64,000 nucleotides of DNA from the NCBI GenBank assembly GCA_050575255.1, contig JBNZDD010013687.1:1004373-1068372 (forward strand), read 5' to 3'. Both the position numbers and the translations under genes were made by a program. This document shows positions 1-64,000 of the stretch, in pieces. The stretch comes from Harriotta raleighana. Lineage: Eukaryota. Position 1 is the stretch's first letter. The number at the start of each line of letters is the position of its first letter. The notes beneath the pieces are model-generated. The model saw only the letters and a list, made by a program, of their open reading frames with translations. It made no database searches and had not been told where the DNA came from.

Positions 1-185
1 TGGTCGAAGCAAAGAACATCAATTCATTTATCAGGAAAATTGATGCTTACATGAAGGAGAAGGGAATAGAGGGGTACAGATGAGGAGAACACGAAGAGTG
101 GGGGGGCTTACGGAGAAATAAACACAAGGTAGTTTGGAGTCGAATGATTGATTTCTGTGCCTTTTCATTCTGTGTAATTTTGTGT
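1..185 (+). mobile_element. Degenerate CR1-type LINE 3' fragment
   Basis: Resembles the CR1 ORF2 end (VEA..I.SF.RKIDAYMKEKGIEGY) followed by an ATTCTGTG-like terminal repeat. Confidence 0.55.
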
Positions 186-994
186 GCTTCTGTGACATGT
201 CAACAATCCACACACCATCCAACTGAAAAAGAGAGCCTGAGCAGTCGATAAGATTTCATAGATTTATATTCCAAGTTGCCTCGCGTACTGAGAGGTGAAA
301 ACAGTGCTCTTTCGTTTTGATGACATACCACGGGGAATTTTTACATGTAATATTAACCTCTTTTCTGTCAAATCTTAAGTCTTAAAAAAGAACTGTGTAA
401 TATAAAAATCTGAAACGGGCATCCCAAGTGTACTTTTAAAAAACATGCAAACTTGTGCATTGCATCAGAATCCGTAACTCGCTTGCATGTTCTTGGCATT
501 CTTAAGGTTGTCATTTATGATGCAGCTGTCACAACAAAATCACGACAAGCACTAGGAATATAAAATTGCTGATATGTAAGAAAGTTGACCAGTGATTACT
601 CACAGTCATATGGCATTTCTACTCTTAGGAGAAGCTTGAATTAATTAAAGGGTTACACTGTTACTTTATACTTTAACGGCATAGTTTTTACTCGAACACA
701 AGACTTGGGTCCTTCATTGTTGAAAAACCAGCATCTTGCCTAAAATTTCCTCTTAGGGAGAAGTAAGCAGGATCTCTGGAGCAAAGTGGGGATTTGGAAT
801 GGAACCTTGTTAAAATTGCTTTATTGACTTGGAGGAGATGGATCTGACAATCCTCTAGTTCACATTCCCAGTGGAGTTCATGTGGGAAGATATATTAAAA
901 AATTCTGGTACATTATTATAACCATTGCTTTGATTTCTTGTGATTGCAAAACAAAATTTATACCTGATACCAATCAATTATCACTTTCCCACAG

Positions 995-1124
995 GTTCTT
1001 GTATGAATTATCGCAGATTTCTAATTTTGCTGAACGTAGCCACTGTATCATATTCCAGTCCATTTTTCTGGAAGGCACCTCCTCACTACACCGCAAAGTA
1101 GACATCATAGAGCGTGTGAGCAAG
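995..1124 (+). CDS. FMN1: Formin-1 FH2-domain exon (first exon in window)
   Basis: Acceptor tttcccacag|G and donor AAG|gtatga; 130 nt. Encodes (Q)FLYELSQISNFAERSHCIIFQSIFLEGTSSLHRKVDIIERVSK, resembling vertebrate FMN1 (NFAER.CIIF, SLHRKV). Ends in phase 0, compatible with the next exon. Confidence 0.93.
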
Positions 1125-2697
1125 GTATGATCAGTTATACAATGTACTTAAGACTAAATCCAAGATTTATTTGGAAACATGAATACCCTTGGAAACTTGC
1201 TGAATTCTTTGTTGGCGTCTTTCTATTATACCACTGATGCTCTGTAATCAGAAACAGAAATGCTGAAAACAATAGTCTTCAGAATCTTTATAGTTGCTGG
1301 AGAAAGACGATGGGTAAAGTGATACAACTAACTTACTGGCAGAGGTTTGAGTTTAATGTATGATTTACATTGCTGGAAACGATGCAACATTGCGTTCAGC
1401 ACTGGAGGGATTCCGAGCAGGCAGCAGCATTTACTCCCCGTTCCCAATCCTCGTATGGGAGCCAATGAGGGCTCTGCACGTATACACTGTTGTGATGCTT
1501 TTTTTTATTTTGACGACATTTGAACAGGGTCACTTCAGGCAATCTTGGGAAGTTTAATGGAGATTGAATTCAGAAGATTTCGGAGAATGGGCCAAATCAA
1601 TTTGCACACCTGCATTTTAGCTACAGTAGTGCAAATTTACGTCTTATTGAAATCAATGTCTCAACTGGCTCCAGTTGCTGGGCTCCAGTGTAAATCACTA
1701 ATCACAATGTAAAAATTGCTGATCTTGGTACTCAAACTCTATTTAAAAGCTTTTTTTTGTGATGACTTTTGTAAATACCATACAGAGACCAAACTGAACA
1801 CAATTTGCAATATTCAGCATCAGACAATGCTTGCGTAAATTTGTCTTTCCCCACCTCTTCCGCCCCCCCCAAAATAAAAAACACTCTTTTTGACAACTGT
1901 TGAAGGATCACAACACAACTAAGTTCACGCTTTCTCACTGTAGTAAATGACCATTAGTAATCCAATTCACAAGATATTCTGGGTCATCTGGTTTGGGATA
2001 TTGTTAAAAATTGTACGAGTAGGGTAAACAGTTATCCCATTATGTGTCAGTGTATACTGTACTTGAAATAACAGTACTCAGTCTTAGTGTAGAGAAACAT
2101 TGCAGTGATTATTCTCGGACATTATTGTCCTTCACATAAGCAACAAAAAACTCAGAAAGTAAAGGTTTTGGTCTTTGGAATGAGTAAAGTCATCATCTTC
2201 GACGTAATTCCTCATTGATAAGGTATGCATGCACTAGGTGCTTGGCTAGAAAGATAAATCCCCACATCCTCAACATTTAAACACAAGAAAATAGGCATTG
2301 AGGTTGAGGGAGATGTTAATTTTTCTGCTCCCTGAGCTCAATATAGCAATTTTTTTAATGTGGGCCAAGCACAGTACTGCTTATTCATAGCTTTGCAAAT
2401 TTAATGCTGTGGACAGAATCTAGTCGTGGGATTTAAATTAACTTTCTAATAATGTGGTAGACATTCAAAATCTCAGTTAAAGTATCTATTAAAATACCTT
2501 TAGATTGTACCACACTTCATGATAATCTTCATTGTGTGTACCTGAGAGAATATGGTAGACATTTTGTTGACTTTTTTAAAAAGCCAGGAGGAAATTCCTG
2601 AGCTATCAGTGCTGGCTCCTCTTTGGATTCGCTTCAGCTCTAAAATATAAAGCCAAGTCACAAGAAGTGACTAAGAGACTTCAACAGATCATTTTAT

Positions 2698-2775
2698 AAA
2701 CATAGGAACAGGAGTAAGCAATTCAGCTCTGGAGCCTGTTTCTGCCATTTTATTTGATCATGGCTGATCTGTAAA
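2698..2775 (-). mobile_element. CR1-type LINE 3' terminal fragment
   Basis: cataggaacaggagtaagcaattcagctctggagcctg...gatcatggctgatctg, which resembles chondrichthyan CR1 3' ends. Confidence 0.5.
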
Positions 2776-3315
2776 TCTGTAATCATCAGGATTAATGCGG
2801 TAGCTCAATGGAATATATTTTCCCAATCACATGTGGAATTTGTTGGATGCAAACAAATCAATTTATTTGATTAAGTTCTACAATTTCAAGAACTTAAATG
2901 GCATCTTGGAACTTGCTCAAAGCAAGGTTATTGATGTCGAAACTGCTGATAAACTAGCCCAATGGATGGAATTCGTACAAGATGAAAAAGTACATTTGAA
3001 GGGTTAAGACATTCTGATTGAAGAAAAAGCAATAGAACTGAATTCCACATAAATAATTAGGAGATATTGAAGGTTAATTTAGTGCTATTTATTAATGGGG
3101 TTCTTTCATGAGAAATCTGAATCATGCTGAAAGTGAATGTACATTTAACTGATTCAGAATAACTAAGTTCTAAAATATTGGTACTACTTTGACAACTCGT
3201 GGGGGCTATGCCAGTTGCAGTAATTGACTTGTCATGTGCCTAGCAAAGGTGAAATAAATGAAGTATTTGTATTTCTTGTATTGGCTGAACAATAACTGGG
3301 GCTTTACATCTGCAG

Positions 3316-3462
3316 AGTTTGATGAAACACGAAAGTGTGAGGATTGTGCTTGGACTGGTCCTGGCCTTTGGAAATTACATGAATGGTGGGAACAGGACCC
3401 GTGGCCAGGCAGATGGATTTGGTCTGGAAATTCTTCCAAAGTTAAAGGATGTCAAAAGCAGA
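3316..3462 (+). CDS. FMN1: Formin-1 FH2-domain exon containing the GNYMN motif
   Basis: catctgcag|AGT...AGA|gtatgt; 147 nt, phase 0/0. Encodes [49 protein letters not shown], the hallmark FH2 'post' motif of the FMN/Cappuccino subfamily. Confidence 0.96.
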
Positions 3463-4890
3463 GTATGTTACATCTCTCTTAATTTTCTGACTGAAAACAA
3501 TATGTAATAACATTCAGGAATTAGCCGTTCTATGTAACACCTAAATTCGGTGAGTGAGAATCTCACAGTATTGGGAGGTATCATTGTTTTATTGTGATTC
3601 TTATAATCTCTGAGTGTGCACTAATATATGGTAAATGTCAATATTTATTGCAAAAAATAGACTGGCACAGTTCAATATTTAGATCATGATTTAACTGTAA
3701 CTATATTTTCTTGAAATAATAAATGTCAGTGTTTTTGTGCACTAATGTGTGTCTGGAATAGAAAACAGCTGTATTTTCCTAATTTCAGTGAAAACATTTT
3801 ATGAGTATTTCTTGTGACGAGTGTAGTTTTATAATCAGGGACTAGCAAAAGGTCAAAAAACAATGAGAGTGTAGCTGAAGCTATTTATTTTGTTTGAACG
3901 TGGCAGATGTTATGATTATCAAGAGCATTTGGTGGTGTTGCAATTTTGGAATCTCTGAATCTGAAATGTCAATCTGATTTCTTCATCACTGTTCCATTGT
4001 GCACATTCGTGGATTTTAAACTGCTGCATGGATGGTTAAGAGACCTTGTCTGCATTGTACCTTTCTCAACCATCCAAACATGCCACCCAACAACAAATAA
4101 GGCAAAAATGGAACCATTGAATAGATGGCAATGGGGCACAAATTCCTTTGAATCCAATACCAACTTGTAACATACTCAACATAAGAAAATGCCTGATAAA
4201 TACGTTTCAGAGATAAGCCAATATGCAGATGTCATAATTTTTGCTTCATGTGAATTACTTATTTTGTAATATTTATCTCGTTGGTGAGTGAAACACAGCA
4301 GCTATGATGCCACACTGTAAAATGTGGGAGAGTACAACTTTTACAAATTAATTGTATTAATTGCATTGTCTGCATTTCTTTGGGCTGAAGATTTTGCTTT
4401 GTCTTGATATCTTGCGTTATGCCTTTTCTTTTTCAAATGAATAATTTGGGGGCTTGAAAAGAAATCAGGTAACTAAGGATTATTAAATCTACAGAAAATC
4501 TCACTAAAGAAATCCGTGGAAAATTGGAACATTCAAGTTCAATGGTCTTGCCTAGTCTGAAACAGTTACTATGTTAAAGGTTGTTATATTGAATTCCCAT
4601 TTACTCTTCAATTGTAAATTTAGCTATGTGTTATATGTTTTTAAATTTGGGAGTGCAAATTACGCGTGGAACACCTACTGGAAGGAACGGGAAAGTAAAG
4701 TAATCCTGAAACAAATGGGGAGAATTATTGATGCTAGTGTTCTGTGTTTAGAGGAAACAGAGCTGTTTCCTGTTCGATTGGGCTACTCCTGTGCTAGTTA
4801 TCCAATGGTGAATAAACATTGCTAGAAAGCATAATGCTTTCACTGTATCCCTGGTATTCTGAATTCTAATCCTTTATTTTACTCTTTTAG

Positions 4891-4950
4891 GATAATCAGA
4901 TCAGCCTTGTGGATTACGTTGTATCCTATTATTTGCACAACGTTGACGAG
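4891..4950 (+). CDS. FMN1: Formin-1 FH2-domain exon
   Basis: actcttttag|GAT...GAG|gtaatt; 60 nt, phase 0/0. Encodes DNQISLVDYVVSYYLHNVDE. Not in the ORF track. Confidence 0.93.
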
Positions 4951-5317
4951 GTAATTGATGGATCTTCAGCCAAGTTTTAGAAGGTTCTGTGACCACCTAA
5001 AGCTCCTCTTGTTTTACATTAACGGTTTTCAAACTGGATTTCCTTTCTCAGTATGTCCAACTATTGCTTTGTCTTTTTATTTTTGTCCTTGAAAAATTAA
5101 AATGATTACTAGTGCCCGAGGAAGATAACCTAATGAATAATTCATCAAATTAGCCCTAATGTAAATCAAAGCACATTTTAGTTTTTTTTTAATGGGCAGC
5201 AGTTTGGGAAATAGTTGAACCCGCTTTGAATCATTTTACTTTTAGAACAAATGATGTGTCCTTAATTTTCTTTTGTCAAAGCTGAACAGTGAGAGTTTCT
5301 TTGTTAACCTGTAACAG

Positions 5318-5438
5318 GACGCAGGAACAGACAAGAGTGTGTATCCTTTGCCGGAACCACAGAACTTCCTCCTGGCTTCCCAAGTTAAGTTTGAAGATCT
5401 TACGAAGGAACTTAGAAAGTTGAAAAGAGACCTTGAAG
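5318..5438 (+). CDS. FMN1: Formin-1 FH2-domain exon
   Basis: gtaacag|GAC...GAAG|gtacat; 121 nt, phase 0/1. Encodes [40 protein letters not shown], with FMN1-type PLPEPQ...ASQVKFEDL. Confidence 0.95.
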
Positions 5439-8400
5439 GTACATATCGAACCTTTTTAAAACATATAATACAAGGCATAGTTACATGTTGTAACGAATAT
5501 ATAAAAGAGATTGAACAGGATGTCTAAGGATAAAATGACAAAATTCTACCCAGTAAAGCCCACTAAACGCAGATGTATTTTAGTTGAGTAATGTTTATAC
5601 TACATCATAATTATTATGAAAGAGCTAGAAATAGGGTAATGTAGCTAAATTGTTTATTGCCGTGATTTCAAATGAAAAGCTTGCAGCTTCACGACAAAAA
5701 TGCTTACATTCGATGCCCACTTAAAAACACACATATATTTCAGCAAAGTAAGCACTTCCTAGCAGAGATTTGCTAAATGCTTTTAGTAGTACAAGCCATT
5801 TATGAACGAGTACATATTTAAGTGCTCCAAGACGCCTCATCACAAGAAGAGCGCTCTACAAATGCAAGTTTCCATTGTTGCGTTCAATAAAAGTGAAAAG
5901 GCAGTTTTATTGGAGAAGATTCTATCGAATCCTGGAGGTCAACAGTGGTAGGAAAGTATCAGTTGTTATTTATTCAACTCAGGCACACAGGAATACTCTT
6001 CTTTTTGCATCCTTTGGCTCCTACAGAACCCTTGGCCTGCCCTCTTTACTGCTAGTTTGTGAAGAAACTTGATCTCTGTTTGATCTCCTCTGCCTTGTCA
6101 GCAGGTTTCCAACATCGAGTCCAGCTACTGTGTCATTTCGACCTACATGTATGCACCTTCCATAATAAATTATAAATGAAAAAGAAAACTATAGGCCTTA
6201 ATTGATAAAACGCTTTAGCTTGTAGCTGAATGTGTTTTAAACTTTTGTTTTGAATTAGCCTCGGTAATTGCAAATGCAGCATCATTTACTTTTTTTTAAA
6301 ATAAGGAAAATAATTCTAGAAAAATTGAACGAGAAGTACAAAAGTTTTAATTAGCAAATTTGGACTTATTTGTATTCACATGTTGTGTAAATAATCTGAA
6401 ATTGGACCCAGATTTAAGTTTAGTTTAGTGTATAATTTCCACACTTTACAATCATTTTAATTTATTGTAGCCATTAAAGGGCTGTGGCTGCTGGCAAAAT
6501 ATCAGTGAAAGTCTAAAGCTAAACCAGATGTCACTAGAGACTGACTCCCAAGAAGCATCGGGCTCGGCTATCCAGACAGACCCACTGGCCTCAGATGTGA
6601 ATGATTTGAGTAATATTAACTAGTGTTGCCTGTATTACAGGGCGCATAAGATTTATATTATGGTTTAGTGCTATGGGTAGTTTGCGTGTCAACTCAATAT
6701 AAACGTTCCTTTAAGTGTTACGAGAAAGAATTGTAAGCAGTTTTTCTCACAGGCAAGAGGATTGTTTCCAGGCTCCAGAATTGTGTATGTTTTTTTTCCT
6801 AAGAATATGCTTTTTTTACAGGAAATTCAAATGAATAATAATCCTTACATTTAAATTACGACAGTTTAAGCTAATTTAAACCAGTGATAGGCTTATCCTT
6901 GCTATTCATTTTCTTTACAAAGCGGTATTTAAATAGAAAATGAAGGCATTCTGCCTCAATGTTGGTTACGGAACAAATTATATATGTACACTTTTCTTTG
7001 TTTTTTATTTTGTATGCTGTTATAATAATAAATCTTTCAATTGATATACCACCTTTCATGTCAGGAGAATGTTAAAGGTGAAATGTAAGGATATGAAGTG
7101 CTTCACCTGATTCATTGGAAACTGTAATGATTGTGTACTTTTGCGGGCAAGCAAACTTATAATAATGATCCTTGCATGTGATGTAGATTTTTCACATCTT
7201 CTAGATGTCTCAATGCACTTTACAGAATATACTGCAAAGTGAATTGACTGTACAGTATATTTGTGGGCAAACTTATTTTGTTTCAAACTTTATTATTAAT
7301 TTATTTGCATTTTAGTAATTGGTATTGCATGTCCTGCTAATAATGCATTAATTCTATCCCACTGCAATCTCTCGTGGAGGTCAGTTAGAGTAAATGGTAT
7401 TTTCTATCTTCTCTTAACTGAATTTGTATCTCTTTCATAAAGAGAGAAGCATTCCATATTATTTCTGTTTGGAAAATTAAACACTCTGGCAGGCTGAAAA
7501 TTCCATTTTAAACTCACATCACCAAACCATCCTAATGCCTACCAAGTGTAGAATTGCTAACTCAAGTTGTTTGTTGCATGGAAAGAGGGAAACCGACACC
7601 AGGTATTGGGAACCCAAAGAATCCCCAAACTGGCTGCCACCTCCATCCACAAAATAAACAGTCATTCCACTTCACAGTATATCCTGTGAAACGCTTTGAG
7701 ACAATTCAACGACACAATAAGGCGCTAGATCAAATGCCAAGATTATTATTGTATTCACATTTCTGATCTTTAACTAGACTATTTCTGATAGCAGTGACCA
7801 TTACAATAAAGTTGATGGAACAACTTTCCCTGTCACTGTGGCTCAGTTTCCTCTCTTGTCCTCATAAAAATTCAGTTCATTTCTTAGCATGGAAGCTGAC
7901 TTCCTCACTTCCTAATTCCAGATAACTTCAGGGGTCTTATCTCATCATAATTTTTGCTTCGGTCAGAACCAGATGAATGAAATTGAGGGAGCCCTTTAAA
8001 TAAAGAAATATGAATATATATCTTTTGGATTTGATATAGTGTCTTATCATGTCTTTAAGACATCTCAAAGCACTTCACAGAATATACTACAATGTGTTTT
8101 GACTGTAATGTTTGTGGGCGAAACACAGCAGCCAATTGAGCACAGCAGTTTCCCACAAACAGTGGTGGGTTGAGTGACCAAATTCTTATACTGTATATCT
8201 AATGAGGAGTAAGGGAGTTGGCTCTATGATCCTTTCAGAGAGAGAAAACATATTCACAGTCACATTTTTAACAGACAATGAAACAACAAAGCAGCATCCT
8301 GGAGAACCCATCCACCCTCCAGCTAGGTTCTATAATTTAGACACCAAATAATAGAAAGGAATCATCTAAATGAATGAAACAGATAGTGAGTAGAGATTCA

Positions 8401-10619
8401 CATGATGAATGCTAATATTCAGATTATGATTTCACAAAAGGTGATTGTGCAATTGCCATCACTTGCCAAATCAACATACATTTTGAAGTGATTGGCTTAC
8501 CAGTGTTCTCATTGAGGCATTTAATTCCATGGTATAAACTGATGATAGCAATGGCCTTATTGACAGGTTTACAAGTGTCCATGGTGTTTAACACAAGCAC
8601 TTATCTGGTGTCAAAAGCTTCTCCAATAGTCTCGACGTCTGTGTGATGAAATTAAATAAGTTTATTTTTTGTTTGGTTCCAGCAAATGCGTCATATTTGG
8701 TGCAACATTTATATTCGTACCATAGGTGTAATGCCCGTGGATTGATTTTAACTTTGGTTATTGCATGTTTTTTTAAGCATCTAAATTGTGATGATTGCAG
8801 TGTCAGAGAATAAAAACTGGGGATGCTTGGTGATTGACACCATAATCCACCTCACACATGGGTATAACTAATGATGATGATCGAGCCTTTGACAGGTTTA
8901 CAAGTGTCCATGGTGTTTAACACAAGTTCAGCAACCATTTCTCTTGTGGACTGTGGGTACAGTGAACTTTGCCAACATCTGCAGTACATATTAAACCTTT
9001 ATTTTAATTCTACACCACTACCTTGAAATGCATTTGTGATGTCTTACAGACAGCTTCATGAATCCAACTGATCTATTGAGAATTGATAGTCATGTGTTTG
9101 CTCTTGATTTTTTTCCCCATATATGTTTTGTGTTTCATCGTATTTCATTCTACCAGACACACAAAAGAATCAAAGTAAATTTCTAGTACATGTTTATGAT
9201 AAGCAGAAGAAGGCAAGCAGAATGATAGACTATTCATTGGGATAGTCAAAAGAAAGTAGCCTTGTTATAGTTGTGGTGCGGAAATTCTTTTGTCGATGCT
9301 CAAGGAGTTAGCTGATCTCATCTACCAAAATAAATGATGTGTATCAATGCTGATCAACTTCTTTAGAGTTTCAAAACAGTGGTCATGTATGCTTCTTTTA
9401 TGTTTCTTTGCATTGGGACTTGCCAGAGCTGTATTGTGCTTACATTGATAAAACCTGAACTGGCGCCTGACAAGTTGGATTTCCGGATTTTGTGATGTTA
9501 AGGATCTTTCAAGTTAAGTTTCTCAGAACCAAAAATATTGCACAATCATCAGTACTGTAAGATAGCAATAATATGTCTTTGGCAGTGCATCCCCTTACAG
9601 TAAACAGTTTTCCCATCCTGATTATTCTGATTAAAGATTTTCTTTGCATGTCTGACTGTGTTACCAGTTCCTCAGTCAGTGTATGTGCCTGTTTTTCTTT
9701 TTTTGCCTAGAAATTATCATGAAGAAAATCCCCATAATTGCAGATAACATCTTATCAAACTGTTCTGGTTTTGGGATCCTCAGATTTTTTTGAATACAGT
9801 ATGTACTAAAAAACAACTCAAACCAAACATTTTAATTTGAAAAACAAACTCAATCTCTATTTATTTAGTGTATGTGGCAAGAAATAATTAAATGATATTT
9901 TCTGCCAATGCTGGCAGGTTGTTAGAAGTTACTAAATCAATAACCATACTAATGCAGGCATGGATGCATGTAATGCATGCACAGACATTTCATTCTTAGT
10001 TTGTACAATAACTGTACTGTTGGTTTTGTAATGCTGATAGGCCTTGCCCTCTGGATTGTGCCTAAGATAATGGGTGTATTATGTCTGCTGCTGGAGACAG
10101 GTTCTTGAGCATTTTCTGATTATAGCAAAATTAGAGGAAGTACAGAGAACAGCGAAAGTGTCGAACATTTATAGGCTGAAAGTGATGTTTGACAGCTTGC
10201 ATTTCATCAAAGAGGGAAATGCAGAGGAAAATTTAGTATTCACACACCGTATGTCACTGTGTTAATAGCAACTTTCCTGGTTGAATAGGAAATGACGGGA
10301 TTGTCCATAATATTTGTTAAGAATTCTGAGAAAAAATTAATAAAAATTCTTGCATCTGATAGAGCGCCTTTCATGTGAATGTGAAAGCACTGCATGGGAT
10401 TCTCTGTAAAGTGTAGTGTCTGTGCAATTTGTAGCTGAAAGCTGGTTTTCTTTATATAATTCATATGTCCTTCCGCTCCAATGTGTATCTGTTTGTATAG
10501 TTTCCATCGCGAACAACTCTGCTGTGGCTTCCTCTGAACGGGGCAGTTGTGTTCAGATTCATCATCTGTTGCTTTCTTTTCCCTCCAACCTGCCCTTTAG
10601 TTGGCTACTAATTCATCCT

Positions 10620-11100
10620 TAACAACAACAACAACAAAATGACACTTGTATAGCTCCTTTCACATCGGGAGGACGTCCCAAAGCACTGAACAATCAGGTT
10701 GGGTCTCGAACGGGGGGGAGAGTCATAGATAGGGGAAGGGGGAAGGAGAGTGGGAGAGGGGGAAGAGTTAGGGGGGGAGCCAAAGGCGCGGTCGAAGAGG
10801 AAGGTCTTGAGACCGGCCTTGAAGGAGGAAAGGGAGGAAGCAAGGTGGAGGGACTGTGGGAAGGAGTTCCAGAATGTCAGGGCAGAGAGGCTGAAAGCCC
10901 GGCCATCGATGGTTGGGCGGTTAGGCTTGGAGCAGGCCTGATTCGCTAAATGGAGGGTGCGGGGAGGCTGATAGGGAGACAGCAGGTCAGAGAGATAAGC
11001 GGGGGCAAGGCCGTGAAATGGCCTTGAAAGTGAGGTTGAGGATCTTGAATTCGAACGTTGGAGCTCTGGGGATTGACATTCAGCGCTGTGGCCCACACAT
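10620..11100 (-). mobile_element. L2-clade LINE 3' fragment with (TTG)n tail
   Basis: ORF 10608..11096 contains the L2 ORF2 C-terminal pattern HGLAPAYLSDLL.PY.PPRTL...GRAFS....FWNS.P.SL..ASSLSSFKAGLKTFLF. (AAC)n tail at 10620-10637 on the + strand. Confidence 0.85.
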
Positions 11101-11939
11101 AACGTTGCTGAACTCTCTCTTCCCTCATTATGATTTTCATAATTCCTCCATACACTCAGTTATTAACTATCTACCTTCCTCTCAATTTGGCAGATGGGTT
11201 ATTTTTAAGAATTATTTTTAATCTGGTTTTCCAGATTAAAACATAATTTTCCACAACTCTATCGGAATCATTCACAGCGGTAAAACTTTCCAAAATATGC
11301 ACAAAGATCTATCTCCCTCCTGTACAAAGTTTTGTCTCTTTTACCTTTGTGTATTTTTTTTTAAAGTCATATAGGTTTTCTTCTGGACCGTTGCTCGGCC
11401 TTCATTGTAGCATAAACATCATTGACCATGTAATTTCACCCTTGGTGCCACCTTTGCATGTCGGCTGCTGACCTCCCCGTTGGAAAAGTGACAGTGTTAC
11501 TCCATTACTGAGTCCTTCAGGACTTTGAGGGCCTCGTTTGAAAATAAGCTATTACGAATTTGCTGTTCAGCAATTTCCTCCCTTGATCTAACCAAACCAC
11601 AGCTGTCTTTGGAGTCGTTTTTGAATTTTGCACCACTCTGTCAGCTCATTAGCTGCTGTAGAACAAGGGATTCATCATTGTTTCTGGTGTATACTCACTG
11701 GCTCTGACATTTGCATCGGCGCACATTACATCACATTTTTCTCACAGATAAAACTTCAGAATGTGATCCTGTTAAAATATTTGTGAAACGTCCTTCACTT
11801 TGAACTTCTATGAATAATGCAATGTTGTGCCAACTAGAGCTTGGCAATTGAAAAGGAACACTTTCAAACAAATGTTTTACTAGAAATTGGTTGCGGAGTT
11901 TCTTGGGGGTCTTTTGTCACATGCAAAATCCTGGATGAG

Positions 11940-12720
11940 AGCTAACTTTCTATGACTGAGCGTTACCAAGATGGAGGCCCTCCTGATTGGCTCCCGTCAG
12001 CACCTTCATACCTCACGCGCTGACAACATCACTATCTCACACTCCACCTCACTGAGTCACTCTGGAACCATGGTGTTTTGTTTGACACTCGACTATTCTT
12101 TCTACCCCACATCCGTGCCATGACCTGCTCTGCCTTTTCTCACCTCTATAACATCCACCCACTCCACAGTGCCACTGTCACACACCGCAGGCCGCCAAGA
12201 CCCTCATACACACATCCATAATAGGTGTGGGTTAGGCTTGACTATGCAAACTCCCTGCTTGTCAGCCTCCCGAACTCCCCCCTCCATAGGCTGCAGATTA
12301 TCCAGAAATCTGCAGCTATATCCTCTCCTGCATCAGGCTCCATGACCCTATCACCCCTATGCTTGCTCAACTCCACTGACTTCCCATCACACAAATGATA
12401 CAGTACAAGATCCTGATCCACACCTTCAAAGCCCTTCATGGCCTGATCCATCCTGCCTCTGCAACCTCCTGATCCACTACCACCTGTCTGCTCCCTCTGC
12501 TCAGTGGGCTCCAGCCAGCTTCATTTCCTCTACTTTGGTGGGTGGGCCTTCAACTCTGCCCCCACCTTCTGGAACTCCATCACATAGTCCTTCCCTTGAG
12601 TCCCTTGCCTCCTTCAAGATCCTCTCGACCCCCAGCTTGAGTCCAAAACACTGATTCTCTAGTGCTTTAGGACGTCCTCCCAACATGAAAGATGCTATAG
12701 AAATGTAAATTTGTTGTTGT
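11940..12720 (+). mobile_element. Degenerate L2-clade LINE 3' fragment
   Basis: C-rich, frameshifted ORF2 remnants (NFL.L...KME.LLIG; LDYANSLLVSLP...L.IIQKSA; YKILIHTFKALHG). Ends in the same tail as the 10.6 kb copy (...gtgcttt.ggacgtcctcc...tgaaagatgctatagaaatgtaaatttgttgttg). Confidence 0.8.
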
Positions 12721-13044
12721 TCTCTTCAATATCTATACTTTGGTTCTACTTGAGTGAGAGGAAATACCATAATAATATACATTACGGTTCCTACTGCAAT
12801 TACCAATTTGTACCATCTGATTTTGGTTCACCATCTTTGAAATCCTGCCACTGTTAGCCAGTACAGTAATACAAATTGGAACATAAATTTAAAGTGTGGT
12901 TTGCATGGTTTCAACCTTTGCATCCAGGGAGTCCGAACAGAATAGTTTTACCATTGTTATTCGCAAATTGCTCTGGGATATCTGGCAATCACCTGCAGCA
13001 AATGACATTCAGCACAGCGGGAGTTACTATTCAGAGTCTACTTT

Positions 13045-13353
13045 TAATAATAATAATAATCCTTATGTTTGCTGTAGCGCTTTGCATGTCTTCTAGTCAT
13101 CTCAGGATCAGAATATACTGTAACGTGAATTGGCGGTATATTTGTGTGCGAAATGCAGCAGCTAATTTCACATAGCACTGTCCCACAGACAGTGTGGATT
13201 GAAGTGAACAATTTTATTTTTGTTTTTTTCTAGAGGGATTATTGTCAGGTGTGTGGAGTAATGAAACTTGTCCAAGGTTTTGCTCTGCCGGGTATCAAAC
13301 CCAAGTCTCTCGCTTGCAAGGCGAGTGCTTTAACTACTGAGCTACAGGACTCC
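13045..13353 (-). mobile_element. tRNA-derived SINE, short form, near full length
   Basis: The reverse strand reads GGAGTCCTGTAGCTCAGTAGTTAAAGCACTCGCC...GGGTTTGATACCC (Pol III A/B boxes), with a body shared with other copies and a (TTA)n tail. Confidence 0.85.
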
Positions 13354-14149
13354 TCATTTTTTTACCATAGCAAGCAGCCATTTTAGAATACAAGTTGTCT
13401 GTGGAGATGACGGGAAAAGCATTATTGTATGTGGATCCTATTTTAAAATATATTAGTTTGTATAAAGCCTGTTTCATCTCTAGGTATTTAATGTTGTCGT
13501 ATATTAACATTGAGTATTGAATCTCGCCACATATTAATACTGACTTGTGCACTTGGCTTGCCCACCAGATCTGAAAGCCTTCAGCAATGCAATTTTGCAC
13601 AACCCTGTTAGACACAGCAAAGCAAAATGGGTCGAAGAACAGAGGCACAAAAATGCTTAACTATAAATGTATTGTAATAATTGTGAACTTATAAGCCAAT
13701 AAATTCTTTCATTATCTTGCAAACTTGCATGTGATTGCTACTCTAAATTCAGTGCAAAAACTGAAAGGGTATTAGAACACCTAGACCCCTTCACAGGATT
13801 ATAGTTACTTTATATAATATGCTCCCATTTCTTTTCTGTTTCATTTACAATCTGTATCTAATTAACCAAGCATACCTATATGTATAATTTTCTTTATAAA
13901 ATGAACGTGAGAAACATTGCAAATAAACGATTGAGCAGATTGACATACACAAAGTAACAGTACGTAGTGTAATTAGGATGCAGGTAAAAATTATCTGATC
14001 CAGGAAAGATACAAAATCTGTTTTTTCTCAGGGCAGGTTGATAATCTACCTGTGTTAAAAGTGAGGTGAACAAATGGGAAAAGTTAACTCAGCATTGGAG
14101 CTATATGAAGGTTAAGAAGCTTTAAAATTTTTGTCACGCAATATAATCG

Positions 14150-14860
14150 GAAAATATAGCAAGGGAGAATGTGAACACCGCTGCTAAATCGTTAACCTGG
14201 GCACTGCATGTAGGTAGTCTTTCTGGAGCCACGTGCTTGTGATGCATTGTGTCAGTATTCCTACATGGGCTGTTTTAATTATGCTCAGCCCCTGGTATAC
14301 TAATCCCGCTCGGTAGGGGGTAGGCACCATCTTCACTCTGATAGGCACACAGGGGAAATCATAAATACCTTAGAAACCTACCATGATGTGAAATCTATCC
14401 GTTGCCGTGGCAACGCAAGACAGGGGCTGCATAATTTCAACATTTTATGACCTCAGTTTATTGGGTGTGAGAAAATATAATGTTGTGGTGCAAGAAGACA
14501 GTGTTCAAGGTTTAACTATGGTCATTTTGAAGGTGCTAAGGAAAACCATGAGGCCTGCAAGGATTTGCTACTGTAGCGCTCCTATCTGCCTGAGTGTGAG
14601 TGCGTGTTTGCAACTATGATGGATAACTGCTGAAACATATCGTCCTTATGGTTGAAATTTAGTGAAATGTCAGATTAATGGGATATATATAAAAAAAACT
14701 ATGGATTAAATTACTTCAAAATGTTATGAGAATTTAATAAGATCCGTACAGCATGGAATGGATGTGCAAACAGAATAAGTACAATTGTGTGGTTTTTTGT
14801 TCAAACCGCAGAGAGATGTTTACTTAACATGGTCTGGCGCCTGTCCGCTTTGTTCAAAAG
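14150..14860. promoter_or_regulatory. Candidate intronic enhancer with RFX X-box and SMAD-type site
   Basis: GTTGCCGTGGCAAC at 14401-14414 (near-perfect RFX palindrome), HOX-type TTTTATGAC and TTTATTGG just downstream, GTCTGGCGCC at 14832-14841. No recognisable repeat. Confidence 0.35.
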
Positions 14861-15459
14861 AATATTAGGGTAAAAAAAAGATTTACCAGCCTTGGTTGGA
14901 GCTCAATGGTGAAAACTAGGAACAAATCAGTTTTACTATCAGTTGAGGTTTATGGTTCTGTTCTGATGAAAAGCTTGCATTTTTGTTCATTAAAATTGTG
15001 GCAAATCTGTTGGCGTCTGTTTTTTAAGCATCTCTGGAGAAAATTGGCATTGCTGACCTTTTGGGTTTGTGTTATGATTACAGTGTGTGATAATATGAGG
15101 CCTGAATACCATCTCTGAAACTTGGCTGGATATAGTCGTATTATACATTCAGATGCATCTGTATATACACATGATGCAATATGTATTGATGTGAAAACAT
15201 TTAAATAGATTTATAGACCTGCAAAGTATTAAGCACTTGCTGTGGGAAGAAATTCCACCGGCCTTTAAATTTATGCTATTTATGAGGCTTTTGAGAACTT
15301 CCAAGAAAATGGCAAATTGTTGAATTCAGTCTTAACTTTGAAGGCATTTTTCTATGATTCTTAAAGGAACCTTCCGTTCAAAATTAAGTTTGTGTTTAAG
15401 AATTTGCCACGAAATGCTGGGTAGATTTAGACCATGGTGCATCTTCCACCAAAGGAGAC

Positions 15460-16025
15460 TGGGAGAAACTTCTTTCTACAGTAAAACCTTGTTTATCAGT
15501 GACCCGATCAACTGGATTGCTCGACCCCCCTCCCGGGGCAATTCCCCATTCCAGGAATCACGAGTTTGCTCACTTTGCGCATCCGTGCAATGCGTGCGCA
15601 TGCGCACTTATTAAATTTACGCACTTGTGTTTTTTACCGATCTTTTTACCGACTGTGCTGGAATGCTTTATTGGTAAGGATCCATACAATATTCTGTTAC
15701 TATGTTGTCTATTATCAACATGGTATGTTTTAAAATAAGTTAATTTTTTCTGTTGGGTTTTTGGCAACTTATCCCCCGTTTATCCGGCACAGTCAATTAG
15801 TCGACCCCCCACCCCCCCCAGAAAGTGCCGGATAAACGAGGTTTTACTGTATTTTCAGATAACACCATGGGATCTTTAGAGTTCACCTGAACAGGCAGGT
15901 GAGACCTTAGATTGATATTTTATCTGCAATACAGCACCTTCAATTATCCAATGGTTTCCTAGCACTGCGATGGAATGTCAGTCTAGACTGTGAATTCAAA
16001 GTCCCATCCCATAACTTCTGAATTG
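15460..16025 (-). mobile_element. Deu-domain (SacSINE/AmnSINE-like) SINE remnant interrupted by the MITE
   Basis: ccatgggatcttt...cacctga...gcaccttc...gcactgc..tggaatgtcag.ctaga pattern, also seen at 33.5, 48.9 and 52.9 kb. Confidence 0.6.
15479..15849. mobile_element. Tc1/mariner (pogo/Tigger-like) MITE, 371 bp
   Basis: TIRs CAGTAAAACCTTGTTTATC / GATAAACGAGGTTTTACTG with a TA target duplication (15477-78, 15850-51). Non-coding; internal sequence shared with the copy at 47232. Confidence 0.9.
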
Positions 16026-16966
16026 TCAGGAAGTAAACGTTTAAAATAAGCATGTAGGGATAAGCCTTGCCCAGGGTATAATGTAATCTTCTGTTAATCC
16101 ATTCTATTCTGCAATGGTGTGCATTGATGTTTCACATTCCCTGCATTACGAGATTTCCATTTTGCGTGGTATCCAGAATCAATCTTTTTGCTCCGGATTG
16201 TCTATTGATCATCTCCTTGGGAAACCCTGAGGTGAGCCCAGCGAAAGCATTTGTTTTCACATTAATAGGGGCAGTGAATGTCAGTAGCCTATTCAGCATT
16301 CGAGTGTGTCGGAGCCGAGCAATTAAAAGTAGGAACCATGACTGATTGCAGAAAGTGTTTTTAAGAGGACACATGAGAGAGAAGTAGAGGTGCATGTGAG
16401 GAGGGATTTAGAATAGATGGTAGCTAATGTGAAATATAACATGGACACAGACCAGTTAGACTGAATGGCATATTAGGTTACTGTATAATTCTATGTAGAT
16501 ATTTGGCACAAAGATGTATGTATAAAATCAATAGCTATACAGTATGAATCATTTACATTGAGTGGTTGAACTAATATCACTGTAATAGGATTTTAAGACA
16601 AGAAATACAAAACTACAAGTAGGTATTTTGTGTAGAGTAAATAATAACATTCATGATGGATTGATTATATTTACAGCCATTATAACAAAAAGTGTGTTTT
16701 CTGTCTCATCTTACAAATATGTTTGTATTGCAATAACCTTGTAAATTGCTAGGTCATTTGTGTGCATAAGGGAATACTGCTGGATTGTCGAGTAGTAATG
16801 AGACGTGTTTTAAATATAGCATGGTTGAGTTTTGGCTGCAGGTTTGATTTCTTTTAGGCTTTTGTTGAACATATTTTAATCATTATTCACGTGGTTCAGA
16901 GCAAACTTGACAAATGATTGTGTTTTGAAAACTAATAGCTATTGGTGAAATCCATATTTTTTCCAG

Positions 16967-17059
16967 AATGTGAGAAAAAAACAAGACTTGTTTGCCAGCA
17001 GTCGCCCGATAAATTACTCCAGCCGTTTAAAGAAAAAATGGAAGCGTTTATTGAAAGTG
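16967..17059 (+). CDS. FMN1: Formin-1 FH2-domain exon
   Basis: ttttttccag|AA...AGTG|gtgagt; 93 nt, phase 1/1. Encodes (E)CEKKTRLVCQQSPDKLLQPFKEKMEAFIES, with conserved VC..SP...LQPFK.K.E.F. Confidence 0.92.
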
Positions 17060-18431
17060 GTGAGTAACATTCTTGTAGCATTTTTATCTCTTACCTCCCT
17101 TAAACCACATTCCTTCATCTCACAATATTAGATTTGGATTAAATCAGACAGATGGTTAGGGCGTCTCCTATATTAGGCTCTGAATTCTCTTTTTAGTTTT
17201 ATCTTGGAATTGGTTCAGTATGATTTTGTTTAATATATTTCCTGCTGAAAAAATTATGTGTGAGCATCAAACTGTGAGGCTTTGTTTATGGTGTTTTAAT
17301 CAAATTCATCTTAACTCATCATTAGCAATCAATTCAAATGCTCTCATTTTAGCTTTTGAAAAAAAATCAATGGAAGCCATAGTATTGCATAATACGGTGG
17401 TGGGGTGGGGGGTGGGGGGGTGGAGAGATTGCCGGTATTATGGTATCCCAAACTACTAAAACTTTGCTCTCATGGTTTACGACGACATCTGAACCCCTTG
17501 ATTAAATTACGGTCTTATTACTCAGTGCAGCCATGCATAATTGTATGTGTAGTTCTGCTCATTGTGGCCGTCAGCCTGCAAAGATATATGATATCGTGTC
17601 TTCAATACCTTGTTTAATCTATACTTCACTGGCTCTAACATGAATCAGCAAAGACTGTAACTCTTAGTACGTAATTGATTGGGCAATTGATTTTCATTCC
17701 TTCTTTACCCAGGAAAATGTTCCTTTGTTTAATGTTGGATTGCTTGTCCAATGTCCTTGTCCAATTGTTCAGCTAGTTCATGTACTGATATTTTTATGTG
17801 AACTAAATGTTGCAAAGCACACCGAATTGATTCCTCCCACCTCTCTCCTCCGCCCCCCGCTCCCTACCACACACACACAAACACACATGAATGTGCCATT
17901 ATACCAACCCAAGTGCTGAAATTGTACTGTTTCCCCATTTTACTAAAATACTAAGTTGTCTAGATCATTAGAAAACTTTTTTTTCACATGAAAGTGGCTG
18001 ATTATGAGTACAGAGTATGTCTTCATTTGCAAAAGAAGAAAGGAGATTAATTTTCCTTGAAAAATACTTCCCACTGACTTTGGTGTTTTTAAAACTTTGT
18101 TTGTAATCCTAAAAATATGGCTTAAATATCATTCAAACCAAAAGTAAAACAAGCAAACTTCAAATACCATAACCACAACAAGTTTCAACAGCGAAATCAG
18201 ATTCGCAGTATTAATCATCCTGATGGGGATTATGGAATCATCACCATGTTGTTTTTGGAGTGTGCACAACCATTTAGTTGCATTCTCGTGTTTCCAAGCA
18301 AATCAATATTATATTCCCTTTTATATTGGGAAGTGAGTCAATGTTTTGGGTCCACAACCCATAGTCACAACTGGAGCACATTGGGAGGGAGAGGCTTTTA
18401 GTTCTTAAATGCCTCTCACTCCCAACATACC

Positions 18432-18560
18432 CCAGTTCTGACCAAGGGTCATGGCCCCGAAAGGTTGATTCTCCATAGATGCTGTCTGACCTGCTGAGTG
18501 TTCAAGCGACTTCTGTTTTTGTTTCAGATTTCAAGCATCTGCAGTATTTTGCATTTTGCC
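18432..18560 (+). mobile_element. Penelope-like terminal repeat fragment with degenerate hammerhead core
   Basis: cagttCTGACCAagggtcatggcccCGAAAggtt...ctgacctgctgagtgtt...ttctgtttttgtttcagatttcaagcatctgcagtattttgc; homologous to the copies at 20.7, 22.1 and 29.7 kb. Confidence 0.7.
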
Positions 18561-20719
18561 TTTTTTATTTGTTTGTTAATTTTGTTGTGTTTATTTAAGT
18601 GTGATTATTAAACCCACTACATGAAAGAATTATTATTTGATATAGTATTATTCAATTTACAGTAGCACAGTGTGTTTAACAACCATTTATTTGAAGTGTT
18701 AATGTTATTAATAAAGTAGTACTTTTGCTGCAAAGGGAACATTTCCCCACCTCCCTTCTAGAAAAGTAATACATAAATCATTGCATGTTATACAAGGTTT
18801 GCTGGATCCACATATCTGAAACCTGAGCCCACTCAGCACTGCACATAATTCCAATCTATTGTGCAAATGCAATTGCAGTTTGTTTACTACAGTCTGTATT
18901 ATCTTGGGAATTAGGAATTTGTGCCTCCATTAGAGGAAATTTGCCATGAATTCTTAGAACAAAGGAGCAAACCATTTATGCTCTGGTCCAACTGTTCCAC
19001 CTATATTAAGGTTTCCTCCATTCAGTGACTTAGCTACTACACTACTACAAGCCAGAGCTGATGCACCAGCAGAAATCAATGCTGATTATTAAGATTACAA
19101 TATTAATACACACAACAAAGCTAGTGTTCCTATCCTTGTAACCAGAGATCCCAATGGCTCAGATACTCACATCACTGCGTAGATTCTGTGTGTTTGTGTG
19201 TGTGGGGAGAGGGGTGGGTGGGGGGGTTAGGGGGCAGTGGGGAGGGAAGGAAGTATAATAGGTCAAACACCACTATGGCATCCTCCAGATGACCATCACT
19301 CCACCTATGACCATCACTCTCATTCTCAGATATGCGAGAAAATATGCACAACACAATACTACAGTATATACATAAAATGTGCCGTATCTCTCTGAGGGTC
19401 AGAGTAGATTGGAGCCGAGAGGTTGAGGCCATATCAAGTAGCAGGCTCAAGCGAGACAACATTAGTTAGTATTTTACACTTGAGCATTTGTCTCAAGTTG
19501 TAACTAGGATGGGATTTAACCCCTCTCTTCCTGCAACTTTTTAAAATTCTTTCTTGGGAGGAGTGTCATGTTGGCAGACATGTTCGCTTGTAATTGCCAA
19601 GCGAAGGTGGTGGTGGGCCTTACTTGTTATTTAGACATGAACTTCTCTGAAATATCTTAATTGCTAAGCAGTTTTGTAAACCATATGCTTAAAATGGTAC
19701 ATGGGCACTATAAAGAATTGGTGCAAGAATTTCATTTCTTTTTTAAAAATGGGCTAAATTAGTTTACCGTGGCATTTGCAACTCTGTGTGTGCTTTTTGG
19801 CTTCTCGTGACAATCTAACTGTGTTTGGAATGATTTACACAACCTCTCATTCAACACTTTTCACAGGGGGTGAGAATTCGAGGGTTGCTCATATTTCTAG
19901 TTTTAATTGACTCATTGTTCTTTCTTTTACTCACCCTGATGTTTCTGAGAATAAACATATGTTTTCTGTTGAGGTGAGATTTTGTCCGGCCTTTGGATTT
20001 ACCAACCTTATTGTAAGGCTGCACTGATCATTAATGCTTTCCATTCTATCCAAAAAAGAGAAAGTGAGCTTGTATCGAATCTGGTTTGAATTTGTTCAGC
20101 ATTTACGCAAACAAATTGTGCAATGGCCATCTCAGCACTTGGAAAGGAAAAACAACTTGATCGTGCTAGAAGACATTCATAGAATCTGCATCCTTGAACT
20201 ATTCCAAGAGAATAATTTCCATGATCAGACAGTTGAGGACACACTTTACAATAGCCTTTCCCATTTAATTGAAATCATATGTTTTGCATTTCCAGCAGTG
20301 GTTTATATGGGATGTTTTATAGATCTTCCTTGCCACTGCTGGAACTACTTTACTACATTTTGATCAAACCTCCTACTCCCTCTTTCCATTACAGTAGTTA
20401 AAGTCCTCGGAGTATGCTTATCAGCCGGAGTATCGTCAATTTTTTCCCCATTGCAACTGTCACCTTCCAACCTCCTCCTATTTATCTTGTTCCTGTTGGG
20501 AGTCTATCTTGTTAAAATGGGGTATCTCTCCCAGCTTGTATTTCACCTTTTCATTAACTCCTAGCTTTTCTGTTTGTGTCTCCCCTCTCATTATCCTGTC
20601 CTGCTTCTTCTGGTACAAAGTGTGGTGCCCTGATGTGAAGAACAGCCCACACAAACGCAAGTTGAACCTAATGTTCCACGGGGCTCTCAAGGATATCATT
20701 ACCAACCTAATGTGAGGTA

Positions 20720-20816
20720 TAAACACAGAAGTCGCTGGGAACATGCAGCAGGTCAGACAGCATCCATGGAGAGAGGAAAATTAGTTAACGTTTCAGGTCA
20801 ATGACCATTCGTGAGG
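20720..20816 (-). mobile_element. Penelope-like terminal repeat fragment with near-intact hammerhead core
   Basis: Reverse strand: CTCACGA-ATGGTCATTGACCT-GAAACGTTAACT followed by ...gatgctgtctgacctgctg. Confidence 0.7.
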
Positions 20817-22065
20817 TGAACCGCCTCACAACTGTGAGAAAGGACAATTGTGTAAGATTTTTAAAAATCACCCCTAAATATGAAAATACAGACTTATAGA
20901 ACATTTATTGATAGGATAAATGCACTATGCATTCTGTGGAACTGTGATAGATTCAGTCACATTTTGTGTGCTTTTCAATAAATGTCTGGATTTTTTTTTA
21001 GACATCTTCAGAGCATTCTGTTGTTTCTCATATTTGGAGAGATGAAAATCTCCTTACTAATAAATGTATGAATACATCCTTTGAGTAGACTTTTTGCTCA
21101 TAAATTGATTGTCAGTTACAATCTTGCCCCCAAATATGTTTACTTTCTTCATGCTCAATAGACATCTATGGGACTGAATGGATTGCTCTTTCAAAGATCT
21201 GGCACAAAAGCGATGGGCCAAATGGTCTTCTTTTATGCTATTAATTTCTAATTCGTACCCCATTCAGCTGTGACACTTTTAGAAATGTAGAAAGTTAGCC
21301 TTCTGACCTCCCACCGCACCCTTCAGGGAAAGGTCTCTCTTTGATATTTTTCAGTGCTATAGGTAGGATTCAATTATTTGTGTGAAGAATATTGGGATCA
21401 ACCTCACATTTTATTACACTTCCAGCACAAGTTATTGGCAAGGTTTCCTCTCTTGATCGCTATCCAGTGACGTCTGCTGGAAGAGGCAGATTGGATCTCT
21501 TTTCCAGCCATCGGACATCCATCACCACAATGCCTGAGTAACTGAGACTTTCAGCAAAGAGCATGTCCTTCATCTCAAAGCACAAGGTTCAGAGGTTTAT
21601 ACCAAGGGTCATATTGTGCTTCTTTCCCTAGGGTGACCTTTTTTTAAGAGAGGTTTTCATAGTCTGAACTGGAGAGATGCTGCCAAACACCAGAATGGGT
21701 TCTATTGCTGCTGCTTTGTAGCATCCTTCTCATCCTACCAAATGAAAAAAAGAACAAGTTATTTCAGAATTAGCAGTTCATAATGTCACCCAGCTATCAA
21801 GCCAGCAATTTTCATAGATACATACAAGCATTCAATCTGAGAGCTGCCTATTTCCCCTCAAATCCATTAGGAATGAGGTGCTGCTTAAACATTTGTAGCT
21901 GGATGCATCAACAGCCAGGAAGAGATTTGGTCCAGGAGTTTATACAAGGATAGTTGAGAGATAAGGCATTATTACTATGAGTTAGGAAGGAACACTGAAA
22001 TCCTAGCACCTGACACGATAGAAAATATCTCCTCAGAGTGAATCTCCTCGGAGCAACAATACTAT

Positions 22066-22168
22066 TCTAAAACCAAAACAGAAATCATTGGGATCACTCA
22101 GCAGGTCAGGCATCATCTGTGGAGAAAGGAAAAGTGAGCCAATGTGTCACGACCTTTCGTCAGAACTG
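22066..22168 (-). mobile_element. Penelope-like terminal repeat fragment
   Basis: Reverse strand: cagttCTGACGAaaggtcgtgac..., with the GAAAC half lost; the rest is homologous to the other copies. Confidence 0.7.
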
Positions 22169-22510
22169 AATATTTTTCTAAAGGTTAATATCAAATGCAA
22201 GGATTATTATTACAGTGTATTATTCTGCAATTGGAATATGTACAAAAAAGTAACCCTACTGGCACCAAGGATAAATCTACTTAACTCAGACGCATAATAA
22301 TAATACACTGGGGTGGATATTTTGTTCCAATCCTTGGTTTATCCAGTAAGTCTCTGTTTTAGTCCAGAATTGTGATCCAAAAATAGTATACACACCTAAA
22401 AGTTAATATCAAGCAGTATATTTGCTGGACAGAAGCATACTTTTATAATTTAGAATTACCTGTCACTGATTCTCAGGGAGTCTATCGGAAATCCGTTAGG
22501 ATAGAGCTAA

Positions 22511-22772
22511 TCATAGAATCATAGAAGTTTATGGCACAAAAGGAGGCCATTCGGCCCATCTAGTCTGTGCGGACTCTTTGAAAAGAGCAACTCAATCCCA
22601 CTGCCCAGCTTTCTCCCCATAACTTACCAGACCCATTCTCCCTAAATAAAGATCTAATTCTCTTTTAAAAGCTGCTATCGAATCGGCCTCCATCACTTTT
22701 TCAGGCAATGCATTCCAGATTGAACAACCCACTGAGTGAAAACATTTCTCCTCAGCTCCCCTCGTTTTGAAA
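22511..22772 (-). mobile_element. CR1 LINE 3' end, young copy
   Basis: Nearly identical to 31058-31330. Terminal (CATAGAAT)n on the + strand corresponds to the CR1 ATTCTATG octamer; ORF remnant IWNALPEKVMEADSIAAFKRELDLYL. Confidence 0.88.
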
Positions 22773-23024
22773 CGAAATCCTGAATCATTTTCTATTCTAC
22801 TGTCCCAATGAAATGCAAAACAATATATCTTATGTCTCATACCCGAGATGCCTTGGAGATGTCTTGAAATCAGACACAGAGCCTCATTCAGTTCATCAAT
22901 TCATTTCTTACTCAGGCCATCTAGGACCAGTGCCTTGGAATGTCCCCCCGACATAAAAGGCACTCTATAAACGGAATTGTTGTACAAGTCTATCAAGGGT
23001 TTTTCATTGATCCATTATTGATCA

Positions 23025-23235
23025 ATCCAGAAAAGATTCACCAGGATGTTGCCTGGAATGAGGGCATACAATTATAGGGAAAGGCTTGATAAACTGGAGT
23101 TTTTTTCCTTTGGAGATCAGAAGACTGAGCGGAGATATGATAGAAGTACATAAAATAGTAGGAATCTTAGTTAGGCTAAGATTATTTCCAATATGCATGG
23201 CATCTACAACTAGAGGGTATAAAACTAGAAGGTCT
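23025..23235 (+). mobile_element. Degenerate CR1 ORF2 fragment
   Basis: QKRFTRMLPGMRAYNYRERLDKL.FF.LE.RRL.GDMIEVHKI pattern. Confidence 0.75.
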
Positions 23236-24659
23236 ACAATGGAGATGAGACGCCGTCCGGTGTGGAGGGCGCTATATAAATTGAAGTTGTTGTTGTTGTA
23301 GACAATTTATTTATTTTTACACACAGTGGTAGGAGTGGTAGTCGTGTGGAAATCTCTGCCACAGTCATTTGTTGGAACAGCAACCTGCAAAAAAAGCCTG
23401 GGCAAATGGTTAAGAGAGAATAAAGTTGAGGGAAATGAGGATAAAGCCAGGATGTGGGACTAGGACACTCTTGTGGAGTGTAAACTCCAGCCAGAATGAA
23501 TGGCTTGATTTGAAGTTGTACCATCGATGAATCTATAATAGATTTGCCAGAGGGAAAAATTTACAGTAACCAATATTCCTAAAGTAATCAAATGCATTTT
23601 TGACTGTCTATCCAACCCCACATCTTCACAATTCAAATCCCTCCCCACTCAACAACATTCTGACAGTGCAGTAATGAGCTCTGCGGAAAATGATTTGGGA
23701 TATCTTAATTAATTGTGAGAAAACAGGTGAAAATATTATTCTCAACAAAGAATAAGCCACAACAATATTATTCTTGTGGTGCTGTGCATTCACACCTGTT
23801 TTCTTTTACACCTGTTTTAAATAACTATTTGACTGTACTTCAGGTTGAGCTTGTGTACCTGATTCCGAGCTCAGTGGGCAAAAATGAATTATGTTGCTGT
23901 TTTAGAAGGTCTCAAGAGACCCACTGTTGTCTGCGTTGTGGATCTCCATCACGCCAGGAACTGCCTGGTGTAACGCTGGCACGCAACCCAAAGGCATATT
24001 TCAACTCCACCCAATTGCAAAAACATAAATATCATCAGCAATGCCCCAGCGCTCTGGTAAGCTTTTTCCAGGTCACGAAGTTGTTTTGTAGTTTTTCTTT
24101 TATTTCAAGAGTTCGACTCCAGAGCTCATAACCCAAGTTGAAAAGAACTGACTGAAGGTGGACAGAAGAAAGCAAAAAGGCAAGTCCATGCCCAGCTTTC
24201 AGGTAGTGGAGACATTCAAATTAGGGAAACTGCTTAATGCTATACAAGCAGTCTGGAGCTTGTACATTTGGTAAATCTTGAGCGCTCATTAAACATCAGG
24301 TAACTAAAGCTGCAACTGATATTACTTTGACCTATATGCTGCCCTGTGGAGTCTTCATCTCGAAATGGCACAGTATAATGGGGTTTAACTAAAGGATATG
24401 TTTAGTCCCCAATTTCCTTTCCATACCTCTGCTGAAAATTGTAATTCATGCTTAACTATGGCTCCACAGGCGTCAGCACTCCTCGTTTCTCGGTGTGTAA
24501 GCCTGGATAATGTCAGCAGACTATTGGACTGCGAGTATGTTTGCCACCCAGCCAGCTTCTCACCAGCACAGGGGCTAACAACCGCAAAGCGAGTCAAAGG
24601 TGTGGGGTGTGGTTAGGAGGTGGGGGGGATGATCAAATTAGGCAAATAAAAAAGGGACT

Positions 24660-25050
24660 CAGTACGTCTGATTGAGGAAGTCTGACTGAGGGGAGGCAGC
24701 AGCAATGGTCAGAGGAAGGTGACCTTGTCTTGCCCTGGCTTTGCTTGTATCCGCCGGCACCATTCCCACTCTTTCCTGTCTCCAAGGCTGTTTTTTTTCA
24801 TTCCAGCAAGTAGTAGATATAGTGGTGGGGGTATTGTTGCAGTTGAACCCAATCCTGTCCACACGTGCGCAGGTCCAGCAAGGGTCAGTGGGCAGTAATC
24901 AAGGCTGGGACACAGAGGTCAACTGTAGGTCTTTCACCTCTGCCCTGGCTCATATTGACTAACTCAGCACAGGCAAAAGACCAGGCTTAGAAATGTCTTC
25001 ATCCGTCTATCTTAGGATCCCACCTACTGCTGTATTTATCTACTGAGCCT
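24660..25050 (-). mobile_element. Old degenerate SINE-like repeat
   Basis: Head-like GGCTCAGTAG on the reverse strand. Its internal ggacaggattggg.tc.a/gctg segment recurs at 29.9 kb and 45.6 kb, and ta.cca.tgac.c.tgctgga at 21.46 kb. Confidence 0.45.
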
Positions 25051-27766
25051 TGAGGAGGCTTGATTCTTCATAACTTGACAAGAGAAAAATCTGGCTACTG
25101 AATTGTGAACCACAGTGAATTATAAAATGTTTTCAAACATTAACATTGGCCTGTATCCAGTTCTCCGAACACGTCTATTGTGACTTGTTTCACACCATGG
25201 CACTGGTAGCATTGTACTTCTGGATCTCTCCTGCTGTACTCAATATATTACCTTTTTATCTGTGTGAGCTGATGTTTTTGAATGACCCCCGTTGTCTAAA
25301 CAATTTAGATGGGAAGACAATTTGCAGTGGGCAATAGTGGCTTTTGTGGAGCCTGAGAGGGAGAATGGGGAGCGAGGGACGATGTGAGAGATGGGGAGGG
25401 AGTGGAGCCTGAACGAGAACTGGAGATTAAAGATGATTTTGGGTGGGAGACAAATACGGGTAATTAGCATAACCATTGAGGCCACTTTACAATACCAAAT
25501 TTTGGATCTTGCTGCTCAGTCCAGTTTTTGTAGCACTTTTGTAAAACTGCGGTATAAACACAGCACAGGTGCACTGAAAATATATTCCGCAAATACTGTG
25601 CTATCCTAAATAGGTTGCTGGATTGCTCATCTATTTGGAATCTTGCAAAAACAGACCAAGTGATGATTTTTTTAACCAGCTTGAAGGTTTTAGCTTGTCA
25701 AAGTCAAACAATATCCCAATCGTACATTCTGCAGTCCTTATGCCTTCGCTCCTGCCAACCTGTACCTAATACTTTCCAGGATTAGGGAAGCAGGGTGTAT
25801 GTCTCTGGGGAGAGAGTGAGCATTCCATTCCAAAATTCCTTTGCGTTGTGTAAATCTTAGTCTGGTTGGATACTCTTTAAGCATGAAGTGTCCAAAAAAC
25901 ACTCAGTGTGTGAGCAGAAAAACTCAATTCACCAATCAATTGTAAATTAGTGGAAAAGAGGTTTCTTTACAATTAAGGAGATTAAAGTATTAGAAGCCAA
26001 ACCACCTGCTGGAGAGCTGTAAATTTAAAGATTTTATCTTTATTCTATGATGGTGAACCCAAGATTAAAAATTAATCCTTAGTCTTGGGGAAAACATGGT
26101 CAGATTGATGCCTCACTTAAATGGCAGAGAAAGCAGATGCATACTTATGGTGTACTGCCAGGAACTAGACACACACCTGGTAATGATCACTTTGTCGAAG
26201 AAAAATTCACGCATACTCATCCTTTCACTATCAGGTAGCAGGCACTGTGCCCACCACTCTCAAATTCATCATCTGGTCAAATTGGACAAAATGTGAGTGG
26301 AAAGTATTTATGGCCCAATTTAGACCTCAATATCAGAATTCAAATTGAAAGTAGATTGCATTCATGCTGGCCATATAGTACAGATATGTTCCACAAATGA
26401 CTCTGATGAACTCATGCACAGTAGAAAGAATATTAAATGCTGCCAAAGAAAAAATACCTGGTGTAAATGGGAAAAATTGACATTTTTGTAAAATAGTAAA
26501 ACGTATGCAAAGAACAAAGCTATTTTTGTACTCTTGTTTTTAAAGTAGGAGAAACAGAAATCATGCTATTATTAAACAAACAGCAAATCGACTGTGACAA
26601 AAATCGAGAAAAAACTGTGTTCACTAGTTTCTCCAGTAATGATTGATTGAAACTGGATCCTTATTGATAGTGGTTCAAAATTGGTAGCAAAGATCAACAA
26701 ACTTTTTTAAATCACCGCTCATCAAATGCAGATCAGTATCCTAAACTCTGTGACTAATTGATTAGGAACATTTGAAGTTTTACTAAAATGCATGGAAGAT
26801 CAGAGCAATAGATAAAGAGACCTTAAATTAAACTGGATCATGTTAGAATCTGGTTGCTAAAAGGAGAGCATAAAGAGGGGAAAATCTGCAATGAAAATAA
26901 CAGACTAAAATGCTAAAAAGTCAATAATAAACATAAATAACACAGTGATCTTAAAATTATTTATTTTAATAATAAGCATTCACTTATTTAATAATAAGCA
27001 AGGTGGCTGATGAATGTAATAGCAAACACACCTCATACACTGAACACAACAATAAAGGCACTACAAGCATCAAACAACTAATCTATTATAGAACTTCAAT
27101 TACTATAGGCTTGAATTTAAATTGACCTTAGTCTTTAAGACGTAAAACTTTTGGAAAGTTTTTCAATTATTTTTTAATTGAAAAGCTTGTTTACAACAGT
27201 TCTTATGAAGAACTTCACTACTATAGTGAAATAAGCCAATCTGTGGTTTGTCAACAATATATCTTGAGGAACTTACTTATTTACAGCAACAAAAGTAATT
27301 GTTTGATGAGCCAGCATGCGTGGAGCTCATCACTATGCTTTTGAGTATCCAAACTAAATTAAGAATTCCACGCATCCCACCTACATTTGGAAATTCCAGA
27401 GATGTTTGTTGGGATTAAATGCCCACTCTCTCCCTGGAGGGAAGGGAATCCTGCATAACGCCATTACCACACTCACCGGCTGCAGTGCAGTACACATGTG
27501 CAGTGTTCTGTTTGAAGCAAGCGCGGGAAATAAAGTCTTGACCCATCACCGCATGCACACTTACCATCTGCAGTGATTAAGTACTGGATGCACAGTTCAC
27601 TATGGTGTACTTTGTTGAAAAAAGCACAGAAAACAAGATAGTGAGGAGCAGATTTTAACCAGGACAACAGGTAGTAAACACTGTGCTTTTTATTCAACAG
27701 CAAATATTAATTTATCACAATAATAATATTTATTTATGACCATCTGTTATTTTTTGTGATCTACAG

Positions 27767-27818
27767 CAAAACAAGAGCATATGGTAAAAGAAACAGGACT
27801 CCGGGATGCACAGAAAAG
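27767..27818 (+). CDS. FMN1: Formin-1 FH2-domain short exon
   Basis: tttttgtgatctacag|CA...AAAG|gtagtg; 52 nt, phase 1/2, exactly bridging the flanking exon phases. Encodes (A)KQEHMVKETGLRDAQK(S), matching the AK.EH......L..AQKS pattern of FMN1. Confidence 0.88.
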
Positions 27819-28857
27819 GTAGTGCTTACATTTCTAACGGTTACACTCCTTCGTGTGCATATCGATTTGTGTTCAGAGTATATTTTGCCTGATAAATGCA
27901 GGTGATAGTTCCTTTTGAAATGCTAAGAAATTTCAGATATGTCTGACATTTTAGAAGTTTGATAATTATACATTTATTGTTATAAAATCTGTTAATGAAT
28001 AATGCAAATGAAACCATGATCGTGCTTTTGGTTTCTGTTAGCTCACATCGTCAATGCACATAGAAGGGGAAGTCAAGTACACAACAGAATACTATACATT
28101 AAATTAATTTTGTTACTTACAGTCTTCTAACCAGTGATGCCCTAGCTCCTGAAACTCACTCCATGTAGTGCTGGGGGTATGTTGTATTGTCCTTTGGACA
28201 GGACGATAAATCATGGTCCCATTTACCCGTTCAGGAGGACAGTAAAGATCGCATGACCCAATTCCCCAAATAAAATTGCTCATTGACTCCATGACTGATG
28301 GTGGGACAGTGTTGTGTGCAACTGGCTGTCACATTTAACTCACAAAATACAGTCAAGACCCTTTACAGTATATCCTGTGAATCACATTGGGACATCTCAA
28401 GTGATAAGCTGCTATTTCAAATGGAAGGATTATTATGAAACGAGACTCAAACCTTCATTTAAAGAATAACTAATACAGATGCCAAAGGGATAGTGGGTAT
28501 CCTCCACATAGGAGTTGTGACCTCAGCTTGCTAATTTTAGGGAAGTCTACTGTCAACGCAGTAATTTCTAATGGGGTTAATTCACTAATGAAACACAAAG
28601 GTGCAGCCCACCAGCTTCCAGCTTCTCCACTCTGCTGTGATCTACTCTTGAAATGAAAATTTCTCAAGCATCTCTGCAATGTATGTCATCAGCTGTGCTG
28701 TGCACACACTATACTTATTAATACAAGTAGGCATCAGTTTAATGCATGCAGCAACTCATCAACAGACGCCACAGAGTTTCATTGCTCTGTTGCTCCAGTG
28801 AGCACTGTTATTTTCATGTGGACATATTTAGAATCAAAGAATAGCAATTATGTAAGT

Positions 28858-29080
28858 CTAGCTCAGTTGGTAGCACTCTCGCCTCTGGGTCAGAAGGTTA
28901 TGGGTTTAAGCCTCACACCAGGATTTGAGCTCATCATGCAGTTCTGATGCTTCGCTGCTGTACTGACCAAGTTATGTGCTGTGTGCTGTTCAAAGTAATG
29001 GTCATTTGGGTGAGATTTCAAACCAAAGTTCTATTTATCTGCTGGTTTGATTGGATGGGTATCAAAGATACTATGACCCA
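28858..29080 (+). mobile_element. Deu-type tRNA-derived SINE, 5' half
   Basis: TAGCTCAGTTGGTAGCACTCTCGCCTCTGGGTCAGAAGGTTATGGGTTTAAGCC (A/B boxes) followed by a degenerate Deu-like body. Confidence 0.7.
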
Positions 29081-29656
29081 ATGAATTCCTTTGATATTCT
29101 GATAAATTTCCTGGTCACTGCCTGCCACACTTCATGCCTCCCTGTTGCAGAATCAATGCCTCCCCCACCCCACCACCACACCCATACACACACCGCTCCC
29201 CCCTAAACCATTTCCTAGCACCACTTCAAGTCTATCTGCACCAGAAAACAATGATTTTAAGACATTGAACCTCAGCCATTAAGCCATTACATCCAAGAAT
29301 ACCATACCCCACACCTGGACACCGGACCTTTCACTTTTATAACTCTACAGTATGTTTTTGGTGCAAAAGTTGGCCTGTTCATTTTTATGTAAGGGAATAT
29401 TGAAAGAATAAGCATATTTTACTTCACCTTCTATTCAACAATATGATATGGCACTATATCAAATGCAATTGAGGTGACTGGCCCAAAGTTTTTTTTGTTT
29501 TGTTTTCGGCCCTTTGAGAGATTTTTTTCATTAATACGTATTTTCTGCTCTGGATCTTTAGATAAGTGTTCATTGTCCAGAAAAATAATTAGTTTACAAT
29601 TGAGGTCAGGGGGTTGGGGGAGGAATAGAATAAAACAACCAGGCGAAATTTGTAGC

Positions 29657-29828
29657 AAAAACAGAATTTGCTGGGTACACTCAGCAGGTCAGGCAGCACC
29701 AATAGAGAAAGGAAAGTGAGTTAACGTTTTAGGTTCACGACCTTTCATCAAAACACGTTCTGACCTGCTGATTGTTCCCAGCAATTTCTGTTTTTGTTTC
29801 AGACTTCCAGCATCTGCAGTATTTTGCA
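29657..29828. mobile_element. Inverted pair of Penelope-like terminal fragments
   Basis: Arms 29657-29692 and 29760-29795 are reverse complements at 33 of 36 positions. The loop carries a degenerate hammerhead core on the - strand (TTGATGA-aaggtcgtgaacct-AAAACGTTAACT). Confidence 0.75.
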
Positions 29829-29869
29829 TCCTGGAGAAATGTGTGTTCTTGCTTGTGAGTGTGCATACT

Positions 29870-29893
29870 TGTGTGTGTGTGTGTGTGTGTGTG
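29870..29893. repeat. (GT)n microsatellite
   Basis: About 12 consecutive TG units. Confidence 0.95.
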
Positions 29894-31057
29894 GTCATTG
29901 TATGAGAGGACGATTAGGCTGAGCTGTGATGCCTTCCTGGTCAAATAGCCTGCTGACATTTACCTTCTAGCTTCACACATGAAAAATAACACTGTTGTTA
30001 GTAAATGTGGAACTATTCACCAACAAGAGACTAGTACCTCGAGGAAAGAGGAAGTGAAGTAAAGGAAAATAATGTTGACCAAATATTTTGCAGCTCAAGT
30101 ACATTCCTTTGAGTTCAGATGACTCCCTCAGGCACATATGCTCAGTGGGGTGTTTAAATTCTTCTGTAGCAAGTACAAATTATTTTTCTAATTATAGGAT
30201 ATTCTGGGTTTTATTGATTAATAAGCCATAATAAGGTTTGCCAACAACATTCCTATTCTGTAAACTGGAAAAGAATAATTAAACACATTGGAAAGAGAGC
30301 AAAATACAGCATTAGAAAATAAAAGAAAGTTTTTTAGGCATAACCTGTTTGTAACAAACAAATGAATATTTCCCACTTATTGATGAAGTTATCAAACTTG
30401 GTTGTGTTGAGGACTTCAGTTATATTTCTGCAATGAGAATAAAACACGAAGACCTATTTTATCTTTCTTCAGGGAGAATGGTACAAATAATTCCCAGGGT
30501 TACTTATATTTCTTGAATTCTGCTTCAAGAATGGAATGGTTAATCAATCTGTTCATTTACGGTCAGAGTTTTCACAAGAAAATGGTAGGACAGCTTGGTT
30601 CTACATGGAGTTAGAGATAAAGGTTACAAGATTTCAAATCTCACCCTAGTATCAGAAATGTGCCAGGTGAAACTGTCAGCAAATCGCAAAGTTCATTAGA
30701 TATGAGGTGTGGAGAGGGGGATGGGACTTAGACCATGAAATCAGGCTGAAATGCAGCCTCTGACTGTTAGAGAGGACAATAGATGTTTTGCCAAATCTAG
30801 TTCAGAGATGGGGTGAATCATCAGAATGCTATAAAATTGATAGTGAAGGCATTGCTTGGATTCCCTGATAGTGGAACATCAAGAATGCTTTGAACAGTCA
30901 TCAAAGGAAGTTTACTGTCTTCCACAGAAGATTATGTGAAAATACGCTGGACAAAACCCTTTGGACAAAACCATGATTCAGCAGTGCCTTATTTAGGCCT
31001 CCGAGACTGGGTATTGCTTCACTGCTCCTAGAATACACATGTTTCTTCTAAGAAGTT

Positions 31058-32205
31058 AATCATAGAATCCTAGAATTTTATGGCACAAAAGGAGGCCATT
31101 TGGCCCATCTAATCTGTGACGACTCTTTGAAAAGAGCAACTCAATCCCATTGCCCAGCTTTCTCCCCATAACCTAACAGACCCGTTCTCCCTAAATAAAG
31201 ATCTAATTCTCTTTTAAAAGCTGTTATCGAATCGGCCTCCACCACCTTTTCAGGCAATGCATTCCAGATTCGAACAACCCACTGAGTGAAAACATTTCTC
31301 CTCAGCTCCCCTCTGCCTTGTTTTGAAACTATTTTAAATCTGTGACTTCGAGTCGCCTACCAGTGGAAACAGTTTTTCCTTATTCACCCTGTTGAATCCC
31401 CTCATGATTTTATAAACCTCTATTAGGTCTCCTCTCAACCTTCTCTGTTCCAAAGAGAATAAACCTAGCCTATCTAGCCTTTCCCCAGAACTGAAGTCCC
31501 TCAATCCTGATATCATTCTAATAAACCTTCTTTACACCCTTTCCAATGCCTTAACATCCTTTCTATAGTGTGGTGACCAGAATTGGACACAGTACTCCAG
31601 CTGAGGCCTTACCAAAGTTTTATAGAGGTTAGGCAGCACTTCCTGACTTTTGTACTCTATACCCCTATTTATAAAGCCATATGCCTTCTTAACGGCTTTG
31701 TCTACCTGTCCTGCCACCTTCATAGAGTTACTAACATAAATACCCAGGTCTCTCTGTTCCCTCACACCCCTTAAAATTGTACTGTCTAGTCTATATTGCC
31801 TCCCCTCATTTCTTCTCCCAAAATGTATCACCTCACACTTCTCTGCATTAAACGTCATCTGCCATGTGTCTGCCCACTTTACCATTTTATCTACATCTTC
31901 TTGCAGAAGGTTACTATCCTCCTCACCATTTACTATTCTCCCTAATTTAGTATCATCTGCAAGCTTGGAAATTGTGCTCCCTACACCCAAGTCTAGATCA
32001 TTAATATATATCAAAAGGATCAGTGATCCTAAACCGATCCCTGAGGAGTGCCACTGCACACTTCCCTCCAGTCTGAAAAACAGCCGCTCACCACAACCCT
32101 CTGCTTTCTGTCTCACAGCCAGTTGTAGATCCATGCTGCCACTGTCCCTTTAATGCCGTGGGCCTCTACTTTCCTAATAAGCCTCTCATGCAGCACTTTG
32201 TCAAA
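31058..32205 (-). mobile_element. 5'-truncated CR1 LINE with reverse transcriptase remnant
   Basis: ORFs 31532..32134 and 31334..31516 give LIYINDLD...SKLADDTKLG...LQED.D....WADTWQM.FNAEKCEVIHFG...YKTLVRPQLEYCVQFWSPHY...LERV...RRLRGDLIEVYKI. Frameshifted; CR1 terminal repeat at 31058; possible AAGTTA target duplication (31053-58, 32204-09). Confidence 0.95.
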
Positions 32206-33509
32206 GTTACACTAAAGTTACAATGAAGATCACAGTTATACTGTGTTCCTTCTCCAGATTACCTGAACTTGAGTGCAGGCTTTATTCAGTTCAGTGCCTG
32301 GCTGGTAGTCTTCTCCGAAGTTGTCCATTGTTTCAGGTGGAGTGATGAGTCGTGCTTCAGAGCTGCATGTTGCTGCTCCCTGATCAGAACATCTTCCACA
32401 ATTTTGCAATACAAAATCCTGAAAATGACAGAAATGAACAGCAGGTGAAGCAGCATTGAAAAGAGCAAAACTCTTCAACCTTGGTGAACTCTTTCATTTT
32501 CAGATGCTGATCTATTTGTTGTGCATTTACCATCAGCCACCATGTTTTTCTTTTTCTATCAAAAGACCTGTGTTGATGATGCACATTTTCCAACCATTAA
32601 TCGAACATCCCTCAATCATCAGCTCTGCTGATGTCAACTCTTGGTTAAGGCTATCAATGTCTGCTTGATAGCGCCATGTTATCCAAGCTGGGATTTGTAG
32701 TCTGCTAATTGGGATCCAGCCAAGTCTTTGAGCCAAACAAGCATTCAGCATCCATTGGATGTGATGGGTTGAGACAGATAATTACATGAAAATTCAATAT
32801 TATTATATGATTTATATCAGTTTATTAAGGCTTTTTTGTGTAATACTCCTGGTGACTAGTTGATATAACCAAGAATGGGACACTGTTGATTAACTGTTGT
32901 CTTCTAATTGGCTAGAATCCCTCTCTGCCTAATTTATTTTTATTTAATTTATAGATTGACACTGTCATCAGAGTGCAGAGTAAACTACACTATTTGGTAA
33001 AAACATTAGGCTGTCAGAGAAAATTTAAATACTACTACAGTATTTAGAATATTTGTCGAACTGTCTCAAGTTGTAAATATAACAAGTTCTCATATCCCTC
33101 ACATCTGATTGGAGGCTAACTGTGTTAGCTGTCTTCTTATTCTTATTTTTATATCTACAGTGATGTAATAGAGTCTTATTAGCTGGGGCAATCGAGTGCC
33201 TGGCTCCCAACTAAGAAGTTGTTGGTTTAATTTCCAGGACTAAATGTCACTTGGTGCAGCTCGACTTATTTGATTGCATTTGGTCAGTTTTTCATTAGGT
33301 CTGCTGTATACAAATACAAAATGACATTTGTATAGCACCTTTCACGTCACAAAGACGTCCCAAGGCGCTGGTCAGCTGCTAGATAGGCTAGATAGACCGA
33401 ACTGAAAACCATAGTGTCCCATTTAAAGCACAGAACAAATATATATCATCTTACAGAAGCCAATGATTTGTGCCTACTGTTTGTTTAACATGGATTGGTA
33501 ATGACGGCT

Positions 33510-33640
33510 TGTCCAAAGGTCAGCACCTTCAACAATACAGCTCTCCCCCAGCACAGCACTGGAGTATCAGACAAGACCGTGAGGTCAAATTTCCAAGATG
33601 GGCTTTGAATAGACAACCTTCTGATTCAGAGGCGAGAATT
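33510..33640 (-). mobile_element. Deu-type SINE remnant
   Basis: tccaaaggtcagcaccttcaacaatacagc...gcactggagtatcag...caaccttctgattcagaggcgaga, the reverse complement of the 28.86 kb head. Confidence 0.65.
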
Positions 33641-36500
33641 ATCAACAACTTCCCTGATTGTGCCAATTTTTATTTATAGCTACCGTCCCTCCTTGAGGGA
33701 TAACAGGAGCCATTAGCCTACCATTACCAGTAGCCAGGATAGGAAGGTATTTTACGGCAAGGTCTCTGTACATACAAGGTGTGAAATATTTCCCTGACCC
33801 TCCCAGCTCATATCCACTTGTCATACAGAGGATAGCCATGGGAACAACAATTAAAATAAATTTTAATAGTTAGTCATGTTGGGCATTAGAAAAGTAAAGC
33901 ATTGCCTATTTTATAGTGCATTTTTTGCACTTTGCATGCAGCTTCTTGCAAAAAAAAATCTGCGTGACATCTAACCTAATTGTGTTTTATAACAGTATAC
34001 CCTTTCTATAATATTGTGGTTTATGGGACCCCTACAAATGTATGTAGTGGCAAAGAGGTTGTTATACAGCGGGTGATTTATAGGGTTTTTCAATTAATGA
34101 GGGAGCCATAAACAGTGAACGTAATATCAAAGGTTGTGGTATATCAGAGCGTGTTACTTAACTGTATTTTACACAGCTGAACAGTCAGTCTCAACCTTGA
34201 CCAAATATTCTTTGATCCAGTTTGCTCCATGCACATACCTTCCGAATAGGTATCCAAATCTAAATGACCTTTTTCTGCTAACATGCACTTGCAATTTGTT
34301 ATTTTTTCAGTGGCTCCTAAATATATCAGAATTTTATGGGTCATTACATTTTCCCCATTTATGATGTTCACCTCTGTATGACATGCAGGTGTACGTTAGT
34401 TATACAACAAAATGAACTTGGGGTTATTGAGAACATAAATTTCCATTGTGAGAATTTGAGTGTTATTAGTTTAAAGGTATTTTCGTAGCTTTCATGTCAT
34501 ACATGAAAAATGCTGGGTCACATCTTGAAACAGCAAAGCTCAAATTTATTTCATTGCTGGGCTTCAAAAAGATCAAAGATCCTTCTTGTGGTCTATTTTA
34601 AGGACAAATCAAGCTCCCAAGTAGTTCAGGTATCAGAAAAATGCTCCAGATTGTGAACTGCTCATTAATAAAAGATGCTGCATTGTAAAGTATTTAAAGC
34701 CAGAAGAAGAAAATTGGCACTTGCAAGATTCAATGGATTTCACAGCAAGGTAAAAGGATTTGGAAGTTTATACTGTGTAGATTTAATAAAGGGAGGAAAA
34801 AAAATCTTTAAACGCAAGCAAAATTAAAGAGTGAAAAGAGCAAAAGACCTAATGTACTTCCTGCAAACAGTGAGCATATCATAAACCACTGTTAACTCTG
34901 TACATCATTCAAATCTGTCTTGTTGCATAACGTTTCTCGTGAAAATATCAAGAAGCATAATGGCTTGTCGTTTATTAATACAATAATTTTGCTTCAGTTA
35001 AAGGAGTACAAGTTCAGTTTTTATTTTTACATCTGGGGTGTTGATTAATACATATAAAGTGAAAGTAGACATGTAAGTTTGTAACAGTATTACTATGGTC
35101 AATGGAAATTTACCAAATGTAGAGGAGTACTGAAGAGAGTAAAGCTGAGTTCACAATAAGCTTATAAATGTGTTAACTGGAGCTTAAGGAACAAAACAAC
35201 CTGTAAAATAAAAGTAAAACTGCAGTCCAGTAACTTTTGTAAGATCTGTGTTCAACTTGATTGGACTTTTTGAAATTCGTTTGGAGCAAAATCTCTCAGA
35301 TATTCTGTCTCCTGTACTCACTTTATCAGATCTGCATGGAAATTAGGAGCCTTTCGAGCCTTATTCTGCCAGTTAATTAGATCCGTGCAGATAGTTTAAT
35401 ATCATTTCCCTGCCTATTCTCTGTTTGGCTATCACTTTAATTAATTTTTATCAAAGTTTACACATCTATGCAAGGAGATTGTCTATACTTGGCAATATTT
35501 CAATTCATTCCAGTCTATCCTTCACTAAAGTAACTGCAAGGAAAGTTTTAAACCAGAGGACTTTTTTTCTAAAAGTTTATTTTAAATGCATTTGCAAACT
35601 ATTTAAAACTATTAAATGCTACGGAATATGTTGAACAAAATCACCCCACATTAAACCCCAAACAATTTCTCAAGTGAAATCATAAAGCACAGAGTTATAT
35701 ATCTTAAACATTAAATATGTTTTTCTTTAAAAGATCTCTTTAGTTTGTTAAGTGCTATTGAAAAAATATGGTGTTATGCAACTCTGAATCTCAGGTGCCA
35801 AGAATCAATTGTTTGCAATTTTGGTCAAACTGTAAAGTATATTTGTAATGTCAGTCCATGGCTCAAATCCACTTTGCCACAAACATTCAGCTGGCCTCCA
35901 AAAGGACTTCAAAATTTGAAAAAAAAAGTCAATCTGACAGTTTCTATCAGCCCCGTTTGGCTGCTTTCTCCTCAACTGGTTTTAGTAGTTTGACTCATAA
36001 TCCACAACACCTAAACTGTATTGTCTAAGAATAGCCACATAAAGTTAACTGGTTAAACTTTACTGTATATTTCCTATTTTGTAGATGCACTTTCTCCAGT
36101 TTGAACATATTACCATGCTTGTTTTTTGATTATCTGGCGTATTACCTGTTGTATCTCTAAAGCAACACTAGGAGTTGAAGCAGCAAGTCAAATCTTTTTT
36201 TTAAATTGTAATTATATCATAAGGGATATTTTGGAACAGCCACTTCATTGTCCTCTTTGACTCTTATATTAATCGTTCGCTATTTGGGACTTCAAATGTA
36301 TTCTTATGTTCCTTTGTGAGGAATAAAAAGATGCTTGGAAGCATATAACTCGAGTACACCTCATTAAAATTCTTGTGTTGTCCTGCCAATATTTGGGCAA
36401 ATTTATGCCACTGTTGGAACACGTTCACAGCAATCAGGTTGTCTCAAATTTGGACTTTTTTTGATTTCTCACTCAATGGTGTAAGAGTACCCTGCAATTG

Positions 36501-36787
36501 TGGTTCAGCAGCTCAGTGGTTAGAGCACTCGTCTTACAAGCAAGAGACCTGGGTTCAATTCACGGCAGGGCGAAACCTTTGGTGAGTTTCCTTACTCCAC
36601 ATCGCTAATAAGCATCCCTCAAAAAAAAATGGTCATTTCAAACCACAACTGTTTGTAGGAGATATCTGTGTGTGAATGGTGTGCCACGTTTTGCCCACAA
36701 ATGTACAGTCAATTCACTTTTACAGTATATTCTGTGATGTCTAGAAGACGTGAAAAGCACCATATCAAATGCAAGGATTATTATTAT
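36501..36787 (+). mobile_element. tRNA-derived SINE, short form
   Basis: AGCTCAGTGGTTAGAGCACTCG...GGGTTCAATTC (A/B boxes), body shared with other copies, and an atcaaatgcaaggattattatta tail. Confidence 0.88.
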
Positions 36788-39700
36788 GACACAATGCCAT
36801 AAGTGCATAGCAAACAAATTACAACAACCATTTAATCTGTATGGCAAATCTGCATCGGGTTTTAATAACCTATATGATTAGATTAGAACAAACAAAAAGC
36901 CTTGTAACATACTACATTTAATAAGGTAATTGATCCAATGTGCTGTGAATATTAATCCGCTCTTATTGAACTTAAAACTCACTCTGTATTTTGCAAAATG
37001 CTCAACTCTATCAGAGTTTCAGAAATTAGGTTATGCACATGCGCTTTGAATACCAATGGTTGAAATGATGAGAGGAAAGCTTGTAACAGAACCATTGAAA
37101 ATAGCCATAAAAAAGTTCTAAAGGAACTGTTGCTTTGCATTATTGTGAATTCAATGGCCAGGATTGCTCCCTTCTATTGCATCTTTATAAACGTATGCAA
37201 GAATGTCAATGGGTGCAAGTCAGTGAGAGCCTTTAAACTAGACCAGACAAAATGTTGCTGATTCAAATCTTAGCTGGTCCAGAAGCAAAGCCCAATAAAT
37301 GGCCTTACCAACTCTGGGTTAGCAAAGGGAAAAATAGGCAGTGCTCCTACTCTTAATCGCTGTTGATAATAATCCTTTATTCACTTTGTCAAAAAGTGCT
37401 TCACAGGATTTTACTCTGAAGTGTAGTAACTTTGTAATTGTAGGCAAATGCAGCAGCCAATTTCTGCATAGCAATGTCCCACAAACATCCATGAAGGCAT
37501 CAAACAAGTGAGGGCAGAATTGGGCTTGGATGGGATGCTGTGCAGTTGAATTACGTAAAAAATCTCACGACCAAAGCTCACACACTAATAATAGTGGTTT
37601 CACAGCAGTTTATTCTTCAGAACAGGAGGTGAGGATAGGATATTTGGATAAAAAAGAAACATATACTGTATTTTGAAACTGTAATTGATCTGTCAGAAGG
37701 AATATATGACAAGGACACGTTTCAGGGCATTTAATCACACCATAGTTTTACATGAGTGGTTGTGTTTGGTGCTGTTTTAGAGCACTGAGCTGAGCATGTT
37801 GGCAGGTCTAGAAAGAATTAAGATAACAACTTGAATAATAGGGCTGAGTTTTGCTCAACTGTTTGTTGAGAATGTTCCCAATAATATTGTTTGAAATTTC
37901 TGTGTTACATAATAAGAATTGATATCATTCAGTCAACCGATACAAGCAGGATTAACTGACTGGTGAGCTGCGGAGCTTGATCTTAGATATTTCAATGGGA
38001 GTCAAAAGCTTTGCAGTTTGATATATCAGGCCACCCAGCAATGTCTTTCCTGTAAATTAAGAGATGTTTGGTGCAATTCTGTTTTTAAGATGCTAGGATA
38101 TCTAGGTCTGAAAATTTCCATCCTTTGAATTGTTTAGAACACAGATTGTCATTTAAATCTCGCCTGCAAATCCCCGATGCAGTTTATGCCCATGGATAAT
38201 GACATTGGCCAGAATGTATATGTTATTTTCAAGTGGTAATGCTTTCAGAGCATAGAAACTGCCCTGATATTTATTCCCATAATGATATTTGTGTCAAACC
38301 ATGGGTTATGTTGCAGATATATTTACAGGTTGAGGAATGTTTTCTGTGATCTACTGCACAATTTCAGATTTTATTGTGTTGGGCTTTAACTGGAGCTTTC
38401 CAGTGCCTTGGGATGTCCTCCTGACATGAAAGGTACTGTACAAATGTAACTTTTGTTGTTGTTATTACTTACTCCCCAAACAGAAGGAAATAAAATTGGA
38501 AGCTGCATCTGAACACTTGGACTGATCTCATGTGGGCATTTACTAAGTGGCTTTGACACAACTCTGATCACAGATTGCAATATCACTTTATTGACTGGCA
38601 AATAAGTAAAAGGGGAATTTTTAAAATCTCTAATGAGAGATCTAAATTGCTCCATTAACATCCCAGCCATCTTCATCAACACTCAAATCTGTTGCAGTTA
38701 AAGAAAGATTCTATTAATTTCAATAACTAGAAATGTAGATGCTGGGTTCACCAATAATTGAACAATAGTGGAAAATATAAAAATTCAGTATAATTTGGAA
38801 GCTAATTTTCCTCAGTTCTTTAAACGTACAAGTTTCTGAATCAAGTTGAATGTGGAATTTTCCACAATTTTGTACCATCTTTCAATTTAAGGCAAAGTGG
38901 TCTCACTGGCTAAAAATAGGTGGAATTTCACCCTCGCCTCACCCGCAGGCTATGTGTTGTCAGCATCATAAAATATTTGCAAGAAAGTGCTGAGTTCCAG
39001 AGTTACAGATTAATAATGACAAAAATGAATATTTTATAATAATAAAATAATAATCCTTGCATTTGGTATAACACCTCTTCGAGACAACTCAAAGTGCATC
39101 ACAGAATATACTGTAAATTGTATATTTTATTCTAGGTGTGCTCCAATGAACCCATTCATATTTTAAGAGCATATGAAAAGAGAAAATATAACCTTGCTAT
39201 CTGTGACAAGTTATTAGCCATGATGCTTATCAAACTATTGCTAAATGTGATCAAGTTAACCAGTCGATAACTAAAGACTTTGTGGATTTGCCTCGACTCT
39301 GTCAGAATGGTTGGACCCAGACTTTTGAACTTATTGGCTCATGTATTGTGGCATTGGAGCAATGGTTAATGGGCACCAGCTTCACTCTGTTTTTCTGTTG
39401 AGTTAATCAGATGTTCTGCTCAGCAGCATTCCAGTGTCACTTCTGGAGTGTTTGGAACGATTCCCCACATCAGAGCCAACTGATAATGAAAGCCTGGAGA
39501 AGTGAGTCTATTCAAGAAACTGCTCGATGCTCAGCATGCTTCCCATCACCCGCTCTACAGCTCTGTTATATAACACAGAAGCTTGAGTTTTTCACAGCAC
39601 TTTTTTTTCTTCACCCCTTGTTAACCAGTTGACCAAGGATGAAATACCTCTTCCTGTAGTGTTTCTCTTTCTACTTCCATTAATCTCATAAGCATGTCAA

Positions 39701-42700
39701 GAGCGAAGCCGTTGCAGGCTCATTATAAGTTGGACTACAGAATGAGATTCTAGATTTATTCATGTGTTACTGTATCCACGTTACTAAATCTCATAACACT
39801 GTTATGTAAGTATTGAACATGAAATCGTATCCTCTTGAATAATAACACAATCAATCACAGTTATTAGCAACATAATTAAGATTATGCAAGTCTGATTTGA
39901 TTATTTTGAAGCTTTTAAAATTCATCTTAGTTTACATATTCCAATGTGAAAGAGTGTTGGAACTGAATGAACAGAAAGCTTAAGAAGTCATTGTCTTAAC
40001 ACACACACGCATTAAGGGTTGAATTCTACAAACAGATTGCGTACATTAATTGAAAATCCTTATCAAATATTGGCTTTGCTCAAATGTTGAATGTAAATTC
40101 AATTGAATTGCCATAAGTGGTGTGATGCTAAGCAGAAAATATGCATACTCTAAAGTTTGCTGTTCATTGTATTTGTAAGAATGGTATTTATGCAGAGAAC
40201 TGGGACATTAGTGACATTGGTGCATATTGCGGCAATCCTGCGATGATTGAGTAGCTGATCTCCATAAATCAATGTTTTGACTTTGGTCACATTGAGTCTT
40301 CATATAGTTTGTTGAAAAAGTTGAGAAACAACAGTAATTAACAATATTTTAAATGATAGATGCGTTTTTTTAAAATAAGAAAATTATTAGCATGAATGGA
40401 ACTTGTAATTTTATTAATTAAGACTGTCAAACAGTTGCTGGACTGTAGGTCTTGAGGAGGAGTTCTGTGAAGTTGAGGATCAATTAAAAAAAAGTACAGA
40501 AACTATTAGAATATCAGGTTTTCTAAGTGTTTGAATCATCTGCCCCAAAAAGTAATAATCCTTACATTTCAAGTAGCGCTTTATCACCTAAGCACTTCAC
40601 AGGATCTCGTGTACTGTGTAATAACTGTATTTTGAAGGCAAAAAGGCCAGTCTTAGAGATGGAAATTGAAAGACAATCTTAAATGAGAATTATGTGCCAA
40701 ATAACAATTAATAATAAAATAATAATCCTTGCATTTGATATAGTGCCTTATCATGTCTTCGAGATGTGATAATTGTTACCAGTTCTCTGGGTGAGCACTG
40801 TTACTTTGCACTGAAATCCACCATCTGAGAGAGGACCAAGGGTAAGAAAAACTGATTAAATTGGTCCCAGGCCACGGACAAATATCATCTGTGATCTGAT
40901 CAAGAAATAATATTAACTATGACATTAGGTAATTCTGTCTTACACTGTTCAATGGTGGAGCATTGAAAGTGGAAAAGTAGCAGAGGGAGACAATATTAGG
41001 GGACCAAATAAAGAGAAAAAAAAGGGAAATTAGAGATATTAATAGACCCAGAAAATGAAAGAGTAACTGTTTGAATTGCAAAGCCATGTGAATGTGCCTT
41101 TATAAATTGTAATATTTAAAAGGAATATTTTATTTATTTGAAATTAAGTAATTGTAATTTTTTATAAACAGGATTGCTTCTGATTTGTGAGCATAACTTT
41201 GAGTGTTTAGAATAAATTGATCTTTCACAGATAATTTAGAGATTAACACTAATGCAATCCTAAAATGTGAGTCTTCTGGTGAAGGGAGCCTTAAGTGGCA
41301 ATTGTATGAAGATTTAAGTTTTAGATTCCTTTCATGTAGCTTTAAGTTATTAGCCTATTCATCACACCAATTACAAGGCACTTTCCCGTGCAGAAGCTAA
41401 CCAGCAATAAAATAAATGTGCGTTATTTATTTTTACACAAACTATAAAAGCAATAAGGTCACAATCATAATTTAAAGATTCTTTAGTTGACTGCACAGGT
41501 GATGAATTATTAATCAAATCAATACACCTGAATCAACTAATAGTTCTTATGTAGACAATTTTATTTTAACAAATTCCTTTGAAATACATTTCACTGCAGA
41601 TTAAAACCTTCTTCATAATTATTTTGTATTTTTACTGCTGTGTAAACCAATCCTGATGGTCTCCATTAAAGTGATGTAGATCTGTGTGTAAATGTTTCAT
41701 GTGCTATTCTCTTGAGGGACAGTAAACTAATCATTGTTTAGTTGCCATCTAATGTGAGCTCCAGGGACTCAAACTCATCACAGCTAGTGAAAATTAAGCT
41801 GTTTAAAATGTTTACCCTATTCTCGAGTAACTTTGAAGATTGAAGAAAGTTGACTGTTTCACAGGGTTTGATGGAGCAGTGGTCTTGTATTACTTCTTTG
41901 TTCATTGAGAAATGTTTAAAATTCTGGTAGGCTGAAAACCTTGGAAAATTCCAAAGTAAAGTTAATGACAATCTTCAAAGTGCTGGTATTTCAAGGAATC
42001 ATTGTGCATTAGCTGAAGCAGTGCGTGAGGCTACTTTAATTATTTAAATGAATGTCTGCCAGGCTGACAGGAGCCATGGAGAAATCTATGGCCATGAAGC
42101 CCCATTTATTACAAGAGGAAGGCAGAAAGCAGCAAAGTTGGGACAATAGGAGGACACAAATACAGTATCTCTTATCAACATCAGTTCAGACATAAAGATG
42201 AAAATAGTTATTTTATACTGAATTGGGACATGGCCAGGAGGGAAAGATGCTTCGCTTTATCTCCGGAGGTGGAGCACTGCAGAGCAGACATGCCCACCTG
42301 ATTCTAGGAGTGTGTGCTCTGCAAAATTAGTCACTTTCCAATGTTATTAAACAAGAACGAATCCACCGAACACAGTTCTGCTAAAATGTATGATGGAATC
42401 AAGCAAGCCCAGTTTGATCCACAGTTAGATTATGAGGATGGGAAACACCATTGCTTCTGAAGTCTCATCACTAGGCGGATCTCCAGAGCGGGGCTCCACT
42501 GTGTATTACACTGTCTGGATCTCCATTTGTAGGCACATGCAATCAAGTCTAAATGCAGCATTAAATCCAAAGAAATATTGCTGTTTTAACATCTTTCTTA
42601 AAATTCCCACCCCCAAAAAGTAAAGTTAGCCCATTAATTCATATTGCTGTTTTCGACTCTTGTAGAAGTATTTGAGTACTAGTTCAGATCAGCAACACAA

Positions 42701-43220
42701 TACAGTATTACAATTCGACTAAATGGCACCTTAGTTGTCAAAGTAAAGCCTGAGTTTAAACAGATGCCAGCTATTTGAAGTACATGAATGAAAGTGTGTA
42801 GTTCAGATTTTATACATGTGTGTTTGTTTACATTGTCTTCCTAGAGACGTTCATTTTTGTAGAGCTTGATTTCTTACTAAAAGTTACGAGGTTGGCACTA
42901 ATGATGCATATTTATTTAACAACATTGGTTTCCCATTATTTCACTTTGGGGTCTCGGTATTAATGTTCAACCCTACAAATATTTGTGTTTCCATTTGTAC
43001 ACAGTTACGTGCTATTTCCAGATATCTCCTCCTGGGAGGACTATAGGTGTTTCAGGGTTACATTATACTTGACAAGTGTTGCTGGAATGAATGTTGAAGC
43101 ACAGGGAAGTTGCAGTAATTACAAAAGTATTGGCTACTGACTTGGGAACAAGCCCTCAGGGAAACTACAGCCACTAGCAAGTTTACGTGTTGACAGTTTT
43201 TTTTTCTCTTTTCCTCTTAG

Positions 43221-43370
43221 CTTTGAAGATGCAACAAGATTCTTTGGCGTGAAGCCAAAATCTGGAGATAAAGAGGTTACTCCAAATTACATTTTCATGT
43301 TGTGGTATGAATTTTCTACCGACTTCAAGAATACCTGGAAACACGAAAGCAAAGCGATTTCTAAAGAAAG
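43221..43370 (+). CDS. FMN1: Formin-1 FH2-domain C-terminal exon
   Basis: Long pyrimidine tract ttcctcttag|C...AAAG|gtaaga; 150 nt, phase 2/2. Encodes (S)[49 protein letters not shown](R). Confidence 0.96.
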
Positions 43371-43399
43371 GTAAGAGGCCGATAAAGTCATTAATAGCA

Positions 43400-44400
43400 G
43401 ATGCTTAGCAGTTTGGAAAGCACTTTGTTTTAAGCTAAATATACCGCACTGCCACATTACACAAGCTTTATTGTTTGTTTTTTTATTAACTTGGCATAAA
43501 GCAAAGTCTAATCCTCAAGGGTATGTTGAAAAAGTTGCCAAAGTCTGCTATACCCACAAGGAAGATAAACACACATAATCTGATAAATTACACTTTCCCA
43601 ACTCTTTTCAATTACCTGCTAATAAAGTGGAATGAGAGCTGTGCTAATTTGTAACAGATTGCTTCACTAGTGCATTTTTATGTTGAACTAGCCTAAATGA
43701 GCTGATATTACTGTCGCAGACAGTACAGACAAATAAAAGTGAATGCTTTTCCAGTTATTAAACTTCACTCGCATCAAAGAGAACCCCCCCAGACCCAGGC
43801 CACACTTAGCACAATGTCAGAAACCCATACTGAATTTACGGCACCACATCTGACCCCAGGTATCCTGCTGGGGACATCAAACTGCGTGACACTGCTTCTC
43901 GCAACAGTCTCCTGATTTTATTGGTTTGAGAAAGAATAACCTTATCCCGTATATGCTTTTAGGTAGGGTTTCATGAAGGAAGTTTTTATGTGAGGGTTAC
44001 ATTACGGCTAAAAGATTGCCATTTTCTCAGTTTAATAGCATAATCTTTTTTTTTACAGTTTTATTCTTTGCTAGGATTCAATATTTCAATTCTGTTTGGA
44101 AATGAATGGTGACCACTGACGATATTATTGTTCAGATTCTATCCTTTGCACAAAGCTTTTTTAAAAAAATGCTTGCGATAGCATGTGAGCTGTTTTATGA
44201 ACTTTCCCTCTTTAACCAGGGATACGGCATTGTTACATTCTAATATTACGGTCACCCATGTGCTCTCTGTATTTTCCACAGTTGTAGTTTTAGTGTGTAA
44301 CTATCACATTATTTATGAACTGTGATGAATAAAACTGTTCTGCAGCAAACACATTGGAGGCATGTAATGAATTAATGCTCTTGATCAATGAATTCTCGTG
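43400..44400. promoter_or_regulatory. Candidate conserved enhancer (Grem1-type limb/fin cis-regulatory module) immediately 3' of FMN1 exon 43221-43370
   Basis: Repeat-free. Motifs: TCF/LEF ATCAAAG 43773, GLI-like GAACCCCCCCA 43781, SOX ACAATG 43811, HOX TTTACGG 43835, RUNX ACCACA 43843, E-box CATCTG 43847, HOX13 TTTTATTGG 43916, TTTTATGA 44193. Position matches the known Fmn1-intronic Grem1 control region; function is inferred. Confidence 0.5.
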
Positions 44401-47231
44401 AGTTGATTTTCACAAATTCATGTTTTAGATGGAAGAGTAAGTGCAAACAAATATTATTTTTGTTCAATGTATTTTCTTGACTTATGCATCTCAATTAGTG
44501 CCTTAAAATACTATACAAGGGAAACCAGATGGATTTAAAATGTTTAATGTCTCATGCCTTAGACACTCTTGGGGAAAGTAAAAAAAAAGTGGAGCTAGTA
44601 TAAAACAGCACAATACTGTTAACTCATTAGGTTCAAAACTCATTTAATAGCGTACTTTTAAACTTTACAGCATATTGTAATCCTAATATGAGAAACAAAA
44701 TGTGAAACAAACGTTTCTTCTTGATGATGTTCTGTAAATATAGAGGTGAGATACCAACCATGCTATTCAACTGTGACTTTGGGTTTAAAGCTAGAGTTTA
44801 ATGAAAAGCAGAGGGATCCATTAGGATACATAACTGAAAATGGGAGTTCCTTGAAATGTTGTAAAACGGGACAGCAGAAAAACATCCACATCTAGAATGT
44901 CTTGTAAAGTCATGACCCTTAGCGACACTGTTTTCCTAAGTGTGAAACCGTTGATTTACCACCGAGTTTACTAGAAATAGGTCAGAATCAAATTAATTGG
45001 GTGTAATTCTGCCATCTCTACTGATGTGGTTTCCCAGTACATTCTAGTACTGCTGTTACCAATGAGTGTGTAATAAACAAAGAATGAATTGAACAAGAAT
45101 TATTGACACCCATTCTTCCATGTTATCTGTAGAAATCAAAAATTAAAGAAACGGTCCCTAGTGTGGTCAAAAGTGCGGGATTACAAATAGTTTTGACACT
45201 GTGTTAAATAAAAATTAAATTGAGGATATAAATCCGATTCACTTCTTGTTTCTTTTTCATGAAGGGTGAAGTGGGGGCGGTGGTGGTGGGGGTGGGGGGT
45301 GTTGGGTGGTAATCATTAAATCAATCAAAGGAATCATTAGGAATGCCTGTCACCAGAGTACATTGTACAGTTTTGGTCATTGCATTATAATGGAGCTACA
45401 CAGCCCCGTAGAGGCAGTGCAGAGGAAAGCACTATGGATAATCCCCATTGTTGGAGGGATGATCTATAAAATACTTGATGGGATTCAGGAAGTGAACCTA
45501 TGGAACAGTACTTTCAGATAAAGTTAGGCAGCAGGGGAAGAGGACAGGTTCAGAGTTTTGAACAGTGAACTGTGTGAACACTGAGTGTTGACAGGATTAG
45601 GCTTAATTGTGAACCCTCACAGCCTGACAATTCTTGCTATCCAGGTTTACTTGAATAGTCAGTTGGGATAGGTACTATACATCCCCTGCTAGATGTGGAA
45701 CTGGAGTATCCTTCTGTGTGAGTTGGTACCTTTTGGAGAGGAGAGATCAATGGAGAAAACTGGGAGGCAAATTGCTTGAGTCACAAAAAAGTCAGAACAT
45801 TAATCATCAATGGGGGTGGACGTAGAGAGAGATGCAGTTTGCATTGAAAGCAGTTCCTTTTACAGTAATCATCTGTATCTTGATGACATAACTAGGGGTC
45901 AAATGGAGTTACAAATCCAGACAGTAGAGATTGTGGAACACGGAAGCTTAAGCAACACTGTCATCTCAAGTACATTTCAAGGAACATAACGTTGGATTCT
46001 AATAAAACTTCAGCAATCCCTATTTAATCAAAAACAGTGGTCAATTTTGCAGTATTTATTCACAGATTTCTTAATTAGCAACGCAGACAGATCTCTTTTG
46101 GAGAACATCAAATATGTCATACTGGTCATTTATGGGAACCCTGTTCTGAAAATAAATTGAGGAACTTCAACACTTTTGTACGGTTTGGGTGTTAAAAAAG
46201 TCATTTAAAAATTTTTTTTTAGTCTCTATATAGTTTCTTACTTAGCAATTCAAATATGTTGAAGTTAAATCCAGAGCTAACCTAGGAAAATCTATGTGTT
46301 CTAATAAAGACATTGTTCTTCCAAACCCATCTATGGGGTCACAGAGGTATTTGCAACCCACCTTAGTAAAACACTAAAAGGTTCACTAACAAAGATGGTA
46401 TTCAAGTCTGAATAATACAGAACTCCCAGGGACATAATGCAGAATATAATTTTAGTTGCTGTTGACTCAAGCCAAGCTAAATCATGCAATTAAACTACAA
46501 GAGAAACAAGCAGCAGTAATAGGTGAAACAAATGCTGTATAATAAGGGTTGTCTTAAGGAGACTGCGATGAAAGGCAACCAGTCATTTCAGACATGAGAG
46601 AGTAGGCGTCTAGTGGCAGACCTTTCACTTGATTTTATAGAGTCTGAATGAAAAGCAGGCTGGCAAAGACCCTGATTACTGTCTCTGTGGGAAAGTATTC
46701 TCAATGTGAAGGGTGAATTGATTCATGCCTGTGATTCTAATGGAATTTTACACAGTGGGAATGTGTTAACTGGGAAAAGAAACATATTTGCACCGCTACA
46801 AAGTATTTGTGCAGCAGAAAATGTCCACATGCAATTCAACAAAACAATTTGCCACTGTTTAATTTTAGTGTTTGTTTTAGTATTTTGCTTAGTTTTATTA
46901 TAAATGTGCAATCAAGCATTTCTATTTTTAATTTAATCTGCAAACCAGTTAAATGTTCCGTAGGTGTGTATTGTACTGAGCCAGCAAAGCGGATGCATTA
47001 ATTGATATTTACTTTCCTAACCTATTTTCTTTGTAAATGGGAAATGATTTGATGGACTTTATAGTGTATCTCATGAGATATTCCAATGACATGATTGAGG
47101 TACTATATCAATTCAAAGGATGCTGATTTACTCTCATATTTTATTGAATGAGCACTGGCTTAGCTCCCTCTCCAATCACTCCAACCACACAGTTGTACAA
47201 TACGAATATGCTTTAGTTTAATAGAGTAATA

Positions 47232-47579
47232 CAGTAAAACCTTGTTTATCCGGTACCCAACCAACCGGCATACTCAATGAACGGTATCTCCCAATTCTAT
47301 TGGGAGATCCGGGACATTCGCGGTATGCTCACTTATTAAACTTACCGAACGCTGGAATGCTTTTTTACCAATCATTTTACCGAGTGTGCTGAAATGCTTT
47401 ATTGGTAAGTATCCAAACAATATTCTGTTAATATTTAGTCTATTATTAATATGGTATGTTTTAAAATAAGTTCATTTTTTGTGTAGGATTTTCAGCAACT
47501 TGCCGCTCGAATATCCGGCATCTTTGATTAACCGGCATCGGGCAGGTCCTGAGGGTGACGGATAACGAAGGTTTTACTG
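47232..47579. mobile_element. Tc1/mariner (pogo/Tigger-like) MITE, 348 bp, second copy
   Basis: TA|CAGTAAAACCTTGTTTATCCG ... CGGATAACGAAGGTTTTACTG|TA. Shares the internal block aatgctttattggtaag.atcca.acaatattctgtta...atggtatgttttaaaataagtt with the 15479 copy. Confidence 0.9.
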
Positions 47580-48829
47580 TACTTGGCAAACTTTTTGTCG
47601 GGCTGCACGATGTACTACTGAAACATCACCACAAAGTTTGCAGCACGTAATATTCTTGTGGTGAAAATGGATCGTAGTTGCTTCAGCTTTTCTCCGCCGC
47701 TGTGAATGCACCGTTTAATGTTTTTGTGCAAATTAGCCTTTGGAAGTCACTATCCAGCAAAACTCCACCATATTCAGACTCGCAAACATCACAAAGCTTC
47801 TTAGCTTGACTTGGCAAATCTCTCACTTCTTTTCAAAATGGTGGGCTTCAGCTTGCATAATGTGCTCATGTACTCACCGAGGATTACATCTGTCAGCATA
47901 GCGTAAATAAAGCTCTGGGTGGCCGGTAACAAACTAAAGATGACTGGTGATCATTTTTTTTTTTAGATATTTTCCACCTCTGGTAATATAACAGGCAGAT
48001 TAGAATATAAAAATGTTGATCTGAGATGATGGAAAGTCTACCCAAGCAGTAAATGGTTTTGGGTTACAATCTTGGTTCCAATCTGCCTCTCCCAAAGGAT
48101 ATTTGAATGTATGTCCTGGAAGAGAGAGGTCTTTTGGCTCAAAAGATAAAGGGAAAACAGCAGTGTGGTTAGAAACAAATCCAGCTAGCTTTATTTTGTC
48201 AGGATTAACCTGATGCACCTCTGTTGTGGCAAGTTACTACAGTACCATCATGTTCATTTCGGAGAGGAATCATTTTACCTGGTGCTGTCCAGCTCAGAAT
48301 TTGATCTTAAATCACTTCTGCTCAGCCTTGGCAATGGGAAAAGTTTGCAAAATACATGACGATGTATTGATGGCGAAATATACTTTAAGTACCTGTTTAA
48401 TTTATGGTGATATCCTAGGTGTAGCCACTGGGGAAAATCATGGATTATTTATGATTGGGTGTGTTTTTTAGCAGAAACAAGAAGACGATATTCATTTGGT
48501 AATATTTGAAGGTCACCTTTGTTACCTGATATTTTCTGAAAACAATTTTGTTGCATATTGCAAATTAATCTATTTACAGGATATAATTAATTAAGTATTT
48601 TCTCTTCACCATCATATGAACTAGTTTCCTTCTTTCAGTGGATAATTCTGTAAACAAAAAATACATATGGTACGGGATATTTTGGAATTTTTTTATAACA
48701 TTCTAAAAATAATGGGTTCTCACAAGTGAAGACACATGTCTCAAAAGTCTTTCACAAACCATTACTGTGAAGTTTAGTAACTGATTATGCGTATAAATCT
48801 TCGTATAAATATGTCCCACAAACCGCTAT

Positions 48830-49095
48830 TAGGTGAATAACCCATTAATCTGGAATATTGTTTGTCAGGACACTGGCAGAAACTCCCTTATCCTTTCCAA
48901 TAATGCCAAGGAATCTTAAATATACTCCTAAAATATGCACATTTAATATCTCATCCAATAGACGGCATCTTTGATAATATAGAACTACCTCCAGCACTGC
49001 ACTAGAGTGCCAGCCTCAACTATTGAGGCCCAATAAAAAGCTCGAAACCACAACTTTCTGATGCAGAGGGATGAATGATACCATGGCTGAGCGAT
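48830..49095 (-). mobile_element. Deu-type SINE remnant
   Basis: caggacactggcagaaactccc...aataatgccaaggaatctt...tctcatccaatagacggcatct...cagcactgcactagagtgccagcct...caactttctgatgcagagg. Confidence 0.65.
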
Positions 49096-49862
49096 ACTGT
49101 ATTTGATATAAACGATTTAGCACTTTGTTGCCAAATATACCAATGAAAAAATTTGAGAAAGAATAACTGAATGAATTAAGATGACCTACAGAATAAAATA
49201 AGCAATTAGGTACAAATTTAACCATTTACAATAATATATATTTATTGAGGTTTGACATTCTTTCAATGGAAGTCATTTTGACAGGTCACCAGCACGAATC
49301 GTGAATGTATTACCTCTGTAACTATTCATGCTCAATTCATAAGGATGTAGGATTATGATTGTCTGAGTGATGAGAAGGATGACCAGAGGCTTTTGAAGAT
49401 GTGCCTGTTGTAGCTGATCAGATTTTGTATTTCCACAGGCTGAATTCCTGTAACTTTCCCATAAAAGAAAAGAGCTTGCACAAAGCTGGCCATGAGAAAT
49501 TAATCAGAGAATGGTGTAACCTATAGTTCTTGCAACATTGACATTTCAACTGCTTTGTGGCATTGCTCAAGTCTGTTCAAGAGATGGAACGTAGATTCAG
49601 CAAAGAACAAATGAAGTTCAATGAGTAGAATGTGTTAGTTCACAGCAGCAAAAGTAGCTGAAACACATAAAGTACACATTTAATATCTCCCTGATGGCAA
49701 TCAGTACAGATAACTTCTAGACAAAGACTACCAAATTAAACAGTTCCACTCCATCTGATAGTGTCTTAACTGAATCAAGACTGGCTTCATACTGGCACAT
49801 CGGGATCTTTTGTGTATGGAACATAGAATCCTAGAAATGTTATAATGCAGAAGGAGGCCACT

Positions 49863-50148
49863 GAGTCCCGTAGAGTTCTTGCCTTCCAAGCAAAAGACTT
49901 GACTTTGATTCCAAGCAGGGTGAAACCTTGGGCAAGTTTCCTCACTCTACATGCCTGATAATAATTACTAAAAAGAAAATTGGTGATATCAATCCGCGAC
50001 TGTTTGTGAGAACTGCTATACACAATTGGCTGCCTCGTTCCGCCCGCAAATATACAGTCAATTCACTTTACAGTATATATTCTGTGAAGGGCTTTGAGAG
50101 TCTAGAAAATGTGAAAAGCGTGACATCAAACACAAGGATTATTATTAT
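49863..50148 (+). mobile_element. tRNA-derived SINE, short form, head partly deleted
   Basis: aaaccttgggcaagtttcctcactc...aatatacagtcaattcactttacagtata...aaggattattatta, matching the 36.5 and 60.8 kb copies. Confidence 0.85.
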
Positions 50149-51664
50149 CATTTGATCCATCAACTCAGTACTGACTCGCAGAGTGTAGATTGGGTCTGCA
50201 CTGACTCTGAATCCAGCACAGTCTTATGAGTTAAAAAGAGCTTTGATGGTTCTGTGTGAAAGATTTTGGGGGAGCTGAGGATTGTAAAATGTCCGTGATC
50301 GCTTTATATTCAGTGTATTCACAGGTCCTGCAAATTAAATTTTAATGACAAAAATGGTAAACATGTTGCATCGCTAAGGGTAAATTGTTCCGAGAGCATA
50401 GCTTTACCGGAATCAGAACAGGAAAATGTTGGAGGTTGAGCTAGTGGGCTAAGCTGGGAGTGGAGCCAATTTGGAGCGTAGCTGGTGGAAACGTACAGTT
50501 CAGTTTTGTGCAATTTAATTAGCAGTCCCAGGCAATACAAACTGTTCAATATGGAACACTCAGCAGTTTCACAATATGATAATTTTTCACAATATTGAAA
50601 GTCATCGTTTTGCAATAATAAAGAGCAGAGTCCCCATGTGTAAAAATAATTATTTCCCTTGACTTCTTGTATCACTTCAGTGGCTTTTCGTCAGCTGTTG
50701 GAAATCCGTTCTAGGCTGGGAGGGAGAAGAATTATTGAGCTTAAGACAGAGAGAGTTAAAAGTTGGGAGAAATCGCAAAATCAAGGCACAAGGGGAGAGA
50801 GCCAGGAGAGGAATGCAGACTTAGAAAAAAGGTGGGACAGAGCCAGAATAGTAATCATAAAGACAGGATGAAATTGGGAAAGGAATGATGGAGCTTGGAT
50901 TAGAGTGAGACACAGCTGGGAGAAGAATTACAGAACCAGGGCAGAGGCAGATAGAGCCAGAAAATAACTGACACAGCTTTGAAGAGAATGAATCAGAGCT
51001 GGAATAATAATCACAGCACTCAGAGAAGAGTTCAACAAAACCCATATCATAATCACAGAGCTTAGGACACACTGTTGTGGGATACATCCACGGACAGATA
51101 AACGGAGGGCTGAGAGAGGAATCATGAAACCCCAGAGCTTTGGGCAGATGCAGGAAAGGAAAATCTGTATGAAAAGAGGGCTCAGGAGACATGCATGTTG
51201 TAACGGGGATAGTAAATGATAGACAGAAAATACATTCTTGAATGAGAAACAGCCAATGGAAATCATTTGCCATTTCGCCAGTTTAGTTTCATTTTTATGT
51301 GACAATTGAGCAAAGACATACTTCAGACTGAGTTTATAGTTCTGGCTCCACATCCCTTTCTCCTTTTTTGTGAGTTCAATGCAGGTGAAACGGAACTCTG
51401 CTCACAGGCACCTTAGCAAATGTTTGTGGAGGCCCATACTGCATGTTGGTCAAGTTTGAATGCTTACTCATCTCCCCAGCATGATCTTTCTTCCGAGCAA
51501 GGTTTGTTTTCCTCCACTCAGGAAGCTAGAGCTTGTTGTGTGTTTCCAACACTTTCAGTGACCGAGGCTTTAGATACTACCTCCTAGCCTCTTGAACTGC
51601 CTCATTCTAACCCTCCTTCTCACCCTCAGTCCATCCGTATTTAAATCCTAGCTAAAAGCTTGAA

Positions 51665-51942
51665 TCTTTGTCCATGCTTATGGGAGCCTCCCTCTCCCCC
51701 ATCCATCTTTCTCCCTTGCTTGGCATCCAACCCCGTCTTTATGATGGACTCGTAAGACTTTTAAGGCAGGTCTTAAGTCCCTCCTCTTCGACCATGCGTC
51801 AGTCGCCCTACTACTCTGCCCTCCCTCATCCCAACTCTGCCCACCTACTCCTGCTCGGGTCCTGACTCCTGACTGTTCAGTGTCTTGAGACGTCCTCCTG
51901 AAATGAAAGGTGCAATACAAATGTAATTTTGTTGTTGTTGTT
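51665..51942 (+). mobile_element. L2-clade LINE 3' fragment
   Basis: Homologous to the reverse complement of 10.62-10.9 kb (tttaaggcaggtcttaag.ccctcctcttcgacc); ends gaaaggtgcaatacaaatgtaattttgttgttgttgtt. Confidence 0.8.
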
Positions 51943-52889
51943 AACCTGCGGTATATTAAAGCAATTTATTGTTGAACTGTAATCAATAGTACTTCATTCA
52001 GTTCATTGAATTGGTACAAATGGACCCATTGATAGAAGAAGAGTATTCTAGGGGAAATAACTTTAACCTAAAGAACTCTGCACAGAAGCACTGCTCCAAA
52101 CATGTCTAGAAAGTAACAAGAGAATACGCAATGTTTCCCTTTTACTGATTAGAGAAACAGTCTATTGAGAGTATCCCACATCAGTTCTCCCAGCCAGAAA
52201 GGCTTTGTGTCAGTTGGTGTACAATTGATCAGTCCTTCTGCCAGTGTGCTTAGCAGATGTTAGTCATGGAATAATAGAGCAATAAAAATATTTTGTATTC
52301 TGGCTTGACATGCAATGGGTAATAGGCATATTACCATGCCATTTTAATATTTTATTGCAGCGTGATCGCAGAACTGTCATCAATGTCTATAACATAAAGA
52401 TGGATAGGTTTCTGGGAGCTGAATAATAATGAAAAAGCTCAATGCTTAAAAGCACACCTGTTTTTCCACTCGGAGAGAGGACATGCTGCCTTCAAACTCT
52501 TGAACGAGCAATGCCAACAGAAAACACTTTGTGAGCAAACATCCCAAGTCATTTCATAAAACATGGCAGAAAGCAGAGGATTTCAGAACACAAACCGCAG
52601 AGGACCTTGGGTCACAGTGGATGAATTCCAATGTGACCGTAAGTGAACACTGTGTTTTGCTTCATGTCTTCTAAGGTGTTTTAATTGTTTTCCCCACTTT
52701 GTTTGGGGTACAGATCCATTGGCATCAGCTACTCTTTAGTATCTTTCCCCATGCGTTTTTATTCATTAGCAATCTATAGCAGGAACACTGCATGGTTTCC
52801 CATTCTCTAACTTGGATTGTTAAAACCAACCACAGCACCCACTGAGTTGATCTAATCCAGCCCCCAAAAGTTCTTCAATGTCCAGCTAA

Positions 52890-53040
52890 ACAGGCAGCAA
52901 AACCACAGTTGAATGTCTCATCCAAAGGACGGCATCTCCGACAATGTAGCTCTCTGCCAATACAATATCGGAGTGGACAACCTATGAAGTGAGGGCTTTG
53001 GAGCTCAAAGGCCCCAACATGGGACTCCAGCCCACAACCT
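52890..53040 (-). mobile_element. Deu-type SINE remnant
   Basis: aatgtctcatccaaaggacggcatctccgacaatgtagc...gggactccagcccacaacct. Confidence 0.6.
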
Positions 53041-54253
53041 CAGTATTTTCATCCTAAGTACGTCTTGTTTTTATATTCCTACCTCGTGATTTTGTCTTAG
53101 CTTAAAACAATGATATTAATTTCTGTTTAGAGCCATGATGTGAGCAGAAAACCCTATCTGCAGAGGCGTTTTTAACAAGAAACGCACTGACAGGCCCCTC
53201 ATATTGCGGGTCGAAATGGGAGGATGGAAGGATTTGAGTGTGCTGTGCTTTTGTCTTTTGTTAAATATAGCGAAAAACAGAGCTCTCTCCGCAGCCCGGC
53301 GGAGCAGGCTGTCCGCGCACTTATTAAACTTACCATCAGTGACGGCCCCCTAACAAAATTGCACCGAGTAGTTTGAAGTCCTAAAAACTCCTCTCCCTAT
53401 CAGGTGTTCAGTCTGTACAATGTTTAGCCAAAGTGCAGAAACAACATTATAATGCTCGAGGAAAAAAGTGGTAAGCACGGAAGAGAGAGAAATTGAGTTA
53501 CCATCAGCAAAGTAGTTTCAGAAGTTGCATCCGCCAACTTTAAACTGGCACCAGTCAAACATGTAAACCACTTCAGTAGGTAAACTCGTACATGTACTAT
53601 AAAATTAAAAGGAATACTTTACCTTAGAGTCTCTATGAGCAATCCGTCAACAAATGCATTTTGGAATAATATTCAACACAAATAAGTGAAAAAAGATTGA
53701 TTGGAATGTATAAATAAGGCAATAATGGTGTTTCTCTCCACTTCTTTCTGAAAAGCATTCACAAGTTATGCTTGTAAACATCAGGCACATATGGTACCTA
53801 TCTATAAATCACTTCCTGTTTTTAAGTGCCTGTGTGCATAAAATCTACACAAAAGTCACTCAGAAATATAAGACGTCCTTTATACTCCATATCAGTAGGG
53901 GACTTCACGTGGAACTGAAATGCAGTAAATACTTAAGATTTGCATCCAAGTCTATCCACAAATACAGTAAATCTTAAACCAGTTCTTGTTTACACACATG
54001 AAAGTGTAGTGGAGACTAGTCGTACTTTAAATCACAGGGTTTGATCAGGGACATGTTGGTCAAGCCATGAATCATAAGCAACACTTTCCCCGATGGCAGC
54101 ACCTTGTGAGAGGAAAAAACCTTGGAAAAATGATGCATCTGATCACTTATATGTTAAAAGTGATGTTAATTCAGCAAGATTGCATGCAATGAATCCAAGT
54201 TTATATTATAAAATTCTACATTCAAGTAATGATACTGCCAATAGTAATTCAGT

Positions 54254-54603
54254 GGAGTCCTGTAGCTTAGTGGTTAGAGCACAATCCTGAGGCAGGGTGT
54301 AATGTTGGGCAAGTTTCCTTTACTCAACATACAGTACTGTTTATGTAGCAGTAAGTTGGAACCTGGTTGTTAGTTGATTCGTGGTCGCCTTTCTGGGGGT
54401 AATAATCCCATAAAAAATAATAATATTATTTTGGTCAATCAATCCACATCTATTTGTGAGAGACTGCTATGCGGTATAGGCATGTGAGTTTCTTCCACAA
54501 ATATGCACTCAATTTACTTTACAGCATATTCTGTGAAGTGCTTTGAGACTTCTCGAAGATGTGATAAGATACTACTGTATATCAAATGCAAGGATTATTA
54601 TTA
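54254..54603 (+). mobile_element. tRNA-derived SINE, long form
   Basis: GGAGTCCTGTAGCTTAGTGGTTAGAGCA head, an extra central segment gtttatgtagcagtaagttggaacctggttgttagttgattcgtggtcgcctttctgggg, and a (TTA)n tail. Confidence 0.85.
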
Positions 54604-55942
54604 TATTTTCTCATTGCCGATTTTCTAACCTACAAACTGTATTTTTGGCAATAATGTGGTTGCCATCGAAAATAATTTACCCAGTGTCCTGGCCAACTAT
54701 CCCCCAGATAAAACTGGTCACTGACTTCATGGCTGTTTGGGGGGTGTTGCACTGTGCAAATTGGCAACCTTGTATGCCAACAAAATACACAGTCACTACA
54801 CTTCACAATAATTCCTTTGAAGCTCTTTGAGACATTTCAACAAAATGATACGGTGCAATATCAAATGCAAGATTATTATTATCAGTATTAGCGTGATACA
54901 AAATATTTTAAGTTGAATTCGTTTCCTGGGTATGTGGCATGTGCGGTATACCGTATTCGGTGGGATTGTTTTTGGCATCTCACTTAGAATGTGGCTTCTG
55001 AGCTATTAAAATGCACAGCCTGCCTAAAGTTTATCAAGTCTTAATTAAAAGGAATGACTCAAGCCTGTTTGCCTATTCCCCCCAGTGATCGAAAAAAGGT
55101 AAAAGAACATTCAGAGTGTCTCTACTTCTGTTGCGATGTTTCACACTGAAATGTGCGTGGTACAGATTTATATTTCAATTCACTTTTACCATGTGGTTAT
55201 GAGTGAGATTACCTGTTTAGTGGAGTTTCTGCAATGGCAAATGATTCTCAACTGGGCTTCTTAACATTTAATATTCATTTGCCCAGCTAATATATTCATA
55301 GCCTTGGGCAATAACCTTACTGTGTATATTTTAGTCTTGCAAGTTTGGAGGACAAAAATGGTCACAGCTGGTAACAAATTACCGTATGCATCAGTTTCTT
55401 TGAAGCATGGAACATAAACTTTGTGTGTGTTAAACAAAGTGTTTCTAATACCTTTCATATACAACTTCTAAAATTCCTTTTGGTATGCTTGTTTTTTTAA
55501 CCATGGTTACATACAGAAATTATGTATAAACAGACAACCAATAAGCTAATACCTTTTACACAGATCTTGTGTGACTGAGGTGAATATTGATTGGTATGTA
55601 ATATAACAGTTAAATGCGCTAATCCATGCAAATTTTGTCTTTAAAAGCCACATTATATAGTTATTCAGCTCCACTGTGATTCTGTTGAAAATTTGTGACT
55701 TCTTCCTAATTTGGAATCTCAGCTTCAAGTAAAATAATATCTAGACTGGAGGCTTTTCAGGTGATTGCAATCAATATACTGTATTTTCCAAGCACAGTTG
55801 CTGAAAGTTATCAACTTGTCAAAGGTTGAAACATTTCCCTGTAGGGAATAGAAAGCTCTTTTTATCTTATTGCAAAGATAGATTAGGTACAATTCTGCCA
55901 TCAAATGTGATACAAACCCAAACATTTCTGGAAAATGTTTTT

Positions 55943-56007
55943 TGGAAAATTAAATGATTTTTGATGGAAAATTAAATGATTTTTGATGGAAAATTAAATG
56001 ATTTTTG
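55943..56007. repeat. Tandem repeat, 22-bp unit x3
   Basis: TGGAAAATTAAATGATTTTTGA starting at 55943, 55965 and 55987. Confidence 0.95.
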
Positions 56008-57739
56008 TTTGAAAATAACACATTGAATGACCTTTATGTAGTCTGACCAGGAATGAATTTTTTAAAAAAAAGACAATATGCTGATCTTAGCAAATCCATC
56101 TTTTTGCATTAAACATTACTGTCAACATTAGCTGTTATTCATATACTTGAGAATCTGACTAATAATCAAGGAACAAACCTGTTGCAGAGCTTCATTCATC
56201 TTACTGTCTAGTTAGACCCTACTAAAATAGTACATATCTGTTCCAACCAACATTCTTGAAAGGTATAACAAATAGCTGAACTATTACATTCCTGTTCACA
56301 TCATGTTTAGCAACTACTTTCCTATTATACAACACTGTTTACTCTATTGGTTGATTTTCAACTAAAAGCTGAATACTGTGACGCGCAAAATCGTTGTCGT
56401 CAGTTCTGGTCAATTGCATTTTACTATCTCTGCATGTGTGTGCATTTACTCCAAATGTTTCCCAATTTACAGAAACTGCAGCCATGTAATTGTGCAAAGA
56501 TTGTTCTCGAGACAATTCCAAATTTACTCCTACTTATCCTTCAGCTGCCAACTCAGAGCAGACGCTTGATAAATCACCCTCTTTCCTTTCACAACAGTTG
56601 CAGAAACAAAACGGATGCTGCTGTTAGTGTGTTTGTGCAAAAATATTGGAACACAGCAAATGGTATTCACCATGCTGTGTTCATATTGGTAAACTCATCC
56701 TCAGCACTGAGGGGTGTTAATTATATTAATTATATTATATTAATTCATATTAAGGACCACTGAGTGACTTATAGTATGCAATCCTATAACAAGAAAGCAC
56801 CACATTTCAGCTATAATTTCAAGGAGAATGAGGGCCCTAACTTATTCAAAGCTGCGGTATGTTTTCAGTAAATTGTATTTCATATTTGCAACATCCCTTG
56901 TAATATGTGGAGTGCTTTAAATTTCAGCCTACTGTAATGTGTTACTTCCTCACATATTTGATATACAGATTAAGAACAAAACAAATTAAATGATTTTTGG
57001 TTGATAAAGCCATGACAAAATTGCTGATTTAACCCCTTACTGCAATTGCTTAGGTTCACAAGAAAACAATCACCTGTGTTTCGCCTTTAGCATAGAATTT
57101 GCTCAAATCATATGACAAAACATCAACTTGTTATTAATTATAATTAGGATTAAATTACCTCTGATAAAGGAGAGTGTAACAAGTGACTATCCTCTGCCTC
57201 TGTTGTGATAGAAGGGCAAATAAAATGTCAAATAATATTTGCTCTCTGTTATTACTATCATAAACAATGGGAAAAGGAAACGTATGTATAATTTCCTAAA
57301 TTATTACCATGTGTATGAAAACAAGCAGGAACACATACCTGTTACTATGAATCAGTATCCAAGATCACAAATCTGGAATAACAGATGAGGTATTATATAT
57401 AGGTATAACACAACCCCAACTGAGCTAAACCTATGATTAGATTGTAATACTGGGGATTAGTGATACCGTTTCCAACAGTAAAGCGCTTAAAAGCCTGATT
57501 TATATTCCCAGATACTAAATCACATGCTCGGGATTGATGAGAGTCGAGAGCATGCACAACTATGCCGACCTCAACAGTAGATCCTAAGCTTTTAATGTTT
57601 CTAAAGACCGTGTCTAATATTACTAAAGTGTTCTGTCTCCTTTGCTTCTTTTAATGCTTGTTTCTATGTTCCATGTCCATTGCTTTCATCCCTTTGAATA
57701 GCGGAAGTATTTTGCACCTTTTTTTTAACCGCCATCTAT

Positions 57740-57860
57740 GGGGAGCGAGCAGGGCAGTGGGATTAAATCGCTCTTTTCAAAGAGCCGGCACAGACTAGAT
57801 GGGCCGAATGGCCTCCTTTTGTGCCGTAAACTTCTATGAATCTATGAATCTATGAATCTA
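57740..57860 (+). mobile_element. CR1 3' terminus
   Basis: Reverse complement of the 22.5/31.06 kb end (gcacagactagatgggccgaatggcctccttttgtgcc), followed by (TCTATGAA)n. Confidence 0.85.
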
Positions 57861-57865
57861 CAAAG

Positions 57866-58155
57866 TGAAGTCTGGTATTTTAGTAGTTGGAGCACTTACC
57901 TCAGAAGCAAGCGGACCTGGATTTGATTCCTGGTTAGGACAAAACGTTGGGCAAGTTTCTTTAATTCACACGCCTTTGTTTACCTGGCAGTATGTAGGAA
58001 CAACCTGGTTGTTAGTTGATTGGCGGATCGCTTTTCCAGGGGCGATAATCCCTTCAAAAAAAGTAACAATTTGGTCACTCAATCCACATGGGATACTGGG
58101 ATAATGCTGTGCACAATCAACTACCACGTTTCACCCACAAAATATACAGTCAATT
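57866..58155 (+). mobile_element. tRNA-derived SINE, long form, 3' truncated by an L2 tail fragment
   Basis: Degenerate head, ttgggcaagtttc, and the same extra central segment as the 54.3 kb copy. Followed by an inverted (AAC)n L2 tail at about 58156-58210. Confidence 0.75.
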
Positions 58156-58915
58156 AACAACAACAAAATTATATTTCTAAAGCGCCTTTCACATTGGCAG
58201 GATGTCTCAATATACCTGTACTTTACAGGTGCTAAGGCACGATATAAAATGAAGGGTTAGTCATGTAATCAAATGGAAATGGTTAGATAAAGATTTTAAG
58301 ATTCATCCCAGCATTAGTAAATGAAGAGGTGGTAATAGAGTGTATGAGATCAAATATGGTATGAAATTCACATGGTGTATATTGTATACGTGAGCATGGA
58401 TTAGTTGGGACTGTTCCAATGCTGTAGATTTTATGTAATTCTACATGTGGAAGCAAGGTGACCTGGATTTGTACTAATCGTTGGAATATAATCTAATATA
58501 GTGTTGCGAATTGCTCTTTTCCAAGTTTCCTTCATGTAGGGACTCACTGCCAAAGTACAAAAGGAGTGGAGATTAACTTTATTTTAAAACACTATTAGAA
58601 ACAGAAGAAAGCAATAAACACAAATAGCAAATGAAAACAACATTAAAAGCAAAACTATTTTTATTATGGGATGGATATTAAATGTGTTTTTCACAAAAGA
58701 AGATGACAGGCAAATGCCAGATCCAGTAAAGATGGCTAAGGAATATGTGGAATTAATAGAGCATGTTTGTGTTTTTTACCAGAATCTGGAAGAATTACAT
58801 TTCTGGAAAGCACACCGGCTTGACTCAGTGTATCCAAAACCTGCGTGAGAGTAAAAGACAGTTATAAATGAGTGTCCACAGGGTTCAGGTGTAGGACGCT
58901 GAGGTCGATAGTTTA

Positions 58916-59122
58916 TAATAATAATAATCAAATAATCCTTGCATTTGATATCGTGCTTTTCACGTCTTCTAGCTGTCTCAAAGAGCTTCACAGGATATAT
59001 TGTGAAGTGAATTGACTGTATATTTTGGGGGCAAATTGCATCAGCCGATTGCGCTCAGCAGTGTTCCACAAACAGCCGTGAATTAAAATGATCAATGATT
59101 GTTTTTTGTTGACAGATTATTA
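58916..59122 (-). mobile_element. tRNA-derived SINE 3' half
   Basis: aataatccttgcatttgatat...gcttcacaggatatattgtgaagtgaattgactgtata... Similar partial copies lie near 7160-7275, 7650-7750, 8020-8185, 28280-28437, 37350-37500, 39040-39120, 40550-40765 and 54680-54885. Confidence 0.8.
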
Positions 59123-60770
59123 GTTTCAACTCCTCATACATTCCCACATTTCAGGAGCACATTTCTCCCACAAAATATATGCTCAATTCAATTTAGAGTG
59201 TATTCTGTGAAGGAAATGCAAGGATTATTATTAGTATTATTTCTCTCAACACTGTAAACCCTTTCTGAAGGTGCCTCACTATGTAGTAGGACTTCCCAAC
59301 CTCTTTGTTCCTCACCTCTACAATGTGATGTGATCCACCACATTTTTAATTGAAATTATTGTTTGCCAGGTATGCATTTTTCTCTCTCCCCACTGTTCCT
59401 GGTTAGACATGACCTAGGTATACAGGAATACATTTCACTTCAATCACTTGCTTTAAAGTTGTCTAACCTTAAAGGAGCACAGGCCATAGCCTTGCATATT
59501 CATGTACAAACAAAGCAAACATTTATCAGATGGCTGGCAAAGACCTCATTGGGGAAATCATAGCCAAAAAATACTAAATGCTATTGAAGCAAGATGACAC
59601 ATCAGTTTATTCTCACCTTTTATGATTCAGCTATTAACACATTCTGAGGCTTGTGCTACATACCTATGAGTCATTTGTGTATGATTAATGGTGGTAACTA
59701 CAGTACGAAAGGATAAAAGGTCAACTTAGATCAGTGGAGTGCACTGTGGCTGAAAAGAAATATCCATAAGCAAATTGGCTTGATCTTATCAGAATCCTAG
59801 TGCATGAGAAATGAATATGGATCAAACGTGCTCCTAAATAGATCTAGCTTATCCCTCACTTGTTTAAAGTGGACTCCTCTACTGCCTTTCAAACCTAAAC
59901 CTATAGTACTAGAAAACATATTGCCACATGGAAATCCTTACTCTACCACCCTAATTATTTTTCGACTGCCCAGAGTCTTTTGATCTACTAGTTCCACATA
60001 CTGGGTGCCCAATTTAACACTTGACTAACAAGTAAGATCAAATAACAAGATTAAGTGGATAATTTTGGTAAACCTGCATTCGTATTTAGTTTCCCATTAC
60101 TCATAAGTGGACAGCATTACTAATCACCCCCAAACTCCGTTCAGTGATATATTCGTATAATTTTTTTTTTAAATACCCATTTATAGTGCTATGATAGAGA
60201 ATTCTCTATTCACTGTGCTGTCCCAGCAGTCACACTCCCCACACCTGCCTTCAATCAAAATAGTTTGATTAAGCTGTGTTAATGCCCAGGTGGGCCTTTA
60301 TATTGAGAAAGATTCATAAACTAGGGTGATATTTATTGGATTTCAGGAGGTTGTGGGGTGATCAGTTTGAGGTATCTCAAATAATACAGCATTATTCGAT
60401 TGACACGCCTTTTGCCCACGAAACACACAGTCCTCTTGGCATGAAATGTGTTATTATATAAAGTAAAATTATATTGAAATTAATTGTTAAATTAAATGGA
60501 ATTGAAGGATTATTATTGATAATGAAGAATATTAACAAAGTAAACAGTGATGACTTCTCACTTTAGTTGGAGAATTTATGACAGAGGATGTAACTTTCAA
60601 ATTAGAGTTAAACTAGTTAATTTGGAGTCCAGGGAAAAAAAGCTTTTACATAAAGGTCGTTGAGAATATGGAACAGAATATCTCAGAAAGTTACAGATAC
60701 CACTTTGATTGGGTTGATCATTGGAGAGATAGTTAGGCATGTGATGAATAAGAATATTCAGCAGTATGAA

Positions 60771-60771
<1 letters not shown>

Positions 60772-60802
<31 letters not shown>

Positions 60803-61120
60803 CCTTGCATTTGATATAGCGCTTTTCACATCTTATCAACGTCCCAAAGCGCTTCACAGAATATACTGTAAAGTGAATTGACTGTATATTTGTGGACGGA
60901 ACGCGGCAGCCAATTGCGCACAGCAGTGTCCCACAAACAGTCATGGATTGAAATGAACAATTTTATTATTGTGTTTTTTTTTTGGAGGGATTATTATTAG
61001 GCATGTGGAGTAAGGAAACTTGCCCAAGGTTTCGCCCTGATCTGCCTGGATTCGAACACAGGTCTCATGCTTGTAAGGCATGTAAGGCGAATGCTCTAAC
61101 CACTGAGCTACAGGAGCTCC
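60772..61120 (-). mobile_element. Full-length tRNA-derived SINE (short form) with (TTA)10 tail, inserted into a CR1 remnant
   Basis: Reverse strand GGAGCTCCTGTAGCTCAGTGGTTAGAGCATTCGCC...GTGTTCGAATCC (A/B boxes). It is the least diverged copy and keeps its CpGs. The left flank 60560-60770 resembles a CR1 ORF2 end. Confidence 0.92.
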
Positions 61121-62253
61121 ACGGGGTTGGGGAAACAAACTAGAGAGTTGCTGTAAATTAATGACAAGCAATCTTGATACACCAAATATCATACTCCTGC
61201 TCTTTTTTTCCTGTAATAAATTCTGTTGAAAACTTAAAGATAATCTGGGAAAATTGATGCAGAACTTTCATTGCTTTTGCCAAACTTCTAAGGGTTTGGA
61301 GCAGGAGATTCCTGGCTCCACCAAGAATCACAAACAGAAAGGGAATTGGTTCTGCCAAGCCCCTACTCATCCAGTCTACGTAAAGCACTTGATCAATGCT
61401 ATGAATTCCTTTGCCACAGAACGAAGAGTGTCTACAGTACTGCCTTCCTTCAAAGAGTGCACAGCAATTAGCAGCAACATAGTCATTGTTAAAGTGATCC
61501 ATCATCTACATGGAGTCAGCCCTAAAATTAAGACATATTCTACTATCTTTCCCTCATCTTAGATCGTTCTGGGTAGCCCTATGTCAAGGTTCATCAGGTA
61601 AAACCTGGTATGTGAATGTATTACTCACATATAAATTATGTTTTTGTAGATACCTGTGATTTTGCTTCCGATGTTCCTCAAAAAATTCAACCCTTGTGAT
61701 TGCTTCAAGACGTTATCTGAAGTGAAAGTGTTATAAAATGCAAATTGTTGTTGTTATTCATATTTAACGGTTTCTGTGTGGGTTTTACATGTTTCTAAAA
61801 TAGGATTATTAATGTTTTATTGTTTCATATGGTGGGGCTTTATATGAATTAGATAAGACCTTGGAATGTGACTGGGATCAACTCTCCCATTTCAAAACAT
61901 AGGGATCCCAGCCATATTAAAATTGATTCAGTCTGATGTGATTCTGCTCTACAAGGACCTACTAATCTAATAAGGATTTAAACTGGCGTTTAACTTTGCA
62001 ATGTTGGGTAACATTCCCAATTTAGGGAAGGGCAGCCAAAATATAATGGCAGGTTATGTTTGAGAAGGATTAGATCGTGGTTTACGATAATGTGCATAAA
62101 AAAATCTCTGGAAGAGGGCTCAATTTTGTCCATTGGTTTGGTGGGTGTGTTGCGCTTACACGATCCAAATTATTGCTATTATCATTTGTTCTTTTCAAAT
62201 GTTCTGGGTTTGACTTAATGGATAACCAATGGGCATTTCTGAAATAATTTCAG

Positions 62254-62335
62254 GTTGAGAGAGGCGCAACTCTCTGTAAAGAAGATAACAGCAGAGAAGA
62301 AGGTTGAAACCAAGAAAATAAATCCTAATAGTCTG
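62254..62335 (+). CDS. FMN1: Formin-1 penultimate coding exon (C-terminal tail leading to the FSI motif)
   Basis: aatttcag|G...CTG|gtaaga; 82 nt, phase 2/0. Encodes (R)LREAQLSVKKITAEKKVETKKINPNSL; KKVETKKINP is FMN1-like. No stop codon, so the final exon lies beyond the window. Confidence 0.93.
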
Positions 62336-63559
62336 GTAAGATATTTATATATTCTTGTATTTGTCTATGAAGGTCAGCAGTGGTGAAGAAACGATATCAA
62401 ACACGAAATTTAACAGCTTGCCATCAACTGGTATTGAAAAATAAAGTACTATTGAACTTCCACAGAGGAGTTTTTCACATACCAAGAAAATATTAAGGCA
62501 ACAGATGTGCTCATTCACCAAATAATTTTTATTTGGTGCACTGGCATTACAAATAATGTGATCGTCTGATTCTGCTGAATAATATCAAAACAACAACAAC
62601 AAAATTGCATTTGTATAATGTCTTTCACATCAGAAGGCCATCCCAAGGTCGTGGACAGGTTACTGCTTCAGACCAAGCTAAGGACGGGAGGGGGGTGGAG
62701 GGGCGGGAGGCGGGGGTTGGAAAGACAAGACAAGTAAGGAGAAGAACAGATATCGTAAAAAAGGAAGGAGCAATTTGCAGGGTGAGGAGTGAAAACAAGC
62801 AAATTAATGGATAGTGAATTTAAAGAGTCAGAATGGACCAAATAGCCTTCTTCTGTGGTGAAAATTTCTATGGATCTATTGTCAATGACACTGAGCTTTT
62901 CTAACAGAAAGATAGAATGCGCCAGAGGGTGGCCAACACGACCACCAGCTGAACGGGACACGAGACACACTACATGACTTAACTCTTTGGATGCTGCCAA
63001 TGTTTGAAGAAGAGCTGGCATTAAAAAGCTTGAGTATCTTTGCATTTCTCGTTTGTAAAAAATCAACAACTCCGTGAGGAGATTTCCATTACCGTGATGA
63101 CTTGATGTTTCTTCCATTCCAAACCTTCTTGTTTCCAGTTGGCAGTGAAAGTGTTCATTATTTCTTCACACAACATTGGGAGTGGATGTGAGTCCAATTA
63201 GTTTATGCTATGTGAAATTGCTACTGGCAACATGAATATATTATCCCTTGGAGCTTATAGCCGCTGGCAATATTTGGCGCTACAGGTCAACGAATAAGAT
63301 TAGACACAAGAGCTAAAACATTCCTCATGTTGCTAAGTGAAATGACCCTGTGTTCGGCCTTTATGAACACACTTCGCTGTATTGAGCTGCATGAGGAATC
63401 TTTTGCCAAACGAATTCTGGAAATGCAAAAAAAAAACGAAAGCTAAAATACTATGAGGAGCATATTCCAGCTGTCACAACTGCTGTCCATTTGGCTGGTC
63501 CTATTTCTAAAATGATTGCTCTCTATCTCTCACACTTCCTATTCTTCGCCACCACCAGC

Positions 63560-64000
63560 ATATTTTACATGAACTCCGTCTTCAAACTGACAATGTTATC
63601 TACCTCCACTGCCTCCCTGGTGAAATTTGTTCCACATATTCATCACCCGCTGTGTAAACGAGTTACGTCTTAATTGCCGTCTAGCTGTGGATTTCTTGAC
63701 TCTATCGAACGTGTCAATAGAATTCAGCTTCTTTATGCACTTTAGAATTAGAACATTTTAGTGAGACAATCCAATCATGTTTTCTGATGTAAACATGACT
63801 AATTTTCTCAGTCTCTTTTCCTACCTTGGGTGCCTAGTCCTCTTTTGCAATTGAGTTGCCCATCATTGTATCCTCTCAAATGCCCAGTTTAGACAACAGA
63901 ATATTACACCTTGGTCAAGACAAATACTTTTCTCTATCCCTTTACTTATAAAGCCTAAAGATAATCATACATTTTCATTGTGTACATGATATAGCTGTGT
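63560..64000 (-). mobile_element. Highly degenerate CR1 fragment
   Basis: acctccactgcctccctggtgaaatttgttccacatattcatcacccgctgtgtaaa resembles the reverse complement of the CR1 'FTQRV.N.WN.LP.E.VE' region. Confidence 0.5.

Follow-up and report, generated by a model that had tools for sequence, protein, structure and literature searches.

The DNA analysed, hereafter the window, is a 64-kb stretch (G000:C13687:1004373-1068372) of a chimaera genome of 1.10 Gb. A tblastn search with four formin proteins placed the 3' coding exons of FMN1 on its plus strand, at 978-1124, 3319-3480, 4891-4950, ~5319-5439, ~16967-17059, 27763-27816, 43221-43370, 62252-62335 and 62908-62949, the last coding exon. The third exon from the end (43221-43370) has AG/GT borders and an open frame, and its place in the tblastn exon order makes it the equivalent of mouse Fmn1 exon 22. 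This numbering assumes that the last exon is exon 24, as the allele name Fmn delta10-24 suggests, and it is supported by the core of the HMCO3 element, which follows the sixth-last exon at a distance of 3 kb, the position published relative to exon 19. The peptide of exon 43221-43370 shares 92% identity with the Callorhinchus milii formin and 76-86% with shark and ray formins. An earlier note on this DNA had proposed an exon at exactly this place, and splice borders, frame and formin identity all agree with it. A Pfam scan of three single-exon peptides gave no family for any of the three, which are too short, so that exon identity was taken from the protein comparison and tblastn.

Past the end of the window, on the same contig, a Gremlin open reading frame of 172 aa is encoded on the minus strand (C13687:1074930-1075448). 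This Grem1 coding exon is tail to tail with FMN1, and 27 kb separate it from the enhancer core described below. Its identity to gremlin-1a of catshark and stingray is 92%, and no bony-vertebrate protein among the best 120 of 171 matches exceeds 81%. The formin and gremlin identities agree with a cartilaginous fish and, together with the small genome, with a chimaera other than the elephant shark. A second gremlin-type reading frame of 167 aa, likely Gremlin-2, is located on another contig (G000:C13704:6050659-6050970).

A repeat-poor span around exon 22

Repeats were mapped by self-BLAST of the window together with seven loci, which masks 10% of the window. The exon 22 equivalent and the enhancer lie in a span free of such matches from 40768 to 47227 (6460 bp), the second longest gap in the window. 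A genome search with 39000-47000 returned multi-copy matches only near 39.0-39.1 and 40.7-40.8 kb, among the best 40 of 2665 candidates, which is a lower bound. Both searches, at their sensitivity, bear out the earlier statement that 40.8-45.3 kb has no recognisable transposon remnant. Elsewhere in the window, two tRNA-like Rfam matches were found at 13280-13351 (minus strand, 45.8 bits) and 36502-36573 (plus strand, 37.6 bits). Next to both lie copies of the interspersed repeat that is common in the window, and they are likely heads of tRNA-derived SINEs. A short tandem array with a 22-nt unit occupies 55935-56016.

Alignment with the published HMCO1 core

The Grem1 enhancer CRM2 is the same as GRS1, and its core element CE is the same as HMCO1 (Malkmus 2021, PMC8455560). 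Core alignments of HMCO1-3 are printed in PMC3541112 (Zuniga 2012), and a hand comparison with Additional file 1 of that paper matched the HMCO1 core to positions 43546-43713, on the same strand as FMN1 and beginning 175 bp behind exon 43221-43370. The printed multi-species alignment ends at the equivalent of 43713. Identity to chicken was 144 of 168 columns (~85%; 43/48, 47/60 and 54/60 in the successive blocks) and to coelacanth 143 of 168 (40/48, 49/60 and 54/60), while mouse shared 44/60 columns in block two and 41/60 in block three. These counts were made by eye from the printed rows, with a possible error of one or two columns; they cover chicken and coelacanth over all blocks and mouse over blocks two and three, leaving aside mouse block one and the other seven species. 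Orthology of the core does not depend on errors at the level of columns. A run of 30 nt (43636-43665) is exactly common to this sequence, chicken and coelacanth.

The core stretch had a single match in the 1.10-Gb genome, in a search that passes over common words, and the core interval had no self-BLAST match. An Rfam scan of the window gave no match at the enhancer interval or at the HMCO3 copies, and a known structured RNA was thus ruled out at these places. In 19 of 24 listed runs (five organisms), part of 43221-44100 was present, with shares of 0.20-0.62 that are silent on which part is conserved.

The arrangement is that of the known CE (PMC3541112, PMC8455560): the same core, exon 22 as its neighbour with the core on the Grem1 side, and Grem1 tail to tail. 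The distance differs, with 27 kb to the Grem1 coding exon here and ~70 kb to the transcription unit in the mouse. HOX13-type words occur here, and a strict GLI consensus was not found. The elephant-shark and bamboo-shark CRM2 would be the same element in the same fish class; the neighbouring exon peptide, with its 92% identity to C. milii, likely comes from another species than C. milii. The element is already known, its elephant-shark and bamboo-shark copies have already been assayed, and the locus is the expected copy in one more species. The earlier note had named 43400-44400, next to the Fmn1 exon, as the best candidate for the most conserved Grem1 module (CRM2/GRS1), and the alignment of the published HMCO1 core at 43546-43713 corroborates this. 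It had tentatively equated that module with a cluster of motifs at 43773-43924; the interval was correct, but the printed conserved core is the 168 bp upstream of that cluster.

Published properties of CRM2

CRM2 includes Fmn1 exon 22 in every species (PMC8455560, legend of Fig. 4b), and this exon adjoins HMCO1 (PMC3541112). Conservation of CE reaches from fishes to mammals (PMC8455560). The deep conservation of the enhancer is repeated in PMC3787270, PMC8673081 and PMC13121165, and its published age is ~450 million years. In mouse limb buds CRM2 is bound by SMAD4 (at limb-bud onset), GLI3 and HOX13; HOX13 and GLI proteins bind CE, and deletion of CE abolishes reporter activity (PMC8455560). 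Among expressing mouse founders, CRM2 was active in 6/6 for elephant shark, 5/5 for bamboo shark and 9/10 for coelacanth, and activity has also been shown for the mouse, chicken and lizard copies (PMC8455560). Mutation of the Gli or the Hox13 sites disables bamboo-shark CRM2, the Gli sites of that study being called at a loose threshold of p<0.01 (PMC8455560). Fish CRM2, assayed in mouse limbs only, gives there a pattern unlike that of Grem1 itself, which is expressed in the fin buds of sharks (PMC8455560). CRM2 is described as CE plus class-specific extra elements, and a mammal-specific region, ME, is absent from basal fishes (PMC8455560) and is not to be expected in this genome.

GLI, HOX13, HAND2, WNT and BMP inputs had been listed as established for Grem1 limb enhancers in the earlier note. 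This holds for BMP/SMAD4, SHH/GLI3 and HOX13, which are shown for CRM2; WNT and HAND2 are not among the inputs shown in the available text of PMC8455560 and PMC3541112. The main text of PMC8455560 has no instance of 'wnt', 'catenin' or 'tcf' and a single one of 'hand2', and that of PMC3541112 has none of 'wnt'. A literature search outside the subscription journals found no primary study of WNT or HAND2 input to CRM2.

A motif block in the probable 3' half of HMCO1

The printed core is followed, 60 bp past its end, by the motif block (43773-43924). Its word matches are the TCF word ATCAAAG at 43773, the SOX word ACAATG at 43811, the MEIS word TGTCA at 43815 and again at 43887 on the minus strand, the HOX words TTTACGG at 43835 and TTTTATTGG at 43916, the RUNX word ACCACA at 43843 and the E-box CATCTG at 43847. 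Thus six of the seven classes claimed earlier for this block (TCF, SOX, MEIS, HOX, RUNX and CATCTG) are indeed present in the stated interval, and GLI was not confirmed.

Published coordinates were used to place the block relative to HMCO1 as a whole. The 520-bp mouse HMCO1 begins 108 bp ahead of the printed core and ends 245 bp past it (PMC3541112), which on the basis of colinearity, assuming no indels, projects onto 43438-43958. The chicken-mouse block of at least 74% identity runs 213 bp past the printed core, to ~43926 here, and the conserved blocks of chicken, opossum and human all extend >200 bp past it (PMC3541112). The motif block ends at 43924, short of both 43958 and ~43926, and so probably makes up the 3' half of HMCO1. 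Mouse amplicon d, which is enriched in GLI3 ChIP (PMC3541112), projects under the same indel-free assumption to 43706-43813, and covers the first 40 bp of the block, its TCF word and a C-run that had been called GLI-like.

The block is followed by a putative tail of posterior-HOX-type words (TTTATG, TTACGG, TTTTAT) at 43984-44335, past the projected HMCO1; its merged sites number 7, the first at 43984 and the last at 44329. The additional TTTATG/TTACG words announced downstream of the block do occur, up to 44329. For TTACGG, 3 of the window's 12 words fall in 43836-44251.

Density of transcription factor words

Consensus words were used rather than a matrix library, and both panels of word classes were composed after the block had been seen. 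For GLI, the scan used GACCACCCA, which we take to be the consensus. No site with two or fewer mismatches was present in 43773-43924, nor in the projected HMCO1 (43438-43958), and a GLI consensus site in the block was rejected at this threshold. Words with three mismatches numbered 9 in 43400-44400 vs 13.6 per kb window-wide; the GLI-like site proposed for the block is matched at three mismatches alone, at the background rate.

With a panel of the six confirmed classes of the earlier note, the block contained all six and was the sole such locus in the 64-kb window. Shuffles reached six classes in 0/2000 cases for the block, in 1/1000 for the kilobase (best 152-bp window) and in 5/60 for whole 64-kb windows. 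With a panel of 20 classes, which includes the six, the block contained eight, the maximum of the window; at least eight were reached by shuffles of the block in 1/2000 cases, of the kilobase in 12/1000 and of 64-kb windows in 47/60. The motif cluster exceeds local shuffles, but an equal cluster can arise by chance in a shuffled 64-kb window. Since the panels are post hoc and chance clusters are frequent in the 64-kb shuffles, the cluster is weak evidence by itself, although notable beside a proven core. The printed core scored at background, with 1/6 classes and 5/20 classes, the latter matched by 220/2000 shuffles, and motif density was rejected as a means of finding this enhancer.

The firmest motif signal in the kilobase is that of the HOX-type words. 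There are 14 merged sites in 43400-44400 vs 3.6 per kb, and no more than 9 in any of 64 fixed 1-kb tiles, two of which split 43400-44400.

The HMCO3 core is duplicated

Two copies of the HMCO3 core, identical over 38 letters, lie at 8560-8597 and 8889-8926, 329 bp apart and 3 kb behind the exon-19 equivalent. This is the published place relative to exon 19, and 25 of the 38 letters (8561-8585) match the coelacanth row exactly (PMC3541112). The available text of PMC3541112 does not mention a chondrichthyan HMCO3; it reports that deletion of HMCO3 in the mouse leaves limb expression unaltered. Four runs were compared. One contig each from organisms A and E spans the spacer between the copies, which rules out an assembly error as the source of the duplication. 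In organism B, a contig passes directly from 8559 to 8889 and has a single copy. Organism D gave no coverage at the copies, which says nothing about their presence. The copies stay identical while their flanks differ by several percent between species, which may reflect either constraint or gene conversion.

The intron that follows the exon-19 equivalent has another conserved non-coding stretch, at 9407-9482 and from ~9624 onward, with a GGCGCC word at 9462 and assigned to no published CRM. It is matched by a contig of organism D, a more distant one, which differs at 12 of 76 letters in 9407-9482 and continues at ~9624.

The HMCO2/CRM3 core was not found in 5440-27762 or 27817-43220, a weak negative that comes from one word search and from two GGCGCC words inspected by eye, whose flanks are unlike HMCO2. 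It agrees with the report that CRM3 is not among the ancient CRMs (PMC8455560). A 12-nt word with one mismatch at 57223 was rejected as HMCO2/CRM3, since it is at chance level (66/100 shuffles) and lies, relative to exon 22, on the wrong side.

Discussion

Homology of the core at 43546-43713, its position behind the exon 22 equivalent and its linkage to Grem1 were observed in this genome. Factor binding, necessity and activity are described for other species and would carry over by orthology. On this basis we consider it highly probable (about 0.9) that 43546-43713 is the ortholog of the conserved CE/HMCO1 core of CRM2 and that, with its flanks, it drives Grem1 in the mesenchyme of the paired fin buds. 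By orthology, this element in an FMN1 intron would act as a long-range enhancer of Grem1. Posterior HOX13 and SHH-controlled GLI proteins, with an early BMP/SMAD4 input, would bind it and switch on Grem1 in fin-bud mesenchyme, and the element would loop over the last two FMN1 exons to reach the promoter of Grem1. Secreted GREM1 would then block BMP and thereby sustain the SHH/GREM1/FGF loop of fin outgrowth. WNT/TCF and HAND/TWIST inputs are putative, each being suggested by single words.

How much of the sequence next to the core takes part is a matter on which several readings compete. The conserved enhancer may be confined to 43546-43713, the motif block being a neutral or weakly constrained flank in which a cluster of words was picked out after the fact. 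The published alignment stops at 43713, the GLI word is background-grade, and shuffled 64-kb windows equal the cluster in 47/60 cases with 20 classes and 5/60 with six. However, the cluster adjoins a proven core, shuffles of the kilobase match it in only 1/1000 (six classes) and 12/1000 (20 classes) cases, the chicken, opossum and human blocks reach >200 bp past the core, and the GLI3 amplicon d projects onto the start of the block, all of which makes such a chance flank rather unlikely. Somewhat less likely again is a reading in which the block would be a working TCF-SOX-MEIS-HOX-RUNX-HAND/TWIST cluster in the 3' half of the core, adding direct WNT and bHLH inputs to an enhancer whose dissection has so far covered GLI, HOX13 and SMAD4 only, and the HOX tail to 44335 the chimaera counterpart of the mammalian ME, confining Grem1 to the posterior fin bud. 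We hold it equally doubtful that block and tail together make up a helper module specific to the clade, which would take WNT/TCF and HAND/TWIST inputs and impose an ME-like posterior restriction in chimaeras. The description of CRM2 as CE plus class-specific elements (PMC8455560) would accommodate such a module, as would the density of HOX-type words, which is highest here, and the repeat-poor span of 6.5 kb. Yet AT-rich HOX words turn up often (3.6 per kb), and the larger part of the block falls within the projected HMCO1, so that it is probably not clade-specific.

A different job for the element, namely expressing Grem1 in a tissue other than fins, or serving FMN1 through its expression or the splicing of exon 22, is suggested by the splice donor 175 bp away and by reporter founders that stain outside the limbs too (PMC8455560). 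One paper places GRS1 in all vertebrates, whereas HMCO1 is reported as absent from teleosts in PMC3541112, a discrepancy that also speaks for another role. In the mouse, however, deletions show Grem1 to be a target of CRM2 in limb buds (PMC8455560, PMC3541112), shark copies respond to mutation of their Gli and Hox13 sites, and shark fin buds express Grem1 (PMC8455560). That the element is kept mainly for such a job therefore appears very improbable, and the reading as a fin-bud enhancer of Grem1 is preferred.

The chimaera locus adds one cartilaginous-fish copy to an enhancer whose age, and whose activity in shark and elephant shark, are published. It provides an extra slow-evolving sequence for footprinting the ancestral CRM2 sites. 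Should the TCF and E-box words turn out to be both conserved and required, the input logic known for the lead Grem1 enhancer would be widened, and this would help to explain why fish CRM2 is broadly active in mouse limbs whereas Grem1 is posterior in shark fins.
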